Part shown: positions 1-64,000 of the stretch, one piece after another
How positions within the stretch are numbered: position 1 is the stretch's first letter
Layout of the letters: each line of letters starts with the position of its first letter
DNA from: Cercozoa sp. M6MM
Lineage: Eukaryota; Protista; Endomyxa: Ascetosporea
Strand: one strand, 5' to 3'
Length of the DNA stretch: 64,000 bases
NCBI GenBank assembly: GCA_040357565.1
Contig: JBDODJ010000015.1
Made by a program: the position numbers and the translations under genes
Notes under the pieces: model-generated
Database searches by the model: none
Seen by the model: only the letters and a program-made list of their open reading frames with translations
Told to the model about the DNA's origin: nothing

Positions 1-3000
1 GAGTGAAAGCGTTTACCTTCATGAGCGCATCCTTTGCTGCGTCGCGTTGTTCCTGAAGCACAAGATATGCTGATATCAGGTCGATCAAAAAACAAGCTAC
101 AGCAGTTTCCTGGAGTTGGGACTCAACGCTTTCGATCGTTTGTGTGTTGCTCTGCCCAAAGCAGAACATCAGTGAGTTAAATCCAGTTCAGTCCAGTTTC
201 AGTCCAGTTGAACACAGATTTACCGCGTTGAACGGTTGCTGAAGAGCTTTCTCTAACGCCTGAAACAATCAAACATCAGTTAGAAGCCAGAGAGAACGAG
301 AAGTAAAAAAGAAAGCACCCCAACTTGGCCTTGAATCTGAATCTTGCGCTCGTGCGTTCGACCGGCATTTTCGAACTGCTCGAAAAAAAAGAATGAACAC
401 AACCAGTCATTTCCAAAACAAGTTTGTTCGCATGTGGTACCTGCGCAATCTCGCGTTGCAGCGTCGAAGTTTCGCTCCGCAGAGCCGAAGTGCTGTTTAA
501 AGCAAAAGACAAGGTCAGACCTAAAAAAAAACTAAGCGAGTTCAAAAATTACGCTGCGTTGAGAGCGCGAATCTTCTGACGCGCCTGACTGACCTGTCAC
601 AGGAAAATACGAAACTAAAAATCCAAGAGAACACCAAAAACCAGAAAAATACAAGAAAATACCGAATCCTGAGCTGAGTTGAAATCCGCGTTAATTCGCG
701 AGAGTTTTTCTTCGGCCAACGCGGCGCGTTTCTTGGCTGATTTTTGTTTTCGACATATTTATAGTGGGACAAATACGAAAAAACAATGGGTACCCTCCTC
801 GAACTCAGCATCGGCCTGTTTGCGCAGCAGCGTCTGAGCGTGGATCTCGCTACATAACACGCAGTGATAGAATGAACAGACTTGTTTCGAAAGGCAGTAA
901 CAACAAAGGGCAGTACCGCTGTGTACGCAAACGAGCGCGATCGGCCGTGTAGCCACCTGTCCAGTTGTTCAGTCAATTTGTACGGTCCATTCGTACAGCA
1001 TCATCCCTTCAGTACCTCGAATCTCGTTGCGCCGCGAGACCTGATCGCCATCGAGCGTGACGCAGTCGAAACGGTGTCGTTCCGCGTACCTGTACCGTCC
1101 ACATGTACCGTCCACATGTACCAGGTTAGCACACTTTGGTCCAAATAGACCAAAGAAACGCGAGAGAAAAAGAGAGAAAGTACTCCTTGGCACTGGCAAG
1201 TGTTTCCGCCACGAGAGTGCGACCAAAGATCTAAACAACACAATGCTCTGTACGGTCCGTTTGGACCTGTGGACACGTTGTACCTGACGCATAGCCGGTT
1301 CCGTTAAGGGAGTAAACTGAATCTGGTCCACCAAAGCGGCCACATCGGCACTGCGCGGGTACTCCTCGACGCGCATACTGCACAGGGCAGAAGCCATAGA
1401 CTCCACATAGTACCCTTAAACACACTCTATCGTAAAAAAACCTCTTAAACAAAAAACTACCGCTGTCTCAGTCGATTAAGCGGCATGAACGTGATGCGAC
1501 CGCTGCTTTTTTGCGACTGTACAGTAGGGAATAAACTGAGGTGTAGGGGTAGTAGGGAGTAACTGAGGTGTAGGGGTAGTAGGGAATAAACTGAGGTGTT
1601 GCGGGTAGACACACCTGCTGCAGCAGTCGAATGCACTGCGCCGCCACGGAATCATCGGTGACCACCCACTGCATCAGTTGATTGTGTGCAACCGTCTGTC
1701 CAAGTCGCACAGAAGATCGATCAGTCAGGTCAGACAAATACGAAAACACAAAAAGCCACCTCAATCGCCAGTTCGAAGCGACTGTCGTATTTCAGCAGTT
1801 CGATCACCGAGCCCAGGACGCCTTGCTGCGTGTCCTCCTTGTACCACCTGTATAAGTACATTTGGATCGTATGCTATGACCGTATATATGGACTGCATAT
1901 TTGATTGTACATATGGACAAAAATGAAAGGTGTTAAACATACAGATCGTGCTGATCGCAGATTTTGCGCATCTCGCTCTGTGCCTCGGCCATGTCGCGCA
2001 CCCTAAATCAAATCTATTTATTGACCCGTCCATTTGGTCCACCATGGGTTCATAAACGGTCCTTTTGGACAAGGGAGACCGAAATTAAGACCGAAATTAA
2101 GGGGGATACATCATCCGACTGAGTGCATCGCGCGAGTGCTTTTCGGCGCGCAGTGCCGAGTCGCGTTTCTCGCGTGCTTCCTCCTGTTTCACACATCCCG
2201 TCCGTATGGACCCCCTCCATTTTGACTCGTCCATTTTGAGTTGTCCACTCTGACCCGTCCATCTGGACAAGCAGAAGAAACACGTGTACCTGGTTGCGCC
2301 AACAGAGCTGTTTCGCATCGAACACTTGGCCACGCTGCTTGCTGCAGGATAAAGGGATAAAGGAATAAAGGGATAAGGGGGGGGGGGGGGGGTAAACGGA
2401 CTTAAGTTTGTCCAGAGCGGCGTTATGCTGCGCGAGTGTTTGTTTGAGCTGTTCGGCCTCGTTCTCCTTGATTTCGCACTCTTCAGTCAACTGGTCAGGA
2501 AACAAACAAACGCGTTTGCAGCGCGGAAATAAAATTCTAACAGGTTCTCTACCTCTGCGAGACGACGTTTCAGTTTCTCACTGTTCTTTCGCGCCACTCT
2601 TTCGTCTACAGGCACAAAATCTCCAAGTTTTACAAGATAACAAAATAAACTGTACTTTCTTCCAGAGTGGAGAAACGCTCGCGCAGCTCAGTCTGCATAT
2701 TTTGTGTATGCATTTTGAAGCTAAAAGAAGGAAAAAGGATGTACGAGCTGCGCTGTTAACGCTTCGTCGCGTTCGGCTTGACTTTTAAATCCGAGAGCTT
2801 GCAGTTCCTGCATTCGAAAAAACTGAATTTCAGACCTTCAAGTTTTTGCGGGAAGTAAACTGACAGTTTCGAGAGCAGCAAACTGCGCCGACAGTTCATC
2901 GACTTCTTCGCGCTTTTCCGTCTGCCAGAAAACAATAAAATACTAAACCCTGGATTCAGAACAAAGAACAATGCACCTCACTCGCACGCAGTTTTTTCAG

Positions 3001-4763
3001 CTTTTCAACAGTTTCGCTGAAGCGTTTCTCCATCTGACAGATAGCGAGTACTCTTGAAAGTCTTGTAGCCCGGTGTTCCTTTTTTAAAGTACCTGTGCAA
3101 GCTGTAGACGCATCTCGGTGGACTTTTGGTTCGAGGTTTCTTGCTGTTTGAGTGCCTGCTGGAGCGCTTCCTCGGCATGCGCGTGTTCGGCGACACATTC
3201 CTCGCGCTGGTTGTACGGACATTTGGACAGAGACAGGGACATAAAGACACAAGGTACTAAAGCGATCAAGCGCGCATGCTCGCGCGTCTGCAGTCGCTCG
3301 AGTTCGGCATCAGCGTGCACAATTTTCCGCTCAGCTTCGGCACAGTCCTGACGTGCTTGTTCGAGTTTCTACAGGTGCGCATGTACGATACATTCGTGCA
3401 ACACAAAAAGACACAACGTACAGCAGCTAAAGCCGTGTCGATTTCCTCTTGCTCATTTTTCGAACGATCGCACTGGAAGCACAAAAAGCAATAAAACAGT
3501 GCGAACAATTTAGGCAGTTTGGAGAAACTGCACCTCAGCCAATTCGTGTTCGGCTACTGTGCGGTCCTTGTCATAAACAGAGAACTCGAGGACGCGACGT
3601 TTCTGGTCTGTCAGAAGTGAAAATACAAAAAAAAAAACGATGAACCAATGAATGGTGTGATTGGTAGAGACTGAAACGGTACCCAACTCTTGGAACTGAC
3701 GCAGTAGTTGTTGTTCAGTCTGCAGTTCTTCTAGTCGCGTTTCAATGTACGCAATGACATCCGCAATCTCCGTCACTTTCGTTGCCTGTTCGGTTGTTCG
3801 CATTCACACATCAAAAGCTCGAAGGAACGAAGGCGAAAGAACAAGTTACGGCCTCCTGCAAGTTGCGCTTGGCTTCACGTCGCTGTTCTTCGTATTTTCG
3901 AGTACCGGCGATTTGTTTCAACATCTGCAAGCACACAGATATCGCTGCAGCAAAGCGAAAAAAGCAAATGAACAAACCTCAAGTCGTTCCTTGTCCGTCA
4001 TGGTGATAAGTGCGGCCACACGACCCTGCGAATAGTTGTATTTCGTATTGTTGGCTTTAGTAGAGTTTGATTGGCTTTAGTAGAGTTATATTTGGCGAAA
4101 CGCACCTGCGGAACAATGTTGTACGGCTTGCGACGCGAAAGTCCGGCCGTTTCCAGCAGCTGCAAAACCGGAGAAGTCAAAAGTGTGATGGAGCAGTGTG
4201 AAAGCAGCAAAAACCGAGTCGATGTTGCTTCGCGCGACATAAGCGCCATTGAGGAAGAATTCGTCCTTTTTTAGACCGATCGATCGGCGGATGGATACTT
4301 CATCCTGTCTCAAAAAAGCTCATAAAACGAGATAATAAATAAAGGGAAAAATCACCTGGTCAATCGGCAGGCGTCGATCGGTGTTGTCAAAGAAGAGTTC
4401 AACAGAAGCCGCCCTGCTCAAGCAAAATGCAAGAGTCAACAACTCGCAAATCCGTCAGCCAAAATATTAAAAAGCCCAAAAACTCACATGACAGGACGGC
4501 CACTGCCGTCGTGGAGAATGCGCGCACGCATCTCACGTCCCTGGCCCTGGAACTCATCACTCAGCACGAACTGAATCGCTTTAAACACGTTCGATTTGCC
4601 TGCGCCGTTCTTGCCGACAATCACGTTGTGCCGCGGGTCGAACTCCACCACTGCGTTTCGTGCATCAAGCAAACTGCATCCCTGACAAAGAAAAGGCCTC
4701 CCTGGTACCGGTTCGGGTCTTGTAGGACCGAAAGCCTTCGATCACGACCTTCTTTATGTGCAT
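1..4763 (-). CDS. SMC3: Cohesin subunit SMC3, multi-exon; 3' part lies beyond the left edge of the window
   Basis: Spliced N-terminus MHIKKVVIEGFRSYK..HNVIVGKNGAGKSN (Walker A)..RRSIGLKKDEFFLNG..LLETAGLSRRKPYNIVPQ, then coiled-coil exons and a hinge motif (RFDCVTLDGDQVSRRNEIRG at ~1010-1080). GT-AG introns are in phase where traced. Confidence 0.93.
1522..1598. repeat. ~28-bp tandem repeat (GTAGGGAATAAACTGAGGTGTAGGGGTA, ~2.7 copies) in an SMC3 intron
   Basis: Direct inspection. Confidence 0.8.
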
Positions 4764-5136
4764 CGCTCTGTTGTGAACAGAGAAACGAGTGGTATAGGCG
4801 CAACTCGTCACCACAGAAAAAACTGTACCAGATTATCGGCGCTGGCGCCAAAAACACCACTGGCACAACAAGTACTATGCGAGTTTCTAGCTGTGCTCTG
4901 CCACACAAAGGTACCAGGTACACTGGCCTGCCACCTTGCTCTATGCTGAGACTTCACTCTGTCGCTGCTGACTCAAATGATCCCGAGATTTATTGTTTTT
5001 CTCCAATCGACGCTCTGTGCGAGTGTGCCAGTGAGTGCTTGTGTGCTAACGGTGTTTTGTGGTTATAGTGAAGCTTGGAGGTCAAAATAACGTTGGTGGC
5101 GGCCACAAAAAATACAGTGACAGAAAACGCAAAAAC

Positions 5137-5679
5137 ATGAGCACAGCCTTGCCGTATGACAGTCGAATCTTTCCACTAGCGCCGCCGGAGATGAGTCTGC
5201 GGCTGTACGACTTGGTGAATCACGCGCTGCATCACGGACAGCTGAAGAAAGGCGTCAATGAGTGTGTGTTTTGTTTTTGTGTGGTTGGTGGGGGGNNNNN
5301 NNNNNNNNNNNNNNNNNNNNNNNNNNNNNNNNNNNNNNNNNNNNNNNNNNNNNNNNNNNNNNNNNNNNNNNNNNNNNNNNNNNNNNNNNNNNNNNTGACT
5401 ATAGTTTCTTGAGCAGCACTCAAGGCGGTGCAGCGCGACAGGGCGGACCTCGTGCTGATCGCTGCCGACGCAGACCCGATCTCGGTGGTACTTGAGGTGC
5501 CAACGGAGAGTGAAGCCAAGGTCGTCACCTACGTGTTCGTGCCGTCGAAGGACATGCTTGGCCGTGCATGCGGCTTGTCAAGTCCCGTCGTGTGCTGCAC
5601 CATTCTCGCCGACCAGAAGTGGCCACTTCGCGGCACCGTTGCCAACTTTAAGACCGAGGTCGAGAAGCTTCTCATTTAA
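5137..5679 (+). CDS. SNU13: Snu13/NHP2L1 (15.5K) L7Ae-family K-turn-binding protein, divergent; one intron spans an assembly gap
   Basis: Spliced protein contains FPLA..LKKGVNESLK..IAADADP..YVFVPSK..LGRACG..PVV and ends EVEKLLI, matching the Snu13 pattern. Confidence 0.8.
5296..5395. other. Assembly gap (100 N) inside an intron
   Basis: N run. Confidence 0.99.
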
Positions 5680-5932
5680 TTACCGATTGCTGGTTCTATT
5701 TAAACAACAAAAAAAAACTTAAGCGTCGGATGCCCGCTACCTGCACCGACCATGAAGTCGACTTCGGTGTCTGGGGAACGTCAAAAGGGGAGTTGTATGG
5801 TCCTACCCTAAGCAGGCGGTAGACACAGCCATTTCTCGCGACCCGCCCCCGACTGGTGCAGGGGAACTACCGTACATAGTTGGTTTCCTAGAAGACTCAA
5901 CTAACTAAACGTCGGATGCCTGGTCGTTTGGG

Positions 5933-6462
5933 TCACGCGACCGAGAGCGCAAATGCGGTAGTCATGACGTTCATGGTGTCGTTTTCCCAACTAACGGAGC
6001 AGGACCCGTCGCGCGAGCCATCCCAGTAGCAAGTCGACGCGCTGTGGAGGCCAGCTCCATTTTTCTGCATCAGCACGCACGTGACGACGTACTTGTACGG
6101 CTTGTTTAACAGCTGCAATCCGCGCAGCGCTCCCTCAATGATCGACGTGGTCCATTCGTCGACATTTCTCTCCGTGTACATCTCATGGCCCACAACCTAC
6201 CAAAACCAATATTGTTTGTGACAAGGGAAGGATTTCAGGTTTATGCTCTTCTTTCTTTTTTCGGAGTAAACTGCATTTTGTCGCATACAGTACAGTACCT
6301 GTTCGATGGCCTTGGTTATGCAACGCTTGACCTCGTCATAGTCGAACTCTTGCTACACACGAGCTGGACATGAGTTTTTCTCAAGCAGATTCTTTCGGTG
6401 GAGCGACGAGCAGTTTGCTCACAGCGACGAAAAATACTCACCTCTTCGTCCAACGTGTTCAT
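5933..6462 (-). CDS. DYNLT1: Dynein light chain, Tctex-1 type (3 exons)
   Basis: MNTLDEE|QEFDYDEVKRCITKAIEQ|VVGHEMY...KPYKYVVTCVLMQKNGAGLHSASTCYWDGSRDG..WEN; KPYKY and QKNGAGLH are Tctex-1 signatures. Confidence 0.92.
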
Positions 6463-6926
6463 CTGAATGGTACTAAGTGCACGTTCCTCCTTTGACAAAG
6501 CTCTATTGCCCGGATTTTGCTGATTATGGTTCTGTATTTGTAGTTTCCTGTTTCCGCGCGGAAAAAGGGATGTTCATGGTCTCCAGTTCTCAGGCCGAAG
6601 CACGGGGTGCTAGGATACAAGCACAAGCAGATCGATGCGCAGGAAGTGGTCGTTTGTGATCTGTGATTGGTCAGATCAAATCACAGCCCATCCTCGCAAA
6701 AATAAAACGCCCGTGACTTTTTTTCTGCGAGTGGGCGTTGATCGCCAGACAAGCTTGTTAGCAACGAAACAGTGAAAAGGACACCGAGAGAACCGCATCG
6801 GGAGCAGGTGTGCATTTTGGGTACGCGCATGTTTTTTTGACAAGTTTCTTTTGGACCCAGTGTCTCCAGAGGACGAACTTGCTTGCTTGATTGTCCGGTT
6901 GCTGTCTCTTGCAGGGCCAAGCCAAA

Positions 6927-9005
6927 ATGCAGCGTCCGGTTGCTCTCTTAGCACTGCCTGCACTGGCAGCAGTGGTAACAGTGTCTTGTGGAAGTTGTTG
7001 TTTCAAATCAACCGTGGCGTTTGACGTGGAACAGGCGTCAGTGTCGTCAACGTCTGTTGTTGAGTTTTTCGACAAGCGAGGAAATCTCGTAAACACGTTT
7101 GATGCATGTGGCGCTTCCAAGGTAGTTTTACAATACGTTTATCGCGATTGTTTGACCTCGTTGACGGTTGGGCCTTCTCAGAACACGTGCGTGAACTTTG
7201 ATGCCACCGCGAAGGCATACAGGGTCAATATCCCGGCCGGTGTGCAGCTGGAAATCACAATTCCGCGAACACTGACCTGGTGCACTAAACTGTTGATCTT
7301 TCTTACCGTCTCCTTATGTGTTTCTGGTGTCTAGGCCTGTGAAGAACTGCCGTTTCGGTGTAAACACGCGGAACTATGGCGATTTGGAACACGATGTTGA
7401 AGTTTCGCTGTCGCGCCGACAGCGCGGACAATACTTTTTCCTGCACGTGACTGATAGGAGTGAAAGCCTTTGCGAAAACCACGATGTGCAGAAGCAGGTG
7501 ATTTTGCGCCCTGTGCCTCTTCGCAGCCATGTACGTTCTGTCCCTTCCTTTCTGTCCTTTCTGTTTGCAAGACCAGTTTTTCTGCAGGGCGCCGATGTTC
7601 CCGAAATCAAAACCAACGCGTGTTGCTTTGTGCCAGACGAGTGCATGTCGAAAAACGACTTGCGTGTGGCAAGCGGCAGCAAGCCTCTGGCTACCACTGT
7701 CGGTGCTTGCACCTTCGGCAGTGTGAATGGTAAATTCGATACTTTAACTTCTTGCTTCTGTGTTTGTACGACAGGTTTGTGTAGTTCCGGAAGGTGTGAC
7801 GGCGAGTTTCCACCGCTTGTCGACATTCACGCGATGGACAATGCGAAGCTGCGGCCGGCGATCTCCGAGCTTCCAAATTGAAGGGCCTACTGAGGTATGG
7901 TTTTTTGAGAAACGTTGCTTTGAAACTGTACCGTTTTTTTTTAAACGCAGGGCGCAGTCGACATTTGGAAGGACGCGGGCAGTGTCTGCGCGGTGAAATT
8001 CTCGTTCGATTCGCGAGCTGTCTGCGGCTCTGGTATGCTTGCGTTTCACTGGCTTGTGTTTGTTGTTTTGATGCTTGTATTGTAGGTCTCACTCCTCGTC
8101 GTATCGAGTTGAGCGACAAGCCCACGAAGGTTCGCGAAACCTTTGATGTGCCGATCATTCAAAAGCTTTCACTCAAGTTGGACTGGTCACGGACCTCGGT
8201 CTTCCTGAAGCATGTGTACGTTCTCTCGTTGTCCCCTACCGTGCCTTTTCGATGTTTATGTAGTGATTGTGCACACGACTTGGGCTACGATTGGAAGCCA
8301 CTTCCAGACACAGAAGGCGTCGCCAATGCTTTGGATGACACTGAGGATGCTTCTTTGCGACCTGTCGATCCAGAGGCTGTTCTTGAGTTGTTGAAGCCTC
8401 ACATTGTTGGTGCGTTGCTTTAGATGCGTGTTTTTGGCACCATTAAACATCTACAAATGCATGCAGAGTCGATCCCCACTGGCGTCACGATTCATCTTGG
8501 CGTTGATCTCAAGCTCACTGACTTTGCACTTCGGTAGTCATCAACACTCTCAACTTTGGCTGTGAAGATGTTTTTTTCGTTGTTTGCAGCTTGAGCCGGA
8601 TGTTCGTGAACCTTCCTTCGTGCCGTGTCAACAGCGAAGCCATGACTGTCTCAGCGATGGCGGTATTACTTTTGTTTCTTTAACTTTGGAGGTGTCAGAT
8701 AGAGTATTTACATATGCAGCGCATCAAGTACCGCGTCGTGCCACGCTTGCGTCAGCGTAACCCTTTTTTCGTTTGTCGTGTTGAGTCCCAATATGTATCG
8801 GTGTTTTGCAGAACTGTGCCAGGTGCAGCTCATTGACGTCGACGATTTGGTCGACCCAGGCAGATGCCCTATCAACCGCCGCGTGCTTCGGCCGCTCTTG
8901 CTGCACATTGCCAACGAACAGATCGTGAAAAACGACGTTTGCGGCCGCATTGACGAGATCATTCGCGACAAATCGCCGTTCGGACAGGCGTTGGCTTTCG
9001 AGTAA
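6927..9005 (+). CDS. Secreted Cys-containing hypothetical protein, multi-exon
   Basis: N-terminal signal-like segment MQRPVALLALPALAAVV; in-phase GT-AG exons where traced; no confidently recognised domain. Confidence 0.6.
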
Positions 9006-9261
9006 GACACTGACGAATTGAGTCGAACCTGTGAAATATTGGCGAACTTGTAGCTAGTAGCACTAAACACATTTTATACGCCTTGACGGGGGCGGTAGGC
9101 CTCTTTGGGCTCAAAAAACGCCTTGTGGCTCAAGAAACTGGCAAGGGAGTGTGCCTTGCCAACACAGGCCGTTAGCGACGTGCTTAGGGCCAGAACAGGG
9201 CTGTGCGCGATTCAGGCAAGTTTACCTGCGGCGCAATGAGGTATTCTTAGCTGCAGGCAAG

Positions 9262-11361
9262 ATGAAGTTAGCTCGTGTGCCAATCAAAAGCAAAAAAATC
9301 TCGGTTGTCTTTCGTGTCCAAATGCAGTGTCGCGTCAAGCTCTGGCACCGAGGTGTCAGAGACTTCGGTATACGCCGTCGTCTACGAACTGGCAGAAAAG
9401 AAGGTAGTATACTTGTACTGCATTTGGTTGTGTGGTTCGATCTCGATCGTTGTGTGTGCGTTTTTCCAGTCCTGGCGTGTGTCGCATGAGGGCGGTTGGA
9501 GCGAGCTGCACCTATACCGTGACGTGCGTGACGGCACATATCGCATTGTGGGCTGGCTCGTGTCGGAAGAGAAGCCGATCCTGATCAATGTCAACATCAC
9601 CGAGCTGTGCAAGCTGAAGATCAAGACGCCCGATTTCCACAAGCTCACGGACGAGACCGGCAAGGTTTGGGGTTTCGGGTACCACAACGGCACCAACTCG
9701 CTCGAGCAGGCACATGCTTTCGGCGAGCAGGTGTTGCAAGTCATCACGCGCTGCAAGGAGGTGCCTTTGCTCTGTCTAATTATATATATATATATATATA
9801 TGTATATAAATATATATATATATGTATATAAATATATATATATATATATATGTATATAAATATATATATATATATTATATCGAGGTGTCCAGGAGCAACG
9901 AAAGCTTTCGGCGCCGCCACCGGTGCTTCCTCCGCCGCCGCCAACACAGACCAAGAACACAGGTAGTTTATTCTCGTGTCGTTTGCAGGCATGTTTTGTT
10001 AATGTGTGTTGGGACTCGGGGGTTGGACAGCGACGTCGCCGCGGTCGCGCTGGGTGCCCCGACCGCCGTCGGTGCGTCGCAACTCGTGTGCTCAACCGCA
10101 GTTCCACAAGCGCGAAAGCGACGGTTTCGGTGACGACATCTTCGCGGCGGCACCGATGGGCAAACTGGACATTCTGCCTGTCAAGCCGTTGCGTGGTCCC
10201 GGTACTTTCCACATCCAACCTCTCATCCAACCTGAGAGCTACCGGTATGATACCTTATTGTCTAGGCTCGGACGAGCAGATCACGGACCCGCTAAGTGCA
10301 ATGCATGTGGAGCACGCAACTTACGACCCGCACACACGCACCTACACGGGCATTCCGCACGACTGGAAGAAACAACTTGAGGTGCAGTTCGGCTTGCCGC
10401 CACGCATGCTTGAATTGCGCCGTGTCAGAGGTGCGTTTCTTCCTTGTCTTTGATTGTGTGGGGTGAATGCATTCCGTCGCATGCTTTTGTAGGATACAAG
10501 GACCGCATTCCGTCGGTGCTGGTGCAGATGAGACATGCTCTGTGTGCTCAAGGCGGTCTCGAGAGCGAAGGCATCTTCCGCCTCGCTCCGGATGCTGAGC
10601 AGTGCGAGTGCGTGAAGCGGCAACTGAACGATGGCACCTTCCGCGGCTGCAACGACGTTAACATTGTTGCCAAGTGTGTTTCCTTCCTTTCTTGGGCAGC
10701 TTAATCAAGGTGTTTATTCTTATCAATCTGATCTCTCTTGGGCAGCTTAATCAAGGTGTGGTTCCGTGACCTTCCCGAACCGATCCTGTCGCCGCTGCCT
10801 GCTGTACTTGCTTTCTGCGTTGCTTTCGGTTGAGTTTACGCTCACGAACTGACCTGTGCACAGGAAGATATCGAGAAGGGCGGTTCCCCTGCTGCTGTGC
10901 GTTATCTTTTTTTTTCGCAGACTTCTGGTGTTGCTTCTTTATGTCGGAACTGTTCTCTAGGCTGGCGAGTTGGTGCAGAGGCTGCCAGAGCCCAACAACA
11001 GCATCGGTATGGCCTTCTTTCGTCCCCATGTACTGACTAACGTGGTCGGAGTGCTTCTGTGCAGTCCTGTGGCTGTTGGACCTGTGCTGCGAGGTCACTG
11101 AGCACCAGTCCATGAATCGCATGACTCCGAAAAACATTGCCATTGTCATTACACCGGTAACTCTCATATCATCACACACTTCTGCCTGTGTTTCTGCAGG
11201 AGGTCCTCTCACAAAATGCTGTACAACAGAACTTGATCACGTCAAACTTTACGGACCCAATCAAGAACCTCACGTTCTCGCAAAAGGCCGCCGACTTTGT
11301 CGAGAACGCCATCTTGTGGCGCATGCAAAACGATCCGATCACGCCGCAAGTCTGCCTCTAA
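9262..11361 (+). CDS. EVH1/WH1 + Pro-rich + CRIB/PBD + RhoGAP protein
   Basis: EVH1-like VYEL..SW..GTYRIVGW..FHKL..VWGFGY; PPPPP; CRIB-like ITDPLSAMHVEHATYD..YTGIPHDW; RhoGAP GGLESEGIFRLAP..NLIKVWFRDLP..NRMTPKNIAIV. The start (5-nt first exon ATGAA) is tentative. Confidence 0.85.
9781..9880. repeat. (TA)n microsatellite in intron
   Basis: Direct inspection. Confidence 0.95.
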
Positions 11362-11452
11362 ACGGCCGAGCTCATTTTACCCTTAAAGCGCTCGTTTTCA
11401 CTTGCCATCGTCCGCTTACCGTAAGTCAGCAAGACTGTTAGGCTGCTATGGG

Positions 11453-11486
<34 letters not shown>

Positions 11487-11850
11487 CGAATCAAACCGAG
11501 CCGAAACACAAAATCACGGGTGCCTCCCAGGAACGCCTGAACTTCGCTAGCGAGCACTCAGGAGTCGCTTAGGCGAACCAAGGGCCGCGCTGAGCGAGTC
11601 ACCTAGAGCCTGGATACTACTATTATCCATTTTTCGAGGTTCGCTTTTTCCGTAACACGAGAGTGGTTCGGTGTCTGGTGGGTACCAGATGTGCAATGTG
11701 ACCGAAATTAAAGCGTTCCAGTGCAATATTTGCTGTTTAATGTTTGGTTTTGCTGGGTCATATTTTCGGGCCCTTTTATTCTCGGTCGAATTCGTGAGAG
11801 TTTTTCTGCGTGCAGGCAGACGCTGTTGACGAAAGAGAGCAAGAAAGAAC

Positions 11851-14800
11851 ATGGAACCGCCTTCAGTCGCTACGACGGTAAACCATTGTCGGCGTGCAGA
11901 CACTTCTGTTTGACAGGATGCTTTTGTATTGGCAGATTGATCACTTTGGCGTGTTGGCGCTGGATGGCCAGGACGGCCCGGATGACGAGGTGCCGTCCTT
12001 CCCGTCGCGCCAGCACTCGACGGCATCGCCACAGCAGCCGCAGCAGCAGCAGCAGCATTGGGACTACGGGGTGCGCACGCTCTCTTTTTCTCTGTATCTG
12101 AATGTATCATATGGAATGTATCATATGTCAATTGTCGCAGTATGGCCACTACGACTACGGACAGGCGCAGCAGCAGATGTACTACCAGCAGCAGCAGTAC
12201 CAACAGCAACAACAGTACATGGCGCAGTCGCACCAAGGCGGTACTGTTTGTCTTGCATGTCTGAAAGTTATGACACTGCTCTACACATGGTTGGTGACAC
12301 AGGCCAAGGCAAGGAGGATGACACGCGATACTACCAGCAAGCGTACCCGTCGCCGGCCTACCATGGTAGCTTCCTCACTCGTCTTTAAAGAGTTGGGTGT
12401 ATTGTGTGTCTGTGTGTCTGCAGGATACTCGCCAATGTACATGCCGCAGACGCACCAGGCACAGGCAGCGCAGGACTCACAGCAGCCGCAGCAGCAGGGT
12501 CAGCAGGGTCAGAATCAGCAAGGCCAGAATCAGCAAGGCCAACAGGGACATCATTACGGTAGTTTGTTACCATAATGTCCCCAGGGATGTACCTATATGG
12601 TCCGATTCGTGCAGGCTACCCTCCTGGCTACTACCAGGGCTACTACCCACCGAACCCGTACTACCGGCAGCAGCAGTACTACATGCAGCAGCAGCAGTAC
12701 TACATGCACGGACACCCGCACATGGCGCCGCACTACGTACTTGCAGTTTGCTCTGTCGTTCTTACCAGTTGGTTTCCTGATACCCTGTTGCAGATGCCGC
12801 CGCAGGAGCAGAAGGAACTGGAGACGCCTGTCGTGATGAAGTCGCACGAGGAGGAGAAACGCGGTGCTGCGACTGACTCGACGCAACAAGAAAAGCCGCC
12901 GAAGCAGCAGCCGCCGAAGAAGCAGCCGAAGCCATCAGAAGAGCCGCCGAAGCAGGAGACGTCGCCGCAGTCGAAGCAGCGCAGCGAGAGCGCCGAGTCG
13001 AAGAAGAAGTCGAAGCGCAACGGCTCCAAGAAGCCAAAGGACACGTCGTCGCCGACTGAGGTATGTGTGTGTGGTATGTGTGTGTGTGGTATGTGTGTGT
13101 GTGGTATGTGNNNNNNNNNNTGTGTGTGTGGTATGTGTGTGTGTGGTATGTGTGTGTGTGGTATGTGTGTGTGTGTGTGGTATGTGTGTGTGTGTGGTAT
13201 GTGTGTGTGTGTGTGTGTGTACATGTGTTTGTGTATGGGGACGTGTGTATGGGAACAGACTGCAAGTGTTAAAAAGGAGGTTGAAAAGGAGAGCACCGGC
13301 GCTCCGGCCTCGTACAAGAGTGCTATCGCGAGTGCAGGCACCAAGAAGCCGTCGGCACCTGCGACGAAGCCGAGCGACGTCGATGCGCAGCTGCGCGCTC
13401 AGGTACGGCTGTCTGTACATCCTCCCCCCCCCCTCCCCCCCCCCCCCCCTCCCGGCAGGTGGCACAGCAGTCGCAGAAGGCAGAGAAAGCACGTGCCGTT
13501 GTGGCCACCGGGTCGGCTGCGGCGTCGACGTCGACGCGTGCCAAGGTACGTCGTGTGTCTTGCTGGGTACCTAGACTGGGTACCTAGAGTATGTGTGTGT
13601 GTGTGTGTGCAGGGCAAGGTGAATTTTGAGAGCGAGGAGTGGCGCTCGCAGCTGCACGTGCCGCAGGCGGACCAGCGACACCGCACGGCCGACGTGACGT
13701 CGACGCGCGGCGTGCAGTGGGACTCGTTCGGCCTCAGTCGCGAGCTGATGGCCGGCATCTTTGAGATGGGCTTTGAGGTGCCCTCGCCCATCCAGGAGGG
13801 TACCTTGCACCGTATGTATATATATATATATGTATATATAGATGTAGTGTATATGTATAGTGTATATGTGTATGTATAGTGTATATATGTATGTATATTG
13901 TATATGTATCGTGTATAGTGTATATCTGTATATGTATAGTGTATATATAGTTGTATATATATATATATAAATATATATATATATAAGATACATATATAGT
14001 AGAGATATATACAAGTTATGTGTATATGTGTATAATGGCAGTGGCAATCCCGCCGGCACTGGAGGGCAAGCACGTGCTGGCACGCGCCAAGAACGGCACG
14101 GGCAAGACGGGCGCCTTCGTGGTGCCGGTGCTGCACGCCGTGGAGCTGTCGCGGCACGAGGTGCAGGTCGTGGTGCTGGTGCCGACGCGCGAGCTGGCCT
14201 TCCAGACCAGCAACACGATCAAGCGCATGGGCAAGTACCTGGGCCACTCGCAGGCCAAGCAGCACAAGCACAAGAAGAGCGGCAGACGCGGCGGCCTCGA
14301 GTGCGTCGTGCTCACGGGCGGTCAGTCGGTGCGCGACGATGTGATCCGACTCAAGGCGGGCCCGCACGTGGTGGTGGCTACGATCGGCCGCCTGCTCGAC
14401 CTGGTGGAGCAGAAGGCGGCCGACCTGTCGCACACGAAGCTCGTCGTCATGGACGAGGCCGACAAGCTTCTGTCGTCGCAGTGGACGCCGCTCATTGAGA
14501 AGGTATGCCCTATAGATACTTCGCCTATAGACACTTCGCCTGTCTTACACTATCTTACCCGATTCGTGTTCGATAGGTGCTGCGATATACGCCGCAGGAG
14601 CGGCAGATTATGGCGCTGTCGGCGACGTTTCCGAACTCAGTGCGCGGCTTCCAACAGAAGTGGCTACCTGCCGATAGGTAGGCTAGTTCTTACCCCCCCC
14701 TTACCCCTTCCTACCCTCCCCACTCCCCATCCTTCTTACTGTGCGGCAGGTGCGCCACGGTGAGCACGATGCAGTCGCTGACGCTGGAGGGCGTCACGCA

Positions 14801-15578
14801 GTACTATGCCTTCGTGCAGGAGAAGCAGAAGCTGCAGTGTCTCAAGACGCTGTTCGCCAAGCTGGGTAGCGTCCTTCCCTGTGTGTTTATAGCCCCTGCT
14901 TTACCCCCCCCCCCCCGCGCAGAAATCCAGCAGTGTATTGTGTTCTGCAACTCGGTACATCGCACGGAACTCCTGGCGCAGAAAATCATCGATCTCGGGC
15001 TGAGTTGCTTCTTTATTCACAGGTACCTTCGTGTTTTGTACTATCATGTTTTGTACTATCCTGTACTCTGTACGAGTCTCTTTGTACGAGTCTCTTTGTA
15101 CGAGTCTATTTGTACGGTCGGTTTGTACAGCAAGATGCCGCAGCGTGACCGCAATCGCGTGTTCCACGAGTTCCGCCAGGGTACTTGGGCTAGTTTATTT
15201 ATTGATATTGTGATAATGACCTGTGTGACCCGGTGGCCTCACAGGCAAGTGCCGCGTACTTGTGTGCACGGACCTGTTGACGCGCGGCATTGACGTGCAG
15301 ACCGTGAACGTTGTGATCAACTTTGACATGCCGGTGCACGCCGAGACGTACCTACACCGCATCGGTCGCTCCGGACGCTATGGCCATCTGGGCCTCGCTA
15401 TCAATCTCGTGACGCAGAAGGACCGTGACCACTTGTTCCGCATTGAGGTACACACTGCCTTGTTCTACTTGGACGACACTTGTTTTTAACTGTATTATCG
15501 TACTACACACAGGGCAAGTTGGGTGCACGCATCGAGGCCATCCCGCAGCAGGTCGATCGAAGCATCTACGCTGTCTAA
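11851..15578 (+). CDS. DDX6: DEAD-box RNA helicase DDX6/Dhh1 with a long Q/Y-rich N-terminal extension
   Basis: [79 protein letters not shown] are DDX6-subfamily signatures. Confidence 0.95.
13061..13220. repeat. (GTATGTGTGTGTG)n / (GT)n satellite in a DDX6 intron, containing a 10-N gap at 13111-13120
   Basis: Direct inspection. Confidence 0.9.
13813..14032. repeat. Degenerate (TA/TG)n tract filling a DDX6 intron
   Basis: Direct inspection. Confidence 0.9.
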
Positions 15579-15937
15579 CAACAACAGCAACAACTACAAC
15601 AACACTTCCATTGCCCAACCCTCACACACACACACACACAAACGACAGCTCTCTCAAGAGGCAAAAACAAAATGTGGACCGACCCATGTCCAGACCCAAG
15701 CGAAATTTCACCCCGGCAGTGTCAGTAGACCCCTTTTTTCTTGCATTTCGTGAGCTTGCGTTCTTAGTGCACTGACTACGATGCAAACTGTATTGATGCG
15801 GTAGCTAACTAACAGTATTCGCTGCATCGCGGCAATCCAGACAGTTCGATGTAGGCGTCTTAACTGAAAGACGAAAGAAAAATACGCATCTGTCACGACT
15901 CACGAGCACAAATTAGTCGCCTCGCATGGCGTGATTA

Positions 15938-16778
15938 CTACTGGGCCTGCTCAAGCAGCTTGCCGAGCGTGAACTGGCGCGCCTCCTCGTCGGTGTTGAT
16001 CTTGCTGAGACGGGCCGTCGAGTAGAAGTTGTCGGCAAAGCTACGCACAGGTTCAGTAAAAGGACACAACACAGACATCACAAGCAGACGAAGCTACAGG
16101 AGAGCCGAGTGGTAGAGCTCCAGGTCGCCGATAAGGTCCTGCTCGATCCAGTCGTTCTGCTTGAGCTTCTCCTTCTTGGCGCCTGCAGTTTCAAAAGCAT
16201 ACACAAGACAAGACAAAAAGAGCCGGCCCAATAAAGATGCAAAAGACAAGCGCACGGAGCAGCGAGTAACGCGCCGCACGCAGAGCGAACTCTTCGACCT
16301 TGTTCTTCGGGCCGAACTTGACGGCCATCTTGATGGCCTTCTTGTCTGCCAGAAAACACGAGGGACATCGAGGGACATTATCACCCAGAAACAGGAGAAG
16401 GCCGCTGTACTCTTGCCGGTCGAAGGCAGGTAGTCAAACACCTCAGGCTCGATCAGGTGGTCCACGCACTGCAGGCCGTACTCGATGGCCTCCTGCACGA
16501 AGCCGTGCTTACGCAGGTGCGCCTGCACGTCCTCGTCGATCGGCATCGTGTACATCACTGGCGCAAAGTACTTCTGCGCACGCGCACACACAAACACACA
16601 TTGCTGGCAACTAAAAAACACAAACACAAACACAAAAACGCACGCTCGTGGACGGCAGCTCGCGCAGAACGCCAGTCTTCTCCAGCAGCCTCTGGAACTT
16701 CTCATCATTCGTCATGGCCGAAATGGCCTTGGTACGCTGCGCCATGCGCTGCAACGTGCGCGTCGACAGCTTCTGCAT
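15938..16778 (-). CDS. Hypothetical protein (~200 aa), possibly mitochondrial
   Basis: Strongly GC3-biased exons: MQKLSTRTLQRMAQRTKAI (basic, acid-free, presequence-like)...FADNFYSTARLSKINTDEEARQFTLGKLLEQAQ*. The start is uncertain. Confidence 0.65.
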
Positions 16779-17043
16779 CACTTGGACTGGGCTGTGCACA
16801 CAGCAACACGGAAAATAAAACACAGCAATGCTAACCAGGACATCACGGGCCGCTCATAGATACAACATACATCTGAGTAACCGCGGCGGAGAACTCTGTG
16901 GGCGCACCTGGTGCAGCGCGAAAACTTGTACCGCGTCCTTAAAAAACCAACTGATCTTTGAAGAATTTGTGTGACTCAGCAACTTTGTAATCTGGTCAGA
17001 TTAGCAGGCGTAGGCGTGTGTTACCTTTTTGGGTCGGTGAAGG

Positions 17044-18511
17044 ATGAATCAATCCACCTGGTTGTGGGATACGGGCCAATCTGGCTTTCGGGCTTTCGAT
17101 ACCGCGACACAAATGGAGCTCGATCACGCTTTCTCTGTACCTTGACACTGCAACCAGCCTTTCACATCTGCTCAAAAAGGTGTACGATAGACGGGCCAAT
17201 CACAAGTAATTCCGACGAGTGGTTTCTTCGCGAATGCTCCGCCTGGTCGCTATGTGATTCAACTCGACCAGTCCGTTCCGAGCCGAGAAGGCATAGTGGT
17301 GCCAAGATGTGTTTAAAAAATGTGTGGTTCTTTCAAGCACTTTGTGTTAGGGATACCAAGTCAACACTGAAACTGGGGTTGTTCGAATGGTGCAGCGGTC
17401 GATCAGTATTGACAGTGAAGAAACGCCAGTCGGGTACTGTATCTTCTGTACTTGCTGCTTTGAGATGCGAAGAAACGCAGAGAGCAAGAAACGATTCGAG
17501 TCTGCTGCCACGATGGCGTTTGGATCGGTTTGGATCCGCGTGCCGGCAAATGCGAGGCCAAGTCGTGCAGTACACTTGCGAACAAGGAAGACTTCCCGGA
17601 TGACGTGTGCTCGATCTGTCTGGTACTCTCCACCCAGCCTACACGTGCTTCCGTTATTTTTTAAAACACAACGATGCAGAGTGACTGGGAAGTCGCAAAA
17701 CCGTACAAGCTCGTTTGCGGGCATCCTTTCCACCTGTCTTGTCTGCGCGCAGCATTCAAAACCTTCAACAAGTGTCCCACCTGCCGACACGTGTATGATT
17801 GTTGTGTCTCCTGGCTCATGATTAGATGCTCATGAGAGCGTGTGTCGACAGACTGGCCAAAACAATGGGCACGATGCCTCCGGGAACGCTTTCGATTCGG
17901 AGACAGCACGTTGCTCTGGCAGGGCATCCGAACGCTGGCTCTTTTGGTGAGCCGAATTGAACTAAAGAAATAGCGTGTGCCCATTGGCTTTCTGTTGCAG
18001 AGCTCAAGTTTGACATTCCTTCCGGTACCCAAAGTGAGGAGCACCCGAACCCTGGCCTGCGATACCAAGGCGCGCACCGATACGGCTACCTTCCGGACAC
18101 ACCTGGTTTCTCGTCCACTCCTATGTGCCGCCGTGTGTTTTATATTTTTGCTTTGAGGAGAACAGAAGGCCGAAAGGTGCTACGCATGTTTAAAGTGGCC
18201 TTCCGACGGCGTTTGTTCTTCAAAGTTGGCTACTCTATCACTCGTGATATCGACAATGTTGTCGTTTGGAACGGTATGATTCTTTTTTTTTGTGCTGCAG
18301 ACATTATTTATTTCTGTGCAAATCCACCAGGCATACATGTCAAGACGAATCTCCACGGAGGCGCGGCAAACTTCGGCTTCCCCGACGCGACATACGTATC
18401 TTTTTGTGAACTTGCGCTCGTGTGGCATCACTGTTGCTCCCTGTGCAGCTGCAGCGCGTGCAAGAAGAGCTGCAAGCCAAAGGCATCACCGAGGAGGACA
18501 TGACACCATAG
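17044..18511 (+). CDS. Deltex-family E3 ligase: WWE + RING-H2 + Deltex C-terminal (DTC) domain
   Basis: WWE-like WLWDTG..FRAFD..ELDHAF..YVIQL..YQVNTETGVVRMVQR; RING CSICL..CGHPFHLSC..CPTC; DTC GTMPPG..IPSGTQSEEHPNPG..YLPDTPEGRKVL..VVWNGIHVKT..FGFPDATYLQRVQEELQAKGI. Confidence 0.88.
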
Positions 18512-18804
18512 GCCGTCGCAACTCCTAAGCTTGCGCTTGAAACTTCATCCCTTTCGGCATAAGGCGATGCATGACTATAGTATTACTAAAACTCACAGTA
18601 GAACGATTAAAACACACAATACTTTTGACGTGAGTCATCAATGATCACACTCTGACCCACTCCCATCTGTTGTTATTTTCCTCTTTTGCTCTGCCTGCAG
18701 CAGCGCTGTGTGGTGCTGGTGTTTGAAGGATAGAGCAGTGCCGCACGTGCTGCGTGTGATTATTGTATTATCGCGCTGATACGAAAAACGATCGTTCAGA
18801 CAAC

Positions 18805-21800
18805 ATGCGCTTCTTGTTGGCCCTGTTGCTTGGCACCACCTTGGCGCAGTCACAGGCCGATGTAAGAACCGCGCCAAAGGATGCGACAGCAGTGCCTGTG
18901 TTTATGGGAGCATCATACGCGCGTCGCTTCCACGTTGTGCAAGACTGGCAGTTCTCGCCGTTCCACGTACGTTTGCTGCGGCTGCAGCCACACCTAAACG
19001 ATTATAAGAGGATCATCACTGCTTGCAGGCTGAAGATCAACATGACGAAAAACTCGGTTTCGCGCGTCACTTTGAGGGCGACGTCGTCTTGCGGCGCCAA
19101 AAACGCCGCGAACGTCTCGACACGCGCCGACAGCGTCGTAGTCAAGAAGGCTGGCGCTCGGCGAGTGACTTCGCGTCGCTTGACCTGCGCATGCCCGACG
19201 ACGTATGTTTTCCGTCTTTTCGTGCCGTTTTTTTGGGCGTTTTTACGTCCAGATGCTTCTTTGTTTATTCAGGGAAGCGAGTTCAGACTGCAGCTGGAGG
19301 TGGACGACGATCTTGTCGCCGTTCACAACGGGCGCGCCACGGCGCACTGGCAGCAGAACGAACTCATGAGCTATGTGTAATATGGTTTGCTGTGGATGCC
19401 GTGTGTGTGTGTGTGCGTGTGTGCGCGTGTGTGTGTGTGTGTGTGTGTGTGTTCATGTTTACCCGTACATCTGTGTAGCGGTAGAAATGCCACAGTGGAA
19501 GCACACATTCATGGAACGCGTCATGGAAGTGACGTGCTGCCGACCTTGGCGTCGATTCGGTTCCAAACCTCGCGTGGCATGGACACGATTCGCTTGCAAA
19601 CACTAGCCGTACGCACTGCTTGTTGGTTTTTCCATGTGTTTTAATTCCGGCTTCTTTATGTAGCTTCTGGAGCAAGGCGCTCGTGTACGCATGCATAACG
19701 ATGACAAGGATGGCGAGGCAGCCAAGCTGGAGTTGCGTCGTCTGCAACATATCGCTGCCGACTTGAGCGTATGTGTCAAACTGTGTGTGCTTTTGTATTT
19801 AATTTGTGTTGCGTTGTCTAGGACGAAGAGAAGGAGAACACACTGGTCGCTTGGCGTCAGTCAGTATTACAGCTTACATTCCAGAGCATGCATAACTACC
19901 GCAGCCTAACCGCAGATGTCCTTGCACGAAGATATGTTTTCTTCGTCTGAGAAATACGTCACGGCAGATGATGTAAAAAATACAGTAGAGAAAAAGCAAC
20001 GTAGTTGTCATGTGTATTTATCTCAGGAACTTCCCAGCACACTGTTGCTTGAGACGGACTACACCGTCATGAATGAATGGGGCGACGAGGTACCCCCTCC
20101 TTCGTATGTAATTCACATTAACTCTGTCCATTTAGTGTTGGGGCGGTGCCGAAGACTACGGTCGCACCTTGAACGTTGCATTTGTCGTTGACAAGGTATG
20201 CACAACATCTCACCGTTTCTGTGTGCTGACAGATCGTGTTTACGCAGATCGCATATGTCACTCTCGGTGGCACTGATGCTGCCGTGACTGCCAAGGTGCA
20301 GGACTTAGTTACTGAGCTCAATACAGGTATCGATATTAAAATATCGCATATGTTGCATCATTTCCAATAAATTGCAGTGTACACCAAGCAACCGCACGTG
20401 CGTCTTGCTGCTAGTGAGATCATCTTGGCCAAGACTGGCTCCTCGTTGGCTTCGGAGGACTGGAACGTCGACTCGTGTTCGTCAGACAGACCTGTGGAGG
20501 ATATCATGTCGTCCTTCCAGTACAACAGCTTTGTTGATACTTAACTTGAGTTCCTCGAGTGCAAAGATGTGTAGGGTTTGGAGCAACAACGAAAACACTG
20601 GCAGCGGGCCTTCTTACGTACGATTTGCTGTTTTATTGTTTTATTGTTTAGACTGCACTTGTTTTTTTTTTTAAACTTAGAACTGGCAACTTCTCTCGGG
20701 ATGTCTCTGGGAGAACAATGTCGCCGGTCTGGTACGTTCGCAGTACAGTATCACTTGGACACTTTAAAGAATGTTGTTTGTGCACTGGCAGGCCTACCTG
20801 CACAAAATCTGCAGCCCATCGAATGCCTGCGGTGTCAGTATGTTCAAACAGGAGAGTCACTGGACTATCGGTAAGATGGCACTTCCCTTTGCCTCTTTTC
20901 TGTTAGGTCTGCTTTGTAAATCCTTTTTTTGCATTAGTCGCACACGAAATCGGGCACAACTTTGGTGCATACCACACCTTCGATGCAGAGAACGTTTATG
21001 TAAGTTTTTAAATTTAGTTTTTTATTTTCCTTGATGTATACGACATTTGTTGTGTGGTATTTATCTCATCACGGCAGGGTGCGCTGCCACAAGGCCAAGC
21101 GCGAACCCTGATGGACTACAGCACTCCCGGCAACAATGTTGTCCAGTTTCATGTAATTACAGCTTTTTTGCGCTTCCCACACCATCGAAACCTTGATACT
21201 TTGTAGGATATTACGAAACCGTACATCTGCAAGCACCTGCGAGAGTATGGACTGTTGCAGGAGTGTATGAGTCAGGTATATGCTGTTCATCAACGACACA
21301 TGTTGATTTGGTGTGAGTTAAATGCTTTGGTGCAGGACATTTCGGGAACTGAACTGGGCGACTTGCCTTGCCTAGCTGCTGTCAATGCGCCATTGTTGGA
21401 TACCCAAGGTATGAAGCCAGTTCTGTTAAACGCGTACAGTCCTTGCAGTTGTATGTTTTTGCTGTTCAGGTGGTTCCAACAAGTGCATTCGAGTTACCAG
21501 CAAGGATCCGCTGGGCGGCATTACGGAGTACGGTTGCTATTCGGGAGGCTTACATATCGTTCAGTTCGGGAAAGACTGTCCTGGTAGAATTGGTGACTGG
21601 GTTCGCGTTTATCTGAACTTACTCTGACTGTGGGAATTCCAGAACTCACACAAAAGGCAGCACTTAAAACGAACCCCGATTCTGCCAGATGTGATGCCAA
21701 AGAAAACAAGGATCAAGCGCGCCTGTATAACAACTGCGACGTCTGTGCAGGCGTATGTTGAACACAGTTGTTGTTGCTTTTTGCTTTGTTGATCTGTGTT

Positions 21801-22086
21801 TCTTTTTTGGCGCAGAATTTCTCGGCTTGGACCGACTGTGACGACGGCCAGAGTGTCAGCGTTCGTGTCTACACGGTCGATAAGACCAATGAGGACAATC
21901 ACGAACAGTGTTCCAAACTCGACGGCTTTGAGGAGACTCGGTCTGTTTTCCAACCATCGCTTTTACTGCTTTTACTGTGATCTGCCTATCCTTCTTAGAG
22001 AGTGCAAGGTTCCTACTGGCGGAAGCGCTGGCGCAGTTCCCGCGATGGCTGTGACTGCTGCTGTTATCGTTGCCTTGCTACGCTGA
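18805..22086 (+). CDS. Secreted or GPI-anchored metzincin (reprolysin/M12B-like) metalloprotease with a C-terminal TSP1-like module
   Basis: Signal peptide MRFLLALLLGTTLA; HEIGHNFGAYH (20943-20975); Met-turn LMDY; NFSAWTDC..VR..C..ETREC; hydrophobic C-terminus MAVTAAVIVALLR*. Confidence 0.78.
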
Positions 22087-22359
22087 TGTGGCGGTTTTGC
22101 TCATCAGAAGTCAATCCAAACGAGCGCCTGTCTATACTACCTTTGTACGTGACTTAATTATTGTACTACTGCACTGGGGCGTGGCAGCTCGGCTGTGTAT
22201 TTCACTGGTACAGTACGAGGCAGTTTGCCGCGGCCGGTACCCTTGATTGGTTGTACGGTACTGAAAATGTACGTGGAGACCAGCAATCCGTACGTACCGA
22301 CGGCATCGTACTGAAGCAGTAAATTAATTGCTCGGGTCGGCAGCGTATTGTGCTGCATT

Positions 22360-25300
22360 TTAGACGTATTCTCGTGTACCCCAGGAGATACCACCCTTTG
22401 ACTGCCCCGAACGAGTGCGAGATTCGTCTCTCGAAGTTCGCTGGCGAACGGGACGTGGCACTTCGAGCTTCGTCTTTCCCGTCTTCTCGACGACGTTGAT
22501 CGACGGAAGTGTTTCGCTCAAGACTTCCGTAGCTAACTGCGTGTTAAACTCAAGCGCCAGTTCCTATTAAAATAAACAACATTTCGAGCTTTTAACACAG
22601 AACAAGTTTACGTTGGAAGAAGACGTCTCCGAACTCGCGTCTTTTTTCGCGCGAGAGAGTACTTTCAGACGATTCGTCGACTGTTCAACTTCGAGATGTA
22701 CTTTGACCTGTTTTCGAACGGCAGCACGTGCACGGCTATCAGCGACGCTGTTCCGCGAGTCTGACAGTCGGGACTTGCGCAGCTCGTGCCTGCGGCTGTG
22801 CAACGTCTCGCCAGGCTCGCCTTTCAGCGAGACCCACGACTCCAGTGCACTCGGCTTCTTGCCAAATGTGCAAATGTAGTTGTGAGCCCACTGCTCAAAC
22901 TCACAACTTTGTTTCTTCAGGTATTGGCGCCACAAGGAGGACACATGCGCTTCGATGGACTTGCAGTGCTCCATGGCACTCGCCGAGCGACTCCGTGCAT
23001 CTAGAGCGATTCAGTTTGCTGAAGTCACAACTCTTGAATACATTCTTACCTGACAGCTCGACGAAGGTTTCAGCAAGATGCTGAGGTACGTTCGATTCTT
23101 TCGCAACGTCAGCGGCAAGTTCTTCGATTTCGTGTTCATTCTTGGAGCAACTCTTCGCTGCAGCTCGACTGGAAAAGAGCTGACTTGCGTGCAACTGAGC
23201 AAGCGCATATGCCCTGGAGCTTGACATATCATCGATGATGCGTTTGCCTCTTTCAAGTTCGCCAGTCATCGTCGCCAGTTCAGCGAGGGCAAAAAACCAC
23301 TTTGGCGAATCTTCGCGTTTGCCGTCAAACGAAATCTCACAGCGAGCAGGTTTCGCATCTGACAGCTCAATGCAAAGGCCCGCTTGACTCAGCCAATGTG
23401 CGACTTGTTGTGAAAATGACAGTGAACTCCTCGACCGCCACTTGTGCAGCACTCGTTCCACATTCGGAAGGTGTAAGTTGTACACCTCCTTCAGCCGCGT
23501 CACGGTCGACGTGAACACTTCTTCCAGGAACTTGTCGTTCACACGGTGCAGACCGAAGCGCAATGATGCAACGGCATCGAGGAGGTCACAAAAAGCTCTA
23601 CCAGTTAATTTAATGTCTTTAAGTTACTGATAATTTAATTGGACCGGATGAAGATTAAATTGTACACAGGCAGCCGAGAATGAAGGATATCAAATGGGCA
23701 GGCAAGAAGGATGTTATCGCAACGCAAGATAGAGTGCGTGAGTGCGCTGGTGTTGCGAAAAACTGCCAAAGATGACGAGACTTCGCCTTGCAGAGCAGTC
23801 GGAGAGCAGAAGCTCGCATGCAAGTCTTCCGGCCTTGCGAGGTTGGCAAAAGCAGAGACAATCCATCCGAATCCTGTGATGTTCTGGAACAGTTCGACCG
23901 CGAGTTGGGCATCCATTTTGGCTGCACTTGCCAGCAAGTAGGTCGTGTCTTCTGCCCGAAGAGTAATCGTGCACGTTTCGCTTTCGACACTTTCTGATTT
24001 CAAGTCGTGCTTTGAGTCTGATCCGGTTTCTTTCGCTTCGGCAAGATGCGAAGCAATGACTTCAAAGATGCTTTTGTCCGTGAAGAGCTGTGGTCTTGGG
24101 AGCTTTCGTAAGTGCGTTTCAACAACGGTTGTACTCATGGCGAGTCCTCCTGTTGCCGCCAGAGCCAAGCACTCGGCGGTTTGCTCTCGCAGCTTCTGCG
24201 TGCGCAAGCAACCAACGGCCAGAGTTCGCAAAGCAAGACTGACGATCTTGTTTAACTCCTCTTCGAATCCAATTTCGTTGAACGAGCGCGATGATAGGTC
24301 CAATACCCCTACAAAAACAGTTTGCACGTGTTGCACGACATCAAACTCGGAACTTGCGTATTCATCACAAGCGACGTCCCACAGTTCACACAGGCACTGG
24401 AGCGCAGTTCGCGCGACGCCCAAGCGCTCCGACAAGGGCAGTTTTTGCAAAACGGGTGCGTCGACGAGGGACGTCACGTCCGACAGCGTCAGCAGCGTCG
24501 TCGACAACTTTATGAGCTGTGATAAATGATGCGCAGTGATCTGCGCTGCAACAAGCAGCATTGCTCGGACCAGTTGCACAGTTCCAGGGTGAGTGGGGCC
24601 TGTTTAAAGCAAACAAATGATATAGTTTGTGTGTTTTCACGACTCTGGTACGATTTGGACATACCATTCAAGAGTGAGTGTGCCAAAGCGACGAGGCGAT
24701 CCACAAGCTTTTTACAGAGTTCTTCGGAACACATTGCAGCATTCCCTCGCATCTTGAGCAGCAACAATATTTCGGTGCACTCCGACACAACCTGTTTCGA
24801 AAGGGTTCGATCGCAGGCAAGATGCGTCGCACATTCAAACAGCGACATTGCCAATGTGTCTGAAATCATGCATTTTGGTGGCAGGGACAACTTGACCAGC
24901 TTTAGTGCCTCCGACCAAAGCAAGTCATGCTGATACACGAGAAGCAGTTGCGCAACCGTGCCCTGGATTTCGCGACTGTGTTTGCAAAGCAAAGAAGGCA
25001 GAGATGCTGCAGTATCGAGTGAAATCGATGCGATGAACAAAGCAAGATCGGCGAGTTCTTGGCCACGCGAAAACTGATTGTCAGTCGAAACAAAACCGCG
25101 CTCTGACCGCGGAGCCAATGCTCGACTTAAACAGTTCATGCGAGGCCGATAGTTTGATGGGTATTCGCTCTTTGCCGCTATAGCCACCTCCCGCCACATG
25201 CAAAGCAAGCATGATACGAAACTGCCACAGACATTGTGGTCTTTGACGAAAGAGAGCGACACTTCAGTTGAAAAGACTGAGTTCATGAGCAGCACGATTC

Positions 25301-25762
25301 TTTCGAAGACAGAGAGTTTCGCAACAGCGTCACTGTCGAAGTTCTCGCGTGACGTAATCTCACAACAGTCCGACATAACTTGGACACATGTATCCAAGCA
25401 AGCAATAAGAGCTATCGAGTTCCGATGCAACTCAAATCGCTTCGACTTGCTCAGCACACCTTCCAGTACATCTGAACAATGGGACAGTATTAGCGGCCAC
25501 CTGACAGGAAGATAAAGGAACAGCAGAAAATAAAAATTGTACCACAGCATTCAACGAATGAAGGCCAATTTTGCTCGTGGCGAAGCGAACGGAGTGTCTC
25601 ACAAAGAATTGCGGCGTCGTTGACCCGAAACACACGCTCACGAAGCGCGACGTTTGTAACTTGTCGCACTCGGCGAGAAATGCCGAGGCGGACTGCTGCA
25701 GAGGGATGATCCTGCGACAAATGCCGCTGAAGATCGCTAGGTTTCACGGCAGAGTTTTGCAT
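22360..25762 (-). CDS. Large Leu-rich (probably alpha-helical) hypothetical protein
   Basis: Four long ORFs (24510-25550, 23635-24579, 22901-23563, 22567-22974) join in phase through canonical GT-AG introns; no motif recognised. Confidence 0.7.
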
Positions 25763-26234
25763 CGCCCTTTTCGAGCAAAATCTGTTCGTGTTAGCACGCT
25801 ATCTCCATAAGAATCTCACTTCAAGTTTCGGAAAAACGACAAAAAAACAAAAAAGTGTACAGTAGTTTTCGAGACGCGGCTCTGCTAAATTTACACTGTT
25901 TATACTCCAACTGTTTCTGCAAAACTTTTGATTCAAACGCCGGCTTGCAAATGAACTGGGTTGGTTTTTTTTAAACGCAGTCGAACTGAAGCAGTTTTGA
26001 CTAGAAACGCGAATGCCTTCGGATTTTGCACTTAACTGAAGCTCAACTAGAAGTCATCGATATTGAGGCGGATGATTTGTTAGCATCAAATCTTTGCTTC
26101 TGCTGTACGTCAGTAAGCGCGACTATATATGTCATCAAACGAGGCAATTCAAGTTTTCTCCGCGACTCAAAGCAGTTTTTCTCATGAATCGGTACGTGAG
26201 CCTCTGAACTCAAGACGCTATCATTATACTGAAA

Positions 26235-27919
26235 ATGATGCAGCTCTCGACGGTTCAACTTCAGTGCGAAGTTATCAGAAGCAAGAGCGACAGTATCGAT
26301 GCCGAAAGCAGAGAAAACGATGCGGTTGTTCGAATTCGACTGAATGGCGAACTCCTCGACGAAACAGTCTCATTGGAGGAGCTCTCGCGGCCTCCCTTCA
26401 GCGAAGTACGCTCGCAAATGAAAACATTTTGCACAGTACCCTTTCGGTTGGGATCTATTTATGCGCTCGTACTGTAGAGCCTCCTGGCCCAAGCACTCGT
26501 TGGGGACCGACACGCTCGCACAGTTGAGCTCCAGCGAAGTCAGTTAACTCTGAAGGTTCGTGTGCGTTCGTATGTGCAGTAGCACATAAGCATGTCAGTA
26601 TAAAGAGTGAATGCCACATTGGTAGACGCTAAAGCTGCTGATTCTTCGCATGAAACTTGAGGCTGCGACCAAGGCATCGATGGAACAACGAAGCAGCAAT
26701 GCACTGTTGGAAGAGAGCTTTTTGCGCATTGAGCACCCGGGAAACACCGTGCGAAGACGTCTCAGTCAATTGTGCGAACCATTTTTACTGATACGAGCTG
26801 TATGATATTGCCAACTGGTGCAGACTGGGCAATTCGCTGTCGGAAGAGGACCTTTCCAACTTGCTGCTTTGGCGCGAGCTCGACAATTATCTGCGCCTCC
26901 AGTCAGGGTACACAACTGCAAGATTTCAACTAGATGCCCTTTACATTCCCTCCTGTCAGGGCGGAAGTCGACTTTGCCTCGGTGATTGGTGCTTACTTTT
27001 TGCGAAAGGGCATCGCTCCCACCGCACGCCGCATGGACCTCGGTCCTCCCGATTTGGAGACTGGAAACAACGAAGACCAAATGCGCTTGTTGCTGCCACC
27101 AGCGCCGCGAGTCTTTGGTAAACAAATGATAGTCAACTGCTGAAAGAAAGGACTCAATGTTGCCCAATTTGGCAGACCGATTCACGAAAATGAACATGTC
27201 CTCATGGCGCCGCTCTGTGACTAGTGAACTCGTTGTCGGTAAGCTATCAATGATATCACCGATCAAGGCTACCACATATGTCACTATGTGATAGTGGAAG
27301 AAGCTTTACCTGAAACTCTGCGTCTGCTGAAGGCCGCGACAGTGCTGCAGCAAGATGCGCCAGACGGAGTGGAAGTTCTTCTGCAGAGTGCCTCTCTTTT
27401 TGCTCGGGTACATCTTCAAAAAGACCTGTCATTTCACAACAACAATAACGCCTGACTTGATAGAGGGACGCTCTCAACAAAGTGCGCAGCATTGAAGTTC
27501 GATGCTCCGGCGTAGATCCCACAAGGTGGCTCAGTCTTTTTACTACCAATGGTACCACCAGCACCTGTGTTAACATGTTCCGTGTCATTGCAGACGTGCG
27601 TGCATCACCTTTATTCGAGCACGGTCTCCCGAAACAGAGTAGCGCAACTGGCCTTCACGTCCGGTTAGATAATGAACTGTTGTTTCGTTACGTTCGTTTT
27701 GGGTACACTACTTCGCGCTGCCAGTGTTACGCCGTTGTAAATCCGATACGATACGGCAGGGGTTTCAGTCGAGTCAGGTCATCGCCTCCAGTTCGTTTTA
27801 AGTTTGGCAGTTGCGCGACGATCTTTCATGAGTTCAGACAACACTTGTACTCTACGATTAGCCTCTGGCTACTTCAAGGATCTGACGCTTCGCAAAGCAC
27901 AACAGTATCTGGCACTTGA
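26235..27919 (+). CDS. Hypothetical multi-exon protein
   Basis: Several in-phase GT-AG exons; boundaries approximate; no recognised domain. Confidence 0.45.
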
Positions 27920-28051
27920 ACCACCCTGGTCTGTTTCTGCTCTTGATTTCGTGATTTGCGGGAAAATACGAAAATTAATCTAAATTTAAACTGCTGCGGG
28001 TAACGGGCATCGGCAGAAGCTGAGAGCACTGAACTAGAGCCTTATTGTGAA

Positions 28052-29714
28052 ATGGCGACTTGCTCAAGCTTTTTGCGAGCGGGTGCCGAAAATCAAGCAG
28101 TATCCTGCGAAATGGGCGAAAAAGTCGCGTGGGAACCACGACACGGTTGGAGCTTCGCCACAGGCCCAGGAGTTGCCAGAAGCTTTGCGGCTTTCCTTCG
28201 CGAACGCGGATGGAGCGAGGCAACGAACATAGTTTTCGACCATGCTGAGCAGAGCCTACCAGTGACGGTGCTGTGGCGGACTCCGCGAAACTCACGCGGC
28301 TCTTGGCAACTTGCGCAACAGAACTCGCAACTACTGAACCATTTCGCCGGCAGCGAATGGCTGACCCGAAAGGTAAAACTTCAACGGCACAGTATCACTT
28401 TGTCTTGACTCAATGGGCTTGTTTAGGACTACTTGTTGCGAACGATTCGTGCAGCTCGCGAGAAAAGCAAGCGGCCTCTCAATTTCATGCCTTTGAGTTT
28501 CCTGCTGCCAAGAGAGCGAAATTCGTTGCTCCAGCGACTGCGCAACGGAGCAAAGCAAAGAAACGCTGAGCCTGCTTTCATCGCCAAACCTGCTGCGCTG
28601 GCACGTGGCAGAAAGATCTCGCTCATTCGAACTGCGAACGATATTGAACGTGCAGTTTCTCTCGTTCGAGAGGACGATCAAGAAGACAAAATACAGAGCA
28701 AGAAGCGAAGGCACCGAGTGCTCAGTGACGACAGTCCTTCACGCTCAATGGTTGTGCAAAAGTACGTTTCACGACCTCTCCTCGTTGGAGGTCACAAAGT
28801 CGACTTGCGTCTCTACGTTCTCATCTCGAGCGTCGCTCCACTTCGCGTGTTTCTCCACAAGCGTGGCATTTGTCGCTTTTCTTTGAGAAAATACGAAATA
28901 GAAAGCAAAAGCAGTGCGGAACACGATCTGCTCATGCATCTCACTAACGCATCGTTGCACCGCAAAACTGAAGAATTCGCTGCCGACAAAACTCTGATCG
29001 GAACGGGCTGCAAGTGGACGCTCGAACGCTTTTGGAACTACGTTCGCGAACACGTATTTTAGCTTCCGTTTCTGTTGTTCTCAATGTAAGCAAGCCTGAA
29101 TAAATCGTGTCTCAGAGAGGAGCGGAAGCAGAGACACAGATGAAATTAGAAATTCAGCATTTGGTCGCGCAAACTGTGCTCGCAGCTTTGCCACGGTTGG
29201 CTCCTGCTGACAACGCGTTCGAGCTGTTTGGCTTTGATGTCATGTTCAGGTAAGCACAACGTATCAACTCAAGCTGTTTCTGCCGATTCATTGCTTGCTT
29301 GCACTCAGTGAGGATTCAGAAGCACATCTGTTTGAAGTGAACTGCTCACCAGCGCTCGGATGTAGTGAGTCGGTGGACCGGCAGGTGAAACCAAAACTTG
29401 TGCACGACTTGCTTAGCACAGTTCTAAACCAGGCCGATCATGAGCACGTGCGAAAGCACGCCACGAAAGAGACGCAAGAGCTCGTGTTCTCACCCAACGA
29501 GTTCGAGCCAATTCTACCACTCGCAACAGTGAAAGCGCGAGCGGCAGCCGAAAGCTTCGCGCAACATGTGCAGAAACACCGAGTGCGTCGAGCCACGGGT
29601 GGCTTCTCCTTGCCACACTTGGCCACGACGTCGTTCTTGCGCACTGAGATTTGTCGCGCTGATGCACTGTTTCGCAACTCTGCGAAGAAGCTTCAGTCCA
29701 CGAACTCGGATTAA
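28052..29714 (+). CDS. Tubulin-tyrosine-ligase-like polyglutamylase (TTLL2-like)
   Basis: NHF..LTRKD.L, FIAKP..RGRKI, VVQKYVSRPLLVGGHKVDLRLYVL, HLTN, GCKWTL, FELFGFDVM, EVNCSPAL. Confidence 0.9.
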
Positions 29715-30094
29715 TTGAAAGTGGAACCCGGAAGCTAGATTGTAAAACTATAAATACCTGCCACTGAGTGATTACTGTTCTCTGTGCTATAAGTTTAAAT
29801 TTACCTGCCGCATACGACTGTGTGAATTACAGTAAGTTTACTCGGCCGTAATAGTACTTGAGTTTCACCCTGCAGAGTTGCGTACTCGGCTTGACCTAAG
29901 TTACAGTCGAGCTAAATTTATTTGGCTTTACTTTGCCTGAGATTCGACATACCAGAAACGCAAGCATGTGAAAGCAAAAACGTTGCGCTGTTTTTAAGAA
30001 ACCGAGAAGAAACGCAGTTCCTGAACAAGTTTAACAGACATAGAGCAGTATTAGGCACGCAGGAGAAGACGAAGTGTGCGTATTATTCAGGAGC

Positions 30095-32978
30095 ATGCGT
30101 CTGTTTGGCGTGACACGCACCGTTCAGGTACGCCAAGCAAACAGAACTAACTTCTGTTCATGTTGAAGGTTATTTTACGATGAGCTGTGACTCGAAACAG
30201 ATGGACGTTGTTCTGCGTCACGTGCACTGGAGTGAAAGCACAGCGATAGAAGGAGAGGTGTCTATAGGTTGGACACGTGGACGTCACTCACTGCGTAGGG
30301 CTCTTCCGTTTCTCAAAACAACAACTGTAGAGTATGGTCTTGCAGTCTCAAAGAGCTTTCCTTCGGACTGGCTGCGTTCCAGAGTGGGCGAGACGGATGA
30401 TTTTGAAGACAAAAGACGTCTCAGTCTCGTGTCCAACATGTCTTCTGAAGCGATGGTTTGGGTTTTATCCTGTCGCTGTAAATTACTGTACGGTCATGTA
30501 GATATGGCTTGTTTGTTAGGGCGACATTGGTCTGCAGTGGCACCTGCAGCAATCGATGACAGTCCCCTTTGATCGCAAGCTCGAAAGCAAGGCGCCGAAG
30601 AGCGCGTGCATCACGATCCGCAACTCGGAGCGAATGTTCGCAGCTTCCGAGTTGATTCCGTTGAGAGACTTGGTGCAACTCCTTGGTCCAAAAGTCGGCA
30701 CAGAAAAAGCAGTGCGTCGCAATGTCACATTGAAAGACCTTGACGGGAAGGATACCGTGGCGACGGCGCAGCTCGTGGTGCGTGCCAAGGTACTCAAGAA
30801 ACAGTCGGCAAAGGCACGGTGGATACATGAGGCTTCTGGACCTCCCGAAGTCTTGGACACTCCGCACCAAGATGACCTGGATCTGGGTCACACTGGAGGC
30901 GTTGATTACGACAAGGCACTGGAGACGATTCTGTCCGAAGAGAGCAACGATTCGACCGACTCGGAAAGTGACCTGGACTCGTTGAAATATGGGTCGTTTG
31001 AAAGTAAGATTTACTGTGCCTTACCATTCTTAAACTGCTCGTCTATCATTGTGTCACCTGGACAGCTCTGAACATGAGCAACGAGGCCAGACGCGCGAGT
31101 CGTTCGATGTCGATCTCGCAGGCGCGTCTGTGCGAGCCACTGTCACCAGTGTCCGAAACGCGTATCTCTGAACACACGTCCGACAAGCAAGTGTCCTCTC
31201 CGTTGGCCATCGAACTTGAATTGCACGAAGCAGATTTGCAAGTTGCCGCGTATAATCACTCCGAGTACCTTTCATCCTTAATAGTTTTATCCCCGCGTGC
31301 TGACACTTTGGTACTTGTACACTCAGGGTAAGCAGCGAGTCGCAAAAGGTCGAGCCTCCCGTCGATTGGCACAGCGAAGTCGCCGTGCAGGAGTCGCACA
31401 TGTCACCGATCGGCGAAAACACCGAGTCCTGGAACCTACCCCCTCGTAGGATTTTACCCCTCATACTATATTGCCAATTTTACTCCCGTTTAGCTTCATT
31501 ACTTTTCACCCACATTCTAATTTGGAACAGGAATCGAAAGCAAGAAGGATAAGGTCCCTCTCGCTCAACCGCAGCCACGTCGGCTTGCTGATGTGGTATC
31601 CCTTTAATTTTCATCCTCTCACCGTTTACCCTCCCCGTTTACCTCCCCGTTAACTCTTCCCCAGACTGCGATATTCGGACGTGTGCGTCGACGCAGCGAT
31701 CTGCGTGTGCCGCCACCATCGATGGCGAGCGAAGTGACGGCATCTTTGCCTACTAACATACAGAGTCCGCGCTCGTACCCACCTTCGCGAAGGGTATACT
31801 CCTTGATGACACATCCTTCCACTTGAGTTTCTCAAATCACTTGAGCAGTCGGGCAACTCGTGTTCGGTGATGTCGGTGCCTGTACATTTGAAGACTTCGC
31901 CCACTTCCGCATCATCTGAGTCGTATCTTCACTACTTGTCTGCGGACAGGTAGTTCCTCATACCTGGCACTGACAGGAGTATCGATGTGTCGACTGACTT
32001 CACAAGTACTAGTGACTCGGAAGACATGACACGGATGTCCTCGCACGACCTAGCTGAACAAGTGGAGTCGCTGCTCGAGGCCACAGAAGTTGACCAAGTA
32101 GTTCAGACGCAGACTGATCGGGTGAGTCAGCTGTTTCTTGATCTAATTTCGAAATTAACTTTTGGTGCAGGTTGGCGTCAACACGATCAGCGTGCAAACA
32201 GTGGAGCCTTGGGGCATTGCTCGTACATCTCTTGTTGAAGTTGTTTGTCTCTGATTAGATGTGGTTGTGTCTCTATGAGTAGCCGACATCGCAGAATCGG
32301 TCGACTCAGACTTTGTTCCTGTAGGCCTTTAATATAACCTTCAACTTGCTTGTGGAACTGACTGCTCTGAGTAGAAACACGAGCCGAAACAAGTGCGCTT
32401 CTTGGAGGATTCAGGGCGTTCGACACAAGGACTGTTGTCGCACGCTCAAATTGGAGAACCTCATGTTTCTGTCAAACCACGGCGACTCCCGATACTCGAG
32501 GAAGCGCCTCCGAGTCACTGGAAGCCTCGATCGAAACGACGCGTACATACAGTTTGTTGTTTGGGGTCTACACTCTCCATACCCACGTCCACCTATTGTA
32601 GATGTCGAATCCATGCCCATCAACGTTCGAACGACTCAAGGCACTTCGTCGCTGGCGCAAGGGCTCGCCCGTTGGAGTCGAGCAGCTCATGCCCAAGACG
32701 TGAGTTTTCTGTGGATTGTTTCCTTTGTAGATCTGTGCTTCTTAAATATGTGCCATTCCTGTAGTTTACCGCCGAAACCGAAGAAGAAACAGGCAGTCGA
32801 GTCGCTTCTGCGACCAGATTTAAAGGCGCTTCTCGATGCTCTCGACAACGTAGAGGATTCGAGTGAATGTGAACTGACGATTCCGCGCTTCAGAAAGATG
32901 TCCGAGTCAGATTTTGTTGACACCTACGCGGTACGACGACGCAATGAACATCTTTGCGTGCCTTTGATGCAGAAATGA
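30095..32978 (+). CDS. Hypothetical protein with a possible N-terminal NT-C2 (EEIG1/EHBP1-like) domain and a low-complexity Ser/Pro-rich body
   Basis: Multi-exon model; beta-rich N-terminus (VSIGWTRG...LIPLRDLVQ) resembles NT-C2 (inference); boundaries tentative. Confidence 0.5.
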
Positions 32979-33091
32979 CCGACGCTAACAGTACTCTGCT
33001 CCGTTCCTTTATTAAATTAACGTGACAGTGAGAAACCACTCCGTTCGACCTCAGTGAGCTTCAGGCTTTCAGTGTGATGGATAATTTAGTT

Positions 33092-34680
33092 TTAACGTTG
33101 ACCCGAAGAAGCAGCTCCCTCGGCATATGATTTTACCAACGGGTAGAAATCAACGTGATGTCGCAACCACATTTCGCGTTCCTCCGCATCAAGTTGTTGT
33201 TGTGCGTGAGCGTGCAGTGCGTCGTACCACGCACGCGCCGATTCCAGGTCGAAGCTATTGCCGCTGAGTTGTAGCTGAAGCTCGTAACCTGTGGATTCAC
33301 CTTCGCTTTGGATGTGCTGCCACACTCGGCAGAGTCCCACCAGCGCCTGTGACGGAAGTGCACAGTTTTGCAGTCGCAAATCGGTAAGTGACTTGCACTG
33401 CAAGAGTATTCTGCCCAACGGTCGCGTTGATCTAGACCCGAGGAGTTCGTTGCCCGAAAGGTCAAGCTCCTCTAGATATCTCTGCCCTGTGAGAAAACGA
33501 CTCAACCACTCACATCCGTCTGAACCAATGCGATTGCCTTTTACTACCCAGAACAACCGTGGTGTCTCTTGGCTCATCAAAGATCTAAATTGGAGGGGAC
33601 ATAGTACAACTGAGTGACGAGAGCGAGCTGGTCGAAGACTCAAGAACTACAGGATCGCTAGCTTCGCCTGTTTCCCCAAGTGCACTTTTCGACTGCTTGA
33701 GTCTAGCTTCTGCCGATAACTTTGCCAGCAGTTCGCAGCACTGGTCGTCGAAACCGAAGAAGTTCAGCGATAGTTGTTGCACACCATGCAGTGTAAAGCT
33801 CGGCGACGACTTCAAACGTTCCGTCGCTTTCGGTTTATCTGCTGCCCGAGAGGGCCACAGGCCTTTTGCAATGTGATGGACGACTTCTTTCACGTCTTCG
33901 CTTTGTATCAGCGGTCTGTCGAGGTTTAAGCTTGTGATTCTCGCTTGCTTTTGCACTGCAGTGAGTATTGAGACAACTCCGCGCATTCCAAGACTGCAAC
34001 AACCCATGTCTAGAAAGGTCAATGGCGCGCCACTTCGAATCGCATCTCCAATGCATTCTGCCCTACAAAAATTGTCGAGAAATAGTGTTACTGCTGCGGT
34101 TTTTCCCAAATAAAAGGTTTACCCTTCGTCACCAATCTGAACGTTCGCTCTCAAGCTTAAACTCGTCACTTGAGATTGAGGCAGGGCATGCGCCAACTCC
34201 CGAACGGCAACTGCATTGAAGTTGTTCCCATCGAGGAGCAGACTGCGAATCTTTGGCGTTGCGAGACTGCGAAGCTCAAAGCGGTCAGAAACTTCGTGCC
34301 AAGATGCTGATTCCGGAAGTCCAGCACCCTGAAGGGGCTCAGTTCGTTTTGCAAAGCCATAGCGATTGCGATTCCTGAATCACAAGAAAAATGACAGCAA
34401 CATGATAGAAACTCGCAGGTCACACGATTTTGTTTCGTCCAAGATTACCGAGCGTTTCAGACAAAGCAAAGCTTGACTTCGGTCCCTCGGACGTGTCAAC
34501 TTCTAGGTTTAAGCTTAAAATTGTCGTCTTTTCCGGGTGCAAGCGCAACCGTTCAATCACGCGCTGATCAGCAGGGGAAAGCTCAAGCATTTCCCCTTTG
34601 CTCAGCTCTCTCCGTTTTTGTAGCACGACATCAGAAAACGTCTCGGAAGTAAAGCTCCCAGGAATTGTCGTGTTAGACAT
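33092..34680 (-). CDS. RI-like leucine-rich repeat protein with one apparent frameshift near 34258
   Basis: Repeats FRVLDFRNQHLG, IRSLLLDGNNF, VTSLSLRAN, LTFLDMGCCSLG, LEELDLSGN, LTDLRLQNC. Confidence 0.8.
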
Positions 34681-34882
34681 TGGACACTGCTGGCAAAGCT
34701 GTCTTCAGTTTCCGCAAGGACGCGTCTAGCTTCCTTAGGGAACGCGTGGTTTTGAATTTTAGTATTTCTACTGGTCCGCGCGGTGGCGAAGGTGCGTGAC
34801 ATTACTCCCCCCAGACTCCACCACACACGGGCCAGGCGTTCAAGTAGAAGAAGATAATGTCAAAGTCGTTGAAACTGTATCT

Positions 34883-36353
34883 ATGATGTCAGCTCCAGGC
34901 GAGTGCGCGAGCACTACGCAGACAAAAAGCCGCGAAATGAAGCTTCAGATCCGACCAAGACAGCAGAACGACGTCGCAAAGACTGTCGTCACTTCTTGTA
35001 GTTTAAAGCCGAAGCTGCCCCAAAATTCACCGAAGAATGAAAAAAGCGAACGCATACCGAAAGAGGTACACCTCGAACTCGGTAAGTCGCGATCGCTGGC
35101 ATTCTGCTTCCCATTTCCTTGGGTTTGTGATCTTCCGATCTCAGAGTCTTGTAACGCCAATACGGTGCGACAGGCTGCTTTTTGCACTGGAAAGCTCGCC
35201 GAGTCGCGAGAACAAGCGCTCCGACTGAAAGTATCTGAACTCGAGGCTGAAAAAAGGTCGCTCCAGTACCTGTCGGCAAAGTTGCAACGAAAAATCGCTT
35301 CCTCAAACACGAACACCGAGGCCTCAGAAGCTTCGCATGCGCAGTTTCTCTCTTCGATCGACATTCTACAGTCCAACTTAGACAGTGCCATCCGAGATGG
35401 TGCAGAGTACTCTGCGGAAATTTCGAAACTGGTATCAGTCCACTGCGTTTACGGGCAACGCGAGTGTCACTTTGTTTTCCAAACTGCAGAAAAGCGAAAG
35501 AGAAGTTTCAAAAAAAGAGCTGTATGATTCTCGTCGCGTTATTGCAAAGCAACGTCAGCAGCTGCGTGAGCTTTCAAAGAAACTTCGCGAGTGCGAATCG
35601 TCGCTCACAACGGCTTCTGAAACGCTTGAAAGCCGCATGTACAAACTCAAAACAGCAAAGCTGCAACACTCGATGCTCAAGCAAACGCTTCAACGAGAAA
35701 GAACGGCACATGCACAATGGACAAGCATAATCAACTCTGCGCTGCAACAGTCCCTAGAAAAGCAGGCTTCGCTCACGAAAGAACTGCAAGAAATACGACT
35801 GGCCAATCAGAGCACCAGGACGGAAAAGGCTCTGCGTGCTGATGTGGAAAGGTGTCGTGCGCAGAAGTGTCACCTAGAAACCAAGATCCAAGAGCTTATG
35901 GCGCGGTGTCAAATGCTCAAAAACGACAACAGGAGACTCATGGACGAAACAGAGGCCAACGCAAAAGTGTCTGGGTCGAGCTGCGAACCCCCAACTCCAC
36001 GGATTCGATTGACCAAGGCACAACCGCACTCAAACGACATGGAGTCAAAAAATGCCCAGTTTCGAATAAAGACCGTCAAATCGCTTCCGCTTCGTCGAAT
36101 GTATCACACTGCTGAGGTTCAAACAAAGAACTTCGGCGTCACCTCCTGTCAAACGAAGCAGCTTCAAATGATGCACTCGCAAGTCGAGCGATTGTCGGCT
36201 GCTTTAAGTCGAGCTTCGTCCCGAGAACAGCAAATGCGCGCTCACATGATCGACATGGGGCGCCAGTTGGATAAAATGCGATTGCGGATACAAAAGCGAG
36301 GCGACTATGCTCATGAGGGACCGTGCTCCGACCCAACTACCTTGTCACTATAA
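34883..36353 (+). CDS. Coiled-coil protein
   Basis: Long heptad-rich E/K/Q/L ORFs (34796-35527, 35385-36353) that appear to be joined by an intron; start tentative. Confidence 0.7.
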
Positions 36354-36553
36354 TTGTAATCTAACGCACTGACGCCACGTTAAACAATAAAGTGAGCTCG
36401 AATTAGTGGCTTGTAGCTCTAAATTTAGTCGACATCAATGTCGTTTCGGTACCGCTGCGTGAAGTTAGAGCTGCAAGCCTCAATTCTAGCACAATTTAAC
36501 AGCATTCTGCTTGTAGTTGCCTTCCAGTAAAATAACGTATCCTACTGTTTGGT

Positions 36554-37795
36554 TCAGGCTGAGTTCCCTTGCGAGTTGGCTGGGGTCACGTCAGAGCACT
36601 CTCTGGTCATGCTGGAGTACTCTCGTGCCTTACTGAGCACCTGCTCGCGGAAGGCCTCTGCGTGTTTTCCCTTCTTGCCAGGACACCTGCCTACGCCCTC
36701 GCGAAGCAAGTCATGGCGGCTTCGGCGGTTCTTGTGGCCAAACGGACCAACGAGGTCGCGCAAGCCTCGTTGCCACCTGGGAGAACACAAAATTAAAGCG
36801 CATTGGCGAAGAGACGGAGTGAGGTCAGGCGTACACAAGCGCATCTTCTTTGCTGTGCGCAACTAGCAACAAGGCGCATGAGTCCACGTCCTTTTTCCTG
36901 TAATATACGCCTGCTAAAGTACTCAAAGCACCGTCAGGAGTTTGCATACGTGGCTCCTGGGCAGATAACAGCGTGCGGTCCAAGCAACTTGCGCGCCTTC
37001 CGCGCGGCTGACCCCTCAAACCGGATCAACAAGTTGTAGCCAAGTTCAACGTCCTCATGAGCGGCAGTCTGCAGCAGGCCTGTGTCACTGGTGTGTTGCC
37101 CAAGACAGGTAGTCATGGCAATCGGAGGCACCCACTACCTGAAATTCAGAAAGAGAAAGTGAGTTCCACAAATGTACAGTACCTCGATTGATGAAGCAAG
37201 AGAAATTGGAGCGCTTCCGATGCCGAATTGGATACGCGAGGCCGAAGGGTCCAATTGGAGCAGAACACGGACAAAGTAGAAGTGCTCTTTGATGTTTGAA
37301 TGCACGTAGCCACCGAAGCGATTGTTAGCTTTGCCGCAGTGGAGAGCAGGAGTTAGCAAGAAGAACTTGCTTCCAATAATCGAGACAAGTGCAAAGTGCA
37401 AGCGAGCACGTGAGTCGAGATCAGGCGGAACTTTTTCAACTACAATACTGGACAAAGGCACTATGTTGCCGCGACCTTCGGCGTCATTGTGGCTGTCAGT
37501 GCTCACAGTGACGGAAATGCTGCGTGACACTGTCGGAGTGCCTTCTCTAGAGGCACACTTATGCAACGCGCGACGAAACAATGATTCGTTGGTTTCGACC
37601 TTGCTTTCACTTTGCGTGCCTATCAGGAACGACACAATCCCAAAACAGTGTTCTAAGCAGGCAAGTAAATTCAATACGGGTGTCATTTAAGAAGGGCGGC
37701 ATTGACACTACTGTGTCCACTTCCACATCTGCCGTATCCTTCGAGATGGGAACGTATTGTGCTCGCTTCCACTGGGCGTCGGTCATTGCAGGCAC
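36554..37795 (-). CDS. Hypothetical protein, possibly a divergent GT2-type glycosyltransferase
   Basis: Spliced frame contains DLD..AHEDVELGY..QQRR/WQRG, resembling D,D,D,QxxRW; the last motif needs a non-canonical donor (see findings). Confidence 0.4.
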
Positions 37796-38639
37796 TCGTT
37801 TATCCTGTCAGCAAAACTGACTACAGTACAGCTCACTCAGTACCTGAAACTGACTAGGAGTACCTGAGAGTCGACTAGACGACCGACGAATGCAAGACCG
37901 CCGGGAACCGCATCGTGGCTTTGTGTGTCTTTCAGGTGTGATAGCATCTAGCTGCGTCAGCACTTTCTGGCGTTTCGGCTGCGATTTATGTAAACTACTG
38001 CCACAGAATCATGTCGGCAGTACCCATCCGACAGCACTTTCGGACTTCGACTATCAAGGAGAATGGGTGCTTGCAACATGAGGTTCTTTTATGCGCCATT
38101 GTCTCAAGACACTGAAGCGCGATGTTTTGCCTCATTACAGTTTCATCCGATCGCGAACAGCTTGCATTTTGCGCAAGTTTTATTCCTTAATGGAAATCTA
38201 AATTTAGATACACTGTGCAACAGAGTCGGGGTACTGTCGTGTACAGTACTCTTTGTGCCTTCGCGGACTGAACTCGAACATGTAGTTTAAAAATTGTGCT
38301 CGACTACCGAACATGTTTGCTAGTCGGAAAGAAACGCCATGCGTGTCAGTTTAGTTGTTCACATTCTTAGAGAAACGCGAAATCTGAAGTCTGAGCGAAA
38401 CGCACAAGACTAGCTAAAACCAGGGGCGAAACCGAGTAGTAACGCTCAAACTCGGCAGGAAACGCCAAAACCCTGGGGAAACGCAGGATATGCGGGCAAC
38501 GTGCCGTTCACAGCTCACCTTAGCTTTGTTTTGCGATTTAAAGCAAGTGCTACTGTATCCGCAACAAGGAGAGTCAAGCTCCTCAGGCAAGAACACCACA
38601 CGAACCAAAGTTGACTGAACAAGAGACAAACTGAAGATC

Positions 38640-40312
38640 ATGAAGTTCACTGTCGCTACGTTAGCTGCCGCGTCGGCCACTGCTGTGGTTGCTCAGTACG
38701 ATGCCCACACCAGCAAGTACCAGAACATGGTGAGTCTCACACTCCGGAAATCCTTCCACCCATCCTTTGTGTTCATGGGTGAACTGTCTGAACTGTCTTG
38801 AACTGTGTGATGTGCAGTACGCTCCCCACCCCACGACTGCTCCGTACGCACCGAGTGCGCATGCTGCGGTGCCGATGACACCCGAGGAGGTGACTTCGCA
38901 GCTCATGGCGCTGACCAAGAAGGTGGCCGATCTCGAGCACGTGGACACCGCACCTTCGGCCGGCGTGGGCTGTGCCTCGCAGTGCCAGTCGGCCATGGCG
39001 GCCAAGGTTCCGCACTTGTGTCCCAAGGTGAGTTTGAGTGTCTCTTTAATGTTGAAACTTCGCTGCAAAAATACTGCACTGTGTCCTGCTTTTAAAGCTT
39101 GCTGTGATTCCTTGCAGTGGTGCACTGGCTTGTCGGCCAAGCCGTCCGTTGCGATGTCCGTTTTGGCAGCGGAGGACAACTTGAGCGCTGACACGGCCGC
39201 GTGCTTCTTTAGCGGCATCTTCCAAGCAATCGGAGATAACACTCGCGAGCACTCGTCGTTGATGGGCTTCCGCGTTCCCATCGTCAAGAAGGCGACCAAA
39301 GTGCGTGCCTCGCTGCGCCTTGGAGTCGAGGGTGTCGTCGAAGATGACGACATCGCCAAAGTTCCATTCTCTGCACTTTCATTTTACTGTATATATGAAC
39401 TGATTGAAATGTGCTGTGTGTTGTGCTGTACCAAACTGTAGTTCTGGATGGCCAATGTCGACGACACATCACTCCCAAAACTCCTGCTCGATGCCACAGG
39501 GACTCCTGCGGATATCACTGACTGCGCCAGCGACGGTCGCATCGTCGGTGAGCTGCTCAACAAGGGTCTTGTCGGTGAGGACAAGACCCTGGTCAAGACG
39601 CAGGTCGAGGGTGCACTGTTGGACATTGAAATGTCGACTGAGGTGCAGAAACTCGTCAACGGTCAGCACTGGCAGTTCAACAACATGGTAATGATTCTGC
39701 TCACGTTCATGGACGCTGCTGGTAATCTTGGAAGTCGCGGTGAAGACGGGCCCCACCCTGTGGTACGGCACCCAAAAATCAAGTGAAGTTGAATCGGAAA
39801 GTGGTTGGACTATATATTGGGTGTCTGTTGCTTGAACCTAGGTCATTCCGTCGGAGATGCTGCTTAAGTTCGCTCGTCCTCAGCTCAAAACCAACAAGTG
39901 GCGCTACGGGTAGTCTTACTTTCAGTATACATACAGTGCAGTAGTTTCAACTGATTAACTTTCTGTTTTCTGTTGCCACCGTACTGTCCACAGAAAGAAC
40001 CGCATGCCGAGCTACGGCTACGGACAGCAGCCGAGCTACGGTGGCTACGACAGCAGCGACTACGGACAGCCGCCTGTCTACGGCAACAGCTACGGCTCGA
40101 GTCAGTACGGTGGCTACGGCATGGACTACGGCACGGGCTACGACAACTCGTACGCCTCGTACGACCAGTACGACAACGGCTACGGCAACATTGGCGCCTA
40201 CGGCAGCAGTTACGGTAGCAACCACGGCAGCGCTGGCTACTCGCAGGGCTACGACAACAGCTACGCTTCGTACGACCAGTACAGCGATGGCTACGGCCAC
40301 ATTGCTGCCTAG
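38640..40312 (+). CDS. Secreted protein with a Tyr/Gly-rich repetitive C-terminus (candidate cyst or spore wall protein)
   Basis: Signal MKFTVATLAAASATAVVA; six in-phase exons join the 38767, 39448 and 40004 ORFs; GYDNSYASYDQY occurs twice. Confidence 0.78.
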
Positions 40313-40513
40313 AAATTAAACTGTGTGGCGTGTTATTAAGCAAGAACCTGAATCAAGAACCTGAATCTTGTGCACAAAGTCCAAAATGAAAGGTGACAAA
40401 ACTGCCCTGCACGGTTAGATGCTAGAATACCATGACTTAAATTAACACACTCGTGCACGAGTAGCTAAATTTACCAACCGAACGTAAACGAAACATCTCA
40501 CAGTTTCGAATTC

Positions 40514-43500
40514 TCAAAAAACGGGCAGTGCGTTGTCGACGGCGGCGTCGGACGTGTCGACGGCAGCGTCCGAGTCGGCGCCGTGCTCGCGCTTGTGTCG
40601 CTCGAGTTCGCGCGCCTGCTTCTGGGCCGACAGGATGAGACCGACAAAGACGTTGGTGAACAGCACCAGGACGATCTAAACGATGGCGTGTACATTGAAA
40701 CATAAAAGTACAGTGTGTACAGTGTCTGCATAGTCAGCTACCATAGTGAAGGCGACGTAGAGCCAGGCGATGGCGTACGAGGTCGCCAGGATCGAGTTGA
40801 ACACAGTGACATGCCTGAACAATGATGCATTTGAATAGTACTGGACAAGTCATGCCAGTCAAGAAAGAGACATCGTACAGGTTCTCAATGAAGAGTCGGA
40901 ACATGGTGAGATAGGCCTCGGTCAAGTCGGCCCATCCAAAAGGACCGCGTCGACTGGCCGGCAAGACGCGCGTCCACGTGTCGCCGATGAGGTAGACGCC
41001 AATAACACCAAAGACGTACCACACGGCCAGCATGCAAAGCAGCAGCGACGCGAACTGAGGCGCGATACGGTACAGCGAGAACACGATGCGTCGCAACGAC
41101 ACCGATGACACGAACACGCGCAACGATGTCAGACACAGTGCGAAACGTGCCAAGTCACTGCTGTCGCTGTTGTCGCCGTTGCCTCCAGTCAGTACAATCA
41201 GCAGTGCCAGTACTGGACTGCCTAGCACCAGCACCAAGTCTGTTCGGTTCGCTTGCTGCCGGAAGTCCTTCGGCGGGTGCTACCCAAAACCAAGGACACA
41301 CTCTAGAACTCCTACATAATACTGCCACGCAGCTAGTGTACCACAGTGTCGTGTTTCCAGAAGGCGAGCCAGCCCCAGCCGAGAATCTAAACAAACATTT
41401 AATTCGCTGTTTGCGCTCGAGTTTGTGAAATTTCGCGCGAATTTGCGTCAATTTCGGCTGAGAGCACCTTGCTGCCGACTTCGAGAATCTGCAGGACCGA
41501 CAAAGCGATCAACATGCCGTCTAGCTCGTCTTCGTTCCGTGCTGCACAATACAAAAACTGTCAAGTGCCTTCCGCGCGGACCCGACAGGTCAGTTTACCA
41601 AGACCGTACTGTGCCAACACTAGAAGCTGCAGCAGCAGCACCAACTGCGATACCGTCACGGCAGCACGTGACATGCAGGCACGCCGACACACCTGCCAGG
41701 TTAAAGGGGAATTAAAGAAGAGTTAAAGGGGGATGAAAAGGGAAGATGACACCTGCACCAGCGGCCGCAGACAAGCCGAATCACGCGATGCCCAGGACCA
41801 GGCATTGGGACTACGACAGGGGGTCAAATGGGGTGGAGAAGGAGGTGTAAAGGGGTGTAAAGGGAGGTGTAAAGAGAGGTGTAAAGAGAGGTGTAAAGGG
41901 AGGTGTAAAGAGAGGTGTAAAGGGAGGGTGTAAAGGGTGTAAAGGGGGGTAAAGTTACGGAATATCTTGGTGACTCCTTGCGCGTAAGTACTCCTGACTG
42001 GCAGGCGAGCGGCGCCACCGGTCCAGTGCGCGCATCACACTCAGAAACAATCCGCGACTCATCACGGCTGCGCGGGGATGGGTGAAAGGAAGCAAGAGGG
42101 TGGGGGGGGGGGGGTAAAACTACGGAAATCACTGCCGACACATGCTGCGTGTCCCGGAGCAACTATACGGGGGGAGGGGGGGTAAAACAAGATAACAGAG
42201 GAAGGGAGCAAAGACACCCTGCAACATGAAGGAGGCCAGCAGGTCGTCGACGAGAGCGTCGCGCGACTCCTCGAGCGACAAGCGGCGCCGCAGAAACTGC
42301 CGCACCCTCTGCAGTGTCACTGTGCCTGTACAAACATATCGTACAAACGGACCAACGGTACACGGACACAAACGTTAAAAGGCAATAGTTAAGGGGGGCA
42401 ATATTTAAGGTTGCAATAGTTAAGGTTGTAAGGTTGCAATGGTTAAGGTTGCAATGGTTAAGGGAGCAATAGTTAAGGGAGCAATAGTTAAGGGAGGACC
42501 CACCTGCCCGCGCGAGTGACGCTTGCTGCTGCGCCGCCGCTTCGTCGTCGGCCTCGTCTATGTCGCCGTCGCCGTCCATGTCCTTGAACTGGAGGGAGGG
42601 GGGGGTAAAGAGCGGGTAAAGAGGGGGTAAAGAGGGAATGTAAGAGAGGGGTAAAAAGCGGGAAAAGGGGTGTAAAGTGGGGGTAAAAGGGGGATTAAAA
42701 AAAATAGAGGGGGGGGGGGGGGGGGTAAAGCACAAGACACCGCCAGTGTAGCCACACCGCCCTTAGACATGGCACGCAATGTCACCCAGTCTGTACACAC
42801 ACATTTAAGGGGTCATATGTACGTTACTTAAGAGGGGCGAGATACCGTCCTGATGCGAAACGACAGTGTCGTCGCTCATTATCGCAAATGCCGCCACATA
42901 TCGCGCGTCACGCAACTGGTGAACAGGGGTAAGGTAGGGGGGTAAAGGGGGGGGGGGTTAAACTACCGTCTGATCGCGGGCCTCGCTGCGCGCCAATGAT
43001 TCGTCAAACGCGCCTCTACCAACACAGAGGCAGACTTTACCCCCCCTTACCCCCCCCCCCCAAAGTGAAAGTACGAGAAATCGTCGATGATGAGGCCAAG
43101 AACGACAATGTAACCGAACAGCGCCAGCACGACGAAATACAGAATCAAGAGGCCGCTTTTGCTCATGGCCTGTGTTGTCCCGTATTTTCTCATCCCAGGA
43201 AAATACCAGAAACAACAAGAACTACAACAACTGCAACGTACGGGATACACGATGTCAAAGTAGTTGTCACCCGTCGATATGAACACAAACACCGACACCA
43301 ATGACCGATTGACTGAATTCAACGGGGGGGGGGGGGGGGTAAAGGTACATGGGGTATATGGGTATAGGGGGTAAGAGGTACAGTTGAACATCGAATTGAT
43401 CGGTTCCTGGATATCATTGAGCACGGTGCGGAACAGCATGGTTCCCAGTGCCGCAGCAACCTACACAAAGCATGATCGATCAACAAAAACCGATCAGAAC

Positions 43501-44935
43501 CGATCAAGAATCGATCATAAACGCCAAAGGACAATTTGGTAACAGTACGATATTGCACGCCAAGAAGAGAAACATCACGGCGCGCATTGACGGTGCCAGC
43601 AGCGTTCTAACGAACGTCGACGTCACTCGACGCACCTGCTCGCACATCACACAACAACGTTCGCTTTAACTATTACTGTCAAAACTGTATGTCAATGAAA
43701 GCTTTCATTTCAGTTCACTTTAAAACTTCCAGTTATCAAGAAGCTATGAAACTTCAGATACAGCTTTAAACTTCCAGTTAAAGCTGTAAAACTGCCAGTT
43801 AAAGTTCAAAGATTCCAGTTAAGCCTCAAAGTTGTCAGTTAAAGGTTCAAAGTTGCTTTAAAAGCCCAAACACAATTAGAGTGAAGAAAATATACACTGG
43901 AATTGACGAATAGCACGAGCAGTGGACGGCAGCACAACAGAAGAATTGTGGGACGCTGCTTTTCCTTAGCCTGAGTCGCACACACACACATCCGTCAGTC
44001 AAAAAAAAAAGCAGTAAAGCTACAGCAGCAAGCAGAAAACAAAAGCTAAAAACCAAAATAGGGGAAAAACTGTCAGCAGGTGAAAGTGAATTACCGAGGC
44101 GATCGCCATGATGACGAAATCGAGCCACGCTAGAGTCACCAGCAGCGCGTAGACTGCCGAGTCTGTCTGCAGGTGCGTTCGCGTGCGTGAGTTGCCTGTA
44201 CAGTACATTGTCCAATTAAACCATCCATCTGGATTATCCAACTGGACCGCCCAACTGGACCACCCGACTGAACAAAAGAAACTTGGCTCATCTGTACCGG
44301 TCCGGAAACACACGAGCACGCGAACGGCCGCATCGACAGTTTCCACCTGTGTCACGAGAGCATCCACATCTGACCGAGAAGGAAAGAAAAGTGAAAGGTA
44401 CGACGAGACAGAGCACGAGAAACGTCAGCACTTCTGTCGACACTTTCGTCGCTGAAACAACATAGTTGTATCTATACCCTCCCTTTCTACCCCCCCCCCC
44501 CGGGAAGACAAAGAAAAGAACCAGTCACTGTGGCCTGGCTCGTGTCGCTGCCAAACTCGCTGTCTGTCGAGTACTGCACGTGTGCGTAAAGTTAATTAAC
44601 GGGCATAGTTAAGGGGCATAGTTAAGGGGCATTGTCAAGGGGCATAGTTATGGGAGAGTTGTGTTAGGGAAGTACAGAGTTAAAGTGCGTTACCTGCACA
44701 GGTTCGAAGAAGCCAAGCAGGCAGTGCGCAATGACGACGAGATGCTGCAGTAGCATCCACGACGAACTTTCGCGCAGTCGCCACAGTCCTGTCCATGTCG
44801 ATGTCCATACCGACAGTCCATTTGTACAGGGACACAGACTTAATTAAGGGTACGCAGTAGCCACTCGTGCTGCGAGAACTTGAGACGCGACTCGACCACC
44901 AAATCGGCTGCATTTTTGTACATTCTCATATTCAG
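40514..44935 (-). CDS. Two-pore channel module (2x6TM) of the gene above
   Basis: Two S1-S6 repeats with pore helices; EF-hand-like loop DMDGDGDIDEAD in the inter-repeat linker. Confidence 0.88.
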
Positions 44936-47900
44936 CTGGACAAAAAAAAAACTGTACTTGTGACCGGCTGACGAACGCATTCGACCGCTGCGTCAACCTT
45001 TGTGTCCTATTGAAACAAAAGTACCCTTTGTATTCTCCTCTTACCCCTTCAACTTGTCCTCACCTTGGTGCAGTTGAAGGTCGAGCGAGCAACCAACGCA
45101 ATCTCGTTGAAGACCCTGTCACACCAACAAAAATATCATTTGGACCAAGCACACAAAGAGGAACAAAGGCTACATGAGACGGTAGGACTGTGCGTCCACA
45201 CTGCATACAAACACATGGATGTATCAATCTTACCCACACACACAGGCACACACAGCCACACACACACATAGCTTTAGAAAGGAAACACCGACTCCAAAGT
45301 CCGTCATTCAAGGAGGTTTCCGGCCAAGTTTTGATCCAGTCTTTTTTGCTATAATTTATATAATTGCAGACACATTGTATCTGTACACAGTCTAGGTAAT
45401 GTATACCGACCAGCCGAGTGCCCAGTGTCGTCATCATAGATCTGGAGAACCTCGCGATCATAGGCTCCTGCAGACCAAACAACAAGTCAGTGAGACTCGG
45501 AACTGTGACTCAACAAAGCACAAAGCAAAGCGTACCGCTGCGACGGAAGCGCAAAAGCTCATTCGCGCTCATCCAGATGATCACAGCTGAAGGACACAAT
45601 CATCAATTCGATAAACAAGCTTGTTGCTTCAACCGAAACATACCGACAGCAGCACATAGCGAGACACGCGAAATGTAGGCCCAGGTTTTGTCCTTGTCTT
45701 GAGTCAGTCTAATACAAAATTATCGTAGGATCGTGCGGAAGTAACTTTAAAGTGGCAAAGGTACAGCGACTCTTGCACAGGCAACAACAGTGCCGTCAAC
45801 AAGGCTGGCCGTTTGATACTTGCGACACCAGAGGGTGGAGCTACAAAAACCCCATGATTTAAAAAAAAGATAACAAACAGATTACCATATTCGGACGATG
45901 ATTCGATTCGAGCAAGGAAGCTTCGTGGACGCAGCAGCATTCGACGCGTCTTGTACGGCAACTCGGCCGAGTGGTTACCACTCAGCACGGTTTTCATGTG
46001 CGACGGCTTATCGCTCAATACATCACCCAGAGCAGCCACCTCCTTGTCCTTGAGCTACGGACACCGTCACTCAAGTTCACAAAAACTAAAGCAGAGTGAA
46101 GCGAATCAAAACCAAAATCAAAAACACTGCTCAAGCAAAACGAAACTGTTCAAACGAAAGACAAAACAAGCAATTAAAAAAAAAAGCAAAAAAGAAAAAC
46201 TAAAGTCGAGGCAAAGCAAACAAAATACGAACACAAATCAAGCGAAAATATACCGAGCTGAGAGCAGGCCGGCGAGCCAACTGCGTATCAGTCAACTCAT
46301 CTGCAAAAACAAGGACAATAAACCCTAAAACACGCAAAACAAACTATTCCACCCCCCAGGAGATCGCCTGCAACAAAGTGCAAGTTCTCGTCGAACACGA
46401 TCAGGCGTTTCTCTTGAGTGAGCGATCTCTGTGTGATAACTCACAAAATAAATCTCAAGTTCAACAAAAATAAAAGGTGCCAGCTCACAGTTTTGCGCAG
46501 CTGAGCGTCGAGCGACTTCAACTGAACGTCCACGGCAACGACGAGTTTCAGCACCGAGTCGAAGCGAGCAACCGTGACACCAAGACCACCACTCGTGAAA
46601 GCGTAGATGTCGGTGGTTACGAACTGATCGGCCACAGATCTGTTGGCACACAGTGAACAAGCTTGCTTGATAATTCATAAGGTTGTTTCACAGATACAAG
46701 GTTGTCTAAGACAGACACGGAAGTACCTGGCAGCCTGATACCAAGGTCGTTCAGAGACCTCGTACTGACAGTTGACGCCGAGTGACTCCTGAACTTCGGT
46801 GGCCGTGTCGTTGTCACGTTGACCGCCCTCGCCTTTCATTCCGTCCTGTCCATGGCAGCCGGTACAAATAGACCAGACAAATGTACTGTCCAGCTGGACG
46901 GTACAAACCAAACATGCAATACCTGCTGTAGGGTCAGAAACGACGTCAGACAGAACTCAGTTGACGCGTCCTGCACGCGCGACAGCACGACACTCCCCGC
47001 CTACAAAAGATCGATATCACAGCTAAACGACTAAATCAAAAAGAAGCCCACTTCGTTATCGTTTAGAACATGCGACAGTTCGTTTCTAAACAATTCAAAA
47101 TTAATCAATTCCCTGATTTATCAATGACCATTCATCAAGAATCAATTTAAAACCTAGAAACAAAAGATACAAACACTAAACTTACCGCCAAGTGATTTGA
47201 GCACCGGCGAAACGGTTCCGAGCCAGTCCGTTTGACGAGTCATACACCTTCAAGCCGTTGAAAACCGTCAGAGACAAAGCAAAAACTACAACAACTGAGT
47301 CCAACCTCGTGCGTGGCCACGTATAGCGATGAAAAGCGAAAGGCGAAACGACTCGTTTCACGCACCGACAGCGCCTCCGGGTGCGACGGACGCTCCGTGC
47401 GCCAAGAGGGCTAGAATCAAATTAGAGTTAAGAAACGCGTTTAAATACAGCAATTTCCAAACTGAGTGAGCGAAAAAACAAAAAAGTTACGATCAGGTGC
47501 GAAGTGATACCGTCCATCTCCAAAGGAACCGTCGCAGTGGAATCTGCATTAAAAAGATCCAACTCAACTTTTTTTTACTTTGAAAGCTTCTATAAACTGA
47601 AGCAACTGGGAGATCAAGTATCGAGTTGCACCATTTTGCGCAAACTGCGACACAGTCGGCAGATTCGACCGCAGTCGCGACAGCAGAGTCGACAGCGTGG
47701 CACGACTTTCTTCCAGCACACTCTGCCTTGTGCAAACACAAGAGTGTATTTGCCATGCTTTTGCCTAGTTGTTTTGTTGTACCAGAGGAGTCGACAAGGC
47801 TCGGCGGGTGGCGTACTGCATGCGAAGATCAACAAGACGCTCAGTGTCACTCGATTCCGACGCAATTAGCACCGCCTAAAACAACAAATTACATCAAAAC

Positions 47901-50824
47901 ATTTCCTTTTATACAAAAGAAGCCAAAACTTACATTCAGTGCAACGGCCAAAAGCAGCACAAGGAGTCCTGTCAAAATCCTTTGCTTCAGCACTGCTTTC
48001 TGCGAAAGCAGTCATACAAACACAGTTTGTAGATTAAAGAAACAGGAATGAAACAGTACCGAAGCCACTCGGCGACGGAACCTTGCACGTTCAAACGTTG
48101 CCTAAACATACACACGAACTGTAGCTATTACAGTAAATTGCTGGTCTTTCTTACATCGACACGCTGTGCTTCGGCATCAGTCTGTGCAGAAGTAACATCA
48201 ACAGACACAGGGATCGACATTGAAAAATGTACATGCACAGAAAGCGCAAGGTCCAGTTCAATCGCTGCACGTCTTTCGAGATTCCTTGCCTAATAACAAA
48301 AGCAAACTCAAAAAGAAAACAACCTAAAACACCCAACTTACAGCAATCAAATGTTCTGGCGCTTCGTCGTCGGGCACTGCGCTCTCAAAGTGCGTCAGAT
48401 CGTGTCTATACTCAACAAAAAACGACTTGCACCACATCGAATCAAACGAGCCAGAAAACGAACCGGCGCTGTGGAGCCGTGGCAATCAGATCACCGACGT
48501 GTGCAGCAACGTCTATGGTTTCAACCTGTTCAACAAAGATTGGGTCGACGGTTCGCTTGCCACTGTGGTCGGCAGTTTGATCGGCGGTTTGATCGGCGGT
48601 TTGATCGGCGGTTTGATCGGCGGTTAAATCGCCGTGGTCACCGATTTGTTCGGTGTGTTGATCCTGGTCGTGTAGTGAGTGCTCCACGAGGGTAACCATC
48701 TCGGTTTCGATCGGTGTGGCGACAGCGATGGTTCGCGGAGTCGCAGGTGTCAACACCGGTGCATGCGTGATTGGCATCGGTTCAGCAACGGTGAGTGAAG
48801 TCGACTGACCGATCAGTTGCTGTTGCATTTGCTCGAACGCCGGCGGCATCACCTGAGTCGTTGGATTGCTGTTCAAGCACACGCGTATCGTAACAAATGG
48901 ACGGAACAAATAGACGGGCTGATAGGACGGGACAAGGTACTGTTCGTGCCACAGTCGCACGTCGAGTGCAGTGCGAAACACTTTGGCAGCCGAGATCACT
49001 TGGTGCGCCTGTTTAGTCAACACGAAATACAATAGGTTTCAGAAAAGGGCAGTTACATCAGGTTTCAGAAAAGGCACCGCAACGAGTTGCTTCTGCTGCG
49101 CACGCTTCTGTCGCTGTCGCATGCGGCGCATCGTTATTGTCAGCTGCTCGGTCTGCTCGATCCGCGCGTGCAGTGGTTTCGGCACTGAAACAAAAACAAA
49201 AAAATGTCAAGCACACAGGAAGCATAAGGTAAGAGGATACACAGTGCACTGAGCCACATTGCAACAACCAGCGACGGCAGCAACACGACACAGAAAACCA
49301 GAATGTCCGTTTCACGTGCATCTTTCTTCAAACAGAACAGGTGATGATACAAGGCGAATCGAAGAGTAAAAGGGGAAGAGGTCCAAAGCACACCTGTGCA
49401 CTGGCACGCGACATGATCGACGTCACTTTTGGCAGGCACAGTCCGTGGAAACTGCACACAGACGCTGTCGCGCTGACGTGTGTAGCATCCCACTGCGTAT
49501 CAGACTTTCCAACTGCACTTGAGGGAAACTCGAAGTAAGAAAGATAACATAGGAGGATATAGAACTGTAGAAACCAGGTGCATTGTTCCACATGGACGCC
49601 GTTTTGTCAGACAGCTTGCGCCATTTTTCGTCACTCGAGCAATCACTCAGGTAGAACGCGTGCGTTTCCGCCTCAATTGTCACCAAGAGGTCGTTCTACA
49701 TGTGTCAAATAACAGTGAGTGGAAGGAAACTCAATGTACAAACAACACCTGCAAGCGGCACGTGCGATCGCGCACGAACGAAGCAATGTCAAATGTGGCA
49801 AACACGTGTAAGTTGCCACCGGGCAATCTCGCATGTTTCGTCAGCGTTGAATAACCTAGTTTATAAGGTCACGCCACAAGTACAACGCCACAGAAGTAAA
49901 GTTGCTACAATGAGGTCGATGTACCACTTCCGTAAATGTCATTTCGCACGTCCTCCAACTCTTCCACGGACGACCATCTAAAGGACAATAACAAATATGG
50001 CGAGCCGGAGCTCATGATTTTCATCAAACTCGACGAACCCAGTGTTGTTGTTCGAGACGCTTTGGAACGAAAACTGGCCTACAGAGCGCCTTTAAAGCTA
50101 GAAATACAATAACAGAGCAGAAGGTACCCTTAACGAAAGCGTCATCGAACTGGACCGAATCCAAGAGCTCTTGGGAAACTCCGTCAATGGTCTGAAGCAA
50201 GGGGCTTGAAGGCACTCTCTGCCGCGTAAAGTCGCGTCCCACCTGTTCATTTTTTGTATCCGTATAAACTGTGCAAGCTTACACATTTTACCGTTAGAGT
50301 ACCTGAATCAACTCGGTGGTCGATGTATTGGACAGCACGATGCCCAGCGAGTGCACGTAATTCTCCAGCTGGTACAACTCAAACGTCGACCTGAGAGGCT
50401 CTAACTGCAGTGTTTCGTTTCTACGGTAACACAACTAATCACAGAGACAACGGAGCACAAAAACAATATTACAACAAGGTCTCATCCAGCACGCCAGCAA
50501 AGGTGACATCGATCAGTTCAGACACTTTCAGAGTTGCCGTGTCCAGATCTGCCAGAAAAATGAGAGCAGATAAAAACGGAAGAGTGAATGAGGACTACCA
50601 AAGCGCACGTCTTCGATAGCGTCACCAGCAAGTGCAACGGCGCTGTCGCGAGCACTCAGTGTGACTGCACGTCGCCACTTCACATTACGGTATGTAAATG
50701 TTATTCAAGCATATCTAAAAAATCTTAGGACACAACTTACAGCGCCCCAGACAGCAATGACGTAGAACGCAATCGTCAGAACAAAGACGCCACGTAGCAC
50801 GATCAACTGAGTCGACCGACCCAT
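40514..50824 (-). CDS. Cache/dCache sensor - two-pore channel (TPC) fusion: TM-Cache-like-TM-linker-TM-dCache-TM-TPC
   Basis: About 38 in-phase GT-AG exons from ATG 50824 lead to the channel exons. dCache motif YEVSERPWY..Y..VVAVD. TPC hallmarks: S1 LLGFFEP, RP in S4, pore FISTGDNYFDIVYP, second pore LTMFRLFIEN, S6 TNVFVGLIL. One junction (44976 or 44985 to 44936) is inferred. Confidence 0.72.
41843..41953. repeat. 13-bp tandem repeat (GGTGTAAAGRGAG)n in a TPC intron
   Basis: Direct inspection. Confidence 0.85.
42381..42496. repeat. 15-bp tandem repeats (GCAATRGTTAAGGKW) in a TPC intron
   Basis: Direct inspection. Confidence 0.8.
48576..48625 (-). repeat. 12-bp coding tandem repeat encoding (TADQ)x4 in the cytoplasmic linker of the Cache-TPC protein
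   Basis: TTTGATCGGCGG x4 on the + strand. Confidence 0.9.
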
Positions 50825-50914
50825 CTCGACGAAACAAAAAATACGATCCTCCGCTAAAATGTGGCACACGACACCGTGCCGACAAGCGCGCACTGACACA
50901 CCTGTCAGCACACG

Positions 50915-51256
50915 TGTGAGCTACTTGTAAGGCTCAATAAAATGTACACGTGACCGAGAGTGCAGATGATGATTGTTTTTGACTGGCAGCCGCTGGGTTG
51001 AGTGGGATTGATTGGTCACACTGCCAAGCGACCCCTGCCCCGCGCTTTTGAACGAACCTTACTGCGCCCAAAGGTACCGTTCAGAAGGAGTTGTCGGGGT
51101 ACTACAGCTTAGCTCGCTTTTAAGAAGCGGCCAACCGCAAGAGGCAGGGATGGCGAAAATTCCTTTGAGGCTTGCCCCACATCGATGACCGTGATTTCTG
51201 CTGGGCTATTTCAACTGCTTCCTGTCGTCAGTGCCGCGGTGCTTTCTGATTGAACG
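50915..51256 (+). ncRNA. Candidate U3 snoRNA
   Basis: Ordered U3-like boxes: A' TACTT (50922), A-like AGGCTCA (50930), C' ATGATGA (50966), B GAGTGGGA (51000), C CGATGA (51183), D CTGA (51246). Nested stems GACTGGCAGC/GCTTCCTGTC, CCCTGCC/GGCAGGG and CTTTTGAACG/CGTTCAGAAG. No annotated ORF covers the region. Confidence 0.55.
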
Positions 51257-51372
51257 TTGACTAAATTAAATGCCGCCTTATGCCGGATACATTACTGTAC
51301 TTAAGGCGTACTATTTACAGTGATTTCTGCAGTGCAGCGCAGTCTCGACCGACCTGACGACAAGAGTCCCGT

Positions 51373-52177
51373 TCATTGCTGTTCTCGATCTCCCTTGCTG
51401 CTCACTCGAGTTTGGCACTGCTGTGCGAAAACAAGATGTCGAATCATCTGAACGCGTCGCTGCAACAAAACCTTCAGCACGAAGGCTCGCTGGTGCTCCA
51501 ACTGTGCTTGAAATGTCGACGTCCGAGTCGCTTCTCCTCGGTCTGTTCCTGTAGTCGCTGGAGATTTCAGGTCGAATCGCCCATTCGTGTCGGCGATGAC
51601 TCGGCAGGTGCGACGTCGACGCTGCAGGATAGCGTCGAACACTACCGTGTCTACACCTCCTCTCGTTCGACTTGAATCACTGCTTGAGGCACTATTTGGT
51701 GGCGTCGGTGTCGACTCCATGTGCAGAATGATCTTCTTCAAGGCCAAAGATGTCTTGCTGTTGCGGAGCCTGTTCGTAGCGAGCAATCACGCAGTATATA
51801 TCGGACAAAGAATTGAACCGAAGCGACGATACTCTTCAAGTCTCAGTTGGATTGAGGCGAGCATGGACTGTGTTTCAGGGGGGACGTACTTTTCTGGATA
51901 CACAACCACAGGGAACGATAAAGCTGTCGCACCTGTCGAACGCGTCTCGAAAAAGCCCTGTATGGCAGTGATGCAAGAGCTTTGTTCGATTCGCGCATCT
52001 CCGTGGCCTGTCGCTGGATTCTGTCACGAACACAAAGAATCAGCTGACGGTGGACCTCTCTGTCAGACCGTGTGAGAATGAATACGGTTCGTGCAATTGG
52101 TGAAGAAACGAAAGCACGCTGCGTGTTGCACGCGGGATGCAGTGTTGATGAAGACCCTGCACACGTGGTGTGGTTTT

Positions 52178-52208
<31 letters not shown>

Positions 52209-53646
52209 GAGACAATGTACCAATGAGTATGTCGTCATCGGCAGTCCCGCTGTTGTGTTTGAGATGCTGATGAAAGCTCGTTTCTTCGTGCTCCGCTGAA
52301 GCATTTCGAGTGAAGCACCGAACTGCTTGCTGTGCGTCTCATTGCGATTAAACGAAGCAAAACTCCACCTTCGAGAGCATCGACTGAGAGCTGTGTTGGG
52401 TGGCTGTGTGTCTCGGCACCTGCGGATACGCAGGAAGCACAGAAGGTGCGATAAATTTGGAGTTGTGAGTAAATCGTAAACGTAAGTTACAACCATGTGT
52501 GCCACATGCGAACTGATCTGTAGTGCTCCTTCTTGGCAGTTTGGTGCTGCAAAACAAAATCCGCCTCGCGAAACAGTTAGTTCCCTCAAAGATCTAAGTA
52601 GAAACGAACCTTCAAGTTGAGATGAGTGTGCGTCAAAACGAAATCCGCTGCCGCATCGAGTGCTTCGAGGTCTCGAATCTGAAGTGACATATGTTTCATA
52701 CTGAAAAACGAATTGTAAAATCAGAGCACCATTCGACGGAAACGAGTTCTGCGTTGTGCGGGCTTAAGAGTTTTTGGTCCGCGGTGTCGCCACTTGGACT
52801 CCACTGGGTGGCGCTTATCTGACGCTGATGACGACGAAAACTGAGTCAATCGCAGGACATTCTCGAACCCATCTCGTGTCAAACACATGTCATGGCAGTG
52901 GTCTTCCCAGCTGTGCGACACTGAACTACTTGCTCTGGCACTCAAATCGGTGGTCTCCGTCGACTCGCATGAGTCCGAGTCAATGTCAGTGCCGACAGGC
53001 GCGTCGTTCGCAGGCGGTGTTTTCTCTGACCGTCCAAATAGTGAACTACAGTTTCGCGTTCTACGATTGTTTGCGCGCCCGAGTCCGAACGGTCCTTCCT
53101 CACCAAACAGCGAACGAGAGATTCTCGACAGTTCAGGTGCTTTCAGAGTGAGTTCAGTGTAGTCTGCATGTCGGATTTTTAAAGTGAATTGCTACATGTA
53201 CAGTACAGTACCTTCGCTGTCGACTTCAATAGGTGGCACACCCTTCGGCAAACTCGGAACAGATTGAAGTAACTGCCTGTTGTATCCACGGTGCTCCCAG
53301 TCGCCAAAACAGCGACAGGGATTGAAAGCAGCAGAGTCACTTTGTTCCTCTGTTTCAAAGATTGAGGTTGAATTCACTCGGTCAAAATCGAACCGCGCAG
53401 GTCTTCGTTTGTTTGGCGTTTCGACATGTTGCCGTTTTTTCTTTCGAGGTCGTGCGTTAGGTGACACAACCTGCTCACGGCTGAAACTTTAGTAGCCCAC
53501 ACTTGCAAACGAGTGAGCTTTACCTTTTGTACAGTCTGGGATTGAGTCTGAGGTAGGCGTGAGCGTTTTTTCTTTCCCCGCGGATTGGCAATGACAAAAC
53601 TATTGTCAACGACTTCGGAGCAAAACAGACACGAACTCCCTGGCAT
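51373..53646 (-). CDS. Hypothetical protein, probably nuclear (basic clusters, Ser-rich)
   Basis: In-phase exons from MPGSSCLFC; KKKR and RKKKR motifs; 3' exons less certain. Confidence 0.5.
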
Positions 53647-53976
53647 GGCTTTGAGCCGTTCGATGGTGTATTTGCACTCTCGGTAAACTATTTTGCCAAT
53701 CAAAGCCGCTGAAAGCACACACACAGTCAGGGAAATGATGCAGTGTAATTATTTTAAATTTTCTCATATAAAATTAAGGCTGCGTTTGTGTGGAAGGTGC
53801 ATGCAGGGTGCAGTCAGTTAAACGAGCTTAAGCTACCGAATTGTCCCTTCTGGTTACTGAGAGTGGTCATATCACCTTCTCTCTGCTGAAACAGTGCGGT
53901 GTTGGCTGGTGAACCGTCGAACTGGTTGTCAAAAGTTGCAAATTGTGTTGACCACTGAGCACAACAACCTCGAGTG

Positions 53977-55400
53977 ATGCTTTTTCCGATCGCTCTTGTG
54001 GCTGCTCTGGTATCATGACTCAGCCCTATCGCTCTTTGGTGATGACTGATCTTCACTTAGGTGACTGTCGCTCTAGCGGGTCCCAGTGCCCAACTTTTGT
54101 CGCTGCAACAAAGGTAGCGCGACAGACTTTGGGTTCAGCTTTTGCTTGGGTGAAACGTTGATTGGCAATTTGCGCAGTGGATACAACGAGGATGACGCCT
54201 TGCGCCTGTTGCACTACTCCTATGCGTCGTACTGCCCGAAAAAGATGGTTAACGAGTGGACTTGTCCCTACTGCAAGGGCGACTTTGTGGTTCGCAACCG
54301 TCATTACAACGGAATCTGGCGTAACAACGCCGCAATTACCGGTACCCTTTGGACGCTTCTTGGTTTGTTCATCATTTACGTTCCTTTTGTTTGATTAGGG
54401 TACTCACCGTCGAATAAGGAGATCATTGTTGCCTTCCGTGGCACGCAAGCTCACTCGCTGCGCAACTGGATCACTGATCTCACTTTCTTCCGCACCAACA
54501 AGGTACCGCACGCACACATTTCCTTTTTTGACTTTATAGAATTGCTTGATTGCGGTTGGCGCAGGCTTTCCCTGGAGTCAAGGGTGCCAAGGTGCACAAG
54601 GGTTTCTGGAAGGCCTACAGCTCACTCAAGTCGGTGATCATGAGTGACATTGACGCCATGCTCGCACACGATTGCGTCGACTGTACCGTGCGCATCACTG
54701 GACACTCGCTTGGTGGCGCCATGGCTACTGTGTACCTTTCCTGCTCATTAAACCCCCCCCCCCTGACCATTATCCAAACTACCGTGTCTGTAGTGGAGCA
54801 GCTGATCTGGTGATCAACGAAGGCTACAAAAAAGTCGAACTGTTGTCGTTCGGTATGCCGCGAGTGGGCAACAAGAAGTTTGCGCGCGCTGTTGACGCCA
54901 ACCTCCGCGTGGGTCGTATCACCAAGGGTGCCGACATTGTGGTCTCACTGCCCATGACCTACCTTGGCTTCCGACACTTCCCGACCGAGGTGTACTACCG
55001 CAAGAGTGGCCTTGGTGGTTACCGCATCTGCAAAGGCGCCGAGGACAAGAAGTGTCTGCGTGGACGCAAGCTGCACTCGCTGACCGATCACCTGCAGTAC
55101 CTCGGAGTTAATTTCTTGGGCTGCTATCTGCCGCGTCAAGATGGTGAGCCGGACGAAGCGGCGTCCATCGACTACGAACGCGATGTTCGGTACTCCCGTG
55201 CTTTACATCTATAGCTGCGATATGCTTCTCTTCTCACCCGTGTTCCCTGTAGATCCGTCGAACCGATCGGGCAGGTCCTACAACGACTCGGAATCGATGT
55301 CGACGACGGCTTCGACATGGCCGCGCTTGATGCTGAAGTCAACATGAGCGACAAGGTCGACGGCTTTGCCGACTGGCATCACATTGTTGTGGACGAGTAA
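53977..55400 (+). CDS. Secreted class-3 (fungal-type) lipase
   Basis: Signal MLFPIALVAALVTVALA; IIVAFRGT..NWITDL; VHKGF; TGHSLGGA (nucleophile elbow); FGMPRVGN; DIV..LP; DHLQYLG. Confidence 0.93.
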
Positions 55401-55599
55401 ACTTGTGCCACTTCGATTCAAGACCCGCTGGCGACGGAATCCTTGTACATGTTCCGGTCGACTTGAACTGACGGTACTGGTACTACTCGCGAGTGGAACG
55501 CGAAGAAATGACTGGCTTCGACTCCCGTCCCATTGCACCATAGTATTTTCCTTTAACTGTTTCTTTCGCTTACGAGGCGAACTTGAACACGAGACGAGG

Positions 55600-57880
55600 T
55601 TACGCGACATTGGTTTGCGACATTGACTTGGTTAAGACAGTTAGCTGTTCAGGTGCCATCGAAGAAAGACGGCGCGGGAGGGGTGTGCCCACAGTGGTAT
55701 TCTCGAACGGCTAGTGCATCCATATAGTCTCAAAACTTCACGTTAGAAGCATTCATTATGACATACAGAAAGCGAGATAAATTTACTGGCTGCTGATTTT
55801 TAGTTGAAAGTAGCCTTGAAAAATACACCGGAGAAGGGGCGCGGCATGTTACAGCCGCAGTCACCTTTAGTTGCAGTCAGGGACGACGGCGATGGCGAGC
55901 TGCAACCGAATTTCGCGCGCACGGCAGGCGACGCGCAGGACTCGCGCCTGACGTTCAAGCTCGAGGTGCCTCCAGACGCTCGCGCTCGAGTCGTTCCTGC
56001 CGCTCGATCGTAAACTGTCCGTTTGATTGAGGAGCTAAGTTCGAGACTGAACGAACTAACTCTCTTCACTTCAATGACTGAATTAGGCGAGGGATTAGCA
56101 AATCGTCGCAATCGGTGGTACATTACAGTGTCTAGTATGTCCTCTAGCTACTTACCATACGTAACTTTACCGTCACACGCCGCGCAGTACTAGCTTGATT
56201 CAACGCAAGTTCACTGCACTCAGTGTGGTCGGACGCGATTCACGCGAAGGCACAAGCATGACAGACGCCAGACGTTCGCCAGTGAACAAAGGAAGCACAC
56301 CACTCATCGACAATACTGTGGCATGGAAGTTACCTGTCACAGCAACACGCTTTGGTGATAGAAACGAACTGAAGCACAGAAAACGCACCTGTGTCATCGC
56401 GCAAATCGAGTGTTTCTTTAGAAGGCCATTCGCTTTTTCGCGTGTTCTCTGTGACCGTGATATTAGTGCCATCTTTTTTATGCAGGTGTAGTCTAAAGTG
56501 CGCTCGCTCGCTTGAAGCAAACTCGGGACGATCAGGCAAGTTGCATCTATGAGGGGAGGGTAAGCGGGAAAAGGGGAAAAAGAGGCAGGAAAAGGCAATA
56601 AAGCGAACACAAACACTCATGTGTCAACGTACAAGAGTCTAATTTGAGTCAGTCGTCCACTTCCTTCTGCGTTTGGACTGAAGAAGAGATCCTGAACACA
56701 CAACTTCACGTCCGCGCGGAATACGAAGAACAACAGCATCGCTAACCAATCCGAGAGCACTATATCGCCATTGTTCCAGCGGTTCGTTGTGGTAGTTTCG
56801 CACGGCATATCTCCAGTCAGGATTGCCTGGAATCATGTATGTTTAGCACCAAAAGCAAGAGGCAAAGAAGTCAATATTTACCCAAGACACCGAATGCTTC
56901 CTGATGACACGAATCAAAACACAAAGTTTGCTCACCCACGGTAATAATTGTGGCGTTTTGTGTGCAATCTGAAAGCACGTGCTTTATTTAAATTGCGTTT
57001 TAAAAAAGACAAGGAGCCGAAAGTACCAATAAGACGTGCAGCCAGTGACGCGAAACCATTTCGAATACTATCTTCTCTTGCGTCTGTAGAACGTACGGAA
57101 TACAATCCAATAAATGCACGATAGTAGTACACGAACCGAGAAGCCCAGAACTGGGTGAGTGAACAAATGCAGCGTGTGCAACATCGACGTTCTCGTCGAA
57201 CATAAACGCAATCTGGGGATACTCGAGCAACACTTTTCTCTTGCCTTCCGCATTTGTAAAAGACTGCGGCGTCTTTGTTGGTCCCAAAACAACTTGGATT
57301 GTTTTCATTTTCGCCTCTACAGTGTCGCTGCGCAATCCAACTCACCCAAAAACAAATCTTAGCCAAAATATTCAAACCAATGAACTGGACATCTGATTTA
57401 CCCAATGAAAGCCTCGTTATTCAATCGAACGCGCACGCGACTTAAGTCTCTCAGTTGCACTGAGTACAGAAGCTGCAACTGCGCGTCGAACCGCAACCGG
57501 ATCTCGTGCTCGGACAAATTGAGCTCAATGTCATCGCTCTTGTTTGAAGTGATTTCACGCTGCTCTTCCACTTCCGTGGCGAAACTTACGTCTACGTGAT
57601 GGAACTGTAGAAAACAAACAACGTCATACACTCAAGAAACAAGTCGACTAAGTGTGGTATCAATGTTGCGCTGTACCAGCAAACCATTCTTTTGAAGATA
57701 CTTGATTACGTGGGTCAAGGACGTTCCTGCAAGCCAACTTTGTATGCTCTGCACTTCTCCCATTTCCTCACCCAACACCTCGTATCACCAACGTCTCCCC
57801 AAACACAGCACCTAGGGCGTCGACGTACCGATCCGAAAAGAGCCAATCCCATCCACCCCCAAGACTAAATCCAACGGCAT
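55600..57880 (-). CDS. PHAF1: PHAF1/C16orf70 (UPF0183)-family protein with a C-terminal low-complexity extension; 3' end uncertain
   Basis: GIGSFRIGTSLTHVI..LQKN..DIELNL..IRLRFDA..Q.L..V.L.DLSRVRV..LGPT..LEYPQIAFMF..YSALGLDLFF matches the UPF0183 pattern as I recall it. Confidence 0.7.
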
Positions 57881-58139
57881 CCTGGTCGCAACAAAGTACT
57901 GCAATAGCACGCTCAGTCAGAGTTTAACCTAATATAGTGTCGCTAAGATCTGTTATTGCACGGTGCAGGTGCAGTTTAATAAAAGCGAGTAGCCAAAAAC
58001 TCTTGATTTTGGCTGAAAAGCACATCAGCCGTGCTCACAACAGTGTGTGCAATAATAGGCGCTGTATAAGTGTCTCTTTTGGTCCTGTCATCTGAGAGAT
58101 CAAAGCTGACAGGGCCAGTCAGAAACCCGCTCTTTTCGC

Positions 58140-61100
58140 ATGTCCTGGACACCGAACAAGTTGAGAGAGGTGGTGACCAAGAAGCCGGAGACAGAACGTC
58201 GTTCGAAACTTTTCCAATACGACACGCCTGGTATCAATACATCGTGTTTCTTCACTGGTGCAGATTTCTAGATGCTGAGTTTTCGACTCGTTTCACAGAA
58301 GGCGCCAAAAGGAGAAAGCTCTTCCCGATAACGTCGTCTCTTGCTGCACGTAAGTTTTGTCTTCGTAATAGCTGTATTTTTTGTGATTGTTTGTGCTGGG
58401 CAGTCGACAACAGCATTGAACTCGAGGATGAAGATCCCAATCTCGTGCATCTCGAACATGTGCGTTCTTTGGTTCTTTCACCACACACATCAGTTGTTGG
58501 CTTTGATCCGATAGGAGCACGAAGCAGATGTGGTGATTTACGCGCAAGAACTCGATCACTTAGTCTACGATCTCGGTCATAGTGAGCAGCTTCCGCGCGG
58601 TCGCTTCTTTGCCACATCCGCGCGTATCTCACCTGCCCCTGGGGTAAATACGACCAAGCAGTGTCATTTTTACAGTTATTCCTTCGTGGGCTGCAGGAAT
58701 TGCGTATTCAATGGCAAAGCGGTGCCGTTGCAGCTTCACTGAACATAATTGATCGACTCGCAGTATGTGCTGGTAGTTTCTGCCTTTTGCAGTAAGATAA
58801 CGATATCTCATTGCTGTAGGAGGCGGCAGAATGGCTGAAATTCGACTACCTGTGCATCCCACTTTCGTTCGTTGCATTCTTCAGTTTTTTGTTTTCATTC
58901 CAACCGGTCTGACATAATTTTGAGCAGAGAGCAGGCAAAAGATACATGGTCCGTGCCGTGTTAATGCACATGCGAGACAAGCAGCACAAGCGAGATCTGC
59001 TCTCAGTTGTGCCGCCAGCTGAACGGTATCTCCTCTACTTTTTGTGTTTGCGTGTTTTTTTGTTCATTTGCACTTTTGCACGATAGAAAAGCGAAGGTGG
59101 CTACACTGCAACAACGTGTTTTTGATCGATTAAGCGAAACCTATGGAAACGATACCTTCGATTTCTTTTCGGAAGTCAAAGCAAATATTAGTGCGAGACA
59201 GAGTGAAGACGAAGAGAAGGCAGTGATCACTTTATCGCAAGGTACTGCATAGTTTGCAACATACTGCTTGCAACAAGTGAGTTTGTTACAGATACGAGGA
59301 TTGCGATACCGTCCGAGTACTTCGTGCAGTACCCGAGTGACTCTCTGCTACATCAGATTCGGTAAGCGTGGTTTCGTTTTGTTTCGAATTGATGCTACAG
59401 AAGGCTCACGCACAACACAACACAACACACACACACGCACACCCATATATATAACATATATAACATATATATATATATATCTATATACACACATATACGC
59501 ACAGTGACGCTTTGTCGCCGCGCGAGTCGAAACTGCTTCTCAGTGGCATCGTGCATACTTCTGGTACCTCAGATGCACTCACGTCTATGTCTTTGGTACC
59601 TTGCGTTGCAGTAACGGACAGACACACAGCGCTGCTGGACGAAGGTCAGCAGCTCAATGACAGTCTTGTCATGTACACTGGATCTGTGTTTGTCCTTTTG
59701 GTCTATCTGCTGGTATGTCTCAGGTTTTACTTGACACACCTAGTTTTGAAAGCTAAAAAGGTAAGCAACGGACAAAGCAATGTATAGCAATATGTTTCTT
59801 TTTTACAGCCCAGATTGGCTCTTGTGGACTCGCTGGCGTACCCGTGTTTTCGAGCTGCTCATAAACATTTCCGCCAGGTCACGTCGCATCGGTGTGTTTG
59901 CCCTGTTTGATTGAGTGATCTTGAGTTATGAGCTGCTCACGCAGAGGTTTTTGTGACGATGTCGCCATGCATGCCAACGTCGATGAGGTGATGTGCAATG
60001 CCGATTTTGCAAAGTTTGGACGGCGTTTGGTGTGTTTATTTTTGTAAGATGTGACTCGGTGAGTTAGGTTAATCCGTGTATAGGTGAAACAGCGATTGTT
60101 CCATCCCGAAAGACGGCTAGTGCTCTGGCCAGTGTGTTGCTTTCTACAATCTGCCTTGTATCTTGTGTATTTGTTTCAGGTGTGCATGCACCACCACTGG
60201 TACCTAGTGGTGCTGTTCAATCTGCACACAGCAGTAGAACAGTGCGATGAGTATCCAACTGCCGTCGACACAGACAATGAGAGTAGGACAAATAGGAATG
60301 CAGAGTGTATTCGGCATGTTCAAGTGACTCAACGTGCCATTGAAGAGGTACTATTGGAACCAAGTTTAGTTTAACGATGGGGTACCAACATGTTTTGTAG
60401 GCACGTGTGTGGACACAATACTCGCAAACGCAAGCACAGGCAGGCAACAGTCTCGGTTCTGTCAATGGCAGCTTTGCCGAGTACGAGGACTTTGCGCCTA
60501 CAGCAATGTCGCCGACACAGCAGGCACAAGCCAGCAACAACGATGACGGTGTGTTGCCTTCTCTGTAGCACAACACACCTTGTTGTATTCAGTTAAAGCA
60601 GACAGACCGATCGGCGACAATGCTGTCGTGGCCGTCTTTGACTCTTTGGCCGGCGAGCATACTGACTGGCGCACACTCTGCACGATTCGATGGACATTGC
60701 ACTGTCTCCTGCACTGTCACAACAGTAACCTTCCTAATACCATCTGTTCTTGCTCGTATGCGTGCTTCCCTGACAGAATACGTGCAAAAAATGAGCGAAA
60801 ACGCGCGCAAGTTGGGTATACAATAGTGCCTTGTCTGTTTAGTGTGTTTGAAGTTGTGTGTATCAGGAGGATGGCGGTACTTGAGGTGGAAACGCGGCCC
60901 TCTGCTGCGTTTCTGCAGTGCTGATGTGACGCGCCAGAGCAACCTGATCGACTGCGGTGTCTTTGTGATGGTGCCCTAACCTTGTGCAACGTGTGTCTCT
61001 TATTTGCACAGTTTTTTGTTTTCTCAGGAGTACGCGCAACGATTGGAGAAAATCGGTGCCGAGCAACACCTATTGCGTCCTCTGCAGTGTGTTTTGTGTT

Positions 61101-61303
61101 TGTTAACTCCGGTATCTTGTCCGTCACAACAATACATGCGCAGACTGAGGAGTCTGCGTGAGTGGTTCACGGAGAACGCCATCCGGGTGCGACGACGTGA
61201 AGTCCGTGCCTTGATCCATGCCGAGGTGCGGCGCAGTCTGCAAAAGGAGGCCGTTACTGACACTAGCAATGTCAATGCAACGGCTGTAGGCCTGCCTTCT
61301 TGA
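58140..61303 (+). CDS. Ulp/SENP-family SUMO protease (C48 peptidase, Ulp2-like with inserts)
   Basis: LNDSLV; LWPVC..HWYLVVL (catalytic His); FDSL (Asp); RQSNLIDCGVFVM (oxyanion Gln and catalytic Cys). Confidence 0.85.
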
Positions 61304-61380
61304 TCATGCAACGGCGCGGCATATCGAATTGCGACTTGCCGTTGCGTGGATTTACCGATTTTACGTTAAGAACTTGAAAG

Positions 61381-63859
61381 CTACCGACACGAGGCAGAGT
61401 TAGGTTGAATGCGACGCATTTCGCGCCGACCGACAGTGCTACCAGACGATTTCAGTGGGAGAAACGTGCTGCAACAAACAAATAACCTGGCATCTTGCAT
61501 GTTTTGGACAAGTGCGACTGGAAAACGGGCAGCTACCTGCTTGGCGAGATCTGAGAGTCGCGTGCGCGTGGCAGCGTCGACAAGGTCATTGCCGCCGAGA
61601 CAAATTGTGCTCAGCGAGGCGCTTTCGCGGAGATTCATGACGAGGAACTCGGCACCGGCATTGTCGATGCAGTTGTCGAACAGATCGATGCGCTGCAGCG
61701 ACGGATGGTGCATCAGCGCCTGCACCAGGATCGGAGCACGCCACTCATCTCTGCTCAGAAGAAACCTGCATCTGCAGAAAGCCGGAAAACACAAAGCTTC
61801 CAAAATCACGCATGTTACAATCGCTGGCCATTAAAGCGCAGGAAAACCAGGCCGAGATTCTGAGCGACGAGACCACAGAGAGCCTGGATGCCAGGTGCCC
61901 TGCAAATCACAAAACATACTGCTTCCAACTTTACTTGGGAAGCGTTGTGCTGCAAGGTACATTGCCTCGTCCTCAGGATGCCGCAACAGGTCTCGTTTCT
62001 TGCCCAAAACCTGCAAAAGCCAATGGCATCATCGCGCGGAAGCCGTGTAACTTGCCATACGCACACAGGATTAAACTACCACCAGGCCCTGCAAATCTGT
62101 GCGCTTCTTGTGCGTGTGTGCAAACGCCTGCACATATAATATCAGTCATACCGGCACACCCACGAGCGCGTTTCGCATACCAGAAGGTCTGCGTCGCTCG
62201 TGATTGTTGCGTGCGCCACCAGATCGCGAGGAACCTCGTACCGCTCAGCCATCTCATCGGCTACTCGAATGGAGGCATCCACCTGCGAAATCACAAATGT
62301 GAGCAACGAGGCCCCCGAGCAAGAAGCGAAAAAGAACGAAAGCGTCATACACTTTGGATGGGTGCCTCTGTGTGGCTAAAATTGCCTCCCATGCTGTCTA
62401 ACGCTTTTCCAACTATCCGACAGCTTGGTCTGGGCTTACTGAGCGTCCACAGTCCAGGAAAAATCTAGCTTCAACCTCGGAACGCCGGTTTGATCTCGTC
62501 GCCGAAAACAAAAATTGTTCTGCAGTCGGCGGGGCAGTCTTGAAAGGACTGTCGGTGAACTGGACACGTCCAGGCAACAGTGGGTCAGCCCTTTGGTCCT
62601 GGTGCAGCAAGTATACAAGGAAAAAACTAAATCTGTTTCAAGGTCCAGGTTCAGAGCGCATCAGGATACTTTTAGGACGGCATATTCTGTTACAATTTGT
62701 ATATTGTCGATAGATAACAACAAAAAATAAAATACTGTCGATATTTATAAAAATAGTCAGTGCTGTACGTCAGAAGTGGAGCACTGTGAGTGTGTGCTGT
62801 CTTCGAGAGTGTTTTGGTGCGATCAAAATTAACCGGGGATGCGGTAAGCAACCACACATTTGTTTTTTTTTTGTAATTTGGCCCGAGTGCTTCTTCAGCT
62901 TCCGTGCCGACGCGAAGGCTCACGCTGTCGTGGCACGAGCTGACGTAAAAGACACGATTCTCCATCGCCTACGGCTTCTAGGCGTGCGTGAGCGAGACTG
63001 GGTCTCACATATTGATTTGGTACTGCAGCTTTTCAAAAGGCTGCTTGAATTAGATGCCGCTTAATGTGTCCAGGCGCGACGCACTTACTCGAACTTGATT
63101 GTATCGTGTTTCTTTCATGTAAAACCGCAGTGAAATGCTTGTTTCTCGCCCAGAAATTCCGAGGGAAAGGCAAGCCACAACTCGCGGAGCAAACGGTTGA
63201 TCGCGAAGCGATTCGCCTTCGACGTGCCTTTGGGACTTTGAGAGGTTAGATCGTACTTTACCTGTCTGTCTTAATGTGTGTATTGGCACACTCGTTCAGA
63301 ACGAAACGGCAAGTCGAAACTGTTCAATGCACGCGCACTGACTTATCTTCTTGATGCGAGTATCTTCAGTTTTCGTGACACTTAGAGAGTGTAAGTTGCT
63401 TTTGCTGGTGAGGACAGCGAAAGCACTGGCCTCACCGGCCGACACAGCGAGCGCTTTCGGTTGGATCAAACGGGCAGACAACGCGCTCGTAGCTTTCACC
63501 CAGATTCAAACGAGAAATTATGGGAACCAATGTCACAGAAAGAAGAGACGATCGAACGCAAAGTAATCACAGCAAAAGGCAGCTCAACAAAAGTCGAGTT
63601 GGCGAAATTCTCGGATCTTCGCTTTCGACGGTCCGTCTTTTGCTCTTTGTGTGAAAGCTGTCTTTTTCGCCTTGAGATATTTGTCTTGTCGCTGTGTTGT
63701 AGCTTCTACAAAAGTGGCAAAAAGAGCGCGAAAGACCACGTAAGTCAAAAACTCAAAGACGGAGAAACGCGACTGTGCTTTCAAAACTTGACTCCTTTTG
63801 CACAGTTGATCTCGGAGCGCGAGTGGCTTGCCAGTAAGACAAGAGGATTTGTGGTACAT
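61381..63859 (-). CDS. Protein with C-terminal RI-like LRRs; 5' end uncertain
   Basis: HPSLQRIDLFDNCIDNAGA, LSTICLGGN; upstream exons only partly traced. Confidence 0.6.
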
Positions 63860-63892
63860 TGAGCTCCTTTTCCTTTTAGAAACTGAGGGGTA

Positions 63893-63954
63893 TGTGTGTG
63901 TGTGCTGAGTGCATGGATGCTAGTGTGTGTGTGTGTGTTGTGTGTGTGTGTGTA

Positions 63955-64000
<46 letters not shown>
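63893..64000. repeat. (GT)n microsatellite at the window end
   Basis: Direct inspection. Confidence 0.95.

Follow-up and report, generated by a model that had tools for sequence, protein, structure and literature searches.

The intron-rich gene and its relatives

We analysed a stretch of 64,000 nucleotides (hereafter, the window) of contig JBDODJ010000015.1, from the assembly GCA_040357565.1 of Cercozoa sp. M6MM. Its minus strand carries, between positions 50824 and 40514, a gene that we rebuilt as 58 exons with a median intron of 62 nt, encoding a predicted protein of 1,798 aa. The features are the following:

40514-50824, minus: whole gene model, from ATG 50824 to stop 40516-40514 (gene finder and hand-curated GT-AG exon chain)
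50741-50824, minus: exon 1, with start codon and TM1 (VFVLTIAFYVIAVW), hydropathy peak 2.54
49394-50677, minus: predicted extracytoplasmic module between TM1 and TM2, about 260 aa (gene-finder exons only)
49241-49325, minus: exon with TM2 (ILVFCVVLLPSLVVAMWL), hydropathy peak 2.60
48060-49184, minus: predicted cytosolic low-complexity linker between TM2 and TM3 (gene-finder exons; 198-aa open frame at 48445-49038)
47783-47999, minus: two exons with TM3 (ILTGLLVLLLAVALNAVLIA) and the start of a long sensor helix (hand-traced canonical splice sites)
45765-47722, minus: dCache-like sensor 2, model residues about 616-975, 12 exons
46727-46845, minus: exon with the N-terminal half of the motif, Y-x4-R-x-W-Y (YEVSERPWY), aligned by hhalign onto P0015 1058-1073
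46489-46639, minus: exon with the C-terminal half of the motif (Y in TDIYAF, D in VVAVDVQL), aligned by hhalign onto P0015 1084-1137
45536-45708, minus: two exons with TM4 (WAYISRVSLCAAVAVIIWM), hand-traced and phase-consistent, GTATGT and GTACGC donors, hydropathy 1.71
44854-45467, minus: junction exons 45467-45407, 45115-45064 and 44935-44854, with canonical sites
43075-44788, minus: channel domain I, S1-S6, pore motif ISTGDNY (Pfam Ion_trans 6.2e-5 on 43050-43460)
41753-43015, minus: linker between domains I and II, with one EF-hand-like loop (DMDGDGDIDEAD, exon 42504-42588); low-confidence exons
40514-41692, minus: channel domain II, S1-S6 (Pfam Ion_trans 7e-11 on 40737-41279)

An earlier sequence-only reading of this DNA had claimed an uninterrupted frame of GT-AG exons from ATG 50824, and the chain does reach the stop codon, with no in-frame stop or frameshift to bridge across 5.4 kb of predicted coding sequence. 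The best end-to-end chain scores 363.9 bits, against 8.4 on the opposite strand and 12.6 on the reversed sequence, and is far above chance level. The codon and splice models of the gene finder were trained only on a paralog located on another contig (C217). This paralog, P0001 (MES1912185.1), corresponds to 52 exons of C217 at 100% identity; another, P0002, matches contig C1558. From a point ahead of TM3 through to the end of the channel, P0001 and the window model run collinearly, and blastp between the two gives a single HSP (539-1768 vs 610-1800, E=1e-86). An HMM built from other genomes only also finds three collinear domains on the model. The GC content is 0.565 in exons and 0.421 in introns, and the median intron length is the same as in the paralog. 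Intron positions, on the other hand, are not conserved between the two genes, which have three in common, versus 3.6 expected by chance. Several exons of the model are uncertain. Alternative exon paths exist at 47632-47285, five of the 57 donors are GTT, and one of these is required inside the sensor, a donor type found in none of the 51 introns of the paralog.

The best relatives of the channel are proteins of 1,272-2,593 aa with N-terminal dCache_1 or MCP-like_PDC_1 domains, EF-hands, and two Ion_trans domains. The family occurs in Cercozoa, Paulinella, the vampyrellid Leptophrys (a Trinity transcript), the foraminifera Nonionella and Bolivina, and metagenomes, and some of its members are single transcripts or, in metagenomes, apparent single ORFs. 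All the nearest relatives of the window channel have the same N-terminal layout, and the spacing of four TM helices and two sensors recurs through the family. The Cache-TPC architecture is not unique to the genome of Cercozoa sp. M6MM: the family, so far mostly from Rhizaria, can be described as two TM-flanked sensors followed by a two-pore channel (TPC). Public protein sets already contain it, unremarked, and one JGI automatic name pairs Ion transport with an MCP-like PDC sensor. Our literature search found no publication on Cache-TPC fusion channels, in agreement with the earlier statement that no characterised example was known.

The outer modules and an amino-acid-type motif

The four extra TM helices proposed earlier were all located by hydropathy, at model residues of about 16, 294, 578, and 995. 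Exon 1 is preceded by an in-frame stop at 50923-50921, and model residues 1-73 align to P0001 55-121 (E=0.006). The linker between TM2 and TM3 includes a TADQ repeat in a 405-nt exon (48464-48868), and TM3 (hydropathy 2.39) aligns to a TM of P0001 at about residue 650.

The sequence-only reading had assigned a Cache module to each pair of helices, which is supported for the second pair and not for the first. In the module between TM1 and TM2, neither the family sensor HMMs, nor hhalign, nor Pfam gave a Cache signal. The position of this module matches that of sensor 1 of the family. The domain between TM3 and TM4 was matched by a family sensor-2 HMM, made from eight proteins all from other genomes, with 22.8 bits (E=2e-9; the best of 100 shuffles reached 3.4) and with 20.6-23.1 bits over four alternative exon paths. 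Local hhalign of the window and paralog sensors against the family gave a probability of 96.4% (E=1.2e-9). Three consecutive sensor exons map in order onto residues 1058-1165 of P0015, within its Pfam dCache_1 match; P0015 (48.2 bits) and P0026 (49.8 bits) are both above the gathering cut-off of this profile (PF02743, 45 bits). Pfam dCache_1 itself had no match on the window's single exon pieces, nor in a six-frame scan of the genome. In P0001, the Pfam dCache_1 match is below threshold (E=0.17), and both sensors neighbour bacterial Cache-clan sensors in the ESM Atlas (0.96-0.97). The TM3-TM4 domain is homologous to proteins with a significant dCache_1 match in the aligned region, and only one of the two modules of the window can be called Cache.

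The motif of dCache_1AA, the subclass that binds amino acids, consists of Y121, R126, and W128, then Y144 and D173 (PctA numbering), with halves 13-17 residues apart and 27-34 residues between Y and D (PMC8915833). In the window, the exon with YEVSERPWY is placed by hhalign inside the Pfam dCache_1 match of P0015 (P=0.008), and exon 46489-46639 is conserved with residues 912-962 of P0001, the site of its sub-threshold match. The corresponding residues are Y791, R796, W798 (next to Y799), Y815, and D840. The gap from W to Y is 16 residues and that from Y to D is 24, slightly under the 27-34 quoted in PMC8915833. At the sequence level, the window sensor has a complete dCache_1AA-type amino-acid motif (YEVSERPWY…Y…D). 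Sensor 2 lies between the hydropathy peaks at residues 578 and 995, a spacing that recurs in relatives, and the domain is predicted to be extracytoplasmic, between two TM helices. One exon path has a hydrophobic stretch inside the sensor (residues 683-701), which might be either a strand or an artefact of the model.

One might suppose that the fusion is real and that the Cache modules form a built-in ectodomain similar to alpha2delta, without a ligand gate, with roles in folding, trafficking, binding of matrix or partners, or a constitutive gating set-point. The Cache-bearing alpha2delta and CACHD1 of animals do act mainly on channel trafficking and kinetics (PMC8915833). In the window, no Cache signal is left in sensor 1; several relatives start the motif with F instead of Y, and its R is absent from the family consensus. 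Yet the Y-R-W...Y...D motif of the window sensor is complete and spaced almost as in bacteria, the arrangement is the bacterial one of TM, sensor, and TM, where the signal is transmitted via the exit helix, and no family member scanned has a VWA domain. We regard this alternative as rather unlikely, and prefer a ligand-sensing module.

The channel and its junction with the sensor

The sequence-only reading had described the C-terminal part as a full 2x6TM two-pore channel, and both 6-TM domains are confirmed: Pfam recognises two Ion_trans domains on exon pieces, and family-HMM matches are collinear over domain I (117.7 bits on the model, with the pore aligned) and domain II (151.6 bits, with pore and S4 aligned). 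The 12 channel helices and both pores are present in order. This predicts a single polypeptide with a tandem pair of 6-TM Ion_trans domains, their one-chain status resting on the linker exons 43015-41753, whose source is the gene finder only. In this linker, the loop DMDGDGDIDEAD aligns with the EF loop of the family, and Pfam found no EF-hand in the window linker piece (relatives have Pfam EF-hands). The family profile aligns in one piece to residues 157-703 of Arabidopsis TPC1, covering both domains (E about 1e-42); for the same profile, summed scores are higher with four-domain CaV3 channels than with AtTPC1, and the window domain II piece had only weak, mixed matches in the PDB. The second pore is divergent (FIENLH, versus VGEGWH in the family), and because of this the window paralog may conduct differently or poorly.

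Two introns, of 291 and 128 nt, lie in the junction between sensor and channel, and a single Logan contig derived from the reads of run X1 spans it (43694-45625). Exon tracing could have merged two (or three) adjacent genes of the same strand, i.e., a 4-TM Cache protein ending near 45351 and a separate TPC starting from ATG 44929 or 44923. The sensor frame is indeed open beyond the donor at 45407, up to a stop near 45351; the two in-frame ATGs lie 6-12 nt inside exon 44935-44854, and family-HMM conservation begins at model residue 1063, just past these candidate internal Met codons. The fusion also requires a 52-nt exit exon and the two junction introns, which are among the longest of the model, with splicing predicted from DNA alone. 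Against the two-gene reading, the bridging exon keeps the phase and has canonical sites, and the strong, T-rich polypyrimidine acceptor at 44936 marks exon 44935-44854 as internal. Moreover, sensors and channel are in one protein in every full-length close relative, including transcript-derived proteins and metagenome proteins that nearly fill their contig, and in the C217 paralog the introns between the exons from TM4 to S1 measure only 54-62 nt. We consider two genes improbable, and a single gene, with the Cache sensor fused to the TPC in one polypeptide, very probable. The exon chain and the layout of the relatives support the original proposal that one chain holds a Cache sensor, flanked by TM helices, and after it a 2x6TM TPC.

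A drifting, non-functional remnant of a Cache-TPC gene, whose features would say little about function, is very unlikely. In its favour, sensor 1 is degenerate, pore II has diverged from VGEGWH to FIENLH while the third paralog, P0002, retains the consensus pore, and five of 57 introns need GTT donors besides long low-complexity introns. Against it, the 5.4 kb coding frame is free of frameshifts and in-frame stops, nothing is missing or out of order among the 12 channel helices, the two pores, and the sensor motif, and the GC contrast between exons and introns is retained.

Proposed function and known systems

Our best explanation of the whole, which we find somewhat more convincing than its alternatives combined, is an intron-rich gene of Cercozoa sp. 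M6MM for a Cache-TPC with ligand-controlled gating. The protein would be laid out as TM1, outside module, TM2, cytosolic linker, TM3, dCache-type sensor, TM4, a linker of ~90 aa, and a TPC-type channel. With the four extra helices, both modules would face the outside or the lumen while the N-terminus of the channel stays cytosolic, a topology that the earlier reading had called self-consistent. The membrane-distal pocket might bind a small ligand, with amino acids and similar amine or carboxylate compounds as the likeliest candidates, and the exit helix of the sensor (TM4) would then shift, as it does in bacterial dCache receptors. Via the TM4-S1 linker, this movement would reach the first voltage-sensor-like domain and bias the opening of a dimeric cation pore, probably permeable to Ca2+. 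Cytosolic Ca2+ is a possible second input through the EF-like loop. Given the fusion, we put direct control of gating by a ligand at even chances or slightly better; the ligand gate, its specificity for amino acids, and the membrane in which the channel resides are inferred from the predicted protein.

Like TPC1 of Arabidopsis (PDB 5DQQ/5E1J) and the animal TPC1-3, the protein carries two 6-TM Ion_trans domains in tandem on a single chain and, as in plant TPC1, there are EF-hands in the I-II linker of relatives, with one EF-like loop in the window. It differs from TPCs by about 1,050 more N-terminal residues, four more TM helices, and sensor modules predicted to face outside. To our knowledge, a ligand-binding domain outside the cytoplasm is not part of any characterised TPC. 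Single domains give equally good scores against T-type CaV channels, and the window differs from its own family by a pore II without the GEGW signature.

The resemblance to bacterial dCache_1 receptors (PctA of Pseudomonas aeruginosa, Mlp37, Tlp3) lies in a sensor of ~400 aa between two TM helices, with the Y-x4-R-x-W-Y...Y...D motif and a conserved GV..D strand. Where these receptors signal through a HAMP/MCP, kinase, or cyclase module, the output of the window protein is an ion channel on the same polypeptide. It also comes from a eukaryote and from an intron-rich gene, its sensor exceeds the typical bacterial length, and the window copy is below the Pfam threshold.

In the animal CaV auxiliary subunits alpha2delta and CACHD1, dCache_1 modules, some with the amino-acid motif, also accompany a voltage-gated-type cation channel (PMC8915833). 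These are separate proteins, with a VWA inserted in the Cache and a nested double dCache, whereas in the window the Cache is covalently upstream of the pore chain. Pfam found neither VWA nor VWA_N in any window piece or relative scanned. All the eukaryotic dCache_1 proteins found by that study have the VWA insertion (PMC8915833), a rule to which the Cache-TPC family would be an exception.

Channel and sensor modules of the predicted gene

The predicted Cache-TPC gene lies on the minus strand of the window, which corresponds to positions 83399-147398 of contig C15 in an assembly of 23.6 Mb and 2,235 contigs. The gene and the elements in the window are the following:

50824-40514, minus strand: predicted Cache-TPC gene, 58 exons, 1,798 aa
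45467-44854, minus strand: sensor-to-channel junction
40004-40312, plus strand: Tyr/Gly/Ser-rich open frame (YGQQPSYGGYDSSDYG...), convergent with the channel gene and ending ~200 nt from its stop
5296-5395: run of N, 100 bases, an assembly gap or a withheld stretch
13111-13120: run of N, 10 bases, likewise a gap or a withheld stretch

A divergent U3 snoRNA at 50915-51256, head-to-head with the gene, was also considered and rejected, since Rfam gave no match on either strand of 50600-51700 at E up to 1.

The sequence-only reading had proposed a two-pore channel of twice six transmembrane helices, and homology bears this out. Pfam matches Ion_trans in two separate exon pieces of the window, and a family HMM gives ordered matches along the stop-free segments, starting at S1 of domain I and ending at S6 of domain II. 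With an HMM derived from eight proteins of other genomes, the two channel domains of the model score 117.7 and 151.6 bits. The family profile aligns with Arabidopsis TPC1 in a single stretch over both domains (E ~1e-42), with four-domain CaV3 channels higher in summed score. Pore I reads ISTGDNY, which is typical for the family, and pore II reads FIENLH at the position of the family VGEGWH; S4 of domain II has the sparse arginine pattern seen in the family. An EF-like loop, DMDGDGDIDEAD, is aligned to the family EF loop, and Pfam did not call an EF-hand for it on single exon pieces of the window.

Hydropathy places four helices before the channel, at residues ~16, 294, 578, and 995 of the model. 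With this arrangement, the two modules enclosed by the helices would lie outside and the N-terminus of the channel inside, matching the topology proposed from the sequence alone. Both modules had also been taken for Cache or dCache domains, an assignment that we retain for the module between TM3 and TM4 and for which we found no signal between TM1 and TM2. Pfam left Cache unmatched on single exon pieces of the window, and a six-frame Pfam scan of the whole assembly for dCache_1 and MCP-like_PDC_1 gave zero matches, as expected for a domain split into exons of 15-56 aa. Since single exons went unscored by Pfam, we assessed homology in two other ways, exon by exon with hhalign and on the joined model with HMM and hhalign. 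Against A1, an alignment of nine family proteins, three consecutive sensor exons were placed on residues 1058-1073, 1084-1137, and 1151-1165 of the family relative P0015 (P = 0.008, 0.14, and 0.74), falling collinearly within its Pfam dCache_1 match. On the joined model, a sensor-2 HMM from eight proteins of other genomes scored 22.8 bits (E=2e-9; best of 100 shuffles, 3.4), a score that was stable over four alternative exon paths. When the sensors of the window gene and its paralog were compared with the family sensor 2, hhalign gave a probability of 96.4% over 179 columns. The module also has the full dCache_1AA amino-acid motif as defined in PMC8915833, with YEVSERPWY followed by the Y in TDIYAF and the D in VVAVDVQL, and a W-to-Y gap of 16 residues. 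For the TM1-TM2 module, neither the family HMMs nor hhalign nor a frame-by-frame scan gave a Cache signal; its counterpart in the paralog and in relatives is Cache-like.

Paralogs, exon chain, and number of genes

The genome of Cercozoa sp. M6MM, an unclassified cercozoan (Rhizaria), encodes at least three paralogs of TPC type: the window gene, P0001, and P0002. Using the channel exon 40737-41279 as a query, the best protein match was MES1912185.1 (P0001), a sensor-bearing protein of the same organism. It is found on contig C217 of the same assembly (1952-10792) with 100% identity in 52 exons, the gene spanning 8,844 nt. The second match, the partial paralog P0002, corresponds to contig C1558. 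It retains the consensus pore II VGEGWHEVMY, which is missing from both sensor-bearing paralogs, and its N-terminus is truncated by the end of the contig. The window gene and the C217 paralog are ~25% identical in protein and have 57 and 51 introns, respectively, of about 60 nt. They have three intron positions in common, for 3.6 expected by chance. Massive turnover of introns would explain this, as would errors in one of the models or in both. As the positions differ, the intron-position test is silent on whether the locus holds one gene or two.

To build the gene model, we started from the minus-strand stop-free segments and the sequence itself. Between TM3 and the first channel helix, we traced 20 exons by hand; their acceptors are canonical, their donors are GTA or GTG with a single GTT exception, and their phases agree. 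A dynamic-programming gene finder, with codon and splice-site models derived from the paralog (52 exons and 51 introns), connected ATG 50824 with the stop at 40516-40514 in one continuous exon chain. This chain scored 363.9, against 8.4 for the opposite strand and 12.6 for the reversed sequence. The N-terminal and channel portions were added to the model after retraining, the sensor exons being those traced by hand. The combined model has a median intron of 62 nt and a GC content of 0.565 in exons versus 0.421 in introns. A gene finder always returns some path, and the exon chain alone thus proves little; its weight comes from the control scores, the GC contrast, and the homology.

The uninterrupted GT-AG frame claimed from ATG 50824 was recovered from end to end, with reservations on some of its exons. 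Five of the 57 donors are GTT (47597, 49574, 50038, 48463, and 44521), versus none of 51 in the annotated introns of the paralog. These may be mis-called exons or an oddity of the locus. The donor at 47597 is required to keep phase with three well-formed sites downstream, and an alternative exon path omits two small exons at 47632-47285. The gene finder was the sole source of the exons of the N-terminal module and of those at 43015-41753, in the linker between domains I and II. The introns of this linker (41700-43000) are rich in C/T low-complexity repeats, which produce long false open frames on the minus strand (PPPP... and SLYT repeats).

We consider it very probable that the window locus is one gene. 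The alternative is that a sensor gene ends near 45351 and a separate channel gene starts at ATG 44929 or 44923. The open sensor frame can indeed extend to a stop near 45351, the two ATGs are in frame, and family conservation begins shortly after them. The junction introns, of 291 and 128 nt, are also long for this gene. Yet, the rule in the family is that sensors and channel are in one protein, and the window model is collinear with the paralog P0001 in one HSP (E=1e-86). In the paralog, the introns between the exons of TM4, linker, and S1 are just 54-62 nt long, which also favours one gene. Within the junction itself, the acceptor at 44936 is strongly T-rich, which argues for an internal exon, and the 52-nt bridging exon is in phase and flanked by canonical sites. 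An assembly chimera at the junction is ruled out by a single read-derived contig, a Logan contig of run X1, that spans 43694-45625. Relative to the window, it carries an additional C after position 44489, which is intronic in the model and leaves the frame unaffected. A search of RNA runs for this DNA found none that contained it; the matching read-derived contigs were all DNA, from the probable source sample.

Related proteins in Rhizaria

The nearest channel relatives have 1,272-2,593 aa, for a usual TPC length of 700-900 aa. In P0004, P0006, P0010, P0015, P0016, P0026, and P0037, the N-terminal half has Pfam matches to dCache_1 and/or MCP-like_PDC_1, followed by EF-hands and two Ion_trans domains, and P0015 and P0026 exceed the dCache_1 cut-off. 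The family comes from Paulinella micropora, Leptophrys vorax (a Trinity transcript), Nonionella stella, and Bolivina argentea, as well as from JGI, ENA, and Logan metagenomes. We take the two foraminiferal sets (N. stella and B. argentea) to be transcriptomes. The 2,080 aa of P0026 are encoded on a contig of 7,423 nt, sizes that would imply one uninterrupted ORF. Most members have twice the series of a TM helix, a sensor of ~350-400 aa, and a TM helix, and then the channel. Given this shared layout, the Cache-channel fusion is a real, expressed architecture in Rhizaria, regardless of the window locus. Homologous-protein searches with the whole of P0001, its pore, and the P0026 sensor returned nothing beyond the query and vertebrate Nav channels, and did not recover the window gene's own NCBI protein. 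A related-locus search for P0037 and P0004 was empty.

The architecture had been put forward as a candidate new receptor-channel. Full-text literature searches gave no report of Cache fused to a TPC, nor of Cache domains in Rhizaria. The proteins themselves were already in public sets, unremarked, and one automatic JGI name joins "Ion transport protein" and "MCP-like first PDC sensor".

Proposed gating and comparison with known systems

If the protein works like bacterial dCache receptors, ligand binding in the distal pocket would displace the exit helix (TM4), and this shift could be passed through the ~90-aa linker to the first voltage-sensor-like domain of a presumably dimeric pore. The EF-like loop could supply Ca2+ feedback, as in plant TPC1. 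We tentatively propose, as a possibility somewhat short of even, that Rhizaria host a family of single-chain amino-acid-gated TPCs, in which a VWA-less dCache module of bacterial type is wired via its exit helix to a pore of voltage-gated type. The main functional rival is a built-in role like that of alpha2delta, without ligand gating. If amino-acid gating were true, the voltage-gated superfamily would include a new class of ligand-gated channels, and the channel might detect amino acids from prey, either in the surroundings of the cell or in the lumen of the food vacuole.

Known gating in the voltage-gated superfamily relies on voltage, on cytosolic ligands or lipids, or on the aid of separate subunits. 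An outside-facing chemosensor of bacterial style in the pore chain would link an external or luminal chemical directly to a cation signal. For alpha2delta and the gabapentinoid drugs, the effect of an occupied Cache pocket on a CaV-type channel is still an open question. In this family, the sensor and the pore belong to one protein, available in several intron-free or cDNA versions, which makes the influence of Cache on the channel testable. The family also suggests that amoeboid predators (Cercozoa, Foraminifera, and vampyrellids) have a device for sensing chemicals or nutrients, and signalling in these organisms is, to our knowledge, almost unstudied.

Two key surveys of Cache domains (including PMC8915833) place them in eukaryotes only in alpha2delta/CACHD1, histidine kinases, a Naegleria cyclase, and a streptophyte kinase. 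A VWA insertion is described in all eukaryotic dCache_1 proteins (PMC8915833). The dCache_1 of alpha2delta/CACHD1 type has this insertion, whereas we saw no VWA in the window pieces and relatives scanned from the Cache-TPC family, which contradicts the generalisation and calls for its revision. If the proposed gating holds, the family would be a covalent counterpart to the alpha2delta-CaV partnership.

Follow-up and report, generated by a model that had tools for sequence, protein, structure and literature searches.

A predicted Cache-type sensor module with an uninterrupted amino-acid motif upstream of two ion channel repeats in the amoeba Cercozoa sp. M6MM

The window, by which we mean the whole 64,000 nt stretch of DNA analysed here (Cercozoa sp. 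M6MM, JBDODJ010000015.1), carries on its minus strand a series of predicted exons that lead from a membrane helix and a long, helix-like stalk through a putative sensor module to two Ion_trans repeats (Table 1). The helix right before the sensor has a hydropathy of 2.36 over 19 residues and aligns, though weakly, with the membrane helix at the N-terminus of the bacterial profile described below (hhalign P 0.1). It continues into the stalk, the second exon of which is collinear with profile positions 33-66 only under relaxed intron penalties, a weak result. A hydrophobic run at 49304-49188 could correspond to one helix or two. Downstream of the two exons that carry the motif, here called M1 and M2, lies a probable further exon that may open the membrane-proximal half of the sensor and for which no match to the bacterial profile was obtained. 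A hydrophobic-helix exon that is conserved in a paralog is located between the sensor and the channel repeats and is probably the first channel helix. Of the two repeats, the first is represented by its pore and last helix and the second by most of its length; the latter was also recovered in a scan of the organism's own genome (E 6.5e-10). The strand composition skew is unbroken across 40 to 50 kb.

The published genome is a short-read draft in many scaffolds, with 13 introns per gene, 99.5% GT-AG borders and a mean intron length of 82 bp, which is near the 87 nt predicted for the intron between M1 and M2 (PMC13746701). Our observations fit this description.

Table 1. Predicted features of the sensor and channel region in the window, and segments matched between the window gene and its paralog on contig C217 (exon-by-exon blastp).
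Feature	Window position	Strand	Remarks	Position on C217	Identity	E value
Hydrophobic-helix exon (membrane helix right before the sensor)	47934..47999	-	acceptor cag ends at 48000, donor GTAAGT at 47933			
Exon, helix continuing into polar, helix-like stalk	47783..47875	-	open frame, GT-AG borders			
Probable stalk exon, helix-like	47579..47722	-	48 codons; inferred borders: cag 47725-47723, donor GTAAAA 47578			
Exon M1	46727..46845	-	5' border uncertain: 46845 or farther upstream			
Motif first Tyr	46764-46762	-	followed by E V S E			
Motif Arg	46749-46747	-	followed by P			
Motif Trp	46743-46741	-	read from the sequence			
WY tyrosine	46740-46738	-	followed by Q A A			
Predicted intron M1/M2	46726..46640	-	87 nt, GTACTT...AG, phase 2; acceptor AG 46641-46640			
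Exon M2	46639..46489	-	donor GTGAGC at 46488			
TDIY tyrosine	46605-46603	-	16 residues past the WY tyrosine			
VVAVD Asp	46530-46528	-	25 residues past the TDIY tyrosine			
Probable next exon, possibly start of membrane-proximal half	46353..46428	-	in phase with M2, GT-AG borders			
Hydrophobic-helix exon between sensor and channel repeats	44700..44786	-	conserved in paralog; probably first channel helix			
First Ion_trans repeat, pore and last helix	43050..43460	-	Pfam Ion_trans, positions 144-226			6.2e-5 (Pfam)
Second Ion_trans repeat, most of it	40737..41279	-	Pfam Ion_trans			7e-11 (Pfam)
Matched segment, stalk exon	47875-47795			7714-7634	44% over 27 residues	0.14
Matched segment, M2	46614-46567		TDIYAFTSGGLGVTVA in the window, SELYTYASGGLGITLA on C217	6555-6508	50%	0.007
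Matched segment, M2	46542-46489		VFAIDIRLSVFDDVLRRT on C217	6312-6259	44%	0.15
Matched segment	46422-46345		weak	6178-6101	27%	0.18
Matched segment, helix exon	44786-44700			5063-4977	38% over 29 residues	0.003
Matched segment, channel	41258-40983			2966-2607	38% over 120 residues	5e-18

On the minus strand, M1 ends in C-Q-Y-E-V-S-E-R-P-W-Y-Q-A-A followed by the first two bases of a split Arg codon, which M2 completes before continuing with S-V-A-D-Q-F-V-T-T-D-I-Y-A-F-T-S-G-G-L-G-V-T-V-A-R-F-D-S-V-L-K-L-V-V-A-V-D-V-Q-L-K-S-L-D-A-Q-L-R-K-T. Joined across the predicted GT-AG intron, which contains one in-frame stop codon when the M1 frame is read through, the two exons give the series Y-EVSE-R-P-W-Y, then a Tyr 16 residues on and an Asp 25 residues after that. 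A first-pass annotation had described this series between 46764 and 46528 as a complete amino-acid-binding motif. Given the predicted intron, its residues, spacings and coordinates were all reproduced, and the motif observation itself is confirmed. The pattern Y-x4-R-x-W-Y occurs exactly once in the window. An alternative in-frame donor (GTACGA at 46765) would, if used, delete exactly the 13 codons (39 nt) that encode Y...R. It was flagged by a codon-usage dynamic-programming gene model (trained on HSP70 exons, GC3 0.83), which proved unreliable here, skipping even the motif, and was used solely for this purpose.

In the dCache_1 domain of PctA, the amino-acid motif (AA_motif) consists of Y121, R126 and W128, which contact the carboxylate of the ligand, and of Y144 and D173, which contact its amine, with Y129 as a conserved structural neighbour (Gumerov et al. 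2022, PMC8915833). The first-pass annotation had equated the series YxxxxRxWY..Y..D with the amino-acid motif of dCache_1 domains, in agreement with this definition. In prokaryotes, the two parts of the motif are 13-17 residues apart, and the motif has been found predictive across bacteria and archaea; for alpha2delta-1, in which family 27-34 residues separate the motif Tyr and Asp, it is backed by docking and by a mutant of the motif Asp (PMC8915833). All eukaryotic dCache_1 proteins carry an inserted VWA domain, which in alpha2delta splits the motif (PMC8915833). A main difference between amine sensors and amino-acid sensors is the loss of R126 in the former (PMC10589655); the Arg that marks amino-acid sensors is present in the window module.

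Because Y-x4-R-x-W-Y alone is weak evidence, we built a profile from 120 bacterial and archaeal loci encoding Y-D-P-R-x-R-P-W-Y-K-A-A, of which 45 domains were kept at <70% identity. In the PDB, this 45-sequence profile recovers PctA, PctB, PctC and Mlp-type receptors as well as human CACHD1, with the PctA structures at E 1e-48. When every open piece from the six frames of the window (2,280 in total) was scored, M2 came out as the top piece (9.6 bits, E 0.065, profile positions 151-202) and M1 as the second (positions 141-148), while the third piece reached only 3.6 bits. The matches of M1 and M2 adjoin and are collinear on the profile. In both the HMMER and the hhalign alignments, the equivalents of Y, R, W, Y129, Y144 and D173 all fall on conserved columns, which bears out the claim of the first-pass annotation that the five ligand-contacting positions are complete. 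With hhalign, M2 obtained a P value of 8.5e-4; the value for M1 (1.7e-6) was discounted, since the profile sequences were fetched by this very motif and the statistics for M1 are therefore partly circular.

Chance expectations were estimated at several levels. The pattern Y-x4-R-x-W-Y alone appeared in ~11% of Markov-2 simulated windows (98 simulations). The 9.6 bits of M2 were reached by none of 99,651 simulated open-frame pieces, the best of which scored 9.2, and the N-terminal motif and an M2-level score occurring jointly on one strand within 300 nt are estimated at ~1e-5 per window. We also aligned the profile to the genomic DNA with a Viterbi procedure that includes intron states, scoring exons in window coordinates. 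This spliced alignment independently picked donor 46726 and acceptor 46640 in phase 2, and the motif locus was the best on both strands, with 13.5 bits vs 5.4 for the next chunk. The maximum in 720 simulated 6-kb chunks was 8.8 bits, and a Gumbel fit places 13.5 bits at ~3e-5 per chunk, ~6e-4 per window and ~0.2 per genome. Overall, we put the probability of a chance origin at ~6e-4 or less per window. The spliced score is good evidence at the window level and modest evidence at the genome level, where it is not significant alone. Under relaxed intron penalties the upstream sensor exons line up in order as well; this setting overfits, and it served only as a hint for upstream exons and is not counted as evidence.

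The module resembles the bacterial dCache_1AA domains (PctA, PctB and PctC of Pseudomonas aeruginosa, Mlp24/Mlp37, Tlp3) in having the same contiguous Y-x4-R-x-W-Y...Y...D columns and the sequence contexts 'RPWY-x-AA' and 'V-x-V-D-V-x-L-K-x-L', and in bacterial Cache receptors, too, the sensor is preceded by a membrane helix with a long helical stalk. The spacing between the WY tyrosine and the following Tyr (16) lies inside the published prokaryotic range and compares with 15-17 in 102 bacterial sequences (one outlier, 42). The module differs in its very low overall similarity and in the following Y-to-D distance, which is 25 here vs 26-33 (mode 30) in 75 bacterial sequences and thus below all of them; this short spacing arises because the M2 alignment contains three small deletions, five residues in total. 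It also differs in that the Gly of the bacterial 'GV' ahead of the motif Asp (95% conserved) is replaced by Leu, and in its location in an intron-rich eukaryotic gene. Furthermore, the outputs of bacterial dCache_1AA domains are kinases, chemoreceptors or cyclases, whereas the output here is probably a cation channel. Among the bacterial sequences with the N-terminal motif part, 23% are without the Asp.

The profile covers only ~60 residues of the window sensor (positions ~141-203), and the other sensor exons, including the putative proximal half and the N-terminal strands, did not score against it. Searches with Pfam dCache_1 (PF02743), performed exon by exon on exons of ~50 residues or fewer, yielded no match in the window pieces, the six-frame translation of the own genome or the paralog exons. 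A comparison of the N-terminal with the channel-proximal sensor regions gave no convincing match that would point to an internal duplication. A Cache-looking piece at 61027-61365 was judged a chance match on reading. The first-pass annotation had assigned the motif to a channel-proximal dCache domain that binds an amino acid or a GABA-like molecule. This interpretation is partly supported: the five motif columns, the Arg and a corresponding module in the paralog speak for it, while the Y-to-D spacing is off and an exon-level Pfam dCache_1 match is lacking.

The paralog is encoded on contig C217, where it was located via its Ion_trans matches, and the bacterial profile matches minus-strand exons upstream of those. 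The two genes have the same layout, with collinear sensor and channel exons (Table 1) that are 38-58% identical in the channel and 44-50% identical in the pocket. The channel-proximal module on C217 contains three hallmarks that fall at the expected profile positions, namely the Y-x-G-x-x-x-G strand AVYLGRGDGRMIGA (AVYLGRGDG, hhalign P 0.011), CFDPRDRNW (hhalign P 0.0012) and VSGVFAID (7.2 bits). This module keeps R, W, Y and D and has Phe in place of the first Tyr. The first module of the C217 gene contains FDQTSRPWF in a long exon that aligned over 46 columns (hhalign P 9.3e-5). Both C217 modules thus begin the motif with Phe, unlike that of the window, and an additional intron divides the C217 counterpart of M2. 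Since the other modules carry this Phe, the family is not uniformly canonical, and only the channel-proximal module of the window has so far been seen to carry the five canonical residues in full. Three modules, spread over two diverged genes, each align in order to one and the same region of the bacterial profile, which raised our belief in true Cache-type domains to a high level, and we regard the modules as very probably of this type. The presence of the motif region as coding sequence in the paralog also supports an exonic nature of the 39 nt encoding Y...R. A third channel fragment was found on a 3.2-kb contig (C1558). Two further contigs (C359 and C32) were set aside, having Ion_trans matches but no Cache-like exons.

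Relatives outside this genome were sought in several ways. No orthologue of M2 was present among 1.84 billion representative proteins, the single match (P0001) being a low-complexity repeat protein that was judged spurious. A word search with the M2 open frame returned no candidates, a search of the ESM Atlas with M2 gave no usable match, and a scan of JGI metagenomes with a channel exon revealed no relative. The PDB sequence search with M2 alone returned nothing, and that with M1 gave only a weak cytochrome-c-like match on a CxxCH stretch, which was rejected. In the literature searched, we found no description of a fusion between a Cache domain and a channel.

The window module has in common with alpha2delta and CACHD1 (the gabapentinoid site) both the five-residue motif and, as predicted here, a functional tie to cation channels of the voltage-gated type. 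However, the motif of these proteins is split by a VWA domain and resides on a separate auxiliary subunit, whereas here only the 87-nt intron lies between its two parts and the channel itself seems to carry the sensor. In the genome, VWA_N had no match and VWA had one weak match on another contig; neither is near the gene. Two Ion_trans repeats in series on one strand are reminiscent of the two-pore channels (TPC) and of further voltage-gated cation channel superfamily members built from two repeats, but known TPCs are without an extracellular Cache sensor, unlike the protein predicted here. In a PDB search, the second repeat matched bacterial NaV (E 0.002), T-type CaV (0.004), TPC1 (0.005) and CatSper2 (0.006), and the pore of the first repeat gave only weak TRPM4 matches. 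Since TPC1 matches no better than bacterial NaV, T-type CaV or CatSper, we call the channel TPC-like in layout only.

Based on these comparisons, the window module is most likely a Cache ligand pocket of the bacterial type in which the amino-acid motif is complete and uninterrupted. That M1 and M2 encode the ligand-pocket core of a bacterial-type dCache_1-like sensor upstream of two Ion_trans repeats, and that its ligand is an amino acid or a GABA-like compound, is a proposition for which we see the chances as evenly balanced. The best explanation for the family is that it is private to this marine amoeba and comprises at least two sensor-plus-channel genes, a reading that, taken jointly with the preceding one, we would put midway between doubt and acceptance.

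The identity of the ligand is where a different reading has to be considered most seriously. The domain may be of the Cache type and its motif may no longer report the ligand, in which case it would bind another small molecule or persist as a ligandless structural or regulatory remnant. The Y-to-D segment that is 4-5 residues under the bacterial norm, the replaced Gly before the Asp, the low similarity to bacterial domains (~9.6 bits for M2, no Pfam match), the Phe in the other family modules and the absence of the Asp from 23% of the bacterial sequences with the N-terminal part are all in line with such a loss of information. Still, the five contact residues and the structural Tyr have been retained amid great divergence, with R, W, Y and D common to the paralog, which suggests selection on the pocket; moreover, published tests found the motif predictive in bacteria and archaea (PMC8915833). 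We consider a motif that is uninformative about the ligand unlikely, albeit worth keeping in mind. A chance match combined with a favourable splice choice, so that the module is not a Cache domain at all or the motif-bearing 39 nt are intronic, seems very improbable to us. No other piece of the window scores as high as M1 and M2, whose matches lie side by side and in order on the profile, the alignment found the intron between them independently, and the diverged paralog has the motif region as coding sequence together with three more exon-level matches at the expected positions. These observations are set against the frequency of Y-x4-R-x-W-Y alone (~11% of random windows), the ~0.2 such spliced scores expected per genome, the in-frame alternative donor at 46765 and the lack of both a Pfam match and an orthologue.

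Whatever the ligand, two neighbouring genes on the same strand could encode the sensor and the channel separately, with a coupling between subunits as in alpha2delta/CaV. Intergenic distances in this genome have a median of only 162 bp (PMC13746701); two adjacent genes could thus be accommodated, and the argument that they lack room between sensor and channel is weakened. In addition, there is no verified exon chain for ~45,500-44,800, a region in which the dynamic-programming model is unreliable. Nevertheless, the order of sensor and channel exons is kept, with similar spacing, in a paralog of only ~40% identity, and the strand composition skew is continuous over 40-50 kb. Two separate genes appear rather unlikely to us, and the order kept in the paralog favours one gene for the predicted sensor and channel, short of proof.

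If the sensor and channel are indeed encoded by one gene, the product may be an amino-acid-regulated channel. The sensor module, which follows a membrane helix and an extended helical stalk and lies on the same strand directly upstream of the channel repeats, would face the outside and, beyond the ~60 residues covered by the profile, would adopt the remainder of a Cache fold. Its membrane-distal pocket would bind a small molecule that bears both a carboxylate and an alpha-amino group, i.e., an amino acid or a GABA-like compound, with the Arg, the Trp and the first Tyr holding the carboxylate and the later Tyr and the Asp holding the amine. The change upon binding would then pass through the following membrane helix and modulate the attached channel of the same polypeptide. 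We propose only tentatively, and with more doubt than conviction, that these genes constitute an ionotropic chemoreceptor family in which an unsplit, bacterial-type Cache domain that binds amino acids is fused covalently to, and directly gates, a two-repeat voltage-gated-type cation channel. If true, the family would add a class to the known ligand-gated channels and contain the first eukaryotic dCache_1AA domain without a VWA insertion, which would stem from a separate bacterial acquisition or be left over from the form that came before alpha2delta.

The Cache amino-acid motif ties bacterial chemoreceptors to the human target of gabapentin, and the eukaryotic cases described so far have a VWA-split domain on an auxiliary subunit. 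An unsplit copy of the bacterial type, linked to a channel in a rhizarian amoeba, would, if the reading is correct, reveal a second evolutionary route of a Cache sensor into eukaryotes and provide a simple, testable model of the control of a voltage-gated-type pore by a Cache domain. For an otherwise orphan protein family, the motif points concretely to amino acids or GABA-like compounds as candidate ligands, and the module in the window, as the family member that best matches the published amino-acid rule, is the obvious candidate for binding assays.

Besides the probable sensor-channel gene of the window and its diverged paralog on contig C217 (locus L133), the genome of Cercozoa sp. M6MM carries further channel sequences. 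The four strong Ion_trans repeats on contig C7 indicate a conventional four-domain voltage-gated-type channel, and a third paralogous channel fragment, on contig C1558, shares 57% identity over 42 residues with the second Ion_trans repeat of the window gene; its sensor part, if any, lies beyond the contig. A search of the genome turned up no canonical alpha2delta-like (VWA_N) partner.

Features of the window and of related loci in the same genome (G000).
Feature	Location	Strand	Remarks
CxxCH stretch, C-T-G-C-H-G-Q-D-G	window 46866-46840	-	directly upstream of the dCache_1 amino-acid recognition motif, in a shared open frame
GTAC-type predicted donors	window 46726, 46765, 47782, 45531, 44953, 44853; L133 about 6900	- (both)	
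Third paralogous channel fragment	C1558:1-3211 (L135)		3.2-kb contig
Four strong Ion_trans repeats	C7:76380-81771	+	E-values from 3e-56 to 2e-35, in long open reading frames
Simple-sequence repeats	window 41830-42560, 48530-48640	-	within or adjoining the sensor-channel gene

Some bacterial periplasmic PAS/Cache-like sensors carry c-type haem. The CxxCH stretch beside the motif weakly matched the haem-binding sites of cytochromes c553 and c4 (E 0.25), and it may be intronic or a chance occurrence. Many predicted donors of the window gene and the paralog start with GTAC (GTACTT, GTACGA, GTACAA, GTACGC, GTACAG and GTACCC), which may reflect a lineage-specific donor preference. Elsewhere in the window, an open frame at 61384-61830 (-) had, by eye, a leucine-rich-repeat look of the ribonuclease-inhibitor type; the neighbouring 61027-61365 was rejected as a Cache candidate, its match to the profile of 45 bacterial dCache_1AA domains being only chance-level.

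When translated, the simple-sequence repeats yielded runs such as LYTS, NYCSL/LTIAP and TADQ, and their presence in or near the window gene agrees with reports that the M6MM genome is unusually rich in simple repeats.
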